Source: a virus (Duplodnaviria > Caudoviricetes). Taken from it: 56,840 nt of DNA. The notes beneath the pieces were generated by a model. It was not told the DNA's origin. It searched no databases and saw only the letters and a list, made by a program, of their open reading frames with translations. The position numbers and the translations under genes are program-made. Positions 1 through 56,840 of the stretch are shown in pieces; within the stretch, counting starts at the first letter, position 1; the number at the start of each line of letters is the position of its first letter. The stretch lies in the IMG/VR virus record IMGVR_UViG_3300025120_014829, positions 1 to 56,840 of that record. One strand, 5' to 3'.

Positions 1-52
1 GATCGGTCTTTCTGACACCACTACTCTTGAATTTAAACTGCGAATGACCCAT
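1..52 (-). CDS. 5' fragment of a CDS running off the left edge (MGHSQFKFKSSGVRKTD...), possibly a baseplate wedge/gp25-like protein
   Basis: ATG at 52 with a GAGG RBS and an ATACTTA motif (73-79) upstream; frame open to the window edge; product inferred only from its position after the gp5-like gene. Confidence 0.45.
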   Translation of the reverse strand, partial: MGHSQFKFKSSGVRKTD

Positions 53-78
53 AACATAACCTCTTTAACCTATAAGTA

Positions 79-1626
79 TCACTCACCAAAAATTTTAGAC
101 GATGCTAATAATTCTACGTTAATTTTTGCGTCGATCAATCCATTAGCAACGCCTTCAACAGCGCTGGGCTCTCCAGCGATAGACCCTGGCAAGTTTTCGA
201 TGATAGAAATTAATCCATTAATTGTTTCTTTAAGCTTTGAATGAATTACATAGGGTTCAAGTGCATTTGAATCACTAGATCTTGATGTGAATTCAATAAC
301 GTTGTCATTTCCTGCATTAATTTTTATTTTTCCGTCATCATAAAACTTAGCAAAAGAGCCCCCAGATCTCGATGAAATAACAAGATCTTTCTCTGCAATC
401 AGTCGATTATGATGTGCATAACTAATTATACTCGGACCAAATTGTTCTTCACCACTTAAAAGGTCAAAATTAACACCAAAAACATTGTCAACATCACATC
501 GATTAGACATGTAAAGTCTTGCACCCACGTTAAGACTATCCAAAATTGTGTCATTTACTTCATTATTAAATGCACTTTCGTTTCGATATCTTATGTTGGC
601 CACTTTGTCATTTTCTATGTAATTGAAGATATCATTGTCGCCAGGCGAATTATTTCTAACAAAATTAACAGAATCAGTCCTTTGCTCGTCGCTACCGTTA
701 ATTTTGTTAATATCTTCTTTTTTTCTATATACAAAAAGATCAATAGCAGGAGAATTTGGCTTATTTCTTCCAATCTCACTTGGTCCTACTGTTGATAAAC
801 TTGCATCATCCAAAGATAGGTCTGTTACAGGAGTGAACTTTTCAGTCGTAATGTGTAAACCAGCATTATTTGAGCCTTGCAGTAACAAGTCACCACAGTC
901 TCTTGCTATTCTTGGAACCGGTTCTCCAGTAAACTCTTGACGGTATGAAAATGAATTTAAATACAACTCATTGAAAGTATTTTTTAAATTACCTACGTTG
1001 TCATCAATTTCAGTTGCATTCCCATTAGATACACACTTTTCTAGATCATCAGGCGACACATTTCTTGCACCTTGATTTACTCCAAATATATTTACTACGT
1101 CTTCAGTTGCGACTAGTCTTTCAAGGTGTGTGTAATTAGGATCATCGACCTGTATTGGACCGACTTTGCGGCACATCCAATAAAACATTCTACCCACACC
1201 CTTCACATTAGATGCTATGATCCAAACATATTCACCAGGTTTTACGGGTAACGACAAATGCGGCGGAAAAAACGGATAACACACAACAGGTTTACCACCA
1301 TCAAAAGACTCTCTATCATCAATGATGTTAGCGAAAAGAGAATTCATGGGCATAGTCTCTACCATCTGGTAATTATAAACACCTTTATTTCTCAACTCTT
1401 TTGTTTCTGGTATCACTTTTTTAGTTAGCAAGTCACCAACAGTTAATCCTGGTTCAACGTCAACTGTCTTACTCAAGAATTCGTATGGGTTTGAAATAAA
1501 CTCAGTCGCAATACCAGTATAAAAGTTGTATGTTGTAGGGTTTTCTATCTGCGTGTTTTCATTTTCTAACAAATTTAAACCAGCAAGTACGCCAATTGAG
1601 TTTTTTAAATCACGTTCTCGATACAA
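79..1626 (-). CDS. Baseplate hub/spike (gp5/VgrG-like) protein
   Basis: PFFPPHLSLPVKPGEYVWII resembles the gp5-type N-terminal OB-fold; GDLLLQGSNN beta-helix entry; C-terminal LASSKIFGE; TTG start just after the previous stop. Confidence 0.6.
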   Translation of the reverse strand: MYRERDLKNSIGVLAGLNLLENENTQIENPTTYNFYTGIATEFISNPYEFLSKTVDVEPGLTVGDLLTKKVIPETKELRNKGVYNYQMVETMPMNSLFANIIDDRESFDGGKPVVCYPFFPPHLSLPVKPGEYVWIIASNVKGVGRMFYWMCRKVGPIQVDDPNYTHLERLVATEDVVNIFGVNQGARNVSPDDLEKCVSNGNATEIDDNVGNLKNTFNELYLNSFSYRQEFTGEPVPRIARDCGDLLLQGSNNAGLHITTEKFTPVTDLSLDDASLSTVGPSEIGRNKPNSPAIDLFVYRKKEDINKINGSDEQRTDSVNFVRNNSPGDNDIFNYIENDKVANIRYRNESAFNNEVNDTILDSLNVGARLYMSNRCDVDNVFGVNFDLLSGEEQFGPSIISYAHHNRLIAEKDLVISSRSGGSFAKFYDDGKIKINAGNDNVIEFTSRSSDSNALEPYVIHSKLKETINGLISIIENLPGSIAGEPSAVEGVANGLIDAKINVELLASSKIFGE

Positions 1627-1627
1627 A

Positions 1628-1975
1628 CTATTCCCCTATAGACTTAAATATGTCATCAGGTGAAACTGCATCATTTTTTTCTTGTTCTTTTGCAATTAAT
1701 TCTGCTAATTTTATTATTTGATCATTGCATTTTGACATTCGCTCTAAATACTTTGTCGCTAGTGTGCCGTAACTTGAGTGATTCGTTGGATTACCCGGTA
1801 TTGTTACAAGCAAATCATTAAGTAAGATTGAAGCGCTTTCTCTATCTTCTAAAGAATTTTGGTATGATTCTTTCCACAACATTTTCTTTTTATCTTCAGT
1901 ACTCTCAAGACCGTCCAATAAGTCAGAAAACTCTTTTATCTTATCGTCCTTATTGACCGACTTTTTTTTAGTCAT
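1628..1975 (-). CDS. Hypothetical helical phage protein
   Basis: 115 aa ORF coupled (ATGA overlap) to the sigma factor gene. Confidence 0.7.
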   Translation of the reverse strand: MTKKKSVNKDDKIKEFSDLLDGLESTEDKKKMLWKESYQNSLEDRESASILLNDLLVTIPGNPTNHSSYGTLATKYLERMSKCNDQIIKLAELIAKEQEKNDAVSPDDIFKSIGE

Positions 1976-2724
1976 AATCCACCCATCCTAAACATTGATT
2001 TATATTCGTCGTTATTTTTAACTATCTCTCTAAAGTGTTTTCTCACATTTGACATTGCTACAGAAAGTTGTTTGGGATTAAGTCCGCTTATCTCTCGAAG
2101 GTAAACAAATATTGCGCGCTTATTTAAAAGCTCCAAGCTATCAATGTCTTTAAATAGTTTATGAACTGCTTTTACACATAGTTTTTCGTTATCATTGTTG
2201 ACTTTACATTCAATTACTTGAAGTATGTCAAACATTCTTTGTCGGTCTTCTTTTTGTACTAGGACAGATTCAGGTGATGGAACAAAATTATAACTTTCAA
2301 TTGTCAACTTGTCGCGGACGCTTAAACTCACATAATCCTCAATACTTACACTTCGTCTTGCATTCTTGTTTCTTTTATTAGATTGTATTATTAAGAAGTT
2401 TTTAGCGCAGACATTGAAGTATGAAAAAGCTTTAGATCCTTTACTCGGGTCAAACTTTTCAAGAGTTTCGTATAAGAAAGTGACACAATCAGTTTTTAAA
2501 TTCTGGAAAGTGTCTGGATCTCTGGCAAATCCATGAATAAAAATCAAGTTCTCAACTAATTTATTAAACGCAGGCCTGATTTTTTCGGAGTAAATTTTTT
2601 CTTTTTCGTTTCTACAAAGACATATCTGATATTGAACTATCGCTTCGTGCTCTTCTTTTCCAAAGTAAAGCTTATTTTTCTTACTAGCCTTTCTCTTGAC
2701 TGTCTTTTTCTTGTACCTCGCCAC
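1972..2724 (-). CDS. Phage sigma factor, T4 gp55-like (late transcription)
   Basis: KFDPSKGSKAFSYFNVCAKNFLI matches the region-2 pattern of gp55-like phage sigma factors; GTG start. Confidence 0.7.
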   Translation of the reverse strand: MARYKKKTVKRKASKKNKLYFGKEEHEAIVQYQICLCRNEKEKIYSEKIRPAFNKLVENLIFIHGFARDPDTFQNLKTDCVTFLYETLEKFDPSKGSKAFSYFNVCAKNFLIIQSNKRNKNARRSVSIEDYVSLSVRDKLTIESYNFVPSPESVLVQKEDRQRMFDILQVIECKVNNDNEKLCVKAVHKLFKDIDSLELLNKRAIFVYLREISGLNPKQLSVAMSNVRKHFREIVKNNDEYKSMFRMGGL

Positions 2725-3013
2725 TTTTGATCCCTATATCTGTTGTTAGCCTATTGGCTATGTAGAGTATTGCGTTATGACACTCTTTTATATCCTGTAC
2801 AACCTGTCTTATTTCAACTGAATCGAAAAAGATAGGTTTTTTTAAAATTTCATTCATTTTCCCGTACTTAACATCAAGTATATCAAGCGATTCTTCAATC
2901 GCATCTTCAATGCCGACAATTACAAGCGAAAATTGGTAGAGTTTCCACCCAAGAACAACACATAAAATGCACAGTACGCAACACAAAGAAATAAGTATAA
3001 TATTTAATGTCAT
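2684..3013 (-). CDS. Small membrane-anchored hypothetical protein
   Basis: N-terminal hydrophobic helix followed by an amphipathic helical tail. Confidence 0.65.
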   Translation of the reverse strand: MTLNIILISLCCVLCILCVVLGWKLYQFSLVIVGIEDAIEESLDILDVKYGKMNEILKKPIFFDSVEIRQVVQDIKECHNAILYIANRLTTDIGIKSGEVQEKDSQEKG

Positions 3014-4215
3014 TATTTAAACTTCTCTGAAAATAAGTCATTGTAAAGGTTTTTTACTGATGTACTACTGTAATCTGACCTTATTTTTTTCATCATTAGC
3101 CGTGCTGAACTTTTAGCATTAGCATAATCATCATATACTTTACGTACTTCTTTTTTGAAACTATGCTCGCTTGGGTTGGCCCACCTAAAACCTGTTTTAA
3201 ATATTCTGTCGTCAACTCTATTTTCATTAATTTCTATTAAATCATAATCTACAGCTCCAAAATTTTCTCGATCAAGAAACTCTAAATGGCCAGACCAATT
3301 GGTCGCTACAATAGGTAAACCTGCAACAGCAGCTTCAATAAGTGGTAGACCGTAACCTTCACCTCGAGTTGCAGTTGCGTACATTTTAACCTTAGTGTGA
3401 TTATATAATGCTGCTACTTCTTCTGAAGTCATGTTTCCGTGCAAAAAGTTTAATAGCTTTTCTTCTCTTCTGTAGCCTAGTTCAGATTTTAACTTTCTTA
3501 AGAAAACTTTGCACATTTTCTTATCTGCTGTTGTTCCTTTACCGAAGCTAGTTTTTAATATAACACCTACATCTTTTTCTTCTTTAAACTCTTCCAGCGT
3601 CCATTTTATTGTATTCACTAAATTTTTTCTATCTGAAAGAGGATCTTGGCTCGTTAAAGTACCTACAATCAGTACATTAAATGGTTCTTTAATTGCATCA
3701 AAACGATCATCGTTAAGTATCTTATCACACTTGCTTCGACTCATGATATCAGCATTATACCACTCAGGCACTACAGAGACAGGTTTCATTACGATACCTG
3801 ACCTTTTTAAGACATTTTTTGTAAAAGTTGATGGCACAACAATGTGGTCCATCTGGTTACAACATTTTACCCATTCAGGATTGCACCTATCAGTTTCTAC
3901 AAGTGCAGTAATTCCAACATTGTATTTTGCCGCTGTTGGATTCCATTCATCAGGTAATTGCACCTGGAACGACATGTCAAATATCTCGTTATTTGCTGGC
4001 TTTGAACATTGCATTATCTTGCCGATTAATCCGTTTTCTTCGTTCTCATCAAGTATCCATGAAGTCATTCCCCAATTTAAACACTCGACTGTTAACTCAA
4101 CGTCAGGTCTGCTATGCAACCAACTAAAAACTTGGCGTGAATGAACACCGTAACCGCTATTAGTTAGTAATGGTGCCCTAAGTAGGACTTTTTTCTTCGG
4201 TAGTTCACTAAACAT
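3013..4215 (-). CDS. Glycosyltransferase, GT-B fold (GT4-like)
   Basis: SGYG N-terminal loop and GEGYGLPLIEA (ExFGLxxxE) motif. Confidence 0.9.
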   Translation of the reverse strand: MFSELPKKKVLLRAPLLTNSGYGVHSRQVFSWLHSRPDVELTVECLNWGMTSWILDENEENGLIGKIMQCSKPANNEIFDMSFQVQLPDEWNPTAAKYNVGITALVETDRCNPEWVKCCNQMDHIVVPSTFTKNVLKRSGIVMKPVSVVPEWYNADIMSRSKCDKILNDDRFDAIKEPFNVLIVGTLTSQDPLSDRKNLVNTIKWTLEEFKEEKDVGVILKTSFGKGTTADKKMCKVFLRKLKSELGYRREEKLLNFLHGNMTSEEVAALYNHTKVKMYATATRGEGYGLPLIEAAVAGLPIVATNWSGHLEFLDRENFGAVDYDLIEINENRVDDRIFKTGFRWANPSEHSFKKEVRKVYDDYANAKSSARLMMKKIRSDYSSTSVKNLYNDLFSEKFK

Positions 4216-5474
4216 TAAATCTCCTCAATAGTCCAGCTGTGTTTTGTATCTTTAAAATCATTGATTGCCTTTAGCATTGTGTCATGCCACATGTCGATCG
4301 TCTTCTGGTATGCAAATTCGTTCTTTGCGTAATCTTGAACTTTCTTTTGCAGGCCGGTCCATTGCTTAGAATCGCTTTTTTTAGAGTACAACTCCATAAT
4401 TGCTTTCGCAATATTGTTATTTGAAACATAATCTTCATAAATATAAGGAACACTCTGACTCCCTACTAAAGTTTTCAAATCTACATCAATTGCCACTCCG
4501 TTATGAGAATTGTCTCGATGATCAACGACTTGTCTGGTCAGACCGCCAGTTTTCGGAGCGATAATAGGTGTTCCAGTCATCATAGATTCAAGTGTTGATA
4601 GTCCGAAACCTTCAGCATAAGATGTATTGATGCAAAAGTCAGAAATATTATATAAAACATTCATCTTTTCAAATTCAATTCTGTCCCTTGAAAAGACTAC
4701 ACTTTCATGAACACCAAGCATCTCTGACACTTTAAACAAATTAGGGCCTTCATTGTCTAGAGGCTCCGTGTGCATTATTAACGTTGCGTTTCTATGACCT
4801 TTGCTTTCTTCTAAATTATCTAAGAAAATCTTCCAAGACTCGAGCAAATCAGCCGGTCTTTTTCTCTTTGCATTTCTATTCACCCATATTCCAACAAAAT
4901 TATCTTTTTTGTCTTCACCCAATATTGTTATTTTATGACGTAAAATATCTGACTTTTTCATTTTATAAAACATGTTATCAGGCAATGAGTGAGGAATAAA
5001 GTTTGTCTTTTCCGGGAAGTGCTCTTTTAACATTGTATATGTCATATGGCTGTGACAATTAATTAAATCAGTTGCTTCATAGTAACTACTGTTAAACTTA
5101 GGATATGGATAATTATCCCATACGTGCCACCAAACTATTGGGCATATCTTCCTGATTTCATCTTCCATATCAAAAAGCCACACAAAAAATCGTGGATCTG
5201 TGAAGATAAAAAGTGCATCTGGTTTTTCAGTTGCTAGCGTTACTCTAATTAAGTCCGGATTACCAAAACCATCTATGGGTTTTATGATAAAATCATCGTT
5301 AACAACGACTGTTCTATAGTCTTCATGTTTAAGCGCTGCACCAAATTGTCTAAAAGACCATTTTCCCTTCTTGAGCAAACCTTCCAAGAGGTGCCTTGTT
5401 TGTGTTCCCACACCACTTGTTGAGAGTGCGTGGTCTGACAAAACTAAAATTTTAAATTTGCCGTCTTCTGTCAT
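4215..5474 (-). CDS. Glycosyltransferase, GT4-like
   Basis: SGVG loop, RNAKRKR, AEGFGLSTLES motif. Confidence 0.9.
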   Translation of the reverse strand: MTEDGKFKILVLSDHALSTSGVGTQTRHLLEGLLKKGKWSFRQFGAALKHEDYRTVVVNDDFIIKPIDGFGNPDLIRVTLATEKPDALFIFTDPRFFVWLFDMEDEIRKICPIVWWHVWDNYPYPKFNSSYYEATDLINCHSHMTYTMLKEHFPEKTNFIPHSLPDNMFYKMKKSDILRHKITILGEDKKDNFVGIWVNRNAKRKRPADLLESWKIFLDNLEESKGHRNATLIMHTEPLDNEGPNLFKVSEMLGVHESVVFSRDRIEFEKMNVLYNISDFCINTSYAEGFGLSTLESMMTGTPIIAPKTGGLTRQVVDHRDNSHNGVAIDVDLKTLVGSQSVPYIYEDYVSNNNIAKAIMELYSKKSDSKQWTGLQKKVQDYAKNEFAYQKTIDMWHDTMLKAINDFKDTKHSWTIEEI

Positions 5475-5562
5475 TAATTCACCTTGTAATATTCATTATT
5501 CTGTATGTAGAATACCTTTCTTGTTCATTATTTTATACATTAACGTGTACATGTAAACAAAA

Positions 5563-6402
5563 TTATGTACAGTGTGTTGTCTGATAAAATTGGCAAAACT
5601 TGCAACTATTTCTATTCTTTAAAGACAACCCCTTAGACACAGAACTGACCATACTTCTCATAAGCTTTACACCTTTTTCATAAGTTTTAGGACCTACTGA
5701 CACTTTGACCAGTTCACAGACTCTTCCTTTTTTTCCACCTCTTTTTAGCAAAACAAAGCCGCACCGAACATCTTTGAGATCAATATTATGCTTTTTAGCC
5801 CAAAAGTGTTTGTACAAAATCAATTGTGCCGTCATACCCAGGTCCTGCTTTTTATCTCTTCGCCAGCCCCAAGCACCCGCTGTTTTCCAGTCAATTATCC
5901 AATACTCATGTCCCTTACCACGTTTTTTTGGAACTTTAAGTACACCATCGATAAAACCCTTAAAGCTTAATGGGATCTTTATATCATCAATTACTTCATA
6001 AAGCTTTTCCTCTGCCTCAAAACATTCCCAACCGGGGAGTTCTTTGTCTAAAAAGTCTAGAACTTCATCCCACATATTGTTTGCCCAAGTTTCCCAAACA
6101 CCTACGGGTTCGTGTTTGTACCATCCGGGTTGCTTTGTATACCACTCTTCGTTCTCATATCCAGCTTTCTGCCACTCTTCTTTCATCACCCCTATTATTT
6201 TATCACGGTCGACATGTCGTGTTTCTAGAAGTGTTTCACAACCTTCGTGGACTGCTGTTCCAAAATGAAGATAAGGTGATGGTTCGAAAGTGTCAATCTT
6301 GTCAATGTAGACTAATTTGTGCCTGTATGGGCACTCTTTCCATTGTTTTATTTCAGAAAAAGATATGTGAGGTTTTCCTGTCGGGAATAAGTCAGTGCTC
6401 AT
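5563..6402 (-). CDS. PD-(D/E)XK exonuclease (RecB/Cas4-like)
   Basis: ISFS..W..CP start, FGTAVH, GFIDG...IIDWKT catalytic motif, C-terminal CKFC...C cluster ligands. Confidence 0.9.
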   Translation of the reverse strand: MSTDLFPTGKPHISFSEIKQWKECPYRHKLVYIDKIDTFEPSPYLHFGTAVHEGCETLLETRHVDRDKIIGVMKEEWQKAGYENEEWYTKQPGWYKHEPVGVWETWANNMWDEVLDFLDKELPGWECFEAEEKLYEVIDDIKIPLSFKGFIDGVLKVPKKRGKGHEYWIIDWKTAGAWGWRRDKKQDLGMTAQLILYKHFWAKKHNIDLKDVRCGFVLLKRGGKKGRVCELVKVSVGPKTYEKGVKLMRSMVSSVSKGLSLKNRNSCKFCQFYQTTHCT

Positions 6403-6431
6403 TTTTTCACCATTTTGTTAGAGTTGTATTA

Positions 6432-6460
6432 ATACTACACAGAATATATCGTTTTTACAC
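6432..6460 (-). promoter_or_regulatory. Sigma70-like promoter
   Basis: GTGTAA-N17-TAGTAT on the minus strand, 30 nt upstream of the nuclease start. Confidence 0.5.
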
Positions 6461-6461
6461 A

Positions 6462-6635
6462 CTATAGCTTGTTATACTCATCTTCTAACTTTTCAATATC
6501 ACTCATGAGTAAAGAGTATTTTCTTATATTTCCATTCCTCTGATACTCGATTGCTTGTTTATAAGTTGTATCGATTTGCTTCTTAAGTCTTGACTTCTTG
6601 TCGCCGAATATCAAACTAATAATTTTTTTAAACAT
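6462..6635 (-). CDS. 57 aa protein resembling the DUF6435 family (absent from the ORF track)
   Basis: Translates as MFKKIISLIFGDKKSRLKKQIDTTYKQAIEYQRNGNIRKYSLLMSDIEKLEDEYNKL; QRNGxIRxYSxL motif; fills the gap between neighbours. Confidence 0.7.
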   Translation of the reverse strand: MFKKIISLIFGDKKSRLKKQIDTTYKQAIEYQRNGNIRKYSLLMSDIEKLEDEYNKL

Positions 6636-6640
6636 ATTAT

Positions 6641-7081
6641 TTAACCTTTGTTTTGTGCTAACATTTGTTCCATTATCTTATTTTTTAAATCAGTAAGTGA
6701 ATATACATGATCTCTTTTGTGAAAATAAACAGATTTTAAATCTCTCATTTCTAAATATTTTCCAGTATAATCTATGTTTTTGTAGTCTGTACCAATGATT
6801 CTAACATCCCAATCTGTTGTTTCTAATAGACACAGAAGTTCTTGTTCTGTATTGTAATGCAAAACATCATCGACATATTTAATTGATCTTAGGATGTATT
6901 CTCTTTCTTCTACTGTTTGAACTGGTTTACATTTATACGGTCTTTCTATTGTTGGGTCGCCCTGTAAAGCTACAACAAGATAGTTACATGCGTTAGACTT
7001 TGCGTCTTCAAATAGTCTTACGTATCCCGGATGAATAACATCAAAGTTTCCTGCGACTATTCCAACTTTCTTAGTCATCAC
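6641..7081 (-). CDS. Cytidylyltransferase-like protein (TagD/RfaE-II family)
   Basis: AGNFDVIHPGY (HIGH-like motif), ER..IL.SIKYVD, SLT.LK C-terminus; GTG start. Confidence 0.85.
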   Translation of the reverse strand: MMTKKVGIVAGNFDVIHPGYVRLFEDAKSNACNYLVVALQGDPTIERPYKCKPVQTVEEREYILRSIKYVDDVLHYNTEQELLCLLETTDWDVRIIGTDYKNIDYTGKYLEMRDLKSVYFHKRDHVYSLTDLKNKIMEQMLAQNKG

Positions 7082-7943
7082 TTACTGCCCTGCCTTTCAT
7101 CTCTTCCCAGTCCTTATTCTTTCTAACTAAATTATTGTAGTTTTCAACTTCACGTAAAAAAGTTGCTGAATGTTGTACTTTATTATCTGTACCGAATTTT
7201 ACCATTGCTGCTAAATCTTTTGGAAAACAGTGACCGCCAAATCCTCTGTCTCCATCAGGACCTGGAACCATCATATGACTATTACCAATACGTGGGTCGA
7301 GTAAAGCTAATTCTTTGACGGTATTGTATTCTAAATTAGCTGAACTACACACATCATACATCTGATTTGCAAAAATAACTTTTGTCGCCAAAAAACAATT
7401 GATGAAATATTTACACATTTCTGCTTCATCAGAGTTAACTACATGTATTAGTGTTTTTTCTTTAAAAACTTTTCTAAACATTCTTTCAACTTTTTCACCT
7501 TCAAGTCTCACTCGTGTATTATCATATTCAGGGACACCAACAATAATTCTATTTTGATTTTTAAAATCTTCAAATGAGTTTGCTTCTGTTAAAAATTCAG
7601 GACTAAATAAAACAGTCATATCTTTGTACTTTTTATTAATTCTTTTAGTTGTTCCTGGAGGTACAGTTGACTTAATAATTAACGTTGGAAATGCATCTGC
7701 ATGACAACATTCATTATATACGCCATCTATTACTGTTTCTAGTATTCTTGTATCACAACTCCCATTAATTCTCATTGGCGTTGGAACACATATGAATACA
7801 ATATCTGACTTATTACAAACTTTCTCATGTGTACTATTGCACTTATTTTCATCTAAGTCAAAAGTTAATATTTTATAATGATTTTTTAAACCTTCTCTTA
7901 TTGCAGAGCCTACAAAGCCCTGGCCGATTATGCCTATATTCAT
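7071..7943 (-). CDS. ugd: UDP-glucose/GDP-mannose 6-dehydrogenase family protein (short form)
   Basis: GQGFVG, CVPTP, IKSTVPPGTT, SPEFL, GFGGHCFPKD. Confidence 0.88.
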   Translation of the reverse strand: MNIGIIGQGFVGSAIREGLKNHYKILTFDLDENKCNSTHEKVCNKSDIVFICVPTPMRINGSCDTRILETVIDGVYNECCHADAFPTLIIKSTVPPGTTKRINKKYKDMTVLFSPEFLTEANSFEDFKNQNRIIVGVPEYDNTRVRLEGEKVERMFRKVFKEKTLIHVVNSDEAEMCKYFINCFLATKVIFANQMYDVCSSANLEYNTVKELALLDPRIGNSHMMVPGPDGDRGFGGHCFPKDLAAMVKFGTDNKVQHSATFLREVENYNNLVRKNKDWEEMKGRAVSDD

Positions 7944-7954
7944 TTTTATTTCTC

Positions 7955-8869
7955 CTAATAGCTAGATATCGTCTCTTCCAAAGTAAACTTTGGTGACCAT
8001 CCTAAATCTTTTGTAGTCTCGCTTATGTCTGCTAAAGTTTCCTTAACCTCTGCTGGGCGTGAAGGAATTACATCTCTTTTACCGCCAATCATATCTGCTA
8101 TTTCTATCATTGAATGATTCTTTCCTGTTCCGACATTGTAAATGCCAAACGGTATATCAACAGTTGATGATTTCATTGCAAGAATATTTGCTTCCACAAC
8201 ATCATCAATATATGTAAAATCTCTTCTTTGGGTTCCAGGTGCAACTATGGTCATAAATTCATTATTCTTGCTTTGTCGCTTAAATAATCCAACCACTGGA
8301 GCATATTCTCCTTTAATAGGTTCCCTAGGTCCATATACATTAAAGTACCTAAGTGTAATGCTAGGTAATCCATAAAGCTGGTTGTATAGTTTAAACACTT
8401 GTTCACCCATCCATTTTGACATTGAGTATGGATTTAAGCAATCAGCAGGCATGTTCGGGGAAAACGGTATTGAATTCTGTCGTCCGTAAAGTGATGACGT
8501 ACCTGAATATATTACGCGCTTTACGCAATTCAACCTGGACCATTCTAGGACTCTCTGTGTACCTACTACGTTGACTTCAAAACATGACCCGGGTGAACTG
8601 ATTGTTGGTTGGATTCTACTTCTAGCAGCTAAGTGAAAGACATAGTCTATAGGTTTTCCATTATCCCCGCCAAAGCAGTAACTACAATCATCTTTGGAGA
8701 CATCTAATTTATAATAACGTGCTTTTTTATTGTAATAAAAGTTTTCATTTTCGGCGGCTGATTCGTCATCAATTACCTTGACGTTATGACCTAACTCAAT
8801 AAGCCGATCAACTATGTGTGATCCAATGAAACCACAACCACCCGTCACTAAACAGTTATAAGAAGTCAT
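7955..8869 (-). CDS. NAD-dependent nucleotide-sugar epimerase/dehydratase
   Basis: TGGCGFIGS, YSMSK, LRYFNVYGP, RDFTYIDDV; start placed at 8869 (GAGGAG RBS, ATGA-type overlap). Confidence 0.9.
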   Translation of the reverse strand: MTSYNCLVTGGCGFIGSHIVDRLIELGHNVKVIDDESAAENENFYYNKKARYYKLDVSKDDCSYCFGGDNGKPIDYVFHLAARSRIQPTISSPGSCFEVNVVGTQRVLEWSRLNCVKRVIYSGTSSLYGRQNSIPFSPNMPADCLNPYSMSKWMGEQVFKLYNQLYGLPSITLRYFNVYGPREPIKGEYAPVVGLFKRQSKNNEFMTIVAPGTQRRDFTYIDDVVEANILAMKSSTVDIPFGIYNVGTGKNHSMIEIADMIGGKRDVIPSRPAEVKETLADISETTKDLGWSPKFTLEETISSY

Positions 8870-9183
8870 TTTAACTCCTCGCATTTTCCAAAGTATGAGT
8901 CAGATTGAACTGCCTTGTCGCAAATCAGTAAATCGTATGCCGGTTTAAGCCCTACACTTAAGTTGTGGTATTTACAACCCCAACTGATTAACTGTTTTTG
9001 TGTTACTTCGAACCAGTCTATTTTTGTCACACTACCACGTGCTGTGAAATATGTTATTTCATTACCTGCGTCGTACAATTCATTAATTCTTTTTATTCTT
9101 GTTGCAATAGGTTTTGCGTCCGGGTAACATCTTTCACCCTCGTAATAACATATTGTCTCATCAATATCAACGTAAATTTTCAT
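8866..9183 (-). CDS. Small HAD-superfamily phosphatase (capsule-biosynthesis type)
   Basis: VDIDETI (DxD), FTARG, KP..D..I.DK motifs. Confidence 0.85.
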   Translation of the reverse strand: MKIYVDIDETICYYEGERCYPDAKPIATRIKRINELYDAGNEITYFTARGSVTKIDWFEVTQKQLISWGCKYHNLSVGLKPAYDLLICDKAVQSDSYFGKCEELK

Positions 9184-9196
9184 TTATTTCTTCTAT

Positions 9197-10003
9197 TTAT
9201 TTAAGATTTTCATCTTCCCAGCCAGACAAGCATTTTTTAATATTGTCTAAACGATCAAGTAATTTTGGTATTCTTTCCATTTGTATTTGGCAGTCTCCGT
9301 CAGACACAGCACACGCGGGGTCCAGATGACATTCGGCAAATATCCCGTCATAGTGGTAAATTGGTGCAGACAAGAAAAACCTCTCAGCAACCTCTCGGCG
9401 ACCCTGTGTACCATAAACGTCTCGACTTCTTTGTGTTGCGTGTGTACAATCAATTATTACCTTGTCATAGTGTTTTTTAATTCTATCAACAATATCAATG
9501 TCAACAACTAACCGATGATATCCAAAGGCTGTACCTCTTTCAGTCAACCACACTTCTGCATCTGGGTTTGTATTTCTGACTTTATCAACAGAGACAACTA
9601 AGTTGTTTGGCCCCAACCACTGGCCTTTTTTAATGTTTACTTTATTAAAGTGTTTGGCACATTCCACAATTAGGTCAGTCTGCCTACACAGAAACGCAGG
9701 TATTTGAACGACATCTATAACGTCAGCTATTTTTTCAGCTTGCCATGGCTCATGTACATCTGTTATTAAGCGTATATTTGGATTCGCTTTCTTAACTTTG
9801 CGAAATATATCTAAACTATAATCTAAGCCTGGTCCTCTACCACCGTTAATGCTTGTCCTGTTCGCCTTATCAAAAGATGCTTTAAAGTACCAGTCGCGAC
9901 CTTCCATGTGAGGCTTCAAGTATTCAAGCGATTTTAAATAATTCTCTTCACTCTCAAGTGAACAAGGTCCTAAGATAAAAAAGTTAGTCAAGGTGTACTC
10001 CAT
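9197..10003 (-). CDS. kdsA: Kdo-8-phosphate synthase
   Basis: GPC..ES, KASFDKANRTS, TDVHE, QIPAFLCRQTDL, NIKKGQ, ERG, DCTHA. Confidence 0.92.
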   Translation of the reverse strand: MEYTLTNFFILGPCSLESEENYLKSLEYLKPHMEGRDWYFKASFDKANRTSINGGRGPGLDYSLDIFRKVKKANPNIRLITDVHEPWQAEKIADVIDVVQIPAFLCRQTDLIVECAKHFNKVNIKKGQWLGPNNLVVSVDKVRNTNPDAEVWLTERGTAFGYHRLVVDIDIVDRIKKHYDKVIIDCTHATQRSRDVYGTQGRREVAERFFLSAPIYHYDGIFAECHLDPACAVSDGDCQIQMERIPKLLDRLDNIKKCLSGWEDENLK

Positions 10004-10658
10004 TTTTAATAATTGATCTGATCAATTCTAATTCGTCAGGCGTGTCTATTTGAAAAGACCTCTTTAGTGGAATATTAACATTTCCAATCCTACCACTATA
10101 TCTTAACCTGTTTTTGATTAAATGTTCTCTCTTTGTTATGTAAAAAGCGCCATTTTCGATTAAAAGTTCTGGCATCTGTTGTCTTCTAGGTCTTCTTTCA
10201 GGTGTCCAATTGACAGGTTGAACTGTTTCTTTATCTGAATAAACCCATTTAGGTACCCAAGTTTCAACTGTTGTACTAAATACTGAATCAAATTTTCCGC
10301 TCAAGACTTTTTCAATGCCTAAGTCTATGTCTTTCGGTAGAATTAATGGAGAAGTTGTCTGTATGAAACAAAGCAAATCAAAGTCAACCTTTTCAACAAA
10401 ATCCATTAAAGCATCTTCACACTTTGCTGAGTCTGTTGCTAACGCCAACGGGCGATCGACAACTTTTGCGCCTAAAGCTTCACAAACTAATCTTATCTCT
10501 TTATCTTCTGTTGAGACATATCTTTCTGTTATGTGCTTTGACTTTTTTGCTGCATCAAGAACATAATGTACAAGTGGATATCCGCAAATATCAGCTATGT
10601 TTTTTCTTGGGACACCTTTACTTCCTCCCCTAGCTAATGTCAAAGATACTATTTTCAT
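9984..10658 (-). CDS. neuA: CMP-nonulosonate (acylneuraminate) cytidylyltransferase
   Basis: ARGGSKGVPRKNI, QTTSP, RRQ, ENGAFY, IDTPDE. Confidence 0.92.
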   Translation of the reverse strand: MKIVSLTLARGGSKGVPRKNIADICGYPLVHYVLDAAKKSKHITERYVSTEDKEIRLVCEALGAKVVDRPLALATDSAKCEDALMDFVEKVDFDLLCFIQTTSPLILPKDIDLGIEKVLSGKFDSVFSTTVETWVPKWVYSDKETVQPVNWTPERRPRRQQMPELLIENGAFYITKREHLIKNRLRYSGRIGNVNIPLKRSFQIDTPDELELIRSIIKNGVHLD

Positions 10659-10659
10659 T

Positions 10660-11496
10660 TCAACCCCTTAAAGACTTAAGCTTTGCTACTTCACCAGGAT
10701 ACAAAACTCTAGGTCCTGCTTTACCGAGTGATTTTTCAATTGCGCGTACGCCTTTAACTAGTTTGTAAACACCGTTAGGCTCAACTGAACTGCTTTGATC
10801 AGATCCCCACATATTTCTATCAATTGTTACATGTCTTTCAATCCACGTTGCACCTAGCGCTGCAGCACCGTAAGTTGTTGGGAGGGGATACTCATGTCCA
10901 CTATACCCTATTTCTTTGTTCGGCCACTTATTTCTCATATAAGATATTCGACTTAAGTTGATTTCTTCTATAGGGCAAGGATAAGTCGAATTTGTATGGA
11001 AAATTATATCAGGATTGCATACTGCAACGCATTCTTCAATTTGTTCCTCGTTACTCATACCCGTTGATATTTGAAGTATATCACAGTTTTGCCTAGCATA
11101 TTTACAAAGTTCCAAGTCTGTTATTTTAGCTGAAGGTATTTTCATTAAAAGTTTACCGTCTGGTTGCGGGTATTGTTTCATAAAGTCTACTGAATTCTTG
11201 TCCCACACACTAGTAAACCACTTTATACCTAGCTTTCGGCAATATGTGTTAATTTCATCGTATTCTTTTTTTTCAAACTCTATTTTCTTTTTATAGTCGA
11301 TATACTTTATTTCACCCCAAGGTGTTTTTCTCATTTTGTTTTTTTGTTCATCAGGAACACATATGTCTGGTGTTCTCTTTTGGAACTTAACAAAGTCACA
11401 ACCAAACCTATGACATACATCAATAATCTTTTTTGCTGTATTTAAATCTCCGTTGTGGTTTATGCCTATTTCGGCGATAATCTTTATATTACTCAT
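10660..11496 (-). CDS. neuB: NeuB-family nonulosonate synthase lacking the C-terminal SAF/AFP domain
   Basis: IAEIGINHNG, VKFQKR, KIPSA, STGM, GYSGHE, IERHVT, GSDQ; only 278 aa. Confidence 0.92.
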   Translation of the reverse strand: MSNIKIIAEIGINHNGDLNTAKKIIDVCHRFGCDFVKFQKRTPDICVPDEQKNKMRKTPWGEIKYIDYKKKIEFEKKEYDEINTYCRKLGIKWFTSVWDKNSVDFMKQYPQPDGKLLMKIPSAKITDLELCKYARQNCDILQISTGMSNEEQIEECVAVCNPDIIFHTNSTYPCPIEEINLSRISYMRNKWPNKEIGYSGHEYPLPTTYGAAALGATWIERHVTIDRNMWGSDQSSSVEPNGVYKLVKGVRAIEKSLGKAGPRVLYPGEVAKLKSLRG

Positions 11497-11535
11497 AATT
11501 CTTACCTCTTTTTATTATTATACTTGGTAAATAAT

Positions 11536-12348
11536 CTATTTATAAAAAACACTATTTTCATCATAGACAGAGTACCCTAGAGATTTTAAATGTGATCGCA
11601 AACTATCTTTAATTTTATAGCTCTGTCTTTTTAATTGTTTATTTTGTCGCTGAAACGCACCCATTCTGTGTGTTTCGCTAAATATGTTACCTTCTGCGCC
11701 TAAGCACAAAAAGATACTATGCCTATTAGTGTTTTCATCTTTCATCTTAGAATTATTATACACAATGCCTCTGTGACTTAATCGACAGTCAAAAACTATC
11801 ATGTCACCCTTTTTTGTACCTAGTGCAATTCCATTGTCAAATGAACTATGTGAATTCTTAGGATACAAATGTGTACCAGGTTTTACAGACAAACCACAAC
11901 CGTCAATATCGTGATCTTGCAGATAAAAACATACTCTATAAACTTTATAGTCTGGGTGAAATATTGATGAGCTTGCGTGATTATTACCTTCTTTAAAATG
12001 TTTTTGATTAGAATCTTCATGCCAACCACTAGATAGATTTCTGTGAGCGTCAAAATGATCTAAATACATTACATTAGCATCACAATGATACTTTAAAAAC
12101 GGTAATAAGTGTTGAGCGTTAAAAACTAACTCCATATCTTTAAAGTGTTCGTTTGATATTGCATCTGGTACCACAAAATTGGCAAATCTTTTATCATCAA
12201 TGACATCACTTTTAATATTTGGATCGTCAAACCAGGTGTCAATTAACGATTTAAATGTATTACAAGTTTCTTGCGATATCGCATTTTGGAAAACTGTGAA
12301 TCCATATCTTAGTAGTTCTTCACTTTTATTTGCATAATTATCTTTCAT
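11536..12348 (-). CDS. PhyH-like 2OG-Fe(II) dioxygenase
   Basis: WHED (HxD), V.PGTH, GD.IVFD.RL.HRG, distal Arg; start at 12348 overlaps the upstream stop. Confidence 0.8.
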   Translation of the reverse strand: MKDNYANKSEELLRYGFTVFQNAISQETCNTFKSLIDTWFDDPNIKSDVIDDKRFANFVVPDAISNEHFKDMELVFNAQHLLPFLKYHCDANVMYLDHFDAHRNLSSGWHEDSNQKHFKEGNNHASSSIFHPDYKVYRVCFYLQDHDIDGCGLSVKPGTHLYPKNSHSSFDNGIALGTKKGDMIVFDCRLSHRGIVYNNSKMKDENTNRHSIFLCLGAEGNIFSETHRMGAFQRQNKQLKRQSYKIKDSLRSHLKSLGYSVYDENSVFYK

Positions 12349-13034
12349 TGGACTGTCCATCCTCCGTCTACAGGTATTGTACATCCTGTCATATATTCAG
12401 ACTTGTTACTACATAGTAGTTGGACGATGCCAAACAAGTCTTCTACACGACTCATTCTTCCGTGTGGGACATTTCTTGTAAATTTTGATTTAAAATCCGG
12501 CGCCATTTCATTAGTTTCGATACCACCTGGGCAGACACAGTTAGCTCTTACTTCTGGTGCAAAATGAGCAGCAATATATTTTGTTAATCCAATCACAGCA
12601 TGTTTGGAAGTAACGTAACCAATGTGTTTCATTACTCCGTCTGGATATATGTCTGGGCGAGGTGATCTAACAGCATACAAAGATCCAAAGTTGATTATTG
12701 ATGTTTTCTTTCCTTGGTTATTCTTTATGAACTCTCTACACACGTGGTATAGTGATGTTATATTAACATTACAATATTGGTTCACTTCTTCTGGGTCCAT
12801 TTCTAGGAAACTGTTCTCGTAATTTTTTTTACCCATATGATGATTCATGGCAAACAAATTTAACAAGACATCAGCTTTTGTTTTTTTAAAAAATTCTTGG
12901 ACGAAGTTTCTGTCTGTTAAATCATGCCCTAGAGATTTATCTAAGCAAACAACTTTGTGATCAATGCTTTTTAAAAAGCTAACTAGCTTAGGACCAATTA
13001 CGCCTTCTGACCCGGTTACAATAATTACTGACAT
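12345..13034 (-). CDS. Short-chain dehydrogenase/reductase (PtmA/ElaC-like)
   Basis: TGSEGVIG, YVTSK, RANCVCPGG, VDGGW. Confidence 0.88.
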   Translation of the reverse strand: MSVIIVTGSEGVIGPKLVSFLKSIDHKVVCLDKSLGHDLTDRNFVQEFFKKTKADVLLNLFAMNHHMGKKNYENSFLEMDPEEVNQYCNVNITSLYHVCREFIKNNQGKKTSIINFGSLYAVRSPRPDIYPDGVMKHIGYVTSKHAVIGLTKYIAAHFAPEVRANCVCPGGIETNEMAPDFKSKFTRNVPHGRMSRVEDLFGIVQLLCSNKSEYMTGCTIPVDGGWTVQ

Positions 13035-13900
13035 ATTTCAACGATCCTCTTTGCTCTTAAAAATGCTTTTCTATTATCATCTTTAAAGTTTTTCTGTGTT
13101 GTTATTTTGTTTTTAAAATCTCTTACTTGACTTATGAATGTGTCGTTTCTTGTATGCTTTTTAGTATTCATATCAAAAGTTAATGTCTTATTCATCTTGT
13201 CAGTTACTTCAAATTTAAAATGATTAACTTTTGGGTCATCCACTCTAATTTCCCAATCAATGTTTGTTTTTTCAGAAATACATGTACCCTTAAAAACAGA
13301 AAATGATTGGATATCCAAGTTTTTACTACATTCTTTTTTCAAATTTAAAACATCAATATCTTTAAACAATTCTAGAATCAAGTCTATACCATGACATAAA
13401 GTCAAGCCAACACCATCTCTCGCCAAATCAGAATCCCTATAGTCTTCCCATGGGTGCCAATTAGGCAAATAATCACTATGCAAGAGCCTTATACTTTTAA
13501 TTTTATTTGTTTTCAAATAATCTTTTAGATCTAAGAAGACTGGGTGATATCTGTAGTTATAACCTACCTGTATCAAATTCTTATCTGGTGTTTCACTTAA
13601 AACCTTTAATTGTTGTTCGTTTAAAACAGCCGGTTTTTCTAAGAGGATGTGACAACCTCTAAAAGATGACGTGAAATGTGCATGAGTACTACTTGGAGAC
13701 GCAATAATAACTATATCAGGTTTCCAATTAATCGCATCTTGTTCTGATGTAAAGTAATTTCTGACAAACTTAAATGGCCTTTCTTTGCTTCTTCTTAAGA
13801 CACCTATTTCTACGCTCGCTGGAAATACTGTATTAAACATTGTTAAGTGCCTAATACCTATCGACCCTAAGCCCACAATTAATGCTTTTTTAATTTCCAT
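13025..13900 (-). CDS. Gfo/Idh/MocA oxidoreductase
   Basis: GLGSIGIRH, LEKP, VGYNYRYHP, YLPNWHPWEDYR. Confidence 0.88.
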   Translation of the reverse strand: MEIKKALIVGLGSIGIRHLTMFNTVFPASVEIGVLRRSKERPFKFVRNYFTSEQDAINWKPDIVIIASPSSTHAHFTSSFRGCHILLEKPAVLNEQQLKVLSETPDKNLIQVGYNYRYHPVFLDLKDYLKTNKIKSIRLLHSDYLPNWHPWEDYRDSDLARDGVGLTLCHGIDLILELFKDIDVLNLKKECSKNLDIQSFSVFKGTCISEKTNIDWEIRVDDPKVNHFKFEVTDKMNKTLTFDMNTKKHTRNDTFISQVRDFKNKITTQKNFKDDNRKAFLRAKRIVEICQ

Positions 13901-14520
13901 CTGTCTAACTGTTCCTTAAAATCAATGTCTACCGGGATGTAATCAAGTAGAAAACTTTCTGTGATGCCTTCACCGTAAAGTTGGTTATCTAGCTTATGGA
14001 GCGAAGATCCTTTAAAAAGGCAAATGTAATGTGTTAATAATATAATATCTCTAAAGTCCTGGTATCGGTAAAAACTATGTTCAATAACCGGCTTCATATT
14101 ATCATGATACCTCGCCATATACGGAGAATACTCAGGCTTATAAAAAGATATTATAGATTCTAAGTTTTTTTCATTAAATATTTTATAAGCTAATTTGTAA
14201 TCATCAATTTTTCTTTCAGGTGATGTTAAGTACATCATAAAAATGTCTCTGTCATACAAGTTTTTCTTAGCGACAACATCTCTGATTACCGGAGTAACTG
14301 GCATATCATCTGTTGATATTTCTTCTGGCCGGTATACTGGTGTAAATCCTGAATTGTGGACTAACTCAGTAAGTTCTTTGCAGTCTGTAGATACGTAAAC
14401 TTCATCAAAAAAACTATCATTATCTTTCAAAAACTTACATGTAAATTCCCAAAGAATTCTATTCTTTGATGGAAATCTTTTAGAACCACCTCTGGCAGGT
14501 ATAATTACTATTGGTTTCAA
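13879..14520 (-). CDS. Second NeuA-like cytidylyltransferase
   Basis: IPARGGSKRFPSKN, VSTD, TSPER, VDID; TTG start. Confidence 0.85.
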   Translation of the reverse strand: MKPIVIIPARGGSKRFPSKNRILWEFTCKFLKDNDSFFDEVYVSTDCKELTELVHNSGFTPVYRPEEISTDDMPVTPVIRDVVAKKNLYDRDIFMMYLTSPERKIDDYKLAYKIFNEKNLESIISFYKPEYSPYMARYHDNMKPVIEHSFYRYQDFRDIILLTHYICLFKGSSLHKLDNQLYGEGITESFLLDYIPVDIDFKEQLDRWKLKKH

Positions 14521-15299
14521 TTTATTTTAACTCCCTGAACAATTCCATTATATACAGAATTCTCAGGGTTTACTAAAAATATTTTTGTTTTTTCTCTTAA
14601 CTTAGACAATCTTTCTCTATGTTGATGCCAATGTGTGATATTTCTATTTTTCATTCTATAATGTCTGTCGCTAGGATTATTTTCATAACTGTGTGACTGC
14701 CCGCCATCAAAACCTACAAGGAATATTTTTGAAGCACCTAAAAACAAAGCTAAATCAATTAGCAGAAAACCTGAACCGTACCAACCTTTCATGCTGATAT
14801 CATTACTTTCGTCAAAAACTCCGTGTCGTTCCTTGAGTTTGTAAAATGGACTGACTACATAATAAAACTTATCTTTTCTATCTTTAGTATTGTGTATCAT
14901 TTCGCTTATATACTCTTGCAAAGGTATGTCACCCAACCATTCATCTCTAACATGTGTTTGATTAAGAGCTACTGGATTTTTTTTAATATTTTCTGTGTTG
15001 TTATATTTGTCATAGTTTATGCATATATCTGAGAATATTATTTTTGAATTTTCCAAATCGACATTGTTTTTTCTCCACCACATTATTGACAGGGGATCAT
15101 GAAGCATGTGATAGTCTGCTTTTATAAAATCCATTTTGTAATTACAACATAACGTCACTTTATCTTTTAGAAAATCTTTGTTTTGTCTTTTAAAATCTTC
15201 TATGGAAGGTCCACCTCCAAACACTACAAATTCTTCTCCTTGCCTGGAAGATTTTAGTTCTGATACCTGTTGTATTGTCGCTCTAAAAGAGTCTATCAT
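14517..15299 (-). CDS. Maf/DUF115-like (GT29-related) nonulosonate transferase candidate
   Basis: VFGGGPS near the N-terminus and ALFLGASKIFLVGFD motif. Confidence 0.65.
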   Translation of the reverse strand: MIDSFRATIQQVSELKSSRQGEEFVVFGGGPSIEDFKRQNKDFLKDKVTLCCNYKMDFIKADYHMLHDPLSIMWWRKNNVDLENSKIIFSDICINYDKYNNTENIKKNPVALNQTHVRDEWLGDIPLQEYISEMIHNTKDRKDKFYYVVSPFYKLKERHGVFDESNDISMKGWYGSGFLLIDLALFLGASKIFLVGFDGGQSHSYENNPSDRHYRMKNRNITHWHQHRERLSKLREKTKIFLVNPENSVYNGIVQGVKIN

Positions 15300-15964
15300 T
15301 TTATTGCACTTGCTAGGATCATTTTCTCTCTTGCAAAACGCAAATACTTTGTCTGTCTCATGAATTTATAGAAACTAAAGGGTATTATTTCACATAAAAA
15401 AGTGAATAATTTTAAGAATTTAAATTTCCACACTAGTGGTAATTGCGTAAATATTTCTGAATTAACATTTTTAAACCCATACAACTCTAAAACATATTTA
15501 AGAGAAGTTTTTGTGTAAGGATGAACGTGTGTAGGGTCATCATAAAAAACATCAGACTGGGTCTGCCAGTCTGGTGTTAAAATAATTAACATCCCACCTT
15601 GCTTTAGAACCCTATTACACTCAATTAAAAATAATTCTGGGTCTACAATGTGTTCAATTACAGATTTAGAAAAAACTACATCAAAAGTGCCATCTTCAAA
15701 AGGTATATTGCTCTTTGTTAAGTCTGTCTTTACATAAGTGAAATTGTTGGATGTTGGCAAATCTATGTTGTCAACACCGTATACTTCTAATCCTAGATTT
15801 GCAAAATTACTACATTGTATACCGACGCCAGAGCCAACATCTAACAATTTAGAACCTGATTTAATTCCAAATTTTTCACAAAGATGCTTACACATTAGCG
15901 AAGGATAGTCACTACTACTTGTTAACCTAACTTTATTCTGTTCATAATATTTTTGTAAGTCCAT
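15296..15964 (-). CDS. Class I SAM-dependent methyltransferase
   Basis: LDVGSGVG, FDVVFSKSVIEH, RVLKQGG, DPTH. Confidence 0.9.
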   Translation of the reverse strand: MDLQKYYEQNKVRLTSSSDYPSLMCKHLCEKFGIKSGSKLLDVGSGVGIQCSNFANLGLEVYGVDNIDLPTSNNFTYVKTDLTKSNIPFEDGTFDVVFSKSVIEHIVDPELFLIECNRVLKQGGMLIILTPDWQTQSDVFYDDPTHVHPYTKTSLKYVLELYGFKNVNSEIFTQLPLVWKFKFLKLFTFLCEIIPFSFYKFMRQTKYLRFAREKMILASAIK

Positions 15965-15977
15965 CTATTTAACCTCG

Positions 15978-16949
15978 CTAAAAATGCCCGACCATATGAT
16001 CTAATATCCTTTCACAAGAATTATAATCCCACAAATACAATTTTTTAGCATCTTTGTCATATAAGTCATCTAGAACATTATACTTCTTACTCTTTATATT
16101 TACAACCTCTGTGTCCATCATAATAGCTTCTTTTACAGTGCATGAGTCTGTATTGATCACAACATCTGATATATAAATCAATTCTAACATTGTTGACGGC
16201 CAGAATCCTCTATCGTAAAAGTAGTGACTAATAACATCTGTTTTAATTTGCTGGAATGGATCTTTTACTCGGGTCTTTGTTATAATTGTGAAGCCTTTAT
16301 CTTTGTACTCAATTAACTTTTCTTTAAATTTAGTATTTTTTAAATCGTTAACCCTAGGGTACACAAACAATGCATACTTTTTATCTTCTAAACCATATTT
16401 TTCTAAAATACATTTTTTGTCAAATTGATTTACTAAATCATACTTTGGTGATCCTAAAAACAAGTTTTTATTTTCGTTTTTTGATATAGCTTGCACAGTC
16501 TTTGCAACAACTTGTTTTGTGTGCTGCCCACCTGTACCTAGAATGACTTTGTTTTCGTCCTTTATAAAGTTTATAAAGTATTCGCTTGGAAAAACACAGA
16601 AGTCAACGTCATCAATGTATTTAAAATATGTATAAGAATAGTCTGTCAGTGTTGTCAGTGAATATATTAATGTGTTTTTTTCTTTAATAACAGGATTCCA
16701 TCGACCTTCGTTACAAACTCTAATCTTAGATGCATCATTATCCCTGTCAAACTTTGGAATATTATTTTTGTTCATTAGATTGACTGTCCAATTGAAGTTT
16801 TGTTCAATTGATATTGAACACCATTTTTTCCAACCAAAGTTAATGTCAAAAGAAACTTTGAGGCCTCTTTTTTTAGCATAGTGAACTAAGGGAATGTAGT
16901 ACTTTAAGTTACTGCAGTCGCCTAAAGAAAATACTAAATCATAATGCAC
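15978..16949 (-). CDS. Putative GT-B transferase (glycerophosphotransferase/sialyltransferase-like)
   Basis: GSPKYD and SDVVINTDSC.VKEA resemble TagF-like/GT-B motifs; cluster context; GTG start. Confidence 0.5.
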   Translation of the reverse strand: MHYDLVFSLGDCSNLKYYIPLVHYAKKRGLKVSFDINFGWKKWCSISIEQNFNWTVNLMNKNNIPKFDRDNDASKIRVCNEGRWNPVIKEKNTLIYSLTTLTDYSYTYFKYIDDVDFCVFPSEYFINFIKDENKVILGTGGQHTKQVVAKTVQAISKNENKNLFLGSPKYDLVNQFDKKCILEKYGLEDKKYALFVYPRVNDLKNTKFKEKLIEYKDKGFTIITKTRVKDPFQQIKTDVISHYFYDRGFWPSTMLELIYISDVVINTDSCTVKEAIMMDTEVVNIKSKKYNVLDDLYDKDAKKLYLWDYNSCERILDHMVGHF

Positions 16950-17864
16950 TTAGTGCTCCATTAAAGAAAGGTATGCCTGGCAACAATTTTCAATTGAGAG
17001 ATCGTATTTTTTAATATTTAATACATACTCTTCATAGTTTTCGATGACCTTTTCGAGTTTTTGTTTAAAATCCTCAATTGTCCTAAAAGGCTCACCATAT
17101 CTCTTACAGCCTTCGTTTATACCTCCACCGTCCTCGTGATAAAGTATGGGTAAACCACACGCTGCGGCTTCGATGTGGTGCATTCCACAAGGTTCCCACT
17201 TAGATGCTGTTAAATATATGTTACCTAATTTTATCTTTTCTGCTAGAGCTTTTCCGGTGTGAGGTTCTATCATTTCAATGTTTTTAGTTTTAATTGAATC
17301 ATTAAACCTTCCGATGAACGTAAATTTCCAGTTATTTTCAATGCATGCATCGTCTAACTCTTTGTAAAAGTCATAACCTTTTAAAATATTATTGGACCAG
17401 TGATGAGTAACTAAGTGTACCCCATCAAAATCCTTGACATGTTCATCAGGGGTAAAATCTTTTGTATCACATCCGTTATATATGACACTAGAAGAACCTT
17501 GATAACCTTTCTGTTTGAAATAGTCTTGTAACCATTGACTTATAAATACAACTTTATCACTTAGTTCAGCACATTGCATTAAGATATCATCTAGCCCCTC
17601 TGATCCTTTTCGTTTATCACATTCATTAATCCTGTGAATAATTTTTGTTGACGGGTTTTTGCGACGATATTCAAATATATCGTTTGCATCAATACCATAA
17701 CTACTAGGTCTAGGATCGATCATTACAATATAATCAATTGATGGTACTAACTCATAAAACACTTCATGACCTTTGCTTTTAAGTAGTGAAGTCATACCCT
17801 TGACGAATAGGTTTCCTCCGCCCCAAGGACCACTTACTGGTTTTCTACTAATACAAACTCTCAT
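16950..17864 (-). CDS. Glycosyltransferase, GT4-like
   Basis: GPWGGGN, KG.D, EPCGMHHIEA; start at MRVCIS (17864). Confidence 0.85.
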   Translation of the reverse strand: MRVCISRKPVSGPWGGGNLFVKGMTSLLKSKGHEVFYELVPSIDYIVMIDPRPSSYGIDANDIFEYRRKNPSTKIIHRINECDKRKGSEGLDDILMQCAELSDKVVFISQWLQDYFKQKGYQGSSSVIYNGCDTKDFTPDEHVKDFDGVHLVTHHWSNNILKGYDFYKELDDACIENNWKFTFIGRFNDSIKTKNIEMIEPHTGKALAEKIKLGNIYLTASKWEPCGMHHIEAAACGLPILYHEDGGGINEGCKRYGEPFRTIEDFKQKLEKVIENYEEYVLNIKKYDLSIENCCQAYLSLMEH

Positions 17865-18811
17865 GTGATATCTCTCCAATCTTCTGGTTTAACTCTTTCA
17901 GGGTCTAGATGTACTTTTTTCCAACTGCCACTTTTATCTATAGGTGCCTTAAAGCCTATTGTCTTTACAACTTGTTCAATTCCTAACGGTTTGTCGATGT
18001 TTTCATATTGTGAGTCTAATGCATCCTTATACTGTACGAGTTCATAATACAAATTTTCTTTTTTAGCTTCCCAGTAGTCTCCAAAAATACGGTCACCTCT
18101 GACTCTACCCATCGTACCACGACTATCAGTATATATCGCTGCTGCTACTGGATAGAGTGGCATTAACTGATTCCACGATATCAAACCTTCCATTTTCATC
18201 TTTTTAATTTTAGAATCAATCTCAGCTTCTGCACTCGACTCACCTTCATGTGAAGTTTTATTAGTAGACCACTCACCTATATACTTTTTAACTTTTTCTT
18301 TTGAGAAGAATGAATTGCAGGAAGGCGTAAATGGACCACGTTGGTAATCAAAGACAAAGCCTAGGTTGATACCCATAACATTGCTGTATGTCCCTCTAGT
18401 AACGCGTGTAGCCCTTTGTGCATCAAGTAGAATCGAACCTACAAACTCACCAAGGCCTTCGTATATATCGACATAGTCTTTCAGCCAACCGCCCTCTACG
18501 ATAAATTGCATATCACCTGCTAGTGGGCAAACATATTTACCCTTAGCCATGCTAATAATTGTATTCAAACCTCTCGCGAATTCATTGTTAGGATCTCTTG
18601 TTTTATTTCTAACAATTTTAAAACCTCTGTCTTTTAATCCTTCAAGGTATTCATCTGTCCCCGCTTCAATAGATGCGTTGTCAATAATTATCAGTTCTTT
18701 ATTTTTATAATCTTGTGTGCACTTCAATAAAGATTCTACGCAAGATTTTAAATAAAATAGTCGATTACAGTTTATAAAACCAAACGTTACTATAGGTAAA
18801 TCATAGTCCAT
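17861..18811 (-). CDS. Glycosyltransferase, GT2-like
   Basis: NCNR..YLK.C.ES, ELIIIDNAS, ARGLN. Confidence 0.82.
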   Translation of the reverse strand: MDYDLPIVTFGFINCNRLFYLKSCVESLLKCTQDYKNKELIIIDNASIEAGTDEYLEGLKDRGFKIVRNKTRDPNNEFARGLNTIISMAKGKYVCPLAGDMQFIVEGGWLKDYVDIYEGLGEFVGSILLDAQRATRVTRGTYSNVMGINLGFVFDYQRGPFTPSCNSFFSKEKVKKYIGEWSTNKTSHEGESSAEAEIDSKIKKMKMEGLISWNQLMPLYPVAAAIYTDSRGTMGRVRGDRIFGDYWEAKKENLYYELVQYKDALDSQYENIDKPLGIEQVVKTIGFKAPIDKSGSWKKVHLDPERVKPEDWRDIT

Positions 18812-19748
18812 AATATTCTTTCATCCATTCAACAGTCTTTTTGACACCTGCTTCAAGAGTAAAAGTACTTTTATGGTTTAAGTCTCTTACAGCTTTTCTT
18901 GCATCTACAAACTTATCTTTTGTTGTTAGTATTTCATTTTTTTGTACGTATTCTACTAATTTAGGATCAGCACCTGTGTATTTTAAAACTAAATCAACTA
19001 ACTCTTCAATAGTATGATTATCTTCACTGGCAATATTGTAAGTTTCGCCGGCGATGAAGTTGTCAGAAATATTTGCAATTGTTGTTGCACAGTCATATAC
19101 ATAAGTAGAAGTCCTAGTATGCCCTGTGAAGCATTTGATACTTTTTCTGTGCAAAAGGTTGTATGTGAACAAGCAGTTAACACTTCTGAAAGGGTGATAC
19201 CATTCCCCTGGGCCATATGTATTAAAAATTCTAACAACAACAGACTGTGTGTCATACATGATTTTAGAATTTTTAATTTGCATTTCATTCACTCTTTTAG
19301 ACATTGCATAATCATTCATTTGCATTATTGCTACATTGTCTAAAAGATCTTCGTACATAACGTTCCTATAATCGCCATAAACTTCAGACGATGAACAATG
19401 TACTAACTTGAATCCTGCTTTTTCTTGAAGTCTTATGATGTTTTTTGTACCAATTGCATTTGATTTCCAAACTTTTTCATAAAAATATTCTCCATTCCAT
19501 CTTCCAAACTCAGCGGCGCAATTATAAATCAAGTCAGGCTTAACATGATTGACTACATCTTCAATCTGTCTATATTCAGATATATCACAGCGAAAATAAT
19601 TCTCATCGCTTCTTTTACCTAAACCATGACCGTAGATCTTGTTTGTATGGTGTAAGTCTACACCGAAAACAGAATGGCCGCGACTAGCTAATATCTCTTC
19701 TAGTTTAGAACCTACAACACCGAGAACGCCCGTAATTAATATTTTCAT
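18801..19748 (-). CDS. NAD-dependent epimerase/dehydratase
   Basis: TGVLGVVG, SSSEVYG, YAMSK, RIFNTYGP. Confidence 0.9.
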   Translation of the reverse strand: MKILITGVLGVVGSKLEEILASRGHSVFGVDLHHTNKIYGHGLGKRSDENYFRCDISEYRQIEDVVNHVKPDLIYNCAAEFGRWNGEYFYEKVWKSNAIGTKNIIRLQEKAGFKLVHCSSSEVYGDYRNVMYEDLLDNVAIMQMNDYAMSKRVNEMQIKNSKIMYDTQSVVVRIFNTYGPGEWYHPFRSVNCLFTYNLLHRKSIKCFTGHTRTSTYVYDCATTIANISDNFIAGETYNIASEDNHTIEELVDLVLKYTGADPKLVEYVQKNEILTTKDKFVDARKAVRDLNHKSTFTLEAGVKKTVEWMKEYYGL

Positions 19749-20959
19749 TTTTCACCTTCAAAAACACCGCAAACATCTATAATGATTTTTTCTGATAAAG
19801 TACTCTTGTCAATATCTTTAAAAACTTTATGAGGTACACAAAAAACTAGTATGTCAGCGTATTCGATTGAACTATATAGATCATTCAAATTAACATTACC
19901 AAACTTTTTTAAATGTGGTTCACAACATATTACTCTGTCGCTACCTATATTTTCAACTAATTTATTAAATATTTTTATTCCAGGTGCTTCGCGAGTGTCG
20001 TCTATATCTTGCTTGTATGTTAGTCCAAAACAACAAACCTTGAGTCTGTTTCTAGTTGTTTGTTTTAATACTTTTTCGATCACCCACTGGGTTTTAAAAT
20101 CGTTGATCTCTCTTGCAGTTTTTATTAATTTGCTTTTTTCTTTGTTATGTGCTACAACAAACCAAGGATCGACTGCTATACAATGCCCACCTACTCCGGC
20201 GCCTGGTTTTAGAATATTGACACGGGGATGTTTGTTTGCCAGTTCAATCAACTCTAAAACATTGATGTTGTTTTCATCACAGATCATTGATAGCTCGTTG
20301 GCAAAAGCTATATTAACATCTCTAAAAGCATTTTCTACTAGTTTTGTCATCTCGGCAGTTTTACTGTCAGTACAATAAATCTTACCTTTTACAAAAGTTT
20401 CATAGAAGTTTTTAGCAGCAATCGTGGACTTTTTATTAATTCCACCAACAACACGGTCGTTTTCAATTAACTCTACGATTACATTACCTGGAAGTACTCT
20501 TTCTGGACAATGAGCCAAACAAAATATAGCGTTTCCATGATTATCAAACAAATCTGGTCTAAAATTCCTAATAGTATCTTGTATTTTCTCGGTTGACTCA
20601 ACAGGACTAGTTGACTCAAGTATAAGAAGGGATTCTGATGTTAGATGAGGTATTACTGAATAAACGACTTGGTTGACGTATTTCATGTCAGGTTCTTTGT
20701 GTTTTGAGAGTGGTGTGGGCACTACAATCAAATATACGTCAGACTTCTCTGGTACCATTGATGCTCTTATTTTATTTTCTTGGACAGCTTTTTTAACAAT
20801 AACATCTAAATCAGGTTCATATATGTGAATCTCACCCTTGTTAATAGTGTTTACTACATTCTTATTTATGTCAACACCTAAAACTTCATGACCTGATTTT
20901 GCCAAAACTGCTGCTGTTGGAAGACCAACATAACCCAAACCTAATACACAAACTTTCAT
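19745..20959 (-). CDS. wecC: UDP-N-acetylmannosamine dehydrogenase
   Basis: GLGYVGLPTA, GEIHIYEPDL, CPERVLPG, KLVENAFRDVNIAFANEL, GVGGHCIAVDPWF. Confidence 0.9.
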   Translation of the reverse strand: MKVCVLGLGYVGLPTAAVLAKSGHEVLGVDINKNVVNTINKGEIHIYEPDLDVIVKKAVQENKIRASMVPEKSDVYLIVVPTPLSKHKEPDMKYVNQVVYSVIPHLTSESLLILESTSPVESTEKIQDTIRNFRPDLFDNHGNAIFCLAHCPERVLPGNVIVELIENDRVVGGINKKSTIAAKNFYETFVKGKIYCTDSKTAEMTKLVENAFRDVNIAFANELSMICDENNINVLELIELANKHPRVNILKPGAGVGGHCIAVDPWFVVAHNKEKSKLIKTAREINDFKTQWVIEKVLKQTTRNRLKVCCFGLTYKQDIDDTREAPGIKIFNKLVENIGSDRVICCEPHLKKFGNVNLNDLYSSIEYADILVFCVPHKVFKDIDKSTLSEKIIIDVCGVFEGEK

Positions 20960-20967
20960 TTCTTCCT

Positions 20968-21792
20968 CTAATCTTTAAAAAAGGAAACTCTTTCAATCCA
21001 CGGACCACCTTGGTGTGTGTTGTTTGAAAAAGTTAACGGTCTAAAACCTGTCATTGCTATCATTTTAAATAAGTCACCCTCATGGAATGAAAAAAGGTGC
21101 GCGCGCTCCACATGTGGCCCATCAGGCTCAACAGGTATTTCAAAATGGAAAAGTGTTCCTGCGTTTGTCGATTCATATAGCCTTTTTAAAAATTCAACTG
21201 GATTTGTCAAATGTTCAATAACATGGTAACAAACAATCAGGTTGAATTTTTTTAACACGTCAATCTTAAAATCTTCTGTCAAGTCCACTTTAAAGCAATT
21301 AAAACCTAACATATTTCCGGATGCGACATTGAAATCGTTGATGTCGCATCCGCCCTCTTCTAGACCTCTTTGCTTGTAGAAATTTTGGAGCCTAGGAACT
21401 CTAAATCCGATCTCAAAAAAGCTTTTAGGTATGTAGTTTTTAATCTGTGCTGTCTTTTTTTGCTCAAGTATAGTGTCTAACTCATCAATTCTTACATTGT
21501 CACTTTCAATTATATTGTTTAATAAAAATTCAATACGGTTGTATGCTGCTTCTGATGTCATATCTGGACTCAAACTCATACCTCTTGAGAGCTGAAGATT
21601 GTAATTAGCTTTTTTATTTTCTTCTGTCTGCAATAAACAACGTCTTTCACCCCAAGGTAGTTTTAGAACTGTGTGTTGGAAATTATTCCAGTTTCTTGTT
21701 GATTCAAAATTCTTATCATCTCCGGCAATCGATTTCAGATTATACACATAATCATTGTATAGTTTTTCAAAGCTTTCTTTATTATATTTCAT
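20968..21792 (-). CDS. SAM-dependent methyltransferase
   Basis: FEIG, CYHVIEHL.NP. Confidence 0.75.
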   Translation of the reverse strand: MKYNKESFEKLYNDYVYNLKSIAGDDKNFESTRNWNNFQHTVLKLPWGERRCLLQTEENKKANYNLQLSRGMSLSPDMTSEAAYNRIEFLLNNIIESDNVRIDELDTILEQKKTAQIKNYIPKSFFEIGFRVPRLQNFYKQRGLEEGGCDINDFNVASGNMLGFNCFKVDLTEDFKIDVLKKFNLIVCYHVIEHLTNPVEFLKRLYESTNAGTLFHFEIPVEPDGPHVERAHLFSFHEGDLFKMIAMTGFRPLTFSNNTHQGGPWIERVSFFKD

Positions 21793-23408
21793 ATTTTTTC
21801 AACCATTATTTTGTAATCATAAAAATACAGATAATCGATGTTCGTATTTAAAAAGCAGTTTATTGCATGCTCAGGAGTTTCACAGATAGGTTCTCTATCA
21901 TTAAAACTAGTGTTTAATATAATTGGTACTCCGGATTTCTCATCCCAGGACTTTAAAAAATTATAATACCAAGGGTTGTCTTTCTCAGTTACAGTTTGTA
22001 CTCTTGCAGTTCCATCTTTGTGAACAACCGCAGGTACTTTACTTTTAACTTCCTCTTTGAAGTTTAAAACAATATTCATGTAAGGACTGTCGTCGTCTCT
22101 AACAAACCATTCAGAAACTTTTTCTCTTAGCATTGACGGCGCAAAGGGACGATACCACTGCCTATGTTTAACTTTTTGATTAATTAGTTCTCGCATACTA
22201 TCTTGCCTGGGGTCTGCTAATATACTTCTATTACCTAGCGCTCTTCTTCCAGATTCTGAGCCTCCTCCAAAGATAGAAACTATTTTTTGTTGGTCGAGAA
22301 GATCTAGTAGTCTACTATCGCTAGCTTTAACAAAAGACACTCTTTTCTCTTTCTCGAGTACAGAAACTATTTCATCTTCTGCATATTGCCGGCCTAAGTA
22401 AGGTGTTTTATTATCTTCCCACTCAACTCTATCATGATCTAAAACGTTGTGCCACACATACTGAGCAGCACCGATTGAGAGGCCTCCGTCATGAGGCGCT
22501 GGTGGTATATAAACGTTTTCGATAAACGGGAACCATTCTTTAATTTTTCCTATCGCAACACAATTTAAAACAACACCTCCTGAAAGACATAGGTTTTTTG
22601 TCTCAATTTGACTAAAAAGCTGTTTCAATAACGAGTATATTATATTTTCTGTCGCTGCTTGCAAACTTGCTGCAAGATCAAATTTATCTTGCTCACTCCT
22701 GTCAGCTATCTCTCTATACTTTTGCAAGTATGGATGATCAGGATCAGTTCCTACATTTGCTCCTTTTGGTTGACCTGACGGTTTCATTGTTGCGATTTGA
22801 TTGTCGATGGTTAACATTTTCATAAAATCATCAAAATATTTCTTTCTGTCTCCAAAAGCTGCCATGGCCATTACTGAGCCTGCTTGATGGCCTCGTGGCC
22901 ATCCGCTTTGCAAATCAAATACGTACCTCGTTGTTCTGGTCCAAACGCCTCCAATATTCATATCATTTAATCTAAATGTATGAACATGATTGATTTTTTT
23001 GTTATCACCAAGGTATATTGTGCATGCAGTTACAAAATTGTCTCGCTCTACACCTCCCCCATCCATAGTAACAATTGTTGCTTTTTCTAAGTTGGATGAA
23101 TAAAATGCATTAGCAGCGTGAGACTCATGATGACCAACTACAAATATATTTCCATCATTTTTCTGAGCTTGCGCTTTCATGGCTTCAAACGATTCTTCAA
23201 ACCTAGTAGTTTTTGATAGTGGAAAACATGTTGCGAAGTGCTTAATGTCTTCATGACTACTGTAAGTTTCTTTCAAGAATTTATATGAATCACCTTGGGG
23301 TTCTTTTTCTCTCAAAAATCTTTCGTATTCGTTGTGTATTACGGGTACACCGTCTTTAAGCACACAGTAACTACAATCGTGTCCATTCCAAAAACCTGCT
23401 ATCTTCAT
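21789..23408 (-). CDS. O-carbamoyltransferase (NodU/CmcH/TobZ family)
   Basis: GHD, HHESHA, DGGG, GGVVLNC, ESGRRALGNRSILADP, RPFAPS, NTSFN; start at 23408 after GGAG. Confidence 0.92.
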   Translation of the reverse strand: MKIAGFWNGHDCSYCVLKDGVPVIHNEYERFLREKEPQGDSYKFLKETYSSHEDIKHFATCFPLSKTTRFEESFEAMKAQAQKNDGNIFVVGHHESHAANAFYSSNLEKATIVTMDGGGVERDNFVTACTIYLGDNKKINHVHTFRLNDMNIGGVWTRTTRYVFDLQSGWPRGHQAGSVMAMAAFGDRKKYFDDFMKMLTIDNQIATMKPSGQPKGANVGTDPDHPYLQKYREIADRSEQDKFDLAASLQAATENIIYSLLKQLFSQIETKNLCLSGGVVLNCVAIGKIKEWFPFIENVYIPPAPHDGGLSIGAAQYVWHNVLDHDRVEWEDNKTPYLGRQYAEDEIVSVLEKEKRVSFVKASDSRLLDLLDQQKIVSIFGGGSESGRRALGNRSILADPRQDSMRELINQKVKHRQWYRPFAPSMLREKVSEWFVRDDDSPYMNIVLNFKEEVKSKVPAVVHKDGTARVQTVTEKDNPWYYNFLKSWDEKSGVPIILNTSFNDREPICETPEHAINCFLNTNIDYLYFYDYKIMVEKI

Positions 23409-23431
23409 TAATATCTCCAAAAATTATTTAT

Positions 23432-23460
23432 ATTCTATAATTTATACTAAAAATGTACAA
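23432..23460 (-). promoter_or_regulatory. Sigma70-like promoter
   Basis: TTGTAC-N17-TAGAAT on the minus strand, in one of the few intergenic gaps of the glycan island. Confidence 0.55.
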
Positions 23461-23479
23461 AATAAAACGCAGATATTAA

Positions 23480-24538
23480 TTAAACCCACTCTAAACTAGA
23501 TTTATCGAGCCACTCTTTAACTTGATCTAGACCGTTTTCCAGTGTAACTTCTGGTTTCCAGCTAAAGTCTTTAGACACCTTCGTTATATCACTTATGTAA
23601 ATTTTTTGGTCACTTGGTCTAGGTTCATCAATGTTTATCACTTTCTTATTAGTCTTGAACATCTCATCGAGTAAATTTGATAACTCGACTAAAGAAGTAG
23701 TATTCTCAATACCACCACCTACATTGTAATAATTTCCTGAATATTTATCTATAGACTTCATTTGTTTTTCAATTAAAACAGATAAATCATCAACGTGAAG
23801 GTAGTCTCTTACCTGCTTTCCTTGATTCCCGTAATAGTAAAGTTGATGTTTTAATTTTTTAGCAATTGCAAACCAAACTATCCATCCTTGACTTACTTTT
23901 CCAAACTGGTGTGAACCATAAAGACAACTAAACCTATTAACAATAACAGGTATATTAAATGCTTTGGACCACTCTTGACAAATTAAATCTGCTGCATTTT
24001 TTGTTGCACCATAGACAGTGTGTGTATTGCCATTCATATCAGCTTTTTCACTAAAACCTTTATTAGACCACCCTAAATAGCTCTTGTTCTTTGCTTTTTC
24101 TTCATCCCAAGTCAGTCTAGTTTCAGTTTCAATCGTTGGTATTGAATTACAAAAATCGCCACTATAAGCTTTATTTGAACTCCAGAAAATAAGGCCGGCA
24201 TTTTTTCTTCTACAATATTCTAATACATTGTATGCGCCGACTGTATTGTTTGTGAAATCGTAACTAGGATTCCTGTATCCATCAATAGCAGTTGTCTGTG
24301 CTGAACATTCAAGAACAACATCAGGATTAAATTTATCAAAATTATAAAAGTCTTCAACACACCTAATATCACAATGTTTGAATTTGATGTTTTTATATTT
24401 TCTAAATCTAGAAAGGTTTAGTTCACTTCCGCGTCTAGATAAATTATCTATGCATAAAACTTCATGACCTTTACTAGCAAAACTAACTGCTAAGTTTCCA
24501 CCAACAAAGCCGGCGCCGCCTGTTATAAGTATGTTCAT
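23480..24538 (-). CDS. CDP-paratose 2-epimerase (RfbE/Tyv)-like epimerase
   Basis: TGGAGFVG, DNLSRRGS, SSNKAY, YGATK, QFGKVSQGW, GKQVRD. Confidence 0.8.
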   Translation of the reverse strand: MNILITGGAGFVGGNLAVSFASKGHEVLCIDNLSRRGSELNLSRFRKYKNIKFKHCDIRCVEDFYNFDKFNPDVVLECSAQTTAIDGYRNPSYDFTNNTVGAYNVLEYCRRKNAGLIFWSSNKAYSGDFCNSIPTIETETRLTWDEEKAKNKSYLGWSNKGFSEKADMNGNTHTVYGATKNAADLICQEWSKAFNIPVIVNRFSCLYGSHQFGKVSQGWIVWFAIAKKLKHQLYYYGNQGKQVRDYLHVDDLSVLIEKQMKSIDKYSGNYYNVGGGIENTTSLVELSNLLDEMFKTNKKVINIDEPRPSDQKIYISDITKVSKDFSWKPEVTLENGLDQVKEWLDKSSLEWV

Positions 24539-25467
24539 TTTAATAACTCCTCGAAGAATAGATCATATTTGCTTACTTGTTTTTCTATTAAAAAATTATT
24601 AACGTTACTTTTTAAATGTTCTTCATCTTCTTTTGTTGGATAGTAAACATTATAATTTGCTGGATCGAAAATACAATCAGCAGATAGGAATGTTTGTGCG
24701 ATACCTACATCTGTCGAAACGATCGGTGTGTTTGTCATACCACACTCAATAATTGATTGTGGACCTCCCTCTACTCTAGAACCGACAATATACATGTCGA
24801 GAGCTGAATACATCTTCACTACGTCTTCCATTGGAGGCAACTCATGATACGTGTAGGGTATTTTTAACTTTTCTAATTCATTAATGACATAATTTCTTCG
24901 CCACCCATTTAATAAGACATGCACATCTTTACCAGAGTCTCTAACTTTACTAACATAATCAATAAATATATCCGGACCTTTTTCAAGCTTTGGTGTCTTC
25001 AGATCGTGACCTTCTGTATCTCTCTGGAATGAACCCACAATAAATTTATCTAAAGGAATACCAAACTGTTTTTTGCACTCAATCTTGTTGTGAGGTTTAA
25101 ATAGTTTTTCATTGCACCAATACGTCAAAATTTTAACTGGTTTGCCAGTATGCTGTTCTATAAAATTCTTTGTTTTTTCGCAAGGCACATGATAAACATC
25201 AACAAACTTATCTCTTGCTAAAAAATTGCTCTTTCGTGCTTCGTCAAACTTCCAAGGTACTTCATGATGTATTGTACAGACTACTTTTCTATCTTTTAAA
25301 AATTGAGTGTCTATTTGGTTCCAACACCAAGAAGCGAGCAACCAGATAACTTGTGTTTCTGGGTACAGGTGTGTAAAACTTACATCGTGAGAAGAATATT
25401 TTTTAAATTCTTCTCCATACCTGTCACAGAACCAATTTTCTCTAGGTACATGGCAAAACACTTTCAT
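24535..25467 (-). CDS. Glycosyltransferase, GT4-like
   Basis: EKGPD, SRVEGGPQSIIE, STDVG. Confidence 0.85.
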   Translation of the reverse strand: MKVFCHVPRENWFCDRYGEEFKKYSSHDVSFTHLYPETQVIWLLASWCWNQIDTQFLKDRKVVCTIHHEVPWKFDEARKSNFLARDKFVDVYHVPCEKTKNFIEQHTGKPVKILTYWCNEKLFKPHNKIECKKQFGIPLDKFIVGSFQRDTEGHDLKTPKLEKGPDIFIDYVSKVRDSGKDVHVLLNGWRRNYVINELEKLKIPYTYHELPPMEDVVKMYSALDMYIVGSRVEGGPQSIIECGMTNTPIVSTDVGIAQTFLSADCIFDPANYNVYYPTKEDEEHLKSNVNNFLIEKQVSKYDLFFEELLK

Positions 25468-26381
25468 GATATATCCTGCATTATATTATAATATTTTTGT
25501 GCGCAATTTTTAATTTCTTTCTTTTTATCATAACGCTTAACTTTTACTGATTTAAGAAAGTCTATCTTTGGTGGTTTATATAGCGGTGTGGGTTTAAAGT
25601 CCCACTCATCTTCAACTATAACAGTACCATCAGAAACAACTTCACTTGTCCCTCCGGTAGAACTGCAAATTATGTGACAACCAGATGCTTGGGCATCGAC
25701 TACAACATTTGGACAATGATCTAGATAGGCAAGGTGAATAAATTTAGTACTTCGCTTATAAAGTGATAACAAACTCATATAATCCAAATCACCTAATACA
25801 TGAATCCTGTTATCTAAAGAAATTATTTCCTTTACTTCGTCCATACCTAGTCCGCCAGCTATAGCTAGCTGTGCATCTGGCGGAGCAAACTCTAAAAAAT
25901 ATGCAATATTATCATTTAATCGCTTATGCGGCCGCCAGCTAGAGGCACAACACCAAACTTCAGTCTCGCTGCCATCAAATTTATCATTCCAAAAATGTTT
26001 GTTTGCTGCTAATATCAATTTATCGTCTGCAGCATTATGAATCACATGAGAATTTTTGTGTTCTCCAAACCAAGCCTCAGTAAGTCTTTTGTTAAATTGG
26101 GATTGGAACACTACAGCGTCAGCATTTTGGTATGCAAAATGTATTGGTGCGTTCTGTTGTTTAAAATCCTGATCAGAATTAAACCATATACCATCTAAGC
26201 GAAGTAGCATAGGTTTTACCTTATGTACCTGTTGTTGGATTAGACAGAATTCAACGTCGGCATCTTCTTGTGCACTCAAGGAAACGTCTTTTTCTTTTAC
26301 TAAGTTTGAAAATAACGTTCTCGTAAATTTATTTGGGCCACTATTTGATTCTGGATTAAAGTTATGTGTAAAAATTTTCAT
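25464..26381 (-). CDS. Glycosyltransferase, GT4-like
   Basis: SGP, WRPHKR, DHCPNVVVDA. Confidence 0.85.
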   Translation of the reverse strand: MKIFTHNFNPESNSGPNKFTRTLFSNLVKEKDVSLSAQEDADVEFCLIQQQVHKVKPMLLRLDGIWFNSDQDFKQQNAPIHFAYQNADAVVFQSQFNKRLTEAWFGEHKNSHVIHNAADDKLILAANKHFWNDKFDGSETEVWCCASSWRPHKRLNDNIAYFLEFAPPDAQLAIAGGLGMDEVKEIISLDNRIHVLGDLDYMSLLSLYKRSTKFIHLAYLDHCPNVVVDAQASGCHIICSSTGGTSEVVSDGTVIVEDEWDFKPTPLYKPPKIDFLKSVKVKRYDKKKEIKNCAQKYYNIMQDIS

Positions 26382-26713
26382 CTTTTATAATCGTCCGCCA
26401 GTCTAACTACATCGTCAAGCTCTGGTGTACTTACTTCAATTAAATAAACATGCTCATCTATAGCACCAAAACGGTGCACGCTGTTAGGTTTAACATGGTA
26501 TGTACCTCCCTCAGCTAATTCAATAAAATCTTTTTCATCTTCAGAAAGCCAAATTATTAATTTGCCTTTTTGCACATAAATTGTTTCTTCTTTTTTTTCA
26601 TGATATTGCAGGCTCATTCTATGTCCTTTCTTTATAAACATAAATTTTGCAGCATATCGATCACAATCCGCCCATATTGTCTCTCTACCCCAAGGTTTTT
26701 CTACTACTCTCAT
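26378..26713 (-). CDS. Cupin, mannose-6-phosphate isomerase C-terminal-like
   Basis: EKPWG, SLQYH.KKEET, HRF, EVSTPELDDVVRL.DDY.R. Confidence 0.88.
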   Translation of the reverse strand: MRVVEKPWGRETIWADCDRYAAKFMFIKKGHRMSLQYHEKKEETIYVQKGKLIIWLSEDEKDFIELAEGGTYHVKPNSVHRFGAIDEHVYLIEVSTPELDDVVRLADDYKR

Positions 26714-27432
26714 AACACAAAACCTCTGGCTCTGACTAATTTTATCGTATCTAGTTGATTTTTTTCCTTCCAGCTTCTCACTTTCAAGCTATTTGAATTA
26801 ATTCTGTACAAGTAACAAATTTCATTTAAGTACTTTGATTTTCTTGCTAAGAAAAGTATAGGAAGGTAAAGCGCTTGGTCATAACCTCTTTCAAACCATT
26901 TATTGTCTAAGTCTTGAAAATTTTGTTTACTTATCTTCTTGAAAACGTTTACTTTAAAAGTTTTGAGATGAGAACTTACCCAAGGATACTGGTATGGGTT
27001 AATATTGTCTGGTAATTCTGCTGAAATATTCATGCTGTTGATATCCCAAGAATGTGCTGTCCACAAAGCATCTAGTTGCGGATTGTTATTGTATTCTTTT
27101 AGAATTAAGTCAACTGTGTTTTCATTACAAAGTGCATCGTCGCCATCAAGTATTGCGATTATCTGTTCAGAAAAATCATTGTAATTTTCCAAATAATCGC
27201 ATATACCTTTCAACGCAAACTTTTTATGATCATGATTAATAACAGTTACTCTTTCTTTCTCATCAGACATGACAATTCTATTAGCAATTTCAAGTGTATC
27301 ATCATTTGATACGTCATTTAAAATGACCCAATCCCAATTTGGATTAGATTGCTCTTTTAGCGACTCATAGCACTCTTCTAGATGAAAAGAAGCATTGTAA
27401 GTGGGTGTTACAAAACAAACTGTTTTTTTCAT
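26710..27432 (-). CDS. Glycosyltransferase, GT2
   Basis: VTPTYNA, NDVSND, LDGDD, SHLKTF. Confidence 0.88.
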   Translation of the reverse strand: MKKTVCFVTPTYNASFHLEECYESLKEQSNPNWDWVILNDVSNDDTLEIANRIVMSDEKERVTVINHDHKKFALKGICDYLENYNDFSEQIIAILDGDDALCNENTVDLILKEYNNNPQLDALWTAHSWDINSMNISAELPDNINPYQYPWVSSHLKTFKVNVFKKISKQNFQDLDNKWFERGYDQALYLPILFLARKSKYLNEICYLYRINSNSLKVRSWKEKNQLDTIKLVRARGFVL

Positions 27433-27435
27433 TTA

Positions 27436-27738
27436 TCACCTCCCAGTAATCTTATATTTAGTAGAATCTTGGAGTGCACTTATAGAATCCTTAATATGGG
27501 ATCTTCTTTCTTCAAGTTCTCTTGCATTTCTTATCAAAACTAACATTTCTTCCTCAATTGTCACAAAAACTTCTAAACTAGCTTTAAAAGAATCTTTCTC
27601 TAGATCTTCTGCTAATTTTTTAAATTTTTCTGATAAAGTTCTACACTTTGACCTTAATTCTAATTCACACTTGTTAAAAGATTGTTGGCTCTCGACAAAG
27701 ACTTGTGAAAATACTTGGAATAAATTTTCTGGCTGCAT
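27436..27738 (-). CDS. Coiled-coil hypothetical protein
   Basis: 100 aa ORF abutting both neighbours; GAGAG RBS. Confidence 0.65.
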   Translation of the reverse strand: MQPENLFQVFSQVFVESQQSFNKCELELRSKCRTLSEKFKKLAEDLEKDSFKASLEVFVTIEEEMLVLIRNARELEERRSHIKDSISALQDSTKYKITGR

Positions 27739-29655
27739 CTATTTTCTCTCCTTTAACCAAGCTTCCATTATACTTGGGTGGCCTGGTGTCACATAATACC
27801 ATGGTGTGGGTTTTTCAAAGTCTACACGTTCATGAAAAACCCAACCACCTAACTCATTATTCATTTTATTTGCTAAATTTACAATCTCTTTGTCACTAAC
27901 TTCTGACCATTTTTTGTCAAAAAACATGTTGTTGTCAGGAATGTCATCAGTTGTTTTATTATATAGACTTGCCCAATGCTTACTCCAGTAATTTTTGTAA
28001 GTAAGAATTTTTCTTTTGATGTCAAACCAAGAGTAGTGGTGTACTGATGGCAATTCTTTTAACGCAGCATTGATAAAGTTACTGTAATTTTTAAGATTAC
28101 TCTCTCTAAAATCTGGGTCTTCAATAATCTTTTGTCTAATTTGCTCGTGCTGAGGTGTGTAAAAATTCATGTGTGGGATAGGTTGATAATTGTCTGTGTG
28201 AACATAATCACATCCATCTGATCCAACAGAGAAAACATTGCCATTTTCATCATATCTCCTGTGTTGTGCAGGAATGTCGTGGGTAACATGTGTATCATTT
28301 CTTGATAATCTCCATTTCCATGGATTTACATCAACCCTAACCTTATCCTCCTTACCCCAGTAGTCAATTACAGGTAGACACACGATCTTTACTGACTTTG
28401 GAATCTGTCTGGCCAACTTTTTAACTTTCCCATAATCATTTTCGTGTACTACTTCATCAATGTCCATTTGCCAACACCAGTCTCCTTTACATAAGGATCT
28501 TGCTACTGATTTTTGTTGTCCATCAAAAACTGCAAATCTATAATGTTCCCAGTCTCTTTTTACTTGATATACTCTAAGTTTTTCTTCATGGTCTGCCCAA
28601 GATATTAAATTCTCCCATGTACCATCATTAGACCCGCCGTCAACAACAATTACTTCATCACAAAATTGCAACATTGACTGTATTGATTCTTTCCATGGGT
28701 AATCACTACGTATTACATTTTTTGTTGTTGTGTATCCACTTAAACTTATATTTCTATTAAAAAATCCTGTTATAACATCCCAAAATATTTTAGGACGACT
28801 CAAAATGTGAGATTCAACCTCATCTCTGCTCTTTAAAAACCAGGGTTCATCGCGATGTTGTACATTTTCATTTAGAATCATTTCCAATCCTAATAGCTTA
28901 GCTTCTATAACCGTCCTAGGACAAGTGTCACCGCCGATTGGTTGAAATGATAAACCGTGAAACCCTGAAAGTGTTTTCAATAAATCATAGTAAGGCAAAC
29001 CCCCAATCACTTCTGCACTGGCTGACGGGAATATTTCATTAACTGCTTTTATACTTTCGTCAACACCCTTGATCCAGCTATTACCATCAATAACTGCCCA
29101 ACGTGTTTTGTCACATTCATTTTTTTCTCTCGCAACATGCAACCTTTCAATATATTCCAAGTCATCAACTGAGAAAATAGAACTTAACACAGTTTGATTG
29201 TTATCTTTTAAAAAAGGAAACCTATCATGATATATTTTTGATTGCCGCGCGGACATCCAAAAAATATGTTCTGATCCATGCAAAAAAGCGGAAATTATTT
29301 TTCCTAGTTGTTGTTCATGGCAGTCACAATTCTTACCAGTTTCTTTCTTATGAAGATCGATTGAACGATATTGACAAAATTTATAATCATATTCTACAAT
29401 AGCATAGTGACAGTTTGCAACAATGAGTGGTATTAGATTGTGGTCCATACCTCTATAGTTAAAGAAAACTAAAAATTTATTTGCGCTCTGTTCCAAAATC
29501 TCTTTACTAAGTTCACTCGACTTAATTTTACATGTCGGATAAGGAGAAACTTCAAAAAGTGCTTCAGTTGTTTTTTCGGCGCCACCGCTATATTCTTCAG
29601 AAAAAAAATCTGCAATAAAAATAACATCTGCATCATTAAAACTTTTATAATCCAT
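27739..29655 (-). CDS. Two-domain glycosyltransferase (GT-B-like N-terminus fused to GT2)
   Basis: GGAE and DTCPRTVIEAKLLG in the N-terminal half; VVDGGSNDGT and QMDIDE in the C-terminal half; start at MDYK (29655) after GAGG. Confidence 0.85.
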   Translation of the reverse strand: MDYKSFNDADVIFIADFFSEEYSGGAEKTTEALFEVSPYPTCKIKSSELSKEILEQSANKFLVFFNYRGMDHNLIPLIVANCHYAIVEYDYKFCQYRSIDLHKKETGKNCDCHEQQLGKIISAFLHGSEHIFWMSARQSKIYHDRFPFLKDNNQTVLSSIFSVDDLEYIERLHVAREKNECDKTRWAVIDGNSWIKGVDESIKAVNEIFPSASAEVIGGLPYYDLLKTLSGFHGLSFQPIGGDTCPRTVIEAKLLGLEMILNENVQHRDEPWFLKSRDEVESHILSRPKIFWDVITGFFNRNISLSGYTTTKNVIRSDYPWKESIQSMLQFCDEVIVVDGGSNDGTWENLISWADHEEKLRVYQVKRDWEHYRFAVFDGQQKSVARSLCKGDWCWQMDIDEVVHENDYGKVKKLARQIPKSVKIVCLPVIDYWGKEDKVRVDVNPWKWRLSRNDTHVTHDIPAQHRRYDENGNVFSVGSDGCDYVHTDNYQPIPHMNFYTPQHEQIRQKIIEDPDFRESNLKNYSNFINAALKELPSVHHYSWFDIKRKILTYKNYWSKHWASLYNKTTDDIPDNNMFFDKKWSEVSDKEIVNLANKMNNELGGWVFHERVDFEKPTPWYYVTPGHPSIMEAWLKERK

Positions 29656-29719
29656 GTAAATCACCTCTAAGTGATTCAATATTACGCTAATGAATCAAGA
29701 GGTAAAATTTTTAGTTAGT

Positions 29720-32700
29720 TTAACTTTCTTTGGTTGCAGTAACGTTGCCTGAATTATCAACGTTAATTCTAAATCGGCTTCCGTCAGGTGATGTCAAAAA
29801 CAAACCTTTTGCTGCTGAGCCGGTTGCTATGTGTGTACTTCCAGAAACAAACACGTCGCCTCCAAAAACAGTAGTACCTCTTGTTGTTGTACCTCTAGAA
29901 CCTATTGATCCGGATAGTATCTGTAGTGCATCCCGCTGTGGCTCAATCAATGATGTTGCAGTTGGTTCAAAAATTTGTACTACTTCTGCAGCACCAGAGT
30001 CAGCAGCAAATCTAGCTTGTTGAGAAAACCTAATATCAACTCTGTTATCACCATCAATAGTCAGAACTTGTGAATTACCTCTAATCCACGGCCCTCCTGA
30101 TTGGGCAGCGCCGGCAAAATAAAGGGAATCAGCTGTTGTTCCAGCTCCACCCATTACTATATTACCGTGGAGACGTGTATTACCACTTACTACTAAATCT
30201 CCTCCAAATGTTGCTACGCCTTTTGAGTTGGCTGTACTTGTTCTCCCTATTGCACCTGAAACTGCAAATGCTACATCAGAGCCTAGTGGACCAGGATCAT
30301 TAAAGGCTATTTCACCAGTACCGTTTATGGAAAGTGCTTCTTTACCTCCGTTAGAATGAAACATTATGTTTTTATTATGAACAGAAGAAGATAAAATACC
30401 ACCTAAGCTTGATCCAGTTACTATTAAATAAGTGTTTCCACTATTATCACCTACACCAAATTTAGAATTTGTGCCTAGTGAAACAAATGCTTGCTTGTTA
30501 GCACCTGGAGATAATATGACATCATGAGATCCAGCAACAAAGACATCATTTGCGCTTGTGATTCCAGTTCCATCTCCTATAAATCTTGTTGCTGCCCCAA
30601 ATGAAACGTTTCTTCCGGGTGCCATTAAGATATCTTTTGCAGAAGAGTCAATTCTAAATACTTCATCCCCGCCACCGGTGGCATTTTCCTTAAAAATAAT
30701 GTCTTTGTCAGTCTGCCTAGGTTGTATAACTGCATCATTATTACTGGTTGAGATTCTTAAAAATTCTGTCGTTCCTTTTTTAAATTTTAATTTGCCACTA
30801 TTAGCATCAAGGATCATGTCTTTACCAGCTGATGATGATATTATAAGGTGGCTAGACGCGTCAGGTGAAATTGTTCCAAACTGTACACCTTCCTTGTTAA
30901 ACAATACATCACCAAAATTCGAATCTATGTTTATTAGCCTACCAGCTGATGATGATATTATGAACTGAGATGAATTTCCAGAAATCGTCCCTATTTCATT
31001 TTCAGAAATATTAAGTGATATTTCGTTTGGTGTACCTAATTTTAGATTCTTGGCTTTTGAAGCACTAACGATAAGTTGCGTTGCAGAGTTACTAATCGAA
31101 CCAAATTGATCATTGTTATCTTTTAATAAAATATCACTACCGTTTGCATCAAGCACAATATCAGTTTCTGCGTCAATTAATACTTGAGCAGCTGATGATG
31201 CTAGCGTTAAATTACCTGCTGATGTAGTAAAGTTCGAAGCTTGGGCTGCAGAAATCGTAACGTTACCAGCAGTTGCATTTATATCGATATTACCTAATCT
31301 AGAGGTTAAATCGATCTCTCCAGAATCTGATGCTAAATTTAGACCGGTGGAACCTGAGACTGTTAGCGCGCCATTGGTTGTTACGTTAGACGCGCCAACA
31401 CCGTCAATTGAAACCACTCCGCCGGCATCTAATGTAAAATTACCTTGAACATCCGCATCAACAACACCTGCATCAATATCCAAAATCGATCCAGCATTTG
31501 CATTTGCATCGATTAGTATTGCTTGACCTGATGTGTGAGCTGAGTGGAGTGTGATTAATCCATCTGCCGTTGTTGTTGTCAATGAAATGTCATCTGCAGC
31601 ATCAAGTGTAATATTATCGCCGGCATCAATATCAATCGATCCTGCTACTGCATTAATATCAATTAATCCTTGTGTTGCTGTGATATCAACTTCTCCACCA
31701 TGAGAGTGAAGACTTAAACCAGTTGAACCAGAAACTGTCAATGCGCCATTTGTTGTTACGTTAGATGTACCAACAGCATCTAAAGTAAAAGCTGCAGCAG
31801 TATTCAAGTCTATAGCGCCGTCAATATTAAAAACTAAATTTGCATTGGCACCATCATCGTCGACTGTTGTTAGCGTAGTTACGCCGTTTGCGCCTACTGA
31901 TATTGTGCATTTATCACCGGTGTCAGCTTTCGACACCATCTCAATGTGGTTGTTTGTGTCTGCATCACCGATGTTAATATGCAACCCAGTATGCGTGTGT
32001 GTTCCGTCAGTGTCGCCAGACATTGTGATCCTATGACCAAATGCCTCTATAATACCATCAGCTGCAGAATTTGTTTCGACTTCAACATCAATACCTACGA
32101 TTTTTGCTGTCGCACTTGTCACTTCTCCTGCTTGATCTAGATCGACATGTATACCTACAACTGGATCAGCAGCACCCGTACCAGAATGATTACGGTGAAC
32201 TAGTAAACCAGGCACGGCGCCGTTGCTATCTGCTTGTATTTTTAAAGCTCTAGCACCGGTGGCACTTGCATTATTTTGAATTATTTCGACAGTATTTCTT
32301 GTCCCAGTGTTCGCTGAATTGTCGTCAACATAAATTGCATTACCTGTTGTTAACCCGTCAGCAGTTATATCAATTACTTTTGCTGTTGTCACTGCGTCTG
32401 CTGATATATCTAAAACGTCTGCTGTTATATTTGCGGCTATCACATTGATAGCAACTTTGTCAGTATCATCATGATCGATTTGCAAGGTTGGTATACCTGA
32501 TGCTGCTTCACCCTGGACATCTAATAATGCATCAGGAGAAGTGTCGCCGATTCCGATCCTCTTATTGGTCGAATCGACATTGAATATTGCTACTCCGGCT
32601 GCATTTCTAAACGCAACAGAAGTAGTTGAGTTTGTATCAGGTTCTACGTACAAATTACCAGTTACTATCAGATCTCCATCCGCAACTGAATCTACTTCAA

Positions 32701-32995
32701 TTACTTGACGCTCTGCGTATAAAGTTCCAGAAATAACAACATCACCGCCGAATAATGTTGCAGCTGTTCTCGTAAAATTTCCTGCATCTTTAGACTTGTG
32801 TGATCCTGAGATAAACATGAAAACGTCTGTACCTACATCAGCTAACATTGCAGAGTCAGAAACGCCACCTATTCTATTAGTAGCAACTGATCCGCTGTAG
32901 ATCATAATCCCTAAAGGTTTTCCTGCAGCTAAATTACCTGATGCAATTATTTTACTAGTTTCTATTTGTTGTGCTCTAAAGTCTCTTGTTGACAT
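29720..32995 (-). CDS. Tail fibre/virion structural protein (1091 aa, Ser/Thr/Gly/Ala-rich, beta repeats)
   Basis: RIGIG.TSP...LDV fibre motif, repeated FGGD.V.SG and SNVTTNGALTVSGSTGL units, C-terminal LTSPDGSRFRINVDNSGNV. Confidence 0.75.
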   Translation of the reverse strand: MSTRDFRAQQIETSKIIASGNLAAGKPLGIMIYSGSVATNRIGGVSDSAMLADVGTDVFMFISGSHKSKDAGNFTRTAATLFGGDVVISGTLYAERQVIEVDSVADGDLIVTGNLYVEPDTNSTTSVAFRNAAGVAIFNVDSTNKRIGIGDTSPDALLDVQGEAASGIPTLQIDHDDTDKVAINVIAANITADVLDISADAVTTAKVIDITADGLTTGNAIYVDDNSANTGTRNTVEIIQNNASATGARALKIQADSNGAVPGLLVHRNHSGTGAADPVVGIHVDLDQAGEVTSATAKIVGIDVEVETNSAADGIIEAFGHRITMSGDTDGTHTHTGLHINIGDADTNNHIEMVSKADTGDKCTISVGANGVTTLTTVDDDGANANLVFNIDGAIDLNTAAAFTLDAVGTSNVTTNGALTVSGSTGLSLHSHGGEVDITATQGLIDINAVAGSIDIDAGDNITLDAADDISLTTTTADGLITLHSAHTSGQAILIDANANAGSILDIDAGVVDADVQGNFTLDAGGVVSIDGVGASNVTTNGALTVSGSTGLNLASDSGEIDLTSRLGNIDINATAGNVTISAAQASNFTTSAGNLTLASSAAQVLIDAETDIVLDANGSDILLKDNNDQFGSISNSATQLIVSASKAKNLKLGTPNEISLNISENEIGTISGNSSQFIISSSAGRLINIDSNFGDVLFNKEGVQFGTISPDASSHLIISSSAGKDMILDANSGKLKFKKGTTEFLRISTSNNDAVIQPRQTDKDIIFKENATGGGDEVFRIDSSAKDILMAPGRNVSFGAATRFIGDGTGITSANDVFVAGSHDVILSPGANKQAFVSLGTNSKFGVGDNSGNTYLIVTGSSLGGILSSSVHNKNIMFHSNGGKEALSINGTGEIAFNDPGPLGSDVAFAVSGAIGRTSTANSKGVATFGGDLVVSGNTRLHGNIVMGGAGTTADSLYFAGAAQSGGPWIRGNSQVLTIDGDNRVDIRFSQQARFAADSGAAEVVQIFEPTATSLIEPQRDALQILSGSIGSRGTTTRGTTVFGGDVFVSGSTHIATGSAAKGLFLTSPDGSRFRINVDNSGNVTATKES

Positions 32996-33009
32996 AAAAT
33001 ATTTTCTCC

Positions 33010-33318
33010 TTAAGCTGCTTGGATTGCGTGGTAATGCAGTTCACCAGTAAAAGCAGAAGAAAAACCAATAACTACTTGTGTTGTTGACACTGACACTATG
33101 AAAGTGTTAATATTTGCACCATTATTACTAGCGCTGTCAAAAGCAGTTGCTGTTACAAACGGCGCTGATGTAAAATTTGTTGAAAAAGCAATTGTTATTG
33201 TATCTGTACCTGCTATTTCTTTTTTTCCTGATTCGAATACCACATTCCCTCCTGATACTGGCTTTCTTCTTATAAATGGATATACTTTTCTAAATCTGTT
33301 ATCATCTCTTAACGCCAT
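33010..33318 (-). CDS. Small beta-sandwich virion accessory protein (H-lectin/gp53-like)
   Basis: Start MALRDDNRF overlaps the PhoH stop (TAATG); ITIAFSTNFTSAPFVTAT pattern. Confidence 0.55.
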   Translation of the reverse strand: MALRDDNRFRKVYPFIRRKPVSGGNVVFESGKKEIAGTDTITIAFSTNFTSAPFVTATAFDSASNNGANINTFIVSVSTTQVVIGFSSAFTGELHYHAIQAA

Positions 33319-34667
33319 TATATTATCCTTGCTGCTACAGCAGATAAGTATGATCTTTCTCCTCTTTTTAATGCAATGTGCGATGCACAATCTTCATTTT
33401 TAAATTTCTCAGAGACTACAGTTAAACCGTTTGATAGTGTATCTATATATGGCGTGTCAATTTGATCTACATCTCCAAGCAGAATTATTTTAGAGTTTTC
33501 TCCCATTCTAGTAATAACCGTCTTAAGCTCATGAATCGTTGCGTTTTGTGCTTCGTCCATTATCAAAATACTATTATTAAAAGTCCTACCTCTTATAAAA
33601 GATAAAGGCGCTACTTCAATTATGCCCTGTTCTTTTAATGAACTAAACAAGGAAAGATTGTTATCTTTTAGACCTACACGGAAGTTATCCATAATAGGTG
33701 CCAACCATGGGCTCATTTTATCATCAGCAGTACCAGGTAAAAAACCAATATCCCTACCCACAGGTGTAATATTTCTTGTTATAATAATTCTATCATAATA
33801 CCCAGCCTGGACTAGTGCGTATGCGGACATCAAAGTTATAAATGTTTTTCCGCTACCTGCAAGGCCTGATATTGTGACTAACGGCAAAGATATATCGAGT
33901 AATGAGTTTAATGCATAAAGTTGTTCTCTATTTTTTGGAGAAATACCTAGTCTTAAAAATTCTTCCATTAATTCTTTTGCTTGATGTATTTTTTCTATCT
34001 TTCCCTGATCCCATCGACCTAAAAAAGAAGAACTTCCTGATTTAACACAGAAATATTCATTTGCATGAGGCTTCCTACCTATTTTTTCTTCGCACAAATC
34101 AACAAATTCTTCTAAAACATCACCTTCTTCATTATTTAATGTATAGTCGTATAGTCGGCCTATTATACCGGTGTCATCTGTGTTTAAATCAAAAAACCCT
34201 TTAAATGCTTCTGAGTTTTCTAAAACTATTTTATCTTTATAATAATCTTCTGACTTAATACCTAGTGAATCACATTTAACTCTAAAGTTGATGTCTTTTG
34301 TTATCAGAATAACTTTTGATTTATTACCTTCTTGCAGATTTAAAGCTAAGGATATCATTTTATTATCAGCATAATCAGGATCTAAACCTAGAGGAACTTG
34401 ATTAAATCCTGAGAGTGCAACCCTTATTGTTTGACCATTTTCAATTTCAATCCCCTCATGAAGACTGCCTTTCCTTCTTAAGCCGTCTAAGTATCGATTA
34501 ATATACCTAGCATTTTCACCCACAAGACCCTTTTTATCTTTAAAGCGATCTAGTTCATCTAAGACCACTAACGGTAATAAAACATCATTTTCTGGAAAAG
34601 AGTGTATTGAATTTTTGTCATAAAGCAAAACACTAGTATCGATGATAAAAATTTTTCTTTCATTCAT
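33318..34667 (-). CDS. phoH: PIN-PhoH fusion (PhoH2/YlaK-type)
   Basis: IIDTSVLL...VLDELD (PIN); GLAGSGKT, IGFLPG, RGRT, DEAQN, GD..Q (PhoH). Confidence 0.93.
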   Translation of the reverse strand: MNERKIFIIDTSVLLYDKNSIHSFPENDVLLPLVVLDELDRFKDKKGLVGENARYINRYLDGLRRKGSLHEGIEIENGQTIRVALSGFNQVPLGLDPDYADNKMISLALNLQEGNKSKVILITKDINFRVKCDSLGIKSEDYYKDKIVLENSEAFKGFFDLNTDDTGIIGRLYDYTLNNEEGDVLEEFVDLCEEKIGRKPHANEYFCVKSGSSSFLGRWDQGKIEKIHQAKELMEEFLRLGISPKNREQLYALNSLLDISLPLVTISGLAGSGKTFITLMSAYALVQAGYYDRIIITRNITPVGRDIGFLPGTADDKMSPWLAPIMDNFRVGLKDNNLSLFSSLKEQGIIEVAPLSFIRGRTFNNSILIMDEAQNATIHELKTVITRMGENSKIILLGDVDQIDTPYIDTLSNGLTVVSEKFKNEDCASHIALKRGERSYLSAVAARII

Positions 34668-34736
34668 TGAGCCACCTTTTGTTAATTTAACTATATCATT
34701 ATATAATAATAATTATTAAGATGGAGCTGTTTAATA

Positions 34737-34985
34737 ATGAAATGTTTTGAATATAACAACACATGTAAAAATAATTGTATGAAAACTGATTGTAGATATT
34801 GGATCAAAAAGGAATCATATCAAAATTGTTGCTTGATTGCTGCTGATAAAAATGGTTTAAATAGAGAAGAAAAATTTACACTTCAAGATATTGGTGACAT
34901 ATTTAGAGTTACGAGAATGAGAATTTGTCAAATTGAAAAAATTGCTGTTCGCAAACTCAAAGATAAGTTTTCTAACTTTGAATAA
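34737..34985 (+). CDS. Stand-alone sigma70 region-4 HTH protein with a Cys-rich N-terminus
   Basis: TLQDIGDIFRVTRMRICQIEKIAVRKL; C..C...C....C N-terminus. Confidence 0.8.
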   Translation: MKCFEYNNTCKNNCMKTDCRYWIKKESYQNCCLIAADKNGLNREEKFTLQDIGDIFRVTRMRICQIEKIAVRKLKDKFSNFE

Positions 34986-34988
34986 TAA

Positions 34989-35013
34989 AAAAGTCACACT
35001 AAGTGTGACTTTT
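34989..35013. terminator. Bidirectional intrinsic terminator
   Basis: AAAAGTCACAC-TAA-GTGTGACTTTT perfect inverted repeat between convergent genes. Confidence 0.8.
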
Positions 35014-35037
35014 AAAGTTTATGAAATATTAAAATTT

Positions 35038-35229
35038 CTATTCTTTACTAGTATCAAGGGAAGTCTTTACAATACTTGATGCAAGTTTTTTTGCTTCTCT
35101 CAAACCTTTTCTAGCTCTTACACCTGCTGATTTATTTCCTTGGGCATTTTTTACAACGTCCGTCTGCAGTGTTTCAATCAACACCTTCAATTCTTCATAC
35201 TGTGAAATTAAAGCTTCATTCAATGACAT
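35038..35229 (-). CDS. Histone H1-like (Hc1 family) nucleoid protein
   Basis: GNKSAGVRARKGL signature in a 63 aa helical hairpin; GGAGG RBS. Confidence 0.8.
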   Translation of the reverse strand: MSLNEALISQYEELKVLIETLQTDVVKNAQGNKSAGVRARKGLREAKKLASSIVKTSLDTSKE

Positions 35230-35238
35230 ATTTTCCTC

Positions 35239-35499
35239 CTACTCTAAAATAATCTTTGGTTTATTGCTGTCTTCTATATTATTATCTGCTTTTTCTTCTT
35301 TGTTAATTACTTCTCTATACTTTTTTAATACTTCTGCTATATCTTTAAGAGCTTCGTTACTCTCTAAACTCAAGCAGATACCATGTAACACATCATATTT
35401 TTGTTGTTCAGAAACACCAAATTTTAATATCTCTGAGACAATATCTCTTGATTTCTGTTTATCACGTGCTAATTTTTGTAACTTTACATTACTAGTCAT
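35239..35499 (-). CDS. Hypothetical protein
   Basis: 86 aa ORF with GGAG RBS, in operon. Confidence 0.7.
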   Translation of the reverse strand: MTSNVKLQKLARDKQKSRDIVSEILKFGVSEQQKYDVLHGICLSLESNEALKDIAEVLKKYREVINKEEKADNNIEDSNKPKIILE

Positions 35500-35501
35500 T
35501 A

Positions 35502-35972
35502 CTACTCCTTAATGATTGCTGTGTTTATTACTTCAGACTTTATTTTAAATTTATTATTACCCTCTATTGAGAGAATTTTAAAAATTTGATTTTTTTCTAA
35601 ATTTTCACGACCAATCACTATATCCCTAGGAAAATTTATATTTTCTAAGATGTCTTCGACTTCTTCATAAACATCAACAGAAACTTGATGGTTGTCAAGT
35701 ATTAAACAAATTTTTTCTGGAAGGCTAATTGATATATCTGACTTACTCCTAACACATTGCAAGTCTTCTTTACCTATCGTTATCTCAGACTTGCAAAATT
35801 CATATACAAAATGTGTTATGCCGCAATTGTTGCAGTTTACGTATTTTGAAATTACTCTGTCAGTCTTTTTATCAATTTTACTGTATACAGCAAACTTGTG
35901 ATAGATAATTGGTTTACGATCTTTGAAGATAGGTAAAACACAATGACATTCAATTAGATGCCTTTGACTCAT
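35502..35972 (-). CDS. Hypothetical protein with a putative Zn site
   Basis: ECHC ... CNNCGITH ... C. Confidence 0.7.
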   Translation of the reverse strand: MSQRHLIECHCVLPIFKDRKPIIYHKFAVYSKIDKKTDRVISKYVNCNNCGITHFVYEFCKSEITIGKEDLQCVRSKSDISISLPEKICLILDNHQVSVDVYEEVEDILENINFPRDIVIGRENLEKNQIFKILSIEGNNKFKIKSEVINTAIIKE

Positions 35973-36181
35973 TTTTTGTTTACTATTTTCTCAATTTGAC
36001 TTGCAGTTCTAGAAAATGAATTACCTATACTTGCTTCGACATAGAAACACACTTTCTTTAGCTGTTCTTCGTTTAAATCAAGCTTACCTTCACTTTTAGC
36101 ATCTAACAAACTTTTCTTTGTTTGAGACTTTATAAAGTCTACCATTTGTGCAATTTCTGACATTACATTTAATTTGCTCAT
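35969..36181 (-). CDS. Hypothetical protein
   Basis: 70 aa ORF, GAGGGG RBS, ATGA overlap with the next gene. Confidence 0.7.
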   Translation of the reverse strand: MSKLNVMSEIAQMVDFIKSQTKKSLLDAKSEGKLDLNEEQLKKVCFYVEASIGNSFSRTASQIEKIVNKK

Positions 36182-36191
36182 TTTAACCCCT

Positions 36192-37436
36192 CTATTTGTT
36201 AATTATTAAAACTTCAAAACTTTCAAGCTTTTCAGTTAGACTTTTGATCTTTCCATTAGCAATATTAATATAGTCGCTTGGTATGTAAAATATTTGATCA
36301 TCTAATGATCTTACTAACACTTGATTTTTATTTGTATTTGCCAAGAATCTAAAAAAGTAATCTAATTCTCTTAATGACTTTTTATTACGTGTCATCATAT
36401 CTGGAAGATAAACGTTAACTCTTTCTGAAGTTAGATTTTTCAATCTTTGTTGTAGCGGTTCTATTTTAACATCACTTTTTAACTTTGCATCCTGTATTCG
36501 CTTTTTAATAAATTCTCTATGCAACTCTATCTCTACTTTTCCTATACATGGTTTTAGTATAATCTTGCCCGGTCTAAAACTTATACAATCACCTGTTTTT
36601 AATTTTTTCCTTACTTCTTGTGAGATAGTTTGACCCATAGCACTAGTAACAACATCAGCACCATGAATTACTGCGATATCATTTAGGACATTAAGTGTGT
36701 TTTCATCACTTGAATCTAGACACACTGGATACACTCTGAATTTGTTCATCGAATTGTTTTTAATGATTGTTTGTTTTACTTCTTCTGAGACACCAAAACA
36801 AAACAAAACGTATGGTTCTTTATTTATACTAGCCTCATACAACATGTGATGTATTTCACCTAACGATTCCACAATTCCATCTACAATTATATATTTGTAT
36901 TTTTTAAATGAGTGGTTTGCATTGTTTTTAAAAAAGTCATAATCAAAACTAAAACTAAACGAAAAATCATTGAAATATTCTACACAAATTTGTTCACCAT
37001 GATATTTTTCAATATTGATTGATCTTTTGAGGCTAGCATTATCAAAAAACCACTTAGCTAGATTACGTGTAGTTGGTAACCTCAAACTCTTAATAAAGCT
37101 TTTTTGCTTTTTCTTGCAATATTTGTAATCATTCCTAACTGGTATTTTTTCTTTAAATAATTTATGCAAGAAATATTCCCCTAAGTACGGATATATTTTT
37201 TCACATTCTTCAAATTCATTTATTATTAAGTTTTTTAAAGGTACTTGATAATCATTAGTTGGCATCACGTTTAAATAATTTAATGACAAATCAGATACAA
37301 TTGTTTCACTGTCATAAATGACACTATTTTTATCCACAAAACTTTTAAAAGTATCTGCTTCTTTTTCTAAAAATTGTTGTACTTGTGCATTACCAAAAAA
37401 AATATTATGAGTCACGCCAGAGGTTGTTGCTCGCAT
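36192..37436 (-). CDS. Divergent GroEL/Cpn60-like protein (start uncertain, possibly GTG at 37415)
   Basis: IIVDGIVESLGEIHHML...EPYVLFC.GVSEEV, LNDIAVIHGADVVT...G and LQQRLKNL parallel the GroEL apical/intermediate domains. Confidence 0.65.
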   Translation of the reverse strand: MRATTSGVTHNIFFGNAQVQQFLEKEADTFKSFVDKNSVIYDSETIVSDLSLNYLNVMPTNDYQVPLKNLIINEFEECEKIYPYLGEYFLHKLFKEKIPVRNDYKYCKKKQKSFIKSLRLPTTRNLAKWFFDNASLKRSINIEKYHGEQICVEYFNDFSFSFSFDYDFFKNNANHSFKKYKYIIVDGIVESLGEIHHMLYEASINKEPYVLFCFGVSEEVKQTIIKNNSMNKFRVYPVCLDSSDENTLNVLNDIAVIHGADVVTSAMGQTISQEVRKKLKTGDCISFRPGKIILKPCIGKVEIELHREFIKKRIQDAKLKSDVKIEPLQQRLKNLTSERVNVYLPDMMTRNKKSLRELDYFFRFLANTNKNQVLVRSLDDQIFYIPSDYINIANGKIKSLTEKLESFEVLIINK

Positions 37437-39339
37437 ATGTTAAAATCTCCTCTGCAGAACTTTCGTTATAACTGTATTCTTCAATTAATGTTCCGATCAT
37501 GTCTGTATATTTTTTCTTTTGATCATCGTCTCTTGATTTTGACCGGGTAACAATCCTAGCAATGTCTTTAACAGAAGTTATTAAATACTTTTCAATTGCT
37601 TCTTTTAAAGGACCGTACGATTTATAATCAACAGTCTCACCTTTTCTCATCTTTGAGAACATATATGCAGTAACATCATTTCTGAAACCATCCCTTGCAG
37701 AACCAGTCACGCTTATCATTTCTTCAATGATTCTCATAAATTTTTCATCAGGATCTCTTTCTTCCCGCGTAATCTTATCTTTTACGCGCGTCTTGGTTGT
37801 GTAACATTCAGCATTATCTAAATAAGAATCAAATAATGATTGTGCTTGTTCTTCATAAGCTGTGATAAATGCTTTTGCAATTTCTGTTTCTAGAATTCTA
37901 AGATATTCTTCACGAATGATCTTTTGGAGTATTTCAAGATATCTAGTTTTTGCTTCTTCGTCGATAACTTGCTCTTTAACTTGTTTAATTAAAGAATCAA
38001 CTACATTAATAGGAGTAATCATTCCATTATCTGAGTCTGAAAGAGCGGCATCTAAAGATTTCATAATAAAACGTGTAGAAATACCTTCCATCCCCTCATG
38101 CTTTGCTTCATCTTTAAGATCACGAATATCAACCTTTTTAACTCTACCTTTTTCAATAATAGCTTCACCGTTATAGATTTTCAACTTTGTCAATAAATCA
38201 CACTTATTTGAGGGTTGGAGTCGCGACATAATTGAAAACATTGATGCTACTTTTAATGTGTGCGGTGCAATATGGGCATTTCTAAAGTCTGATCTTTTTA
38301 TCATTTTTTGATAAATTTTCATTTCTTGGTCTAATTCTAAAACATACGGTACATTTATTTTAACTACTCTATCTAAAATTGCTTCGTTAGTGTGCTCTGA
38401 TTTAAATCTATTCCATTCACTTTCATTACAGTGCGCAAGAATTACACCGTCAAAGAAAACCATATCATGTCTACCAGGAGCCGGTACACGTTTTTCTTGG
38501 GTTGCTGTCAGCATCGTATGTAAGAATTCAATTTCATTTTTAAACACTTCAACAAATTCGACAATACCCCTGTTACCCACATTAAACGCACCGTTTAGGG
38601 AGAGGACTCGTGGGTCATCTTCAGGATATAAATCTAGTTTACTAATGTCTTCAGTTCCAATTAACACAGAAGTATCCTGGGAGTTTGCGTCCATTGGTGG
38701 TACTACAGCAATTCCCCTTCTACCTCTTTGGGAAAATGTCGATTCAACTACTTTAAAGTTTTCGTATTTACCTTCATACTCATTTAATAATTTCCATCTA
38801 GCAATAGGGCTTAGATCGCCTTCTATTGTTACGCCTAGTATATCTTCCATATCGCTACGAAGAGATCTAGGTATTAATTGCAGGGGTTCACCGCGTTGAG
38901 GATCTCCATCTAGATGAAAATATCTTTGTCCATCAAGCGCGCTTTTTATGTGTTCTGTCAATGCAGATTTACCAGCGCCTACTGGTCCCATTAAAAGAAG
39001 CACTTGTCTACTTTCTTCACCTTTATGAGCGGCTGACTTTAAAAATCTCATTAGTTTATTAATCACAGACTCCATACCAAAAAATTCTTTTTTAAAGTAT
39101 TCGTAAGTTCTTATTTTATCACCATTAAAAATATCTCTATAAGTGTCTGAATCAATATCAACTGTATCGACACCATGATCACAAATTGTTTCATACAATC
39201 TTTTATGAGCTAGCTTTATTTTACCTGGGTCATCTCTAATCAATTCTAAGTACTCTATAAATGTACCTTTAAATTTTTCTTTCTTTTTTTTATTTCTTTG
39301 GTTTTGTATGAGTTTCAACAATTCGTTTTTACGTGTCAT
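37405..39339 (-). CDS. prkA: PrkA/YeaG family AAA+ ATPase/serine kinase
   Basis: LLMGPVGAGKS, NRGIVEFVEVFK, HCNESEW, EGMEGISTRF; 644 aa. Confidence 0.93.
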   Translation of the reverse strand: MTRKNELLKLIQNQRNKKKKEKFKGTFIEYLELIRDDPGKIKLAHKRLYETICDHGVDTVDIDSDTYRDIFNGDKIRTYEYFKKEFFGMESVINKLMRFLKSAAHKGEESRQVLLLMGPVGAGKSALTEHIKSALDGQRYFHLDGDPQRGEPLQLIPRSLRSDMEDILGVTIEGDLSPIARWKLLNEYEGKYENFKVVESTFSQRGRRGIAVVPPMDANSQDTSVLIGTEDISKLDLYPEDDPRVLSLNGAFNVGNRGIVEFVEVFKNEIEFLHTMLTATQEKRVPAPGRHDMVFFDGVILAHCNESEWNRFKSEHTNEAILDRVVKINVPYVLELDQEMKIYQKMIKRSDFRNAHIAPHTLKVASMFSIMSRLQPSNKCDLLTKLKIYNGEAIIEKGRVKKVDIRDLKDEAKHEGMEGISTRFIMKSLDAALSDSDNGMITPINVVDSLIKQVKEQVIDEEAKTRYLEILQKIIREEYLRILETEIAKAFITAYEEQAQSLFDSYLDNAECYTTKTRVKDKITREERDPDEKFMRIIEEMISVTGSARDGFRNDVTAYMFSKMRKGETVDYKSYGPLKEAIEKYLITSVKDIARIVTRSKSRDDDQKKKYTDMIGTLIEEYSYNESSAEEILTYASNNLWRDS

Positions 39340-39392
39340 AAATTATATCTCCTGTTTCATATATTAATTAATACGTTCTCAGCGTAAAATAC

Positions 39393-40721
39393 TTAAATTT
39401 CCCAAACTTCTTCTTCTATAATTGTAAAAAGTTTAACTTCTTTGTCCCACATTTCCCTTACGTGATCCATCACTTTGTCTGCATAGTCTAAGTCTAAGTC
39501 GCGACCATCATGTTCATGTTTCAATACAAGCGACCCATCACTGTCAACCCTGTCTACATAAATATGAGGTATCATGTTAATCCCGGTGTTTCTAATCATT
39601 TCTTCTCTAACAACTTTCCAATCATCGTGATCAGTAACTTCAGAAACCACAGCTGATCCATCTTTTTTATTTTCGTATGCAAAAAAGTTTAATTCTCTAA
39701 AATCTTCTTCATCAAGTAACATTCTTAAGGCTGCTACGTCATCATGATTATCTCTCACTTCAAAACATTTTTCTAAACCATGCTCTCTTTCCATTTTTTG
39801 AAAGATATAAAAACCTACGTGATATGGGTTAACACCACCTAGGTGAGGCCTCACTACTGCATTGTGCATTTTTAGAAAAGGTAAGTGCATTGAATCTGGT
39901 AACTCTAAGTCATGAAGTATTTTGTAGTGCCAGAAAGATGCCCACCCCTCATTTAATATCTTTGTTTGTATTTGAGGCATAAAATACCAACTATCTTGTT
40001 TTACAATTTCAAGTAAATCAAGCTGCCAATTGGTAAACTTGTCTGGATAATATTCTGTGAAAAAAGACAAGAGGTCATGATCGGGTTTTAAGAGTCTTCT
40101 TGTTTCTAAACCTTCAAAGTCTAACACAAGACCTTTTTCTTTGTATGCATTATATCTTTTAATTTCTCTTTCTTTTATTTCACACCTAGTTTCTCTAGGT
40201 ATGCCGTAACGATCAGTCTGGTATTTTATTGCGTGTAGATTATCTAAAAAAGATTCAACTTTATCTTGACCTATGGAAGGGTTTTCAATATAACTTTGTA
40301 TTCTTTTTTTAGCATTTCTCATCCTTGAGACAACATGATCTGGGTCTGTATTTTTAAAACACCTGTTGTTTTTAAAGAAATCACTATGCCCGACACAATG
40401 TGCCATGATTAATATTTGCAGATACAGTGGATTCTGAAGCATTAAATATGCAATTGATGGGTTTGAATTAATAATCATCTCATAAGGCAACCCACTTTGA
40501 CCCATGTTGTAGTTGAGGTGTGTTCTTTCAAAAGTCTTACCATAACTCCAGTGATTATAGTGGCTTGGCATGCCATGATACGACATATGACCTATCATTT
40601 CGTAATAATCACAAATTTCATAAGTTATTTCAAACCAATCTAATCCGTAATTACGAGCTATTTCACATATTTTATCATCCCAAACGCTTAAATCTTTTGG
40701 TGAATATTCAGATAAGCTCAT
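39393..40721 (-). CDS. spoVR: SpoVR/YcgB family protein
   Basis: HWSYGK, YEMIINSNP.IAYL, AHCVGHSDFFKNN, QTKILNEGWASFWH, NPYHVG; start at 40721 after GGAGG. Confidence 0.93.
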   Translation of the reverse strand: MSLSEYSPKDLSVWDDKICEIARNYGLDWFEITYEICDYYEMIGHMSYHGMPSHYNHWSYGKTFERTHLNYNMGQSGLPYEMIINSNPSIAYLMLQNPLYLQILIMAHCVGHSDFFKNNRCFKNTDPDHVVSRMRNAKKRIQSYIENPSIGQDKVESFLDNLHAIKYQTDRYGIPRETRCEIKEREIKRYNAYKEKGLVLDFEGLETRRLLKPDHDLLSFFTEYYPDKFTNWQLDLLEIVKQDSWYFMPQIQTKILNEGWASFWHYKILHDLELPDSMHLPFLKMHNAVVRPHLGGVNPYHVGFYIFQKMEREHGLEKCFEVRDNHDDVAALRMLLDEEDFRELNFFAYENKKDGSAVVSEVTDHDDWKVVREEMIRNTGINMIPHIYVDRVDSDGSLVLKHEHDGRDLDLDYADKVMDHVREMWDKEVKLFTIIEEEVWEI

Positions 40722-41883
40722 ATTTTCCTCCAAATAACTTTGAAAATTGTGGCCATATATCTTTTTTGTCTCTAATGTTGATCACCTTAAATTTATCACT
40801 TATTAAAGGTTCAAATATTTTTGCCATTTCTTCTCCCCAAATTTTTTCCTGTGATCTCTTTATTTGAATATACCCGGCTAGTTGACTTATATTTACTAAG
40901 TTTCTCATCTTTTCTAAAGCTTTAGGGTTGTCTTCAGACCAATTTTCACCATCAGAACAATGAAATGTATAAATATTCCAACTTGATGGTGAATATCTTT
41001 CCTGCATTATCTGTTCAGCTTTTTCTAGTCCTGATGATATATAAGTCCCACCGGATGATGCTTTTTTAAAAAAGTCATCTTCGTTTGTTTCTTTCGCTTC
41101 AGTTGTGTGTGAAATAAATACCAAATCAATATTCTGGTATTTGAATCTGATAAATTGATATAGTAAGAAAAAGAACGATCGTGCAAGAAATTTCTTTCTT
41201 TTTGTCATGGAACCAGAAACATCCATTATCATAAAAATGACTGCATTAGTCACAGGTTTTTTAGTGACCTCAATATGTTTGTATTTAAGATCATCTTCAT
41301 GAAAAGGAAACCTATCTTCACTTTCTGGGTCAAACGTTCCATTATTAATGGCGCTGTTTCTTCTTCTAATCTTATTTTTTAAAGTTTCTTTCTTTGACAG
41401 TCTTGCATTAATACCTTTAGGTCTATATCCTTTGCGTTTGATCCGATCAGATGTCACAGTGTTATTCTGTTTCTTCTTAAGTTCAGGAAGGTTTAAATCA
41501 TCAAATAAGTACTTTGCTAGTTCATCTAATGAAACCTCGACATCGTAGTAGTCCTCTCCAGCACTATTGCCCGGCTTTTCTGGTTTACCGGCGCCTTTAC
41601 CTTTCTGTTTAGGTTTGCGAACTACTTGTCCTTTTTTAATATCTTGCCCTTGAGCTGATCCTACACCCTTAGTGCCACTACCTACACCATAAATAAATTG
41701 ATATTCTTTAATACCTCTGACGGGTATCTTTATTTTCTTTTTACCGTCTTGACCAATTATGCTTTCTTCAGCTACAATATCATGTATACCTTCTTTGATG
41801 GCTTTATCAATCTTTTCTTTGTGCCTTCTTCTATCTGAAGCAGATCTGTCTGCAACTGTCTTATGATTCTTAAATACTGACAT
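40708..41883 (-). CDS. yeaH: YeaH/YhbH (DUF444) vWA-domain protein
   Basis: DRRRH, MDVSGSM (MIDAS), FISHTTEA, SGGTYISS, HCSDGENW. Confidence 0.92.
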   Translation of the reverse strand: MSVFKNHKTVADRSASDRRRHKEKIDKAIKEGIHDIVAEESIIGQDGKKKIKIPVRGIKEYQFIYGVGSGTKGVGSAQGQDIKKGQVVRKPKQKGKGAGKPEKPGNSAGEDYYDVEVSLDELAKYLFDDLNLPELKKKQNNTVTSDRIKRKGYRPKGINARLSKKETLKNKIRRRNSAINNGTFDPESEDRFPFHEDDLKYKHIEVTKKPVTNAVIFMIMDVSGSMTKRKKFLARSFFFLLYQFIRFKYQNIDLVFISHTTEAKETNEDDFFKKASSGGTYISSGLEKAEQIMQERYSPSSWNIYTFHCSDGENWSEDNPKALEKMRNLVNISQLAGYIQIKRSQEKIWGEEMAKIFEPLISDKFKVINIRDKKDIWPQFSKLFGGKYELI

Positions 41884-41986
41884 ATAATTCCTTAATTTAA
41901 CTTTAACTTATATAATTATAATAAATGTTAGTAATAAGGAAAGGTTATTTTGACATTAGTTATAAAAAAGACAAGGTACATTTGGT

Positions 41987-42805
41987 ATGGATGACAATAA
42001 TATATTAAAGCTAATTTTAAAAGATTTACAAAAATTAAATGAAAAAAAGAAATCTAGTGGAATGAGAAGTGTAAAGAAAGGTGCAGACAATAATCCTAAA
42101 GTTACTAAAATGGATTTTCTGCCGGACAAGGTTTTAAATAAAATAGCTAAATCTAAAAACGAAGAAAAAGGTGAAGAGTGCTCTGCATGTGGCCATGTTG
42201 CAAAAGGAGATGATACAAATTGCGAGATGTGCAAAGAACCTCTAAACAATTTACAAGAAAAGCGCAAGAAAAAAAGAAAGAAAAAGCAAGTCAGGCATGA
42301 TCCGAATTATAGTGCTCCAGAAGGTTCAAAAAGAGATGCAGGGCTAGACAGAGCAAGAAGAGCATACCAACGAGGTGACGTAGCAGCTGCTGCAAAAATA
42401 AGAAGAAATATGGAAAAACCACATATGAAAGAGTCAAAACAGATAAATGAACTAAATGAACTTTTGAATGATATGATTGAGGAGCAGCTTTTAGACGAAA
42501 TGCTAAATGAATTAGAAAATCAGCTTAATGAAAAAAGAAAGCGTAAAAAGAAGAAGAAAAAAGGCGGAGGTTTATCTGCTGCAGTTAAAAAATCGCTTGA
42601 TAAGAAAGCAGACAAGAGATGTCTGACCCGCGGTTCTGTATATTCTGAGTTTAGAAAGGGGCTAGCAGCATTTTTATCCTCAGGTTCTAGAAAAGGTATG
42701 TCAGCACATCAATGGGCACATGCTCGAGTTAATTCAGCAAACCCAAGTAAGTCATGGGCATCTGTAAAGAAGCGCAAAACATGTCCTAAAAAGAAAAAGA
42801 AGTAA
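41987..42805 (+). CDS. Highly basic protein with a Zn ribbon and a DUF5824-like C-terminal domain
   Basis: CSACG...CEMC, poly-Lys tracts, LNE repeats, RKGLAAF.SSGSR...AHQWAHARVNS. Confidence 0.75.
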   Translation: MDDNNILKLILKDLQKLNEKKKSSGMRSVKKGADNNPKVTKMDFLPDKVLNKIAKSKNEEKGEECSACGHVAKGDDTNCEMCKEPLNNLQEKRKKKRKKKQVRHDPNYSAPEGSKRDAGLDRARRAYQRGDVAAAAKIRRNMEKPHMKESKQINELNELLNDMIEEQLLDEMLNELENQLNEKRKRKKKKKKGGGLSAAVKKSLDKKADKRCLTRGSVYSEFRKGLAAFLSSGSRKGMSAHQWAHARVNSANPSKSWASVKKRKTCPKKKKK

Positions 42806-42811
42806 TTAGAT

Positions 42812-43159
42812 ATGAAGATAACAAGACGTTTTATAAAGAACCTAATCAAGGAAGTAAAGGGAGGCAATTCTTGTCCTGCTGCGACCAAAGATAAGAAAGT
42901 TAACGCTGAAAACAAAATCAAAGCTGCAAAAAACCCTAAAATCAAATACGGTCACCCAAGTAAAATTAAAGATTTGCAAAAGCTTTTAAAAGAAAATAAA
43001 CTTTGTGGCAATTGCGCTGCTTTTGACATTACCCCTAAAATGATTAAGTGTGGCGGAGCTAATAAGAAAGGCACAGCAGGCTACTGTAAAATGCACGACT
43101 TTAGTTGTGCAGCAGAAAAGACATGTTTAACTTGGGCACCAGGAGGACCAAAGAGATGA
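42812..43159 (+). CDS. Cys-rich small protein with MKITRR leader
   Basis: CPAAT, CGNCAAFD, C, GYCKMHDFSC...TCLTWAPGGP. Confidence 0.8.
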   Translation: MKITRRFIKNLIKEVKGGNSCPAATKDKKVNAENKIKAAKNPKIKYGHPSKIKDLQKLLKENKLCGNCAAFDITPKMIKCGGANKKGTAGYCKMHDFSCAAEKTCLTWAPGGPKR

Positions 43160-43803
43160 AAATAACAAGAAGACAAATTAGAATATTATTAGAACAAGAA
43201 GTTGAAAAACTTTCTGATGAAGAAAAAGTAGCTGCAGAAAAAAAGATAGAAGACGAAGGTGGTGCTTTAGGTAAGGATGACTTTGTAAAAACAGTCAATG
43301 ACATCAACCCAGATGTAAATTACAGTGAAGAAGAAGCGTTACGTCGAGCTCAAGCATCAATTGAAGACTTTAAACTTCATAAGGCTACAGATGTATACAC
43401 CGACAGACCAAAAGAAATTAATGAAACTTTTTTAAGGCGATTAATAAGAGAAAAACTTGAAAAGATTGCTTTCTATGACAAGTACAGTTACGGATTAGAT
43501 GATATCCCTAACCAGACAAAAGCACATGACGATATTATAGGTCACACATGACTGACTCACGTTAAGCGGAAGGATTCTGCTTTAAATGAGGTTGGCAAAG
43601 TACTTTGGCATTCTTTAGATGAGAGCGGTCATATTGCTACATATGACGTTAAATGGTCTAATGATGTCATTGAGCGTGACATACCTTCAATATTACTTGA
43701 AAAAGTAAAAGACAGTAATGATATTGATGAAGTTCATGAATCACACGGTGTTGAAGGTCACAGATTAGATGCGCCTACAAGTGAAAGAAAATACAAGCTT
43801 TAA
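43156..43803 (+). CDS. Candidate selenoprotein (215 aa; in-frame TGA at 43549-43551 read as Sec)
   Basis: AGGAGG RBS and ATGA overlap at 43156; frame stays open for 83 codons after the TGA to TAA at 43801-43803; SECIS-like hairpin follows the TGA; context GHT-U-LTHV. Confidence 0.75.
43552..43590 (+). promoter_or_regulatory. Bacterial SECIS-like stem-loop
   Basis: AAGCGGAA(43564-71)/GGA/TTCTGCTT(43575-82) 8-bp stem with one G-U pair; lower CTCA/TGAG pairing; G-led apical loop begins after a 20 nt spacer from the UGA. Confidence 0.65.
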
Positions 43804-44504
43804 AGACTTAAATCAACGTCAAAAACATTGTCGCGCATATCATAAAGTTTTTGTATATCTCCCTCGCTACGCAGTATTTTATAAATAATATTCTCGTCAG
43901 ACATTTCGCCTCCTTTATCGAGTCCAGCCTGGCGCATGTTATTAATCTTTTTTATAAGTTTATCGAGGTCCGCAGTGATTCTAGTAATTTTAGCTTCATC
44001 AATTTCCATATTAATTTGTCTCCTAAGATACTTTACCTTTTTTAAAACGTTTTGCTTGTCAAAACTACTTCTAAACTTATCAGGTTTTGACAACCATTTG
44101 TCATCTTTAATTGAATACACACCGCTCTCAACTGACTTCATATTTACATCTTGCGCAAATAACTCCACTTCAATGTTCAATACACGAATGTCATGTCGAA
44201 AATTAAATAGTTTTTTCTTTGCCTTTAAGAATTCTTCAACTAAATCGACGTCACGATTAATAGACTTTGGATCAACTATAATATGCAGATCAATGTCTGA
44301 ATAAGGAGTATAGTTGTAGTTTGCGTATGACCCTGTGAATGTCACGTCAATTACATCTATAGAAATACCTAGGTAATCTACGAAAGCATCGGATATTTCA
44401 AGCAGTTGTTCTCTAATATCAGGTTTTAGTTTATCTTCTTTCCACAATTTAACACTCAGTTCATCATGTGGTAAATGCTGTTTTATTTTGCTGCTAATTG
44501 ACAA
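43800..44504 (-). CDS. Pol-beta superfamily nucleotidyltransferase (phage type)
   Basis: TGSYANYNYTPYSDIDLHI (GS...DxD), VELFAQD, GVYS, ENIIYKILR; start codon uncertain. Confidence 0.85.
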   Translation of the reverse strand: MSISSKIKQHLPHDELSVKLWKEDKLKPDIREQLLEISDAFVDYLGISIDVIDVTFTGSYANYNYTPYSDIDLHIIVDPKSINRDVDLVEEFLKAKKKLFNFRHDIRVLNIEVELFAQDVNMKSVESGVYSIKDDKWLSKPDKFRSSFDKQNVLKKVKYLRRQINMEIDEAKITRITADLDKLIKKINNMRQAGLDKGGEMSDENIIYKILRSEGDIQKLYDMRDNVFDVDLSL

Positions 44505-45415
44505 TTTTCATCTCCGTACATTTCACGGTACTTAAGTATCGCTTGCTCTTTTGCTTTTGCCTCAAATACTACATCTAAATTAAGTCCGTAGTCACTAACA
44601 CGATTTAAAATATAATCACTATGTGCTTGAGGTTTAACTTTTAAATTTTCATTTAGTGCTTTAGACTCAGAAAAATGACATGTAGGAGTTACATCGCCCC
44701 ATGTAGAAGCTGCTAGTTTTACTGCTTCTTCTTCCGATTGACCACCGGTGCAGAACTTGTGATGGTGATAGTCAAACACAATAGGTACACCTAATCTTTC
44801 GTATACTTGATATAGGTCTTTAGTACTGTACATCGATGCCTTGTCATCGTTTTCAAGTGTAATTCGACACTTAACATTATCTGGTAACAGTTCATAATTT
44901 TTACACCATCGGTCTATTGCTGAAACTTTGTCTCCATAAGTGGCACCGATGTGAATGTTAATTTTTGCCCATCGATTTCTTGGCATACCTAGTAAGTCCA
45001 TTAGCTTACCGTGCATTCTTAAATCAGTAACAGAACCAGCGACAACATGAGGTTTAGGGCTAGTAAGAATGTTAAAAGGTCCAGGATGAAAAGATAAACG
45101 TATATTATTTTGTTTTGCATATTCACCAGCTTTATGTAGATTTTGTTTAATTTTTTGATAATCAGGTAAGTCTTCAATCTCATACTCAGAACCCCAAGGT
45201 AGTAGACAAGATGACATACGAAAAACTTCAATATTGTTTTCCCTGTTCCATTTGAGTATCGGAAGTATATTTCTAGTATTGTGCTCTGCTAACTCAGAGG
45301 CATAACTAATACCCTTTGCCTTGAAAGTTCTTTTAATCATGCCACGATTTGTTGTAACCTTATAGTTTTTTTGTAAGTGCATATTAATGCAAGCGTAACC
45401 TAAACGAATAGCCAT
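44483..45415 (-). CDS. uvsE: UV-damage endonuclease
   Basis: RLGYACIN, FRMSS, RLSFHPG, NIHIG, LENDD, FDYHHH, HFSES, AHSDY, EAKAKE. Confidence 0.93.
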   Translation of the reverse strand: MAIRLGYACINMHLQKNYKVTTNRGMIKRTFKAKGISYASELAEHNTRNILPILKWNRENNIEVFRMSSCLLPWGSEYEIEDLPDYQKIKQNLHKAGEYAKQNNIRLSFHPGPFNILTSPKPHVVAGSVTDLRMHGKLMDLLGMPRNRWAKINIHIGATYGDKVSAIDRWCKNYELLPDNVKCRITLENDDKASMYSTKDLYQVYERLGVPIVFDYHHHKFCTGGQSEEEAVKLAASTWGDVTPTCHFSESKALNENLKVKPQAHSDYILNRVSDYGLNLDVVFEAKAKEQAILKYREMYGDENCQLAAK

Positions 45416-45441
45416 TGTTTTTTCCTCCTTTTATATAAATT

Positions 45442-45470
45442 ATTATACCACACAAAATATTTTGTTGCAC
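45442..45470 (-). promoter_or_regulatory. Sigma70-like promoter with extended -10
   Basis: GTGCAA-N17-TATAAT with TGG before the -10, then an AGGAGG RBS for uvsE. Confidence 0.65.
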
Positions 45471-45503
45471 TTTTCGTATACTTAAAATATGAGGGGTTAT
45501 TTT

Positions 45504-46292
45504 ATGTTGAAAATAAAATCTTACATAATATGGGGGTGGGGTATGCTAACACTAGCAGGATTTTGCTTTTTAGTTTTGACGCAATTTTTAAGTTGTCACG
45601 GCAAACAAAAGGAAATAGAAACAGCTAAACCAATTTTTGTAAAAGAACATCAGTCTAAGCTTGAAAATTTTGTTTTTTTAGTTAAAGAGTCACATAGCTT
45701 CTGTATCCCTGACAAAAAAGAAAGTTGCCTAGAAGAACACACAATCTTACCAATAGCTTCTGCATCTGGAGTCATTCTATCATCATCTTCTTCTCACATA
45801 TTTATATTGACAGCAAATCATTTCTGCGAAGTATCAGATGTTGAAAGAGTCATGGGTGAAGTTAAAATAAGAATATTCTTAGGGGAATCGTCCAGGCTAG
45901 CAAGTGTCGTCACTTCAAGCAAAAAAGCAGACCTGTGTTTATTAGAAGCATTAAGATTTAAAGAAGAAAATTACACAACAACACGACTAGCAAAAGAAAT
46001 GCCCTTGATAGGCTCAACACTTATTAATGTAGCAGCTCCAGATGGAATGGCATCGCCTAATACAAGACTAATGTTTGATGGTAGTTTTGCTGGATGTGAA
46101 GGTCTGAACTGTGTATTCACAGTACCAGCAACTTTTGGGAGCAGTGGTTCTGCTGTATACAATGAAGAGGGTGAACTAGTTTCAATACTAGTAGCAGCTG
46201 CTGTAAATTTTGAAAACGTTTCTATGGGACCACATGTTGATATGATAAGGGTACTTGTTGAAACAGTTGAAGAAACTGTAGATATATATTAA
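45504..46292 (+). CDS. Membrane-anchored/secreted trypsin-like serine protease
   Basis: N-terminal TM, ASG, LTANHFC (His), DLCLL (Asp), GSSGS (Ser); start at 45504 after GAGGGG. Confidence 0.82.
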   Translation: MLKIKSYIIWGWGMLTLAGFCFLVLTQFLSCHGKQKEIETAKPIFVKEHQSKLENFVFLVKESHSFCIPDKKESCLEEHTILPIASASGVILSSSSSHIFILTANHFCEVSDVERVMGEVKIRIFLGESSRLASVVTSSKKADLCLLEALRFKEENYTTTRLAKEMPLIGSTLINVAAPDGMASPNTRLMFDGSFAGCEGLNCVFTVPATFGSSGSAVYNEEGELVSILVAAAVNFENVSMGPHVDMIRVLVETVEETVDIY

Positions 46293-46309
46293 TAACATAA
46301 AGGTGTTTT

Positions 46310-46726
46310 ATGAAATTATATGTCGACGAAGGTTTGCAATATAACCCAGAACAAATGAAATTAACTGGAGAGTTTATTCTCTTTTGCGCAGATAGTTTAC
46401 CAATAGAAGGAGACTTTGAAGTTCATCTGGTTAATTCTCGGGAACCTCATGGTATAAAAACGACAGCGCTTTATGAGGTTGGAAATAATTGCTGTAAAGT
46501 ATATTGTAAAAATCGTGCTTTGGCCGATGTGTTAAGATCTGTTGCGCATGAAATGACGCACATGATGCAAGACCAGATTGGTATATTAAATGGTCCTATA
46601 AGAGACGCCGGAGGGTTTCATGAAGATCAAGCTAACTCCAAAGCCGGAGAACTTATAAAACTATTTGCAAAGAGTAAACCAAATAGAAAAAGAATCTATG
46701 AAAATAAAGCATTAGGTTTACGCTAG
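46310..46726 (+). CDS. Small zincin-like (HExxH) protein
   Basis: DVLRSVAHEMTHMMQ ... EDQANSKAG. Confidence 0.75.
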   Translation: MKLYVDEGLQYNPEQMKLTGEFILFCADSLPIEGDFEVHLVNSREPHGIKTTALYEVGNNCCKVYCKNRALADVLRSVAHEMTHMMQDQIGILNGPIRDAGGFHEDQANSKAGELIKLFAKSKPNRKRIYENKALGLR

Positions 46727-46727
46727 T

Positions 46728-48608
46728 TTAGGTGTATATTCCACTCTCAATATCAATCACTAGGTTAAATGATTTAGTTCTTCCAGAGCCAGGAAGATTA
46801 TTATAGATAACCGCATTAGCCGGTACCGTGTTTAAATATTGTTTTATGACATTTTTAAATCTTTTAGAGTAACTCTTATTTGTATCTTCAGGTGCAACCC
46901 TGACATTTGTAATAGCGCCTTTCTTATTAACAACAATTCTCATTATTAGTTTCCCACCTGTTGTAGTTCTGTTCTTAGGCATTCTGTTGGCAAAAATACG
47001 TTTTAATCCTACTGTTGTTTGGTCACCAGATGCAGCAGTACCTGCGGGAAAACCAAGTGCTTCTAGATTTTGCGCAGTTCCTGTAAATTCTAAGGATATG
47101 TCAATTTTGTCTTCATTGGCTTGAGGTTGCGCAGAAAGAGTGTTAATTCCACCAGAAACGCTTCCTGGAGGAGGCCCGCCTGTTCCACCTGTTCCACCTG
47201 TTCCGCCTGTTCCGCCTGTTCCACCTGTTCCACCTGTTCCACCTATTGCTGGTTGACTAGTTCTGATTTTGCTACTTATATTTCGATCGGCATCACCATA
47301 AACAGTGTTATTGTTAACTAAGTCAAGTAAAAAACAAAACATACCTGCGTAATCGTTTGTATATGTTGGCAATTCAGACTTGAAGGCTGATGATATCTCT
47401 GCCATGGTGAGTGGATACGGCGCCGCTGGTATAGTTTCCGAAGTATTTACAGCTGATGCGCTCCCGAATACTCCAGAAGCTACAAATCGTCGATCAGCAA
47501 TACTTGCACCACGTTGCCCAAAAACAGCGTGGTTATCTAAACCATGTCGGGCAACTGTGTTAAATAAAGCTGCAGTATCACTATCGTAAGTTTCATCATC
47601 CATTGGTAGACGACCAGATAATTTGTTTTTCTTAGCATATCTTTGTAATAAAAATTCAATTTTTTGTATTATGTTTTTCCCAGCAATATCCTCAGCTTCA
47701 ACATCAAGTGAAACTGTTCCTGACGCGGAGCTACCAGGTGTACCACTACTACCACCTGATGTACCACCACCTGATGTCGAACTAGCTATCTGATCATAAC
47801 CAGGTGTGAATTTGCCTGCATATAATCCTTTTAAAATTTCTCCACATGTTACTGAAACATTTTTCGGGATCAAGTTCCCATCTCTCATTGTAACACCCTT
47901 TTTAATTCTGTAAGCAACAAGATTATTGACTGTCTGCTCACCAGAACCTTCAATAAATGGATCGATGACATATTTCATAACATCGCCAGCACTTAGTTCA
48001 CTTTGCGGATCGGAAGAGTATAGTAATATTTTATCTAAATCTGCAGCCTTTTCCTGCTTAGCTCTTCCAGTAAGATAACCCATCGCTGATGTTTGTCCCG
48101 ATAAGGCGTCCTTTTTATCCTTAAAGTACTTGGCAAGTCTAGACATGTCAAAAAGTGAAAAAGACTTACTTTTGAGCCTTTCACCTAGCTCTTGCATAAT
48201 AAATCCAATCTGAGCTTGTCCAGTCCCCATACCACCTATACCATATTCTAGAGTCTCATCAGTAAGTTTTTTAGCATAACCATGTATAGAATCATCACCA
48301 CCTCGCTCAGGATGTAATAGTATATCACTATCTGACAGCCCTAAAATTTCCATATAGATGTTTACTTCATTTTCAAAAACAACATAGTTGCTTGGTTTTA
48401 AAACTTCTTTCAGAGTTGTTTCTATGTCATCATTAAAACTTGCCATTGATTCGAATAATATCGTGCCACTTCCGGCATACATATATGGGCCACCGGTCGA
48501 GTCTTGGCGCACTGTATGGCTACCTATGCTATTTACAGCAGATTGGGGCGCTTCAGCTAATATTCTTTTTCTTATGATTCTTCTTATTTCTTCTTCTTTT
48601 AAAAACAT
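46728..48608 (-). CDS. Hypothetical multi-domain protein with Gly/Thr linkers and leader motif
   Basis: 626 aa; LKEEEIRRIIRKRILAE N-terminus; (GGT)n linker; TonB-C-like pattern (IVVNKKGAITNVRV) at the C-terminus. Confidence 0.7.
   Translation of the reverse strand: MFLKEEEIRRIIRKRILAEAPQSAVNSIGSHTVRQDSTGGPYMYAGSGTILFESMASFNDDIETTLKEVLKPSNYVVFENEVNIYMEILGLSDSDILLHPERGGDDSIHGYAKKLTDETLEYGIGGMGTGQAQIGFIMQELGERLKSKSFSLFDMSRLAKYFKDKKDALSGQTSAMGYLTGRAKQEKAADLDKILLYSSDPQSELSAGDVMKYVIDPFIEGSGEQTVNNLVAYRIKKGVTMRDGNLIPKNVSVTCGEILKGLYAGKFTPGYDQIASSTSGGGTSGGSSGTPGSSASGTVSLDVEAEDIAGKNIIQKIEFLLQRYAKKNKLSGRLPMDDETYDSDTAALFNTVARHGLDNHAVFGQRGASIADRRFVASGVFGSASAVNTSETIPAAPYPLTMAEISSAFKSELPTYTNDYAGMFCFLLDLVNNNTVYGDADRNISSKIRTSQPAIGGTGGTGGTGGTGGTGGTGGTGGPPPGSVSGGINTLSAQPQANEDKIDISLEFTGTAQNLEALGFPAGTAASGDQTTVGLKRIFANRMPKNRTTTGGKLIMRIVVNKKGAITNVRVAPEDTNKSYSKRFKNVIKQYLNTVPANAVIYNNLPGSGRTKSFNLVIDIESGIYT
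47176..47244. repeat. 9-bp tandem repeat (CCRCCTGTT)x7+, encoding Gly-Gly-Thr
   Basis: Seven full units plus a partial unit, read directly from the sequence. Confidence 0.95.
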
Positions 48609-48637
48609 ATATTTATATTCCTCTTCTAAAATTTAAC

Positions 48638-49381
48638 TTAACTTACAGTTGGGGGCGTAAGCGGTGCAGGTCTACTAGGGCTAGTAGGCAATACTGGTGT
48701 TGAAAGATCATCAACATCGTCCGCAATACCTACCACACTGCACAAAAAAGATCCAACACCATCGATTAATGTCTCACGTAAAAGCTTGTATGTTATTTGA
48801 GCAATAAGTGTTTCACCTGCAACACCAATTAGAGTATCTAATATTTCTTCGACTTGCTCAATTGATACTTCTTTTGTTTCCTTGCCACCTTCTCTTCTCT
48901 TAAAAAGTGACTCACCATCACCAATGTCAATGTTTAACTCATACTGAGAAAAGTATTGGAGGAGCGGAGGTAAAACTTTTTTAAGGCCTAAGTTAGTCAG
49001 TGTTTGTGTGGCTGCACCTAACAATATGTCATTAAAACCTGCACATGTAATATCACCTCTTACGATAGCACCAATTTCACTAATAGGTATATAAACTACT
49101 AAATTTTCTATAAACTCCGCCATAGGAGTCCCACCCTTAATACCCATCTTATCAAAAATATTTTTAACAAAATACTTTTTAATGCTTAACACTGCTGTTT
49201 TAGGTAAGAACTTTTCTGTACCACCTAATGACCTAGATAAACCACCAACAAATTCTGAAAATCCTTCTGAAAGATGTGCTCCCGACTCAATTAAAACTCG
49301 TGCTCCACTTTCTCCAAAATGTTCTGCTAACAAAACTTCTTTTACTCGTAATCTAACCTGATATCTAGCTACTTGATCCAT
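48638..49381 (-). CDS. Hypothetical protein with a leader-like N-terminus and Pro-rich tail
   Basis: 247 aa ORF, GAGG RBS. Confidence 0.7.
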   Translation of the reverse strand: MDQVARYQVRLRVKEVLLAEHFGESGARVLIESGAHLSEGFSEFVGGLSRSLGGTEKFLPKTAVLSIKKYFVKNIFDKMGIKGGTPMAEFIENLVVYIPISEIGAIVRGDITCAGFNDILLGAATQTLTNLGLKKVLPPLLQYFSQYELNIDIGDGESLFKRREGGKETKEVSIEQVEEILDTLIGVAGETLIAQITYKLLRETLIDGVGSFLCSVVGIADDVDDLSTPVLPTSPSRPAPLTPPTVS

Positions 49382-49466
49382 TAAAACCTCACATCGATTA
49401 TACTAATTTAATTATATCATATATAACTATTAACGTTAGCCTGAATTATACTTTAATTTGAAAAAA

Positions 49467-49793
49467 TCATATTTCAACCACAAAACTATAATCACCGCTA
49501 GGTTGGATTAACTTTTTTTGATGGGGTCGACCCTTAAAAACATCAACAATTTTCAAGCTTTTATCTAAAAAAATAATTGTCAAAGGAATTGATGTCTTTT
49601 TCATTGTAAAGGCATTTCTAACTGGACTATCATACACAAAAATCATTCCACACTTTGCAGGTAATTTTTTAACCTTAGATAAACCAACTTTGCGCTTTTC
49701 GTTCGTGTCAGCAACTGCCAGCCTATAACTCTTACCTTTTATCGGTAACTTTATTTTCTTATACTTTCTAAATAATTGCTCAAAGTGCAACAC
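49467..49793 (-). CDS. DUF192 family protein
   Basis: VADT.EKR..GL, GMIFVY, FTMKKT.IPLTIIFLD, VVEI; GTG start after GGAG. Confidence 0.85.
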   Translation of the reverse strand: MLHFEQLFRKYKKIKLPIKGKSYRLAVADTNEKRKVGLSKVKKLPAKCGMIFVYDSPVRNAFTMKKTSIPLTIIFLDKSLKIVDVFKGRPHQKKLIQPSGDYSFVVEI

Positions 49794-49835
49794 TTACTCC
49801 TTTATTATATAATATATTTATAATCTGGAGTCACA

Positions 49836-50285
49836 ATGTTAATTGCATTATTATCATTATTCACAGTACACGCTGAAAATCTTGAAACTATTTACTATTG
49901 GGAGAATACTCCCGCTATTGAAATATGCCCGGAATCAAACGTTACGATCAACGAAATACAAGTAGCAATAAATTATTGGCAGACAAAAAACAACTATAGA
50001 TTTTCATATATTAACAAAGTTTCTGAGTGCCTGTATGAGAAATTTAATACAATACAAATAACGAACGGAGACAGAATTATTGATAATTCGCTAGCAACGA
50101 CCAATGTTTCCTGGTACTACTATCCTAAAATAGATCCTCATAAAAACGCAAGATATGTCTCTAACGCAATCATTAACATACCAACAAATCTTAAAAAATC
50201 ACGACAAGATATCATTACGCACGAACTAGGTCACGCATTTGGATTGGATCACTCAGATCACCCTATCATGAAAGAATATTTTTAA
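49836..50285 (+). CDS. Matrixin-like (M10/metzincin) metalloprotease with signal peptide
   Basis: HELGHAFGLDHS (HExxHxxGxxH) plus Met-turn IM; hydrophobic N-terminus ending VHA. Confidence 0.82.
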   Translation: MLIALLSLFTVHAENLETIYYWENTPAIEICPESNVTINEIQVAINYWQTKNNYRFSYINKVSECLYEKFNTIQITNGDRIIDNSLATTNVSWYYYPKIDPHKNARYVSNAIINIPTNLKKSRQDIITHELGHAFGLDHSDHPIMKEYF

Positions 50286-51510
50286 TAATACTTTCTCTGA
50301 CTAACATCCTTAATCGTTGTTCAGAGCTTTCTTTAATATTCCTTGGTTTTAAGCCAAAGTCTGGAAGATTTATGCCCTTATTTTTTAAATGTGCGTCAAT
50401 GTTCGCCGATCCCACAATTGATTTCCCATCAGCACCAATCAGAACTTCCTCTCTACCTCTTGACTTAGTCTTAAACACACTCGGATCAAAACCTATTTTC
50501 TTGAGCGACTCATCAAAAGCAGAAATAACTGTATTTTTTTCTTCATCAGGAAACTTTAATTTAGACAAAGTGTTTTTGATCTTACCTACTGCTTGCTCAT
50601 ACGCTCCCGATGTTGAAAACTTAGGACTTCCGTCTAACTTATAACCATACACTCTAACACCATCAATATGCAAACCATCAACCTTATTCAACATAGCTCT
50701 TTTCTTATCACCAATAGCAGAGGCACCAAAACCTTTATTGTGCACCACCTCAAACGTTTGATCATCAATTCTAAGAACTATCGAAGCGGCTAGTACACTT
50801 TTACCCTCACCTTTCTTAGGTACAAAACCATAATCATAGCTAGCCATGTTTTTAATTTTAGCAACGTTAAAGTTCATAAGTAGTTTTTGACCGTTGATTT
50901 TAAAGTCAACTGTTTCCATATCATTCATAACTATCTCGCCAGTAACTAAATTAGTCCCTTTTTCTATGATACTATCTATTTCCTTGTGCTTCCGAGTCAT
51001 GACTTTACCGACTATTTTTTGAAATTCTTGATTAAATGAATTAATTTCACTTTCTTGTCGGTGAACACTAGTCATTATATATTTGTCAGAAAGTAGTGAT
51101 TCTATTTCTTCACGTGATAAACCTTTGAAGTCTCTGTGCCCTTGCAAAAGATATGACATTAAAACACTTTCAGGTTTATCTAACCCTCTACCGTCATCCT
51201 TTAAACCAGTTTTTTCAAGTGTACCGTCTTTTCTCATCTTTTCATAGTTTTTTCTTGCCAAGTCTTTGGTGTAATCATCAAACCGATCTACGTATACTTC
51301 GAGATTGGGATCATCCTCAATGTTTTGTGGGTATTTACTTTTATCTTTCTTGAAAAAACCAATAAGTTTTTTACCTATAGGTAGCTCTTTAATTTTGTCT
51401 GCAACTTTTTCTACTTTGTCTGTAATCTTATTTTCAATAATATAATCTTTACTGTCACTAAATATTGAAGCTTCAATGAGCTTACTAAGATTTCTTCTAC
51501 TAATTTTCAT
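50266..51510 (-). CDS. Hypothetical protein with leader motif at both ends
   Basis: MKISRRNLSKLIE at the N-terminus; IKESSEQRLRMLVRESII at the C-terminus. Confidence 0.75.
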   Translation of the reverse strand: MKISRRNLSKLIEASIFSDSKDYIIENKITDKVEKVADKIKELPIGKKLIGFFKKDKSKYPQNIEDDPNLEVYVDRFDDYTKDLARKNYEKMRKDGTLEKTGLKDDGRGLDKPESVLMSYLLQGHRDFKGLSREEIESLLSDKYIMTSVHRQESEINSFNQEFQKIVGKVMTRKHKEIDSIIEKGTNLVTGEIVMNDMETVDFKINGQKLLMNFNVAKIKNMASYDYGFVPKKGEGKSVLAASIVLRIDDQTFEVVHNKGFGASAIGDKKRAMLNKVDGLHIDGVRVYGYKLDGSPKFSTSGAYEQAVGKIKNTLSKLKFPDEEKNTVISAFDESLKKIGFDPSVFKTKSRGREEVLIGADGKSIVGSANIDAHLKNKGINLPDFGLKPRNIKESSEQRLRMLVRESIIKNILS

Positions 51511-51552
51511 TTATTGTCTCCTAATATTTTCATTATACGAATAAGTATTTAT

Positions 51553-51996
51553 TTATTTACGCAATATTATATCAAAAACAGGCAACCGAACACCCCAGTT
51601 CTGATGTTGATCTTTTTCCATGTGATGTGCATAATGCCATGGCAACCATTTCTTTCCCCACTCCACATCAACGTGCGACCTACGATGAATGTAATAATAG
51701 GCAAACGCAGAGTACAACAGGGTCATCCAAAAATATGGTATGATAAACAACAGGGGTAAGTGAGAAAGAAGCAACAGGATCAAACCTATAACTTCGAATG
51801 TACTGCTATTTTTTGATATCTTTAAGTAGTTTTCATCATACATTTTATTATTTCTTGCTATGCGATGATGTGTTCCAAAGTGACGCTTAAAAGGACCTTT
51901 GAATCGCTTGTAATTGTGCAAAACATGTTTGTGTATAATATACTCCGCAGCGTGTCCGTAAATCCATCCTAATAAAATCTGCAAAGCAATATACAT
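51553..51996 (-). CDS. Fatty-acid hydroxylase/sterol desaturase family membrane protein
   Basis: His boxes HKHVLH, HFGTHH, HRRSH, HYAHH; NWGV...D; TM segments. Confidence 0.8.
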   Translation of the reverse strand: MYIALQILLGWIYGHAAEYIIHKHVLHNYKRFKGPFKRHFGTHHRIARNNKMYDENYLKISKNSSTFEVIGLILLLLSHLPLLFIIPYFWMTLLYSAFAYYYIHRRSHVDVEWGKKWLPWHYAHHMEKDQHQNWGVRLPVFDIILRK

Positions 51997-52029
51997 AAAA
52001 AAACCCCCTATAGTTTTATCTATAGGAGG
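51997..52029 (-). terminator. Intrinsic terminator-like hairpin
   Basis: Minus strand CCTCCTATAG-ATAAAA-CTATAGGGGG followed by T7. Confidence 0.65.
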
Positions 52030-52063
52030 ATTTATATTACTTGACTTATAATTTATAAATTAT

Positions 52064-52294
52064 TTAGCCAATTGTGGAAGTTGAGGTCTTTCCATCAATG
52101 TATGAGTTGAGAAAACTCTGGAAAGCACGAGCTTCTTTAACAGTCATCGTAATCTGTGAACGAGATGTGTAATAAGAATCATCTGGTGCGTTTGTGGTAA
52201 TAGATACTGTATTAGAACCTACTTTGTGAGACTTTGTGTCACGACTGATATTGAAATTGAAACGTTTTGTGCTTTTTGACTTATTGAATTGCAT
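52064..52294 (-). CDS. Small hypothetical protein with its own promoter and terminator
   Basis: AGGAG RBS; 76 aa; MTVKEARAFQSFL helix. Confidence 0.75.
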   Translation of the reverse strand: MQFNKSKSTKRFNFNISRDTKSHKVGSNTVSITTNAPDDSYYTSRSQITMTVKEARAFQSFLNSYIDGKTSTSTIG

Positions 52295-52348
52295 GTATTT
52301 TCTCCTGTTACTTGCTAATTATTGAATTCCTTTAAATCCAATATTAAT

Positions 52349-52377
52349 ATAATACCGAAGAATACTGTGCTTTACAA
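52349..52377 (-). promoter_or_regulatory. Sigma70-like promoter
   Basis: TTGTAA-N17-TATTAT on the minus strand. Confidence 0.55.
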
Positions 52378-52402
52378 AAGTTTTCAAATAAACTTAACTT
52401 AT

Positions 52403-53491
52403 TTACCTGTCTAAAAACAGAGAATACGACCCATCATAGTACTTTATAATAATACTAGCATTCTCAGCAGCATTAATTAAATGATGAGAGTGGTAAATAT
52501 AAGACTCATATGTTTGTTCATCAATTTTTTGCTTATATTCCTCAACAAAATCATTATAACTTTGCATCATTTCTACAAAAAATCGAATATTAACATTAAC
52601 AATCTTATCAATCCCTTCAGTATTATTGTAGATTTCTTTGGCAACCTGGTCAGGCGTTAATGATTTAATCATTTTAAAAAACACATTAAAACGATCGATT
52701 CCATCTTTTGTTGCAAATCCTCGACGAAAGTACTCAAATATTTCAGCAATTGTGGTACCACTCGAAGCGCGCTGTTCATAACTTAATTCTGATGGTGATA
52801 AACTATCTCCGGAAAAACCAAGCAGTGGTAGTAATATGTCTTTTAAAGTGTCATCAAATTCACTTTTTAGTTCATTCTCAGTGCGATTAATAAATGAAAA
52901 GACTTTGCTAAATCCAGCAGGTGTAAAGTGTTTTATATTAATACCCTTTGAATATCCTGAGTGCAAAAAGATTGTTTTAAAAAATAAATGAATAGGACTA
53001 ATTCCGTGAGCATTAGAAGTAACAAGAAAATCATCATACTTTTCACCCATCTCAATTAAATCATCCCGCGAGTCTGTTAAATAAAAAGAATTGTCATGCG
53101 CAATCTTGAAAAACACAGCAATAAAATTTACTTCTGATGTCAAATTACCTAACTTTGTCAAGTTTTCTCTACCAGAAGGTGTCATTAACTTACCAATCGA
53201 CGAAGCCCCTCTTGTATCACCACCGTGCATAGAGTACTTACTAGTAAAAAACTCTAGCCTGGATGGCAACTCTAGAGTAGAATCTGTTTTTTTAAAACCA
53301 GATCTTTGCTTAGATCTATATATCCCGTCAGGTAAAGCACGATACAGCGACAGCACACTCTGTATCATTAATCCCACAGCATGACTAGTCATCGTAGATT
53401 CTTTAAATTCGTCAGGAGCAGACTGCAAAGCTAGCGTGTGCATTAACGATTCTTGTATTAACTTTCTTAATATTTTCTTTGTTACTTTCAT
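52403..53491 (-). CDS. Hypothetical protein with leader motif
   Basis: MKVTKKILRKLIQESL N-terminus; 362 aa. Confidence 0.75.
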   Translation of the reverse strand: MKVTKKILRKLIQESLMHTLALQSAPDEFKESTMTSHAVGLMIQSVLSLYRALPDGIYRSKQRSGFKKTDSTLELPSRLEFFTSKYSMHGGDTRGASSIGKLMTPSGRENLTKLGNLTSEVNFIAVFFKIAHDNSFYLTDSRDDLIEMGEKYDDFLVTSNAHGISPIHLFFKTIFLHSGYSKGINIKHFTPAGFSKVFSFINRTENELKSEFDDTLKDILLPLLGFSGDSLSPSELSYEQRASSGTTIAEIFEYFRRGFATKDGIDRFNVFFKMIKSLTPDQVAKEIYNNTEGIDKIVNVNIRFFVEMMQSYNDFVEEYKQKIDEQTYESYIYHSHHLINAAENASIIIKYYDGSYSLFLDR

Positions 53492-53524
53492 TAAGTTCTC
53501 TTTCTTTTGTATATTATGCAGGTA

Positions 53525-54073
53525 CTAATACCGGCCTATAGCACGTATCTCTTGAATAATAATTTTTCTTATTTGATTACGTGTTAATTTCTCTTCAATC
53601 CCAGCACGTGTCCTATTGCTAGGGTTGGCATTAAAATACCTATCCATATGTATATCGTCTAAATCAATGATTCGACCTAGGTCATCTCCAGCATCTCTCA
53701 CAGCTTTATCCATCGCTAGTTCTTGTGCCTGAGACTCAATACCACCAAAACCATATATTCTACCTAGCGCATCTTTGCTTTCTTCCGGATCTTGTGGGAG
53801 ATTGCTTAAAATATCTTCTGCTCGACCTCCTAATTTCTCCATATCACCAACTTCTTGATACGCGATGTAATTATCCACGTAATTAGGCGCACCGTACGAG
53901 TCTAGAAAGCTTCTAGCTTGATTTATATCCTCTGGTGTTCCTCGATCAATCATTGCATTAATTTTTTCTGCATGAGATGCAGGAATATGTGCAGGTAACG
54001 AGGGTTTGATTCTATGCTCGAAAAACATAGCTTCACTGATTAATTTTCTTATTTGATTCCGGGTAGTTTTCAT
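53525..54073 (-). CDS. Hypothetical protein with leader motif at both ends; paralogue of 55067-55828
   Basis: MKTTRNQIRKLISEA and EKLTRNQIRKIIIQEI; shared RIKPS...VGD.EKLG domain. Confidence 0.8.
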   Translation of the reverse strand: MKTTRNQIRKLISEAMFFEHRIKPSLPAHIPASHAEKINAMIDRGTPEDINQARSFLDSYGAPNYVDNYIAYQEVGDMEKLGGRAEDILSNLPQDPEESKDALGRIYGFGGIESQAQELAMDKAVRDAGDDLGRIIDLDDIHMDRYFNANPSNRTRAGIEEKLTRNQIRKIIIQEIRAIGRY

Positions 54074-54106
54074 TATAATTCCTTTTGTTCTTAAATAATT
54101 ATGTAA

Positions 54107-54481
54107 CTACAATCCAAATAACTCATTCCGCTCATCGCTATACAGAACACGCATATGCACACTAGCATTAAGTGCCGCAGCCTTGGCCAGTCGATGATTC
54201 CCGTCGAGCACTACAACAGGGCGCTTGGTCACACGATCCACTTCAACAATGATCGGCGTCAATATATTTGCGCGCTGCACTCGATGTGTCTCGATACCTG
54301 TTATCTCGCGTGCTAGCATCTTCTTAAGTTTACACGCATTCATTGTGATCACCGGCCGTGCACGACTGTCTAAGAAACCGGTCACATCCCCTAAACTAAC
54401 AACTCGATCTCCCATATCCCAAGTCGTATTAAGGCCTGACTCACGTATTAATCGTCTTAGTTGCCGGCGAGTAATTCTCAT
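54107..54481 (-). CDS. ParB/Srx-like domain protein with leader motif
   Basis: PIIV...VLDGNHRLAKA; MRITRRQLRRLIRE. Confidence 0.75.
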   Translation of the reverse strand: MRITRRQLRRLIRESGLNTTWDMGDRVVSLGDVTGFLDSRARPVITMNACKLKKMLAREITGIETHRVQRANILTPIIVEVDRVTKRPVVVLDGNHRLAKAAALNASVHMRVLYSDERNELFGL

Positions 54482-54494
54482 TCTTTCCTCTTTT

Positions 54495-55067
54495 TTAATT
54501 AATTAACTCGTCAAGTAAGTCATTATTAGGATTGTAATACGCACCGTCTTCCCAGTCAAACTCGTACGCTCCGGTATAGTAATACTCATTTACATCGTCC
54601 ATGTTATTCAGAAGCCATCTTTCAGCTTCAGAGACAACCTTGTCGAATAGAGCTAGCAACTCTGAACTACTTAGGCTGGGGCTACCCGCCTTTTTGGCTC
54701 TCACAGCATTTTTGACTTTTTGAAAAAGTCTTTTACTCACCGGGGCTTCAACACGTCGAAATTTGGAACCATCTTTGTTGACGTATGCCACACTAAGCGT
54801 GGGTCGGCTAGACAAGCGTTCATACCCACCTCTCATCTTTACAACAGCTGGGGCATCCATTTGATCTGAGATGTCAATTAAATTTGCCGCGGACTTGAAA
54901 TACTCATCGCTGTCTCCTGACATTGTTGACACTTTCTCCCTGTATTCCGGATTATCTGATACGATCATTGACTGCGGAATGTGCCTATCTTCACCGCTTG
55001 GAAATGTGTTCGGGTCATACATGGCTTCGCTAATTAATCGTCTTAATTGTTTTCTTGTGATAATCAT
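54495..55067 (-). CDS. Hypothetical protein with leader motif
   Basis: MIITRKQLRRLISEAM; GAGG RBS. Confidence 0.75.
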   Translation of the reverse strand: MIITRKQLRRLISEAMYDPNTFPSGEDRHIPQSMIVSDNPEYREKVSTMSGDSDEYFKSAANLIDISDQMDAPAVVKMRGGYERLSSRPTLSVAYVNKDGSKFRRVEAPVSKRLFQKVKNAVRAKKAGSPSLSSSELLALFDKVVSEAERWLLNNMDDVNEYYYTGAYEFDWEDGAYYNPNNDLLDELIN

Positions 55068-55828
55068 TATGACCTCTGTATATATAGTCGTCTTGGATCT
55101 CTATGTATCTGCAACATCTTGATCGCTGTTTCTATCTTAGTGTAGATTCCATATCGGAACTGAGAACGATCACGATTAAAATCACGTAAGTCATCAGCCA
55201 TGACAATGTGAGTATAAGACTTATTAATAAATGAATACAACGCATCAATCAAGTCTTCAACTTCAACACCAATAGCAACTTCACCACCAGGTAACTCAGG
55301 TGCACGCAAGTAATACTGATCTGTCATTTCGATCTCGAGAATGCGACGCACTGCCATTTCTTGTAATAGTTTATGCTCCAAAAACATGTCCGGGTCGCGA
55401 TGCTGAGGTATAGCATTTAGATGCTCTTTGTTTCTATTTTTTGCATATCTAGTATAGTAAGAGTCATAAAACGAGTCTAGTCGATCCTCTTGTTTCTCGA
55501 AGTCTTTCATGAAATCGCGTGCTATGGCCCTTGCTCGATCGTCCACTGATTGCACATCGCCATAACGATAACCGGGATCACTAAGAATTTCAGCTGCTTC
55601 ATTTCCTAGCTTCTCTAAGTCACCAACTTTTTCGTACGTCATATAGCTATCAACATAGTCTGGGTCTCCGTCAAATGCATCTATTAGTGACTGCGCCTGC
55701 GCTAGGCGACCACCATCAATGAGACTATGTATCTTATTTAAATGCTCCGGCGGGATATTAGTAACAGAAGGCTTGATTCTCACTTCTTGTAAAATAATTT
55801 GTCGTAATTGTCTTCGTGTCACTTTCAT
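55067..55828 (-). CDS. Hypothetical protein with leader motif; paralogue of 53525-54073
   Basis: Start at MKVTRRQLRQIILQE (55828) after GGAG. Confidence 0.78.
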   Translation of the reverse strand: MKVTRRQLRQIILQEVRIKPSVTNIPPEHLNKIHSLIDGGRLAQAQSLIDAFDGDPDYVDSYMTYEKVGDLEKLGNEAAEILSDPGYRYGDVQSVDDRARAIARDFMKDFEKQEDRLDSFYDSYYTRYAKNRNKEHLNAIPQHRDPDMFLEHKLLQEMAVRRILEIEMTDQYYLRAPELPGGEVAIGVEVEDLIDALYSFINKSYTHIVMADDLRDFNRDRSQFRYGIYTKIETAIKMLQIHRDPRRLYIQRS

Positions 55829-55947
55829 TATGACTCCATGATATGATGTATATAAATAACTATCAAAGATCAACTTATTTGTCTCCGGTAAAATTTCAAT
55901 AAAAACCCCCGGTCCTCACCGGCGCGAGCTAGCCCTACCCTATGAAC

Positions 55948-55979
55948 GCCGAGTAAGACCCCGCAGGGTCCTCCTCAGC
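55948..55979 (-). other. GC-rich hairpin just downstream of the viperin operon
   Basis: GCTGAG-G-AGGACCC-TGCG-GGGTCTT-A-CTCGGC on the minus strand. Confidence 0.55.
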
Positions 55980-55986
55980 TCACACT

Positions 55987-56337
55987 CTACTTTTTCTTTC
56001 CGATACCGGTCAAATGCCACACATCATAGTACTCTGGACACTCATATACCTCTACAGCTTCACACCTAGCTTTATCATTTATCTTTGCACACACAGCTTC
56101 TATCTTATCCCGATCTAAGTAAGCACGCTTCAAACGACCTAGATGATCTCGACAACTACACACCTTATAATGCTCATCATTCGACTTCGTCCGCAAGTGC
56201 CAGTAATCACAACGTGCACATCGATAAGGCACTAACTTACGATGCTTCCGCTTACACTTCTTAGCATATCGTCGAGCCTCTGTCTTACTATGAAACACCA
56301 TCATCGGTCGACCGGTGCCTAAATGAACACAATTCAT
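55987..56337 (-). CDS. Small protein with two tandem Cys/His (Zn-finger-like) repeats
   Basis: YRCARCDYWHL and YECPEYYDVWHL, each preceded by a Cys and a K/F..xxA helix; start overlaps the viperin stop (ATGA), GGAGG RBS. Confidence 0.7.
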   Translation of the reverse strand: MNCVHLGTGRPMMVFHSKTEARRYAKKCKRKHRKLVPYRCARCDYWHLRTKSNDEHYKVCSCRDHLGRLKRAYLDRDKIEAVCAKINDKARCEAVEVYECPEYYDVWHLTGIGKKK

Positions 56338-56840
56338 TTTGACACCTCCCAAGACCAAACTCCACCGCGATCCTCAAATACATCATCGTTGAACATCGAC
56401 TCGATCTCCGACCAAGCCCGATCCATGCCTACCTCAGGAATCGGGGCACTGCGCTTGAATTCCCCTCCCACATTATTATAAAACCTCAACTTACCGTCGA
56501 GCATGCAATAACTACCAGTCATTAACTCATTCGACTCAACAACAGGCTCTAAGTGCTCATGCCGAGCAACCCAAGCCCGAAATTCCTCACTCGTGATCTC
56601 TAACTCATCCCATACATCATCATTCTCGCCTTTGATCGGTAAGGCCTGGAAAACTTTCCAGCGATGTGGCCTTAACTGCGCGACTAAGTCAGACATGTCG
56701 TCAGCCTTATTATAGTTACACACAACTGTGTTCAGCTTCAACTGATAACCGAGATCTTGTGCAGCTTGCCAGCTTACCAGCGACCGCTCGAGATGCTTAC
56801 TGTATCCCGCCTTGAGCTCGCCTGCGCGTCCTCGGCCGAT
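56334..56840 (-). CDS. Viperin (RSAD2/pVip) radical SAM homologue, C-terminal part; runs off the right edge
   Basis: Frame open to the edge: IGRG...H, KLNTVV, RWKVFQAL.I.GEND, EEF...V.RH, ESNELMTGSYCMLD..LRF, F..RGG. Confidence 0.85.
   Translation of the reverse strand: MGRGRAGELKAGYSKHLERSLVSWQAAQDLGYQLKLNTVVCNYNKADDMSDLVAQLRPHRWKVFQALPIKGENDDVWDELEITSEEFRAWVARHEHLEPVVESNELMTGSYCMLDGKLRFYNNVGGEFKRSAPIPEVGMDRAWSEIESMFNDDVFEDRGGVWSWEVSK

Follow-up and report, generated by a model that had tools for sequence, protein, structure and literature searches.

A predicted selenoprotein gene with an in-frame UGA codon and a SECIS-like hairpin in a virus of the Caudoviricetes

Known recoding systems and the locus analysed

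Bacterial selenoprotein genes carry a UGA codon at the position where homologues have cysteine, with a stem-loop in the coding sequence right after it. E. coli fdhF, with its intragenic SECIS, is such a gene, and the GGUC(U) loop of that SECIS recurs in one subfamily (II) of the family described here. The locus reported in this study resembles these genes in both traits and differs from them in being phage-encoded, in belonging to no Pfam or PHROG family and in that the decoding machinery would come from the host. Two other kinds of recoding are known from phages. In the A1 protein of Qbeta some ribosomes pass a UGA and produce a C-terminal extension, with Trp inserted and the identity of the residue unimportant. 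The present gene is also a phage gene with a UGA and a C-terminally extended predicted product, but its codon aligns with Cys in the most conserved motif of the protein, and a SECIS-like hairpin comes after it. Stop-codon-recoded phages, on the other hand, read TGA or TAG as sense genome-wide. The in-frame TGA and the switching of gene callers to code 4 are shared with them, whereas here a single codon of a single gene is concerned and 22 of the 62 window ORFs have TGA as their stop.

Among viruses, the GPx selenoproteins of two poxviruses, molluscum contagiosum virus and fowlpox virus, rely on the host Sec machinery, and fowlpox GPx has its SECIS within the coding region (PMC8310308, excerpts). 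They are likewise virus-encoded, the phage protein being a predicted selenoprotein. Unlike it, they belong to eukaryotic viruses, are captured cellular genes and use a eukaryotic-type SECIS, as against a putative bacterial-type SECIS and an apparently virus-only family here. Viral selenocysteine was found in the literature only for these two poxvirus GPx genes (PMC8310308, excerpts). Full-text literature searches yielded no phage selenoprotein, the words phage, virus and viral have 0 occurrences both in the BSepDB paper and in a review of the prokaryotic selenoproteome published in 2026, and the GOS selenoproteome supplements gave 0 matches for three motifs of the family.

The window analysed is the whole stretch of 56,840 nucleotides that makes up positions 1 to 56,840 of IMG/VR record IMGVR_UViG_3300025120_014829 (Duplodnaviria; Caudoviricetes). 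Its features of interest are provided in Table 1. A preliminary description, made from the sequence alone, had pointed to an ORF that ends at a TGA and stays open in the same frame for a further 83 codons, with no in-frame ATG and with a final TAA overlapping the stop of a convergent nucleotidyltransferase gene. This arrangement was confirmed in every part. The 131-codon ORF, whose ATG overlaps the TGA of the preceding ORF (ATGA), terminates in ...DDIIGHT-TGA, and the frame beyond it (LTHVKRKDSALNEVG...ERKYKL) runs on to the TAA. Met is absent from the 83-codon extension, the frame of which contains no ORF of at least 30 aa starting with ATG, GTG or TTG, and the convergent ORF scores as NTP_transf_2 (nucleotidyltransferase-like). 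The upstream neighbour has no Pfam or PHROG family.

Table 1. Features of the recoded locus (positions in the window).
Feature	Position	Strand	Remarks
Upstream neighbour, small Cys-rich protein	42812..43159	+	Shares the N-terminal leader; ATG of recoded gene overlaps its TGA
Recoded gene	43156..43803	+	215 codons (131 + UGA + 83), then TAA; predicted selenoprotein
N-terminal leader MKITRRQIRILLEQE	43156..43200	+	Family consensus MK[ILV]TR+xL+xLIxE
Conserved core domain	43531..43743	+	H-x-U, predicted five-stranded small beta-barrel, start of His-rich H-x-H tail
Codon of invariant His, two residues before UGA (H-x-U)	43543..43545	+	From alignment
In-frame UGA, predicted Sec codon (residue 132)	43549..43551	+	TGA in 102/102 close loci
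SECIS-like upper hairpin AGCGGAA-GGA-UUCUGCU	43565..43581	+	7 bp, 43565-43571 with 43575-43581; loop GGA 43572-43574
True stop TAA of readthrough frame	43801..43803	+	Overlaps stop of convergent ORF 43800-44504(-)

The UGA codon and its protein family

Loci of the close family were collected with a query pattern lying upstream of the codon, which was therefore blind to codon identity. All 102 of them (74 unique contexts) had TGA at the position. A more distant set of 98 loci had TGA in 89 and TGT or TGC in 9, and TGG was found at the position in none of the 200 locus entries of both sets. Within subfamily I no Cys variants were seen. The base after the UGA was C in 101 of the 102 close-family loci and was not conserved between subfamilies. 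Assembled contigs from 4 runs of 4 studies span 43549-43551 with no listed difference there, and adjacent third codon positions vary. Given the TGA in all close loci and these bridging contigs, a sequencing error, against which read mapping had been suggested, is excluded. One relative's contig from an RNA library also spans the UGA, such contigs being no proof of transcription.

Among 29 distant database proteins, 13 had cysteine where the UGA aligns, and it is found there in a cyanophage isolate (GHDCAKQV...). A search with a Cys form as query retrieved 242 records, all but one of them named as cyanophages. The preliminary description had likened the segment to a motif of T4-like marine phage proteins (HxCATHV...HxLxExG...YDVxF) with the UGA at the Cys, and the Cys relatives (the 13 proteins, the 9 loci and cyanophage isolates) match it. 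It had also held that Trp or a variable residue at this position would speak against selenocysteine; the codon was TGA or TGT/TGC and never TGG. The W that some database proteins show there is an artefact of code-4 gene calling, as all 7 traceable W-bearing proteins fit their locus only under code 4. The full-length relatives P0002 (81% identity) and P0003 (79%), which span 100% of the recoded protein, are both code-4 gene calls, and many gene callers stop the protein at GHT (P0004-P0012). The same domain forms the N-terminal part of gp154 of Synechococcus phage ACG-2014d (NC_026923.1, annotated as cytidyltransferase), with the motif GH-D-C-A-K-Q-V ... H-T-L-L-E-D-G ... Y-D-I ... N-V-P ... H-E-H. 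The T4-like cyanophage homologues differ from the present gene in having Cys (TGT/TGC) instead of UGA, and in gp154 the domain is fused into a 596-residue protein.

Conservation peaks flank the TGA on both sides. The columns H5, C/U7, G22, H27 and L29 were invariant in 83 sequences, comprising four of the five TGA subfamilies and the Cys forms, and the predicted barrel has the motif G-x-V-x-W-H-S-L-x-E-x-G...YDV...IP...LE. A post-UGA region that was not conserved as protein had been named as a further argument against the reading; this part proved to be conserved as protein across five subfamilies, down to about 25-40% identity. The downstream frame was open for at least 81 codons in nearly all complete loci, with an extra in-frame stop in one locus only (L042).

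An AF2 model of the domain had a mean pLDDT of 82 and five strands (an earlier 119-aa AF2 model was poor, with pLDDT 64). Fold comparison gave only generic matches to SH3/KOW/Tudor-like small barrels (best Z 5.3), Foldseek gave none at E <=1e-3 for the domain model, and the family profile also matches Tudor/Agenet repeat proteins such as P0092. Neither Pfam nor PHROGs has a family for the readthrough protein, its halves or its relatives. By tblastn/blastn against cultured phages no match was obtained for the readthrough protein, for the 6-kb region or for the Cys form P0151. In the ESM Atlas a natural Cys homologue matched only viral hypothetical clusters, and a scan of prokaryote genomes with the family returned only an 11-residue chance match and gave no clue to the host. 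From these searches the family looks virus-only, and the viral contigs that bear its UGA subfamilies reach 237 kb. Its members, probably from marine T4-like myoviruses, make up a superfamily in which five subfamilies or more have UGA and others, including those of cyanophages, Cys. The starred branches of a quick tree force just one Sec/Cys change, the number of switches not being fixed by the tree, and the hairpin types described below could therefore derive from few events.

The hairpin downstream of the UGA

The hairpin with a G-led loop that the preliminary description had placed 20 nt after the UGA exists. It starts 13 nt past the codon and its apical loop 20 nt past it. In the window sequence A43564 and U43582 could form an eighth pair, and the folding energy of the segment 43549-43600 is -14.3 kcal/mol (z = -2.82). 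The published model of the bacterial SECIS sets the loop at 3-9 nt and the stem at 4-16 bp, with an MFE <= -7.5, a G among the first two loop positions (N1-G-[G/U]-N-N2) and a UGA-to-loop distance of 16-37 nt (PMC13188914, excerpts). The phage hairpin satisfies it (loop A-GGA-U, 7 bp, 20 nt, -14.3 kcal/mol) and resembles the bacterial consensus in its small loop, which starts 20 nt from the UGA and has G first and then G/U.

The hairpin co-varies among the TGA forms and is missing from the Cys forms (547/553 vs 15/49 cells paired), which is the outcome of the stem covariation test that had been proposed. In subfamily I (64 sequences) 448 of 448 cells were paired, with changes on both sides at 2 pairs; pair 29-45 was AU in 38, GC in 25 and GU in 1, pair 31-43 was CG in 38 and AU in 26, and pair 32-42 was GU in 34, AU in 26 and GC in 4. 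This covariation was matched by 0 of 500 shuffles, and slid registers paired in 48-63%. When the register was fixed across subfamilies I-III, the 547 paired cells came from 79 unique TGA sequences, all of which kept at least 6 of the 7 pairs, and the peptides encoded by the hairpin differ by subfamily (KRKDSA/RKKGSS, TWGSPK and EWKSST). The loop base G24 was invariant in these subfamilies, the loops being GGA in 39, GGG in 23 and GUC in 17. None of the Cys-type sequences reached 6/7 pairs in the same register, in a comparison that covered 7 unique Cys-type sequences from viral contigs. Subfamilies IV and V have hairpins of their own, with AGUU loops 18-21 nt past the UGA.

Synonymous codon usage was also analysed. 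Entropy in codons +5 to +10 was 0 at five of them and 0.32 at Ser +9 (UCU 64/UCC 4), and it was 0.3-2.1 at most remaining codons. Lys +7 was AAG in 68/68, compared with AAA 51/AAG 14 at Lys -10. Since synonymous sites are frozen only beneath the hairpin, the constraint acts on the RNA.

A home-made SECIS criterion, stricter than the published one, accepted 91 of the 97 unique TGA sequences, 0 of 7 Cys sequences and, as background, 152 of the 2389 TGA trinucleotides in the window. For 43400-43850 Rfam gave no SECIS match even at E values as high as 10, and bacterial SECIS elements are poorly represented in this database (preprint 10.64898/2026.04.03.716425, in part). The apical motif GAAGGRTTC has its sole window copy at the hairpin, one match being the chance expectation. 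The 3-nt loop lies at the lower limit of the bacterial SECIS model. A lower stem suggested by single-sequence folds, in which CUGACUCA pairs with UGAG.UUGG, was rejected as a conserved feature, with 82.7% of cells pairing and no real covariation.

Decoding of the UGA, rival explanations and putative function

In attention to the conserved UGA, the co-varying hairpin and the Cys of the cyanophage relatives, the gene, carried by a large marine T4-like phage, most likely encodes a phage selenoprotein: with high probability 43156-43803 encodes one 215-residue protein in which selenocysteine is inserted at UGA 43549-43551. The hairpin inside the coding sequence would act as a bacterial-type SECIS element, recruiting host SelB-GTP and Sec-tRNA(Sec) to the UGA-paused ribosome in competition with RF2, and because of this competition a truncated product of 131 residues would probably be made too. 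Sec would be placed in the invariant H-x-U at the entrance of the predicted beta-barrel. A second invariant His, 20 residues further on, and the C-terminal H-x-H would most probably join it in a metal-binding or redox-active centre. We infer the SelB dependence, the insertion of selenium and the chemistry of the site, and likewise the packaging into the head via the leader.

Conservation of the UGA and of the frame beyond it, along with a hairpin, would equally be expected if a standard tRNA (e.g. that of Trp) read the codon in a programmed, hairpin-stimulated way, giving a fixed ratio of the 131- and 215-residue products and no selenium. Sec machinery is absent from the phage contigs examined (tRNA-Sec above the cut-off in 0 of 10, selB in 0 of 5), which suits this reading, as does the UGA-C of the close family, a weak termination context. 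The base following the UGA, however, varies between subfamilies, the relatives carry Cys and not Trp, TGG occurs in no locus, and the codon lies within the most conserved motif (H-x-U-x-x-H) and not at a domain boundary. Moreover, a small loop with a G in it is found 18-21 nt past the UGA in all five subfamilies, as in the SECIS model; to our knowledge, no hairpin-stimulated readthrough has been established in bacteria. Nor was the pattern of Qbeta-type readthrough found, in which the residue is unimportant and homologues have a sense codon such as TGG or lack the extension. Programmed readthrough is thus considered unlikely. The SECIS-like hairpin and the Cys at the homologous position would fit equally well with UGA being recoded to cysteine by a SelB-like factor and a Cys-charged tRNA with UCA anticodon, and systems of this type have been proposed for some bacteria, although they are rare. 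Such a tRNA was not found in the phage contigs examined and plain TGT or TGC would do, as in the Cys-type relatives, so that we regard this as very unlikely.

If the TGA were a real stop, the protein would have 131 residues and the sequence behind it would be a decaying remnant or a second gene. This reading agrees with the many gene callers that finish at GHT, and a remnant requires no start codon. It is highly improbable in view of the 83 downstream codons, which are conserved as protein at the identities given above and open in nearly all complete loci apart from L042, of the missing in-frame start past the TGA and of the conservation peaks on both its sides. Still less credible, to the point of being practically dismissed, is that TGA is a sense codon throughout the genome (code 4 or 25) or through a suppressor tRNA of the phage, even though code 4 was selected by public gene callers for several of the contigs. 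The preliminary description had considered TGA an ordinary stop elsewhere, and stop usage bears this out: the 62 window ORFs taken as genes end in TAA (27), TGA (22) or TAG (13), several of the TGA as ATGA overlaps. The open tails past the other 21 TGA do not exceed 27 codons, compared with 83 in the recoded gene, to which a long open extension is confined; no further long UGA readthrough frame was found in the window, where 102 of 7380 stop-to-stop segments have at least 83 codons. In addition, the invariant Trp at +19 is TGG in 68/68 sequences, the window contains no tRNA of any kind, and a search of 10 related large contigs gave neither tRNA-Sec nor a tRNA with UCA anticodon.

With respect to the N-terminal leader, T4 internal head proteins have an N-terminal capsid-targeting sequence that is cut by the gp21 prohead protease, for which the cleavage rule is L/I-x-E. 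The leader of the recoded protein is similar in being short, in ending in L/I-x-E and in being common to several small proteins: 6 window ORFs begin with the motif, as do many in related loci. T4 IPI-III show no sequence homology to the recoded protein. The leader may be a capsid-targeting or protease-cleaved element. Indirectly in keeping with this idea are the shared motif and the presence, in the related large contigs, of a gp21-type protease (PF03420, 5/5) and Gp23 (PF07068, 5/5). In two contigs the distance between the recoded gene and the capsid gene is about 8 kb.

A broader scenario is advanced only tentatively. A selenoprotein of marine T4-like phages, confined to viruses, might be packaged in the head by means of a cleavable leader, be delivered with the DNA and provide a His/Sec metal or redox site early in infection, its UGA or Cys state tracking Sec decoding by the host. 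If so, this state would be a host-range marker readable from sequence, and five hairpin solutions in five subfamilies would represent tuning by the phages of a host-specific recoding signal. Confirmation of selenocysteine would make this a family of phage selenoproteins that is widespread and has five or more UGA subfamilies, and would reveal phages that exploit the recoding machinery of the host and evolve SECIS elements to match; the UGA or Cys state would help to predict a host trait. It would also expose a systematic annotation artefact, since selenoproteins of viromes are hidden when their genes are truncated at the UGA or silently given Trp under code 4.

Regarding the host, searches with PrkA and the capsid protein gave distant matches only, below 50% identity. 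In the phylum of a Hymenobacter genome (G011), which was reached via a chance match (L211), selB was above the curated cut-off in 1 of 301 sampled genomes; Sec decoding would be unlikely were the host of that phylum, the sole case in which this survey bears on the host. Pelagibacter lacks selC (preprint 10.64898/2026.04.03.716425, in part). Compared by major capsid protein, the closest cultured phages, at less than 50% identity, infect Flavobacterium, Microcystis and Rhodothermus.

An in-frame UGA in a phage gene family

The gene at 43156-43803(+) is best explained as encoding a predicted phage selenoprotein, in which, judging from comparative analysis of its sequence, the in-frame UGA is very probably read as selenocysteine (Sec) by way of a SECIS of bacterial type and the host's machinery. 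The window, an entire virus record of 56,840 bp with a G+C content of 35%, contained no tRNA genes. The start codon of the gene overlaps the TGA of the ORF just before it. The extension past the UGA (Table) has no Met, and no ORF of at least 30 aa starting with ATG, GTG or TTG is listed in that frame. The TAA that ends it overlaps with the stop of a convergent ORF, 43800-44504(-), which encodes a nucleotidyltransferase-fold protein.

A protein search retrieved 86 relatives. The full-length ones carry W at the UGA position, which looked like the refutation named in the preliminary description, but the DNA contradicts it. The codon was TGA in all 102 loci including the window (23 viral and 78 metagenome contigs; 74 unique 183-nt contexts), some entries being one contig present in two collections; the set was fetched by a pattern upstream of the codon (..IIGHT) and the retrieval was therefore blind to it. 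All seven W-bearing database proteins traceable to a locus match their DNA, which reads TGA there, only under code 4, so that the predicted absence of a genuine Trp was borne out; all 68 unique sequences use TGG for the invariant Trp 19 codons past the UGA. In addition, contigs of four sequencing runs from four studies (one an RNA library) span 43549-43551 with no listed difference there, which argues against a sequencing error, and nearby third codon positions vary among them.

Public gene calls of the family (database proteins P0002, P0003 and P0014-P0050) either end at the UGA or were made under code 4 with Trp at the Sec position. This artefact, to which loci L004, L011, L019, L054, L059, L062 and L086 were tied, hides selenoprotein genes in metagenome protein catalogues. 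One metagenome contig, L042, has a second in-frame TGA about 25 codons past the conserved UGA (...VLWHVLDE*VHIAVYD; others read DESGH); a local frameshift pair or an error in assembly seems a likelier cause than a second Sec. Many family members (P0016, P0020, P0025, P0033, P0041, P0043 and others) run beyond the end of the window protein, with C-terminal additions comprising a poly-Lys stretch, an aromatic YPYFYG-like motif and an acidic Gly/Asp-rich tail (...GGDFGGDGGGGE); the window copy ends ERKYKL.

A domain profile search gave 147 matches among 1.84 billion representative proteins. Of 29 distant relatives aligned, 13 had Cys at the UGA column (HSCASHV, HACANHV, HDCPKHV, HDCATHV, HNCATLV, HFCATHV) and the rest W. 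The DNA of 98 further loci of both kinds read TGT/TGC in 9 and TGA in 89, with TGG in none, in agreement with the proposed Cys-homologous position. The TGA loci fall into five subfamilies (Table), of which the window belongs to subfamily I. Against cultured phages, a Cys-form query retrieved 242 records, all named Synechococcus, Prochlorococcus or Cyanophage bar one "Marine". The Synechococcus phage ACG-2014d domain (GHDCAKQV...AHTLLEDGTVTHYDI...ENVP...HEH) holds the motif given for T4-like marine phage proteins in the preliminary description. In this phage (NC_026923.1; locus L204, gp153 and gp154) the domain forms the N-terminal part of gp154, 596 residues long. That protein lacks a Pfam match, so its annotation as 'cytidyltransferase' looks unsupported.

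Features of the putatively recoded gene, its family and the leader-bearing ORFs of the window
Feature	Position	Strand	Description
Recoded gene, first part	ATG 43156 to TGA 43549-43551	+	131 codons, ends ...KAHDDIIGHT
Open extension past UGA	to TAA 43801-43803	+	83 codons, LTHVKRKDSALNEVGKVLWHSLDESGHIATYDV...ERKYKL, same frame
Hairpin stem	43565-43571 with 43575-43581	+	comparative pairing, subfamily I
Leader-bearing ORF	42812-43159	+	
Leader-bearing ORF (recoded gene)	43156	+	
Leader-bearing ORF	52403-53491	-	
Leader-bearing ORF	53525-54073	-	
Leader-bearing ORF	54107-54481	-	
Leader-bearing ORF	55067-55828	-	
Subfamily I (window's own)			TGA locus peptide HT-U-LTHVKRKDSA
Subfamily II			TGA locus peptide H[QNT]-U-FHHATWGSPK
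Subfamily III			TGA locus peptide HN-U-ATHMEWKSST
Subfamily IV			TGA locus peptide H[KQTD]-U-MKEGKLSS
Subfamily V			TGA locus peptide HD-U-ATHIKHPS
Subfamily IV hairpin	loop starts 18 nt past UGA		AAAGCUG-AGUU-CAGCUUU
Subfamily V hairpin	loop starts 21 nt past UGA		CAUCCA-AGUU-UGGGUG

The hairpin downstream of the UGA

The 64 unique sequences of subfamily I share a 7-bp helix with a GGA or GGG loop, beginning 13 nt past the UGA, in which all 448 cells are standard pairs. Pair 1 was AU in 38, GC in 25 and GU in 1; pair 3, CG in 38 and AU in 26; and pair 4, GU in 34, AU in 26 and GC in 4. This covariation was reached by none of 500 column shuffles, an outcome that favours the stem first proposed from the window alone, and sliding the 3' partner as a control gave 48-63% pairing. 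The two main stem versions code for KRKDSA and RKKGSS; thus, amino acids changed while pairing was kept. Among codons +5 to +10, synonymous-site entropy was 0 except at Ser +9 (0.32; UCU 64, UCC 4), most other codons showing 0.3-2.1, and Lys +7 was AAG in 68 of 68 sequences whereas Lys -10 was AAA in 51 and AAG in 14.

The register 17-23 with 27-33 (U of UGA = 1) is common to subfamilies I, II and III. Among their 79 unique sequences 547 of 553 cells pair, every sequence has at least six of the seven pairs, and each pair occurs as two to four types bar one invariant G-C; in the loop (GGA 39, GGG 23, GUC 17) G24 is invariant. Subfamilies IV and V have hairpins of their own (Table), each with its own compensatory variants. 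The published bacterial SECIS consensus comprises an upper stem of 4-16 bp that carries a loop of 3-9 nt (PMC13188914, Fig. 2 legend), a G among the first two loop nucleotides, mostly as N1-G-[G/U]-N-N2, a UGA-to-loop distance of 16-37 nt and an MFE of at most -7.5 kcal/mol (PMC13188914). The window element, described earlier as SECIS-like with a G-led loop, fits these published values: 7 bp, loop A-GGA-U, 20 nt from UGA to loop and an MFE of -14.3 kcal/mol (z = -2.82). No Rfam SECIS match was found in 43400-43850. A longer lower stem, taken from single-sequence folds, received no support from comparison across sequences.

Decoding of the UGA

Under the favoured reading, the bacterial-type SECIS and the Sec machinery of the host would decode UGA 43549-43551 as Sec. 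Hairpin-assisted readthrough with a standard residue is unlikely; it would share the hairpin and the open extension with the Sec reading, and the sense codons seen at this position in DNA are those of Cys. Decoding of the UGA as Cys would suit those same codons and is very unlikely. The hairpin goes with TGA, the seven unique Cys-type sequences pairing in 15 of 49 cells of the same register and none having at least six of the seven pairs. Likewise, a simple home-made SECIS criterion picked out 91 of 97 unique TGA sequences against none of the 7 Cys sequences, with a background of 152 of the 2389 TGA trinucleotides of the window.

A true stop, or a pseudogene, is still less probable; the closest database relatives (82-100% identical) do end at GHT, and His(-2), Sec/Cys, Gly, a second His 20 residues on and Leu are invariant in alignment A7, whose 83 sequences comprise Cys forms and four of the five TGA subfamilies, with none from subfamily V. 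Reassignment of the code is the least probable reading. The 62 window ORFs taken as genes end in TAA (27), TGA (22) or TAG (13), and the frame stays open for 83 codons past the recoded UGA versus 0-27 past the other 21 TGA stops; therefore TGA is an ordinary stop in this genome, as had been claimed, and the extension is exceptional.

With regard to a Sec reading, no phage selenoprotein was found in the open-access texts searched. The words phage, virus and viral do not occur in a 2026 review of the prokaryotic selenoproteome or in the BSepDB paper, and the only viral selenoprotein genes mentioned in passages of a review on viral recoding from 2021 are the GPx genes of poxviruses (PMC8310308). 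The GOS selenoproteome paper has no occurrence of "phage", and three family motifs were absent from two supplementary files; neither GOS_A nor GOS_B, two of the new families in that paper, corresponds to this one, and the third, GOS_C, is by its description Trx-like with a UxxC motif. No tRNA-Sec scored above the cut-off in ten related large contigs, the sub-threshold matches being tRNA-Leu and other ordinary tRNAs, and no selB was found in five. No member of the family turned up in the prokaryote genome collection. As a caution, in the phylum of G011 (a Hymenobacter genome to which a chance match, locus L211, had led) selB was above the cut-off in only 1 of the 301 genomes sampled. According to a preprint, Pelagibacter lacks selC, whereas all 84 complete Actinomarina genomes examined have it (10.64898/2026.04.03.716425).

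Protein domain, leader and virus type

The recoded protein has no Pfam or PHROG family. In an AF2 model of its 71-residue core, built from the 83-sequence alignment (mean pLDDT 82), five strands form a small barrel, and Sec immediately precedes strand 1. Structure searches with it gave only generic SH3/KOW/Tudor-like matches (best Z 5.3) and no Foldseek match at E <= 1e-3, and the domain profile has some matches among Tudor/Agenet repeat proteins as well. With its invariant His-x-Sec/Cys, second invariant His and C-terminal H-x-H, the protein may hold a metal or redox centre.

The N-terminus MKITRRQIRILLEQE belongs to a 14-residue leader motif, MK[ILV]TR+xL+xLIxE, ending in L/I-x-E, which opens at least six otherwise unrelated window ORFs (Table) and many ORFs in related loci; it was also seen in loci L003, L009, L011, L016, L019 and L023. 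The T4 prohead protease cleaves at L/I-x-E, and the T4 capsid-targeting sequence ends in this motif. The leader may be a common targeting or propeptide signal, e.g., for capsid targeting with cleavage after L/I-x-E. Each of five related large contigs, 136-237 kb long and 40-95% complete by CheckV, has genes for a major capsid protein of the T4 type (PF07068) and for a prohead protease of the gp21 type (PF03420). Given the leader and this protease, a location of the predicted protein inside the head would be plausible. In two of the five, about 8 kb separate the UGA gene from that of the capsid protein. The capsid protein of the relatives is less than 50% identical to that of any cultured phage, with best matches in a Flavobacterium phage, a Microcystis phage, Rhodothermus phage RM378 and uncultured huge phages.

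Directly upstream of the genes with the leader lies 41987-42805(+), which encodes a Lys-rich protein of 272 residues; it has a zinc-ribbon-like CxxC...CxxC motif and matches DUF5824 below threshold (21.3 bits, cut-off 25). The window also encodes PhoH, UvdE, a PrkA-DUF444-SpoVR triad and a long sugar-biosynthesis cluster. The triad, at 37405-41883(-), is of the bacterial yeaG-yeaH-ycgB type; its PrkA (AAA plus kinase-like C-terminal domain) has its nearest phage matches in Thermus phages and huge uncultured phages (30-35% identity). Between PhoH and the next ORF, 834 bp (34668-35501) hold no ORF of at least 90 aa on either strand, which is unusual in this tightly packed window. The sugar-nucleotide/glycan run, about 27 kb at 3013-29679(-) and unusually large for a phage, holds NeuB, two CMP-sugar cytidylyltransferases, a KdsA-like DAHP_synth_1 protein, UDP-glucose dehydrogenases, epimerases, a carbamoyltransferase, methyltransferases and about ten glycosyltransferases.

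Follow-up and report, generated by a model that had tools for sequence, protein, structure and literature searches.

The locus and its in-frame TGA

The DNA considered here, referred to below as the window, is a 56,840-base virus record from IMG/VR, belonging to an uncultured marine giant phage, that CheckV rates as about 20% complete and that has a G+C content of 34%. Its genes are closely packed, with the minus strand predominating. Some 26 kb of the minus strand (about 3013-29679) is given over to sugar-nucleotide and polysaccharide genes, including NeuB, a DAHP/KDO-type synthase, three cytidylyltransferases, UDP-glucose dehydrogenases, epimerases/dehydratases, at least eight glycosyltransferases, methyltransferases, and a Nol-type carbamoyltransferase. 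Also on this strand are a gene for a PIN domain fused to PhoH (33318-34667) and a trio encoded together, namely the PrkA kinase, a YeaH-like DUF444 protein, and SpoVR (37405-41883); the closest phage matches of this PrkA belong to Thermus phages and to 600-kb uncultured phages, at 30-35% identity. A UvdE gene is present in the window as well, and an open reading frame at 41987-42805 has a weak match to DUF5824 that falls below the cut-off.

The gene at issue lies on the plus strand (Table 1). It begins with an ATG that shares bases, as ATGA, with the TGA closing the reading frame upstream, and the encoded protein runs from an N-terminal leader, MKITRRQIRILLEQE, through the core motif IIGHT-U-LTH, where U marks the in-frame TGA, into a predicted small beta-barrel. 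A further 83 codons stay open after the TGA before the frame closes. The coding sequence on both sides of this codon is conserved in relatives, and the peptide that spans it is the most conserved of the family.

Table 1. Features of the candidate selenoprotein gene and of variant hairpins at related sites
Feature	Position or loci	Strand	Remarks
Candidate selenoprotein gene	43156..43803	+	215 codons, then TAA 43801-43803
Proposed selenocysteine codon, in-frame TGA (codon 132)	43549..43551	+	sole in-frame TGA of the gene
Spacer CTGACTCACGTT, 12 nt	43552..43563	+	C directly after UGA
Hairpin 5' arm AAGCGGAA	43564..43571	+	third-codon-position entropy 0 bits, codons +5 to +8
Apical loop GGA	43572..43574	+	first G synonymous (AAG vs AAA), invariant
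Hairpin 3' arm TTCTGCTT	43575..43582	+	pairs with AAGCGGAA
Lower helix, outer limits (CTCA 43556-43559 and TGAG 43587-43590)	43556..43590	+	folds in the window, unconserved
Hairpin AAGCUGAA-GUC-UUCAGCUU	L075, L076, L082		
Hairpin AAGAUUCA-GGA-UGAAUCUU	L080		
Hairpin AAAGCUG-AGUU-CAGCUUU, with CGUCUG and AAGUUG variants	L142-L151		subfamily E, 10 loci

A hairpin downstream of the TGA

An earlier note on this DNA, made from the letters alone, had pointed to an 8-bp stem closing a GGA loop shortly after the TGA and had proposed that it forms a SECIS-like element within the coding sequence. Both the pairing of the letters and RNAfold confirm the stem, which consists of seven Watson-Crick pairs and one G-U. 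When a 71-nt segment was folded, RNAfold returned the same hairpin together with a CUCA/UGAG lower helix at -18.8 kcal/mol (z -2.28), and equally good folds arose in 3 of 200 shuffles. The minimum free energy of the 39 nt from 43552 to 43590 is -11.3 kcal/mol, and that of the bare upper stem is only -6.8 to -7.3 kcal/mol.

Such a hairpin is found after just one of the 24 TGA codons in the window that have at least 40 open codons on each side, and this one is the TGA of the gene described above. The same count in G001, a 202-kb relative, gave one of 79 candidate TGAs, which proved to be that of the homologue of the window gene; by these hairpin criteria, neither the window nor G001 contains a second selenoprotein gene. 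The hairpin at 43564-43582 is real and goes beyond what chance would produce. As a separate matter, an intrinsic terminator was considered and set aside: the terminator check did not flag the hairpin, and a T run is absent.

The codons from which the hairpin is built are rare ones. Among 59 window reading frames, CGG makes up 29 of 812 arginine codons (3.6%) against 53% for AGA, as had been suspected from the sequence, while AAG provides 28% of lysine codons and CTG 4.8% of leucine codons.

The general features of bacterial SECIS elements have been set out in a recent review of the prokaryotic selenoproteome, whose main text gives a loop of 3-9 nt, an upper stem of 4-16 bp, G at one or both of loop positions 1 and 2 (usually G and then G or U), a distance of 16-37 nt from the UGA, and a minimum free energy of -7.5 kcal/mol or lower (PMC13188914). 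The window element falls within all four constraints, with a 3-nt GGA loop, a stem of 8 bp, a spacing of 20 nt between UGA and loop (43552-43571), and an energy of -11.3 kcal/mol. An Rfam search of positions 43300-43850 at E values up to 10 gave no match; bacterial SECIS elements are described as poorly represented in that database in the portion of a preprint consulted here (10.64898/2026.04.03.716425).

Conservation of the codon and covariation of the stem

Related sites were collected from 15 IMG/VR loci and 55 metagenome loci, which with the window make 71. All 71 have TGA at this position, and they comprise 50 distinct downstream sequences. This uniformity bears on the possibility that the gene is simply broken or that the record contains an assembly error, a reading for which the stop codon itself, and nothing else, can be cited. 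Seventy independent loci, drawn from many assemblies, share this TGA and conserve the coding sequence downstream, and we give this explanation next to no weight.

Across five subfamilies, the distinct site sequences divide into 54 with TGA, two with TGT, and one with TGC, with TAA and TAG never seen. Each of the 54 distinct TGA sites is followed, 10-13 nt after the codon, by a hairpin of at least 5 bp, and in 52 of them the stem reaches at least 6 bp, so that the earlier expectation of a hairpin in other UGA-containing homologues was borne out. Stems range from 5 to 9 bp and loops from 3 to 5 nt among the relatives. The loop is GGA at 36 of these sites, GGG at seven, GTC at three, AGTT at seven, and AGGGT at one; a G is present at loop position 1 or 2 in each of the 54.

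Most of the detail comes from a main group of 51 distinct sequences, in which the seven inner pairs of the stem form without exception. Two of these pairs switch together in eight sequences, from AU to GC and from CG to AU, and a third appears as GU, AU, or GC. The joint switch also alters the encoded peptide, from KRKDSA to RKK[G/D]SS. The base of the hairpin behaves differently from its apex. The earlier note had extended the stem with TT/AA and CTCA/TGAG pairs, and CTCA/TGAG does fold in the window, but the lower-helix pairs form in 20, 37, 50, and 35 of the 51 sequences with zero compensating changes, and the T/A pair that adjoins the stem is present in 39 of the 51; that part of the proposed extension is not a conserved feature.

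When 57 distinct sequences were taken together, 97.1% of the cells in the alignment of the stem were paired, and six of the eight pairs showed changes on both sides (35 cells). None of 500 shuffles matched the observed covariation, and registers slid along the alignment paired at 35-59%. RNAalifold, applied independently, returned six pairs; every one of them has compensating changes and is unbroken. Folding and covariation analysis, the checks named in the earlier note, recovered the hairpin, with the proviso that the compensating changes stem from a handful of subfamily splits and not from dozens of independent events.

The subfamilies differ considerably in the letters of their stems, which include AAGCGGAA, MGGAAGAA, AAGCUGAA, AAGAUUCA, and the AAAGCUG, CGUCUG, and AAGUUG forms. 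The last three belong to subfamily E, in which the site reads H-K-TGA-ATG-AAG-GAA, with an A after the UGA and an ATG immediately following. Counting from the U of UGA, the G and U of the AGUU loop in this subfamily fall at bases 23 and 24, where we take SelB to make its contacts in fdhF.

Constraint on synonymous sites follows the outline of the hairpin. Third-position entropy is 0 bits in the four codons that make up the 5' arm and the loop, while flanking codons with an invariant amino acid have third-position entropies of 0.8-1.9 bits and synonymous sites in the spacer vary freely (0.8-1.3 bits). The leucine that follows the TGA is encoded by CTG, CTA, or CTT in 50 of 50 main-subfamily sequences, as compared with a share of 42% for CTN among leucine codons of the window, and a C follows the UGA in the same 50 sequences. 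From the pattern of substitutions, then, the hairpin is under selection as RNA.

Homologues with tryptophan and cysteine calls

Database proteins at first sight offer a mixed picture of the residue encoded at this site. A protein search gave 86 matches, 43 of which stop exactly at ...IIGHT and 38 of which read through with a W. Six of the W proteins were traced letter for letter to their DNA, and all six have TGA. The W at this site is therefore a gene-calling artefact of translation table 4, and the false calls (among proteins P0002-P0087) arise from table-4 calling on short contigs. Gene callers either cut the protein at ...IIGHT or insert a false Trp, so the family is misannotated wherever it is present.

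The public W calls in 38 homologues are also what might be cited in favor of TGA being read as an amino acid throughout the genome, as in codes 4 and 25, or in late genes by means of a phage suppressor tRNA. Against this, TGA terminates 20 other reading frames out of the window's 61, most of these stops being part of tight ATGA overlaps, and at most 27 open codons follow them, compared with the 83 seen here. TGAs comparable to the one in this gene amount to the single cases among 24 in the window and 79 in G001 noted above, and the typed tRNAs of five larger relatives (G001 and G006-G009) include none with a TCA anticodon and none that reads UGA. Since TGA serves as an ordinary stop for those 20 reading frames, genome-wide reassignment is rejected, and the wider set of readings to which it belongs is very unlikely.

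A profile search of 1.84 billion representative sequences yielded 183 proteins at E <= 0.001. Twenty of the matches were inspected at the site, where 15 had W, four had Cys, and one did not span the position. The four with Cys aligned to the TGA are P0148, P0181, P0189, and P0211 (E values from 1.3e-10 to 1.3e-5), and the residue sits in a conserved H-x-[U/C]-x-x-H motif. These Cys forms are about 30-36% identical to the core of the window gene's product, a level of identity at which the alignment of the cysteine rests on the motif together with the barrel.

In DNA, cysteine codons were located at five sites: TGT at L074 and L078, TGC at L079, and TGT in the cyanophages P-SSM7 and S-CAM3 (L198 and L199). 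None of the five carries the hairpin, in agreement with the prediction that cysteine-containing homologues would have lost it. Searches for related loci of P0148 and P0189 found none, and in these two the cysteine is known from the protein alone. Both parts of the Sec/Cys pair criterion are thus present, namely conserved in-frame coding sequence after the UGA and homologues with an aligned Cys. A TGA with a hairpin in some members of a family, as against a cysteine codon without one in others, is by sequence comparison the classical pattern of selenoprotein genes in bacteria.

The cysteine forms also show where the wider family is found. A fold search of BFVD returned cyanophage proteins (E values from 1.6e-4 to 1e-3), and tblastn with the Cys-type protein P0211 returned 105 records, nearly all of them cultured Synechococcus or Prochlorococcus phages and cyanophage isolates, two of which were read at the site (PSSM7_192 of P-SSM7 and T040910_181 of S-CAM3). 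The window gene and its 5-kb region gave zero matches in 50,697 phage records by tblastn and blastn. When the family profile was run against 185,579 bacterial and archaeal species, with one genome each, there were 34 pattern matches and no relatives, and the family is accordingly regarded as viral.

The continuity of the cysteine forms is also pertinent to the idea that two polypeptides are made, with translation stopping at the UGA and restarting nearby and the hairpin serving translational coupling. The 10 loci of subfamily E do have an ATG directly after the TGA, and overlapping genes of the ATGA kind are frequent in the window. On the other hand, no in-frame ATG, GTG, or TTG comes close after the TGA in the window or the main subfamilies; the cysteine homologues, those of cultured cyanophages included, run without interruption through the site; and the H-x-[U/C]-x-x-H motif spans the codon. 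An arrangement of this kind is improbable, and conceivable in subfamily E alone.

Decoding machinery and the host

The window and ten related records (G000-G010), two of the 11 being 96% and 100% complete, contain no tRNA-Sec above the family cut-off, no SelB, and no SelD. Matches to tRNA-Sec below the cut-off turned out to be Leu-TAA and Ser-TGA tRNAs. Because the phage records encode none of the three components, host machinery would be needed to decode the UGA as selenocysteine.

The lack of these genes in the phage records can also be cited for programmed read-through, in which a near-cognate Trp (or Cys or Arg) tRNA would decode the UGA at low frequency to give products of 131 and 215 residues in a fixed ratio, helped by a hairpin and a leaky UGA-C context that slow release factor 2. 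The weak context of UGA followed by C and the stimulation of read-through by RNA structure are well established in viruses, and the main-subfamily sequences have the C in 50 of 50 cases, with a hairpin positioned to meet the ribosome. Several observations fit poorly with this model. The homologues have Cys, not Trp, at the site, the 38 database proteins with W being suspect given that the six traced have TGA. The codon is exclusively UGA and never UAG or UAA. The first G of the loop is invariant where a synonymous change would be allowed, and a G is found in the first two loop positions at 54 of 54 sites, neither of which a simple roadblock would need. Finally, truncation in the short forms of the family would leave a product of about 50 residues, from which the entire conserved domain would be missing. 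We give read-through a low, though not negligible, probability.

Selenocysteine insertion is the preferred reading, and taking the comparative evidence as a whole, we put the probability that this is a phage selenoprotein gene at roughly 70%. The earlier note's central proposal, that an in-frame UGA is followed within the coding sequence by a SECIS-like element, is well supported by comparison with the relatives.

The host is a bacterium, as indicated by a bacterial-type tmRNA in one relative and by the bacterial gene layout. The tmRNA, with the tag ANDNVEYDYALAA, is encoded on the minus strand at 630-993 of L164 in G009, a 284-kb record rated 100% complete. None of the 185,579 species genomes has an identical stretch coding for this tag, and tblastn searches with PrkA and a nucleotidyltransferase matched unrelated phages of many hosts, giving no pointer to a particular one. 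It had also been proposed that the hairpin could point to the host lineage, on the grounds that recognition by SelB is lineage-specific. This was not supported: the element fits the general bacterial SECIS consensus, with no visible lineage signature, and so the hairpin by itself names no lineage. According to the main text of the review, that consensus covers most bacterial SECIS elements (PMC13188914). One lead comes from the part of the preprint consulted, which describes Actinomarina as having selenocysteine machinery and Pelagibacter as having none; it is a lead only (10.64898/2026.04.03.716425).

A proposed route of decoding

If the selenoprotein reading is correct, decoding would follow the bacterial pattern. 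With a host ribosome arriving at the UGA, the hairpin about 12 nt downstream would be located where the mRNA enters. Host SelB carrying GTP and Sec-tRNA(Sec) would bind the G-rich apical loop, which begins 20 nt past the UGA. Insertion of selenocysteine in place of termination would then give the 215-residue protein, with H-T-U-L-T-H placed immediately before the first strand of the barrel. The process would depend on host selA, selB, selC, and selD.

The protein and its leader

Few clues to function are available from searches with the protein. Pfam and PHROGs assigned no family to the read-through product, Pfam gave nothing below an E value of 0.02 for eight distant homologues, the family profile had no match among PDB sequences at E values up to 1, and the ESM Atlas returned only unnamed viral clusters. 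The structure model of the whole protein is poor, with a mean pLDDT of 56.5, and that of the core (window residues 84-215) is better, with a mean of 77.9 and values of 88-95 over the five strands of the barrel. In this model, the small barrel would span residues of about 133-190, and the selenocysteine position would directly precede its first strand. Matches to solved structures are weak, with best Z scores of about 4.8-5.7, and are mostly to SH3, KOW, and Tudor-type barrels; the profile also matches a Tudor-repeat protein, P0157 (E 1.9e-9).

The conserved residues of the family are H-x-[U/C]-x-x-H, xHSL, YDV, and a terminal H-x-H. No second conserved Cys is found near the site in the aligned family, and the arrangement thus differs from CxxU and UxxC, the usual redox motifs. 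Our guess would be that the selenocysteine and the conserved histidines form a metal or redox site.

The N-terminal leader has a wider distribution than the core. The pattern MK[IV]T[RK][RK]QLRxLIxE begins four window genes, at 42812 and 43156 on the plus strand and at 53491 and 55828 on the minus strand, along with 13 genes of the 202-kb relative G001 (L152-L162), and its matches among genes of other large viral contigs are numerous. The leader-bearing proteins of G001 and the window that were tested have no Pfam or PHROG family. The leader recalls what we take to be the capsid-targeting sequence of the T4 internal proteins, and this analogy would make it a possible signal for capsid targeting or for processing. 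By virtue of the shared leader, the product of the TGA gene may be loaded into the capsid and carried to the host.

The gene immediately upstream (42812-43159, plus strand) has a Cys-rich product (CGNCAAFD...GYCKMHDFSC...C) that starts with this leader too. In the 202-kb relative, the TGA gene is likewise preceded by a homologue, which is longer (L003, 1874-2674), and the two genes therefore form a syntenic pair.

Relation to known systems

The closest parallel to the window element is provided by bacterial SECIS elements such as that of E. coli fdhF, which likewise consist of a stem-loop within the coding sequence after the UGA, with a small loop beginning with G-G or G-U and a stem of 7-8 bp. 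It differs from them in belonging to a phage gene of a family without cellular members, and in having a 3-nt loop with no bulged U seen; binding by SelB is a prediction.

Selenoproteins encoded by viruses are not in themselves new. Beyond its use in cells, decoding of selenocysteine is on record for the glutathione peroxidases of two poxviruses, molluscum contagiosum and fowlpox (PMC8310308). They share with the present candidate a gene carried by the virus, reliance on the selenocysteine machinery of the host, and, in fowlpox, a SECIS element that also lies in the coding region. Those proteins, however, belong to viruses of eukaryotes and are captured cellular genes with eukaryotic-type SECIS elements, whereas the element described here is of bacterial type and belongs to an exclusively viral protein family in a virus with a bacterial host.

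Among phages, the nearest relatives in culture are two proteins of T4-like cyanophages, the P-SSM7 protein PSSM7_192, annotated as 'possible cytitidyltransferase', and the S-CAM3 protein T040910_181. Both share the core features H-x-C-x-x, xH[DT]L, YD[VI], and a terminal HEH. They differ in their TGT codon, in their want of a hairpin, in having other N-terminal parts, and in their hosts, which are Prochlorococcus and Synechococcus.

Two other kinds of phage recoding invite comparison. The A1 protein of phage Q-beta and the products of other UGA read-through genes are made across an in-frame UGA with a conserved extension, and in this respect resemble the present gene, but the cysteine homologues, the sequence-constrained loop, and the use of UGA only point here to selenocysteine. 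In phages with recoded stop codons (TGA as Trp, TAG as Gln), table 4 likewise opens the frame, but many genes are affected in those genomes; here a single codon would be recoded, and TGA stops 20 other reading frames.

A search of titles and abstracts found no report of a phage-encoded selenoprotein, although the family lists of a marine trace-element survey (PMC9402790) and of deep-Sep (PMC12013277) might include the family unnoticed. The main text of the 2026 review of the prokaryotic selenoproteome does not contain the words "phage", "virus", or "viral" (PMC13188914), and the marine survey, in the part consulted, describes selenoprotein families with few or no viral sequences (PMC9402790).

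Implications for phage biology

We consider it reasonably probable that the genes described here make up the first bacteriophage selenoprotein family, one in which marine jumbo phages of about 200-290 kb borrow the SelB and tRNA-Sec of their hosts while relatives, cultured T4-like cyanophages among them, use Cys. If this is true, phages exploit the recoding machinery of the host, such phages would be limited to hosts competent for selenocysteine, and the selenoproteome would gain a family that is exclusively viral. The cysteine homologues in cultured cyanophages make the function of the protein testable in the laboratory. The switch between selenocysteine and cysteine would follow the ability of the host to decode selenocysteine, the UGA and its hairpin would serve as a marker of host range, and the fitness of these phages would be linked to the supply of selenium.

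Follow-up and report, generated by a model that had tools for sequence, protein, structure and literature searches.

Gene content at the end of the contig

The window analysed here, 56,840 b long, is an entire linear IMG/VR record with a CheckV completeness of 20%, and the features referred to below are as follows.

56334..56840, minus strand: 3' part of a viperin gene (pVip-type radical SAM ddh-nucleotide synthase), the last 168 codons and TGA
56343..56350, minus strand: Shine-Dalgarno GGGAGGTG of the zinc-type gene, inside the last viperin codons, read from the sequence
55987..56337, minus strand: gene of a small Cys/His-rich (zinc-type) protein with two repeats, 116 aa long, whose ATG overlaps the viperin stop (ATGA)
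55899..55922, minus strand: terminator-like hairpin CCGGTGAGGACCGG (55909-55922) followed by GGGTTTTTAT, 65 nt past the zinc-type gene
53525..55828, minus strand: four consecutive tagged genes of the array around the viperin unit, with N-termini of the form M(K/R/I)(I/T/V)TR(R/N/K)Q(L/I)R(R/K/Q)(L/I)I..E
3013-29679: sugar island of ~27 kb, with NeuB, a DAHP/KDO8P-synthase family gene, heptose genes, many glycosyltransferases and a carbamoyltransferase

The minus-strand frame at 56334-56840 is open up to the final base of the window, contains no frameshift or stop, and encodes a 168-residue fragment whose C-terminus is RGGVWSWEVSK. A first-pass annotation, made from the sequence alone, had proposed a viperin homologue on the basis of the motifs IGRG, KLNTVV, RWKVFQ, GEND and ESN..M..SY..LD..RF. 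All of these were found in the fragment, and the complete set of viperin-specific C-terminal motifs (KLNTV, RWKVFQ, ESN..SY..LD..RF, the beta-8 loop and RGG.W.W) is present and aligns to mouse viperin. The fragment matched the NCBIfam model NF038283 ('viperin family antiviral radical SAM protein') with an E value of 1.4e-36 over profile positions 132-280 of 281; the score of 126.1 bits is that expected for 149 of the 281 profile positions. It also matched three PADLOC pVip models (E 6.5e-35 to 1.5e-30) and the eukaryote-type viperin model TIGR04278 (E 1.5e-23), while the next-best radical SAM families, TIGR04053 and MoaA, reached E values of 0.002-0.007 only and Pfam gave no match to this C-terminal half. 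Homology already covers residue 1 of the fragment, which means that translation does not begin at the TTG at 56741 and that the gene runs off the end of the contig, as the first-pass remark about a frame open beyond this TTG had implied. The 5' ~126 codons, which include CxxxCxxC and the catalytic N-terminal half, lie beyond the contig end.

Full-length relatives

Three further IMG/VR records carry the same gene, with 82-84% protein identity, and the closest DNA relatives of the window end are two metagenome contigs (L119 and L120) with 94% nt identity and a 294-aa protein. In these relatives (G001, G002/G003 and L119/L120) the viperin ORF is complete, 293-294 aa long, and contains CNYRCKFC and GGEPM, so that the upstream CxxxCxxC, which had been suggested as a check on the annotation, is found in DNA 94% identical to that of the window. 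The equivalog cut-off of NF038283 is 180 bits and applies to the score of the whole protein. L120 scored 253.4, G001 254.3 and G002/G003 243.6 bits, and the full-length viral proteins were above the cut-off in 9 of 9 cases (243-299 bits). The motifs CxxxCxxC, GGEP, RWK.F and RGG.W.W are invariant in the relatives (CxxxCxxC and GGE in alignments of 19 and 16 rows). When compared with solved structures, the G001 protein aligned to mouse viperin over residues 9-291 with an E value of 7e-43, and to nine viperin or viperin-like chains with E values of 3e-35 or below, against 3e-8 for MoaA. The scores above the cut-off, the motifs and the matches to solved structures place the protein in the viperin family on every sequence criterion. 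The first-pass annotation had allowed that the full protein might group with non-viperin radical SAM families; the full proteins exceed the equivalog cut-off instead.

The gene belongs to a T4-like phage lineage

No capsid gene and no terminase gene were found in the window with Pfam and PHROGs, and many of its ORFs were left without a family. In addition to the sugar island, which includes three CTP-consuming genes of the cytidylyltransferase type, it encodes a 1091-aa DUF2345/VgrG-like protein, a PIN-PhoH protein, a PrkA-SpoVR-DUF444 triad and UvdE. BLASTN showed the window to be collinear with G002 over the window's length, and also with G001. G002 (61 kb) is 99.99% identical across 34 kb to G003, which comes from a different sample, and it carries a gp25-like baseplate wedge gene just past the left end of the window. 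Alignment of the window PrkA and two orthologues yielded 20 IMG/VR loci, including four large relatives (G004, G005, G006 and G007) whose PrkA is 72-84% identical to that of the window; the record G004 (236,652 b, 77% complete) is collinear with window positions 836-46688 at 70-76% nt identity.

Five records, G002 and the large relatives G004-G007, were searched for morphogenetic genes. All four large relatives encode a major capsid protein of the gp23 type (E about 1e-66), Terminase_6N (gp17-type) and Peptidase_S77 (gp21-type prohead protease), and the 61-kb record G002 gave no match to any of the three. G004 also encodes a sigma-70 factor (Sigma70_r2, E 5.7e-23); in the controls this model was matched in 10 bacterial genomes and in 0/4 archaeal ones. 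Phage_lysozyme was detected in none of the five records searched, and PF00940 (T7-type RNA polymerase) had no match in the relatives, nor in its control. The gp23-, gp17- and gp21-type genes and the sigma-70 factor in collinear relatives indicate that the lineage is that of a marine, uncultured T4-like myophage of a bacterium, with a genome of ~300 kb, and the KDO/heptose-type genes fit a Gram-negative host.

The first-pass annotation had raised the question of whether the gene is linked to phage DNA or sits on a misassembled host fragment. The same gene order recurs in independent contigs and in viral-metagenome runs: three other IMG/VR records are collinear with the window, the gene is present at 47 metagenome loci, and among the public runs listed as holding the stretch, 17 of 24 are labelled viral metagenome. 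When two viromes were compared, contigs covered the viperin part in both. As far as sequence data go, a misassembled host fragment is excluded. One RNA run (X21) contained four contig pieces, all on 53471-55457 with 90-95% likeness and none on the viperin. Among GenBank phages the VgrG-like protein had no match, and the matches to PrkA were distant only (30-35%).

Occurrence and selection

In 50,697 GenBank phage records we found no viperin, only six weak radical SAM matches with less than 28% identity. A two-pattern scan of IMG/VR gave 77 candidate stretches, 15 of which were confirmed; they represent 14 loci, three from the lineage of the window, nine full-length at 31-39% identity elsewhere, and two partial. 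Five of these nine other full-length loci were examined; 5/5 pass the viperin cut-off (243-299 bits), and each lies next to a terminase, a major head protein or genes of phage replication. True phage viperins therefore recur in several lineages. Metagenome contigs contributed 69 confirmed viperin loci, of which 47 belong to the viral clade of the window (at least 50% identity). The large relatives and one further record (G004-G008) contained no viperin above the cut-off, the unrelated radical SAM ORFs in G005 and G008 scoring 56-61 bits. G004, the closest large relative of the window, reaches the syntenic place and lacks the viperin there; the gene is therefore dispensable and counts as accessory.

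Pairwise dN/dS for 12 full-length viral-clade viperin genes had a median of 0.094 (range 0.047-0.20) in the 18 of 66 pairs that were usable, the others being saturated or too close. For the fragment in the window the values were 0.048-0.10 against four relatives, with a fifth pair saturated. The viperin is thus under strong purifying selection.

In the searchable literature, so far as the accessible portions of it extend, phage viperins are undescribed except for one sentence in one preprint, which places annotated pVips near viral glycosyltransferase/5mYOX DNA-hypermodification neighbourhoods. Two papers on viperin evolution held no passage on virus-encoded copies.

Relationship to the viperins of Poseidoniales

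The nearest named proteins are 'viperin family' entries of Candidatus Poseidoniia and Thermoplasmatota MAGs (43-47% identity). Among GTDB species genomes the best loci (41-48%) are nearly all from Poseidoniales, including SAGs and contigs of up to 378 kb, and bacterial viperins come next with 35-43% identity. A maximum-likelihood tree of 117 rows (quick search, LG+G4, SH-aLRT support only) was built with two partial IMG/VR loci of less than 230 aa (L032 and L033) excluded. In it, the sequences from viruses and metagenomes group as a clade of 19 rows (support 97), which lies within a 35-row clade with Poseidoniales (SH-aLRT 99). These comparisons support kinship between the viral and the Poseidoniales viperins. 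We also considered the viral clade as nested inside Poseidoniales. A tree holding the 25 archaeal-side rows together was not rejected by the AU test (delta lnL 0.68, p 0.48), so that nesting, and hence a direction of transfer, is not supported and none is claimed. The Poseidoniales viperins, the closest cellular sequences, have no zinc-type or tagged genes nearby, unlike the phage locus.

A small zinc-type protein is coupled to the viperin

As judged by the ATGA overlap, the viperin is translationally coupled to a small zinc-type protein of restricted distribution. This protein consists of two repeats of one small unit. Residues C40, C43, W46, H47, C62, K70, Y73, Y97, C99, W108 and H109 are invariant, C3 and C60 nearly so, and the median dN/dS of the gene is 0.25. 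The family comprises 12 clusters only in 5.8 billion proteins, all of them at least 48% identical. The Pfam family RYYR-CCHC (PF23674) touches 4 of 16 of the small proteins (E 0.003-0.26), and membership was rejected, the best score of 17.8 bits being below the gathering threshold of 27. The AlphaFold model (pLDDT 79.7) predicts two strand-helix-hairpin repeats. Foldseek assigned no fold to it (best match E 0.15, I-DmoI), and the best VIA-align hit (Z 4.6, to RNA polymerase subunit L/alpha-like rows) is within the noise of the tool. A predicted complex of viperin and zinc-type protein scored 0.00 against a mark of 0.32, a value that says nothing either way.

Small ORFs downstream of viperins were scanned for the core motif C-x(1,2)-C-x(0,2)-[YW]-H-L. 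Such an ORF is present at 31 of the 39 viral-clade loci with enough downstream sequence and at 0/99 other viperin loci. Among the eight misses, L121 and L123 carry a homologue in which one Cys is substituted, a tblastn match exists at L146, and L144 and L145 have different genes downstream of the viperin. The protein occurs as single units of 53-58 aa, in a ~95-aa form and as doubles of 116-141 aa, and at L145 and L139 the ~95-aa form lies upstream of the viperin. G004 carries the ~95-aa form behind the same leader (see below) with no viperin, and a contig from one virome links 55976 with 56334, exactly skipping or replacing the zinc-type gene. When scanning with the VgrG-like protein and the ~95-aa form, only G004 and one distant locus were retrieved. 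Taken together, the 31 of 39 loci, the misses, the form in G004 and the skipping contig indicate a pairing that is strong and not obligatory, and the viperin looks like an insertion into a pre-existing unit of leader and zinc-type protein. The coupling to a double Zn-finger-like gene proposed at first is upheld as regards the overlap and the two-repeat Cys/His protein, although the partner is not exclusive to viperins, as G004 demonstrates.

The same annotation had contrasted this partner with the nucleotide kinase often found with pVips. The window contains no kinase gene. According to one preprint, a kinase lies within three genes of only 12% of bacterial and 5% of archaeal viperins, which makes its absence the rule rather than an exception. 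A deep member of the viral clade, L155, does have a thymidylate-kinase-family gene (PF02223, E 4.6e-18) between the viperin and the small ORF.

Tagged genes, leader and terminator

The tag that marks the four genes next to the viperin unit was found in 61 ORFs at 28 of the 47 viral-clade metagenome loci and in none at 113 other viperin loci. Both in the window genes and in these 61 ORFs, a Glu follows hydrophobic residues at about position 14. The internal proteins of T4 carry a capsid-targeting sequence of ~10 residues that is cut by gp21 after (L/I)-x-E, and by analogy the tag may send the proteins into the capsid for injection. A gene for a gp21-type protease is present in G004-G007. The viperin and the zinc-type protein themselves have no tag.

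In the relatives, a sigma-70-type promoter-like sequence (TTGTAA-17-TATAAT) lies upstream of the unit and is kept in the alignment. It is followed by a leader of ~350 nt, outside the window, with 70-95% identity; blocks of the leader are 87-92% identical even where the viperin is only 60% identical, and in G004 the leader precedes the zinc-type gene. RNAalifold applied to 13 distinct leaders predicted 76 pairs, 8 of them with compensatory changes, located mainly in one hairpin (columns 243-276) and its neighbour. A predicted long-range helix covers the Shine-Dalgarno, and most of its pairs never vary. Rfam gave no match to the leader; in the window and the related loci it detected only a tRNA, in G003.

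The terminator-like hairpin behind the zinc-type gene is preceded by a CTCGCGC motif, and a hairpin of the same type closes the upstream cassette in G004. Terminator-like sites are no more numerous in the region than expected by chance.

Base pocket and predicted product

The enzyme is predicted to be a radical SAM dehydratase that would turn ribonucleoside triphosphates into 3'-deoxy-3',4'-didehydro (ddh) nucleotides. All core motifs of vertebrate RSAD2 (mouse 5VSL, 6Q2P) align with the phage enzyme, which differs in having no N-terminal membrane helix, in an identity of about 35% or less, and in the base pocket. In the HMMER alignment, RFLNCTGGRK of the mouse protein stands opposite RFYNNVGGEF of the phage protein, so that the positions of mouse Cys314 and Lys319 are occupied by Asn and Phe. 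According to the Shomar preprint, Cys314 and Lys319 are the pair conferring base selectivity, and an Asn-type pocket, which is found in most prokaryotic viperins, is tied to several ddh-nucleotides. Given this replacement, the phage viperin is probably not limited to CTP. One preprint reports that ddh-nucleotides terminate RNA chains and that T7 plaques were reduced in E. coli expressing viperins from all domains.

Possible role of the phage viperin

At this locus a bona fide viperin has a new owner, a T4-like phage, and both its constant neighbour and its leader are new as well. Prokaryotic viperins (pVips) were reportedly described by Bernheim et al. in 2021. By the curated HMM cut-off the phage protein belongs to the same enzyme family, and its full-length relatives have the CxxxCxxC, GGE and C-terminal motifs in common with pVips. 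Like most pVips, it is also a single-gene system that stands without a kinase. The pVips, however, are cellular and belong to the genome of a bacterium or archaeon, where they typically sit within a defence island, whereas the viperin described here lies among tagged genes in a large T4-like phage genome, is probably co-transcribed with a zinc-type protein and has, in the relatives, a ~350-nt leader.

We consider that an intact, functional phage viperin serving competition between viruses, or superinfection exclusion, by means of ddh-nucleotides is the best reading of these sequence data, with a probability of roughly 0.5. The viperin would be carried by a lytic-type marine T4-like myophage of ~300 kb that infects a bacterium, and would be transcribed together with the zinc-type protein, the unit in the relatives being driven by the sigma-70-type promoter and preceded by the leader. 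The sigma-70 factor of a relative suggests that this phage depends on the multisubunit RNA polymerase of the host, which it would redirect by means of a sigma factor of its own. Bacterial RNA polymerase may be less sensitive to ddh-nucleotides than the polymerases that competing phages bring along, and E. coli expressing pVips is reported to grow normally. Through its use of the host polymerase, the phage could therefore flood the cell with chain terminators that hurt competitors with a polymerase of their own: co- or superinfecting phages whose polymerases accept ddh-nucleotides would be harmed, and the T4-like phage could tolerate these nucleotides if the bacterial polymerase discriminates against them.

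As an extension of this competition model, the leader, the viperin and the zinc-type protein could form a regulated, early 'immune' operon in which the leader gates translation, as the predicted helix over the Shine-Dalgarno suggests, and the zinc-type protein partners the viperin, either as its reductant or regulator or by shielding phage transcription from ddh-nucleotides. The order of the genes and their overlap are observed; that the three parts would act in concert in this manner is tentative and, in our judgement, rather unlikely.

A precedent for defence genes carried by viruses is offered by the P2/P4 hotspots, where defence systems reside on phages and satellites (PMC9122126). There too, a variable hotspot of a viral genome houses an antiviral gene, presumably against competitors; those elements are temperate and protect the lysogen, whereas here the genome is T4-like and the effector would be a synthase of nucleotide analogues.

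An unlikely alternative is that the ddh-nucleotide feeds a biosynthetic pathway of the phage, be it a modified nucleotide, nucleic acid or nucleotide-sugar chemistry. Both the ~27-kb sugar island with its three CTP-consuming cytidylyltransferase-type genes and the preprint sentence on glycosyltransferase/5mYOX neighbourhoods are compatible with such a role. The viperin is, however, located ~27 kb away from the island, amid small tagged genes and not tailoring enzymes; the island varies independently of it, and its sole constant neighbour is the small zinc-type protein.

It also seems improbable that the enzyme is directed at the host, with ddh-nucleotides or a drain on NTPs acting early in infection to disable a process such as nucleotide-signalling defence, primase or the synthesis of stable RNA. 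In T4-like phages, anti-host factors reside in hypervariable regions of the kind in which this viperin is found, that is, an array of genes with a tag resembling that of T4 internal proteins, and the sigma-70-type promoter upstream in the relatives agrees with this role. Nevertheless, we know of no viperin that acts on its host in a takeover or counter-defence manner, and since the host polymerase is shared with the phage, targeting it would poison the phage too.

Poseidoniales (Marine Group II) archaea are very unlikely to be the hosts of the virus, with the viperin as a gene captured from them. The origin of the nearest cellular viperins, at 41-48% identity and nearly all from Poseidoniales MAGs or SAGs, and the common 35-row clade (SH-aLRT 99) speak for this explanation, against which stand the sigma-70 factor of the collinear relative, the gp23/gp21 T4-type morphogenetic module of the lineage, the KDO/heptose LPS-type genes of the window, and an AU test that shows no nesting inside the archaeal group (p 0.48). 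Finally, it is highly improbable that the gene is an artefact, be it cellular DNA wrongly joined to that of a phage or a passenger in decay. Its position at the very end of the contig, and the breaks near it in several related contigs, would fit such an origin, but the junctions from tagged genes through viperin and zinc-type gene to tagged genes recur in four IMG/VR records of three genotypes and in dozens of metagenome contigs from many samples, with a dN/dS of about 0.09 and neither frameshift nor stop.

Viperins have so far been studied as host immunity, from bacteria to humans. At least five other IMG/VR phage lineages have true viperins, which makes the virus-borne enzyme a recurrent phenomenon, and the present lineage, an abundant marine one with a well-conserved copy, ties viperins from a virus of bacteria to those found in Marine Group II archaea. 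It also brings out two uncharacterised parts, the small zinc-type protein and the conserved leader, and would offer a concrete system in which to study how a virus escapes the poisoning of its own transcription. Should the operon arrangement be correct, the phage would own a nucleotide-analogue weapon complete with parts for control and self-protection, shared across domains with Marine Group II archaea. If the viperin does serve competition, viruses too would deploy chain-terminating nucleotides, presumably against each other.

Promoter, leader and neighbouring genes of viperin

Viperin is preceded by a promoter (TTGTAA-17-TATAAT) followed by a conserved leader of about 350 nt, and where viperin is absent the same promoter and leader stand upstream of the zinc-type gene, which encodes a small Cys/His two-repeat protein. 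Both rows lie outside the window:
1382-1759 of locus L002 (G001, collinear with the window and carrying full-length viperin): promoter and leader, found likewise in 12 other loci
1052-1292 of locus L215 (G004, a larger T4-like relative): promoter and leader

Four to five compensatory pairs were found in one hairpin of the leader, and its Shine-Dalgarno sequence is predicted to be covered by a helix. The leader had no match in Rfam.

The genes on either side of viperin vary:
Window 55976-56334, and metagenome contigs L115, L118, L121, L123, L126, L138-L140, L149, L152 and L155: swapped gene 3' of viperin
9017-9613 of locus L004 (G002/G003, two further collinear records with viperin), and several metagenome loci: 198-aa ORF, immediately 5' of viperin in some genotypes

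The position after viperin is occupied by different variants (53-aa, about 95-aa and 116-141-aa forms), with the viperin stop as the exact point where contigs diverge; in one virome contig, 55976 is joined to 56334. The 198-aa ORF gave no family match, and it is missing in G001.

Viperins and other radical SAM genes on phage contigs

True viperins (243-299 bits) were found in five other IMG/VR phage contigs (L023, L024, L028, L030 and L031), which represent at least three unrelated clades and in which viperin adjoins replication genes, terminase or a head protein. Relatives carry a second radical SAM ORF, which scored 56-61 bits against the viperin model, under its cut-off of 180 bits:
G002 22545-22904; G005 102315-102713; G008 22930-23451: non-viperin radical SAM ORF, about 356-363 aa

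In G002 this ORF sits at the place of the sugar island.

Sugar island and stress-kinase triad

Window 3013-29679 (-): sugar-nucleotide and glycosyltransferase island, about 27 kb
Window 37405-41883 (-): PrkA-SpoVR-DUF444 (yeaG/yeaH/ycgB-type) stress-kinase triad
Window 34737-35229: gene pair, 82-aa protein (+) and 63-aa protein (-)

The island encodes NeuB, a KDO8P-synthase family member, heptose genes, three cytidylyltransferases, a carbamoyltransferase and methyltransferases. Across 7947-25567 of it G002 differs from the window, and G004 has about 2 kb in place of that stretch. At the protein level the triads of G000 and G002 are 96% identical, and 20 IMG/VR contigs of the lineage have this triad. 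Within the gene pair, the 82-aa protein has a Sigma70 region 4 helix-turn-helix and adjoins the 63-aa protein, a basic Hc1 histone-H1-like protein.

Repeat array and tagged gene family

Locus L013 (G003) 7673-8455, outside the window: tRNA-Leu(TAA), then repeat array
Window 53525-55828 (-): multigene family with a common N-terminal tag, M(K/R)(I/L)TRRQLRRLI..E

Ten copies of TCTCGCGC (at most one mismatch), all on the same strand, come after the tRNA and fall inside 640 nt of GC-rich sequence without a clear coding frame. None of 200 shuffles reached the locus-wide count, and the array looks like an iteron or promoter array.

The tagged family also occurs in G001, G002/G003 and G004; among 47 related metagenome loci, 28 have it. 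Relatives encode a Peptidase_S77. The tag resembles the T4 capsid-targeting sequence with its gp21-type cleavage site; by this analogy, the members of the family may be internal proteins that are injected and have diversified.
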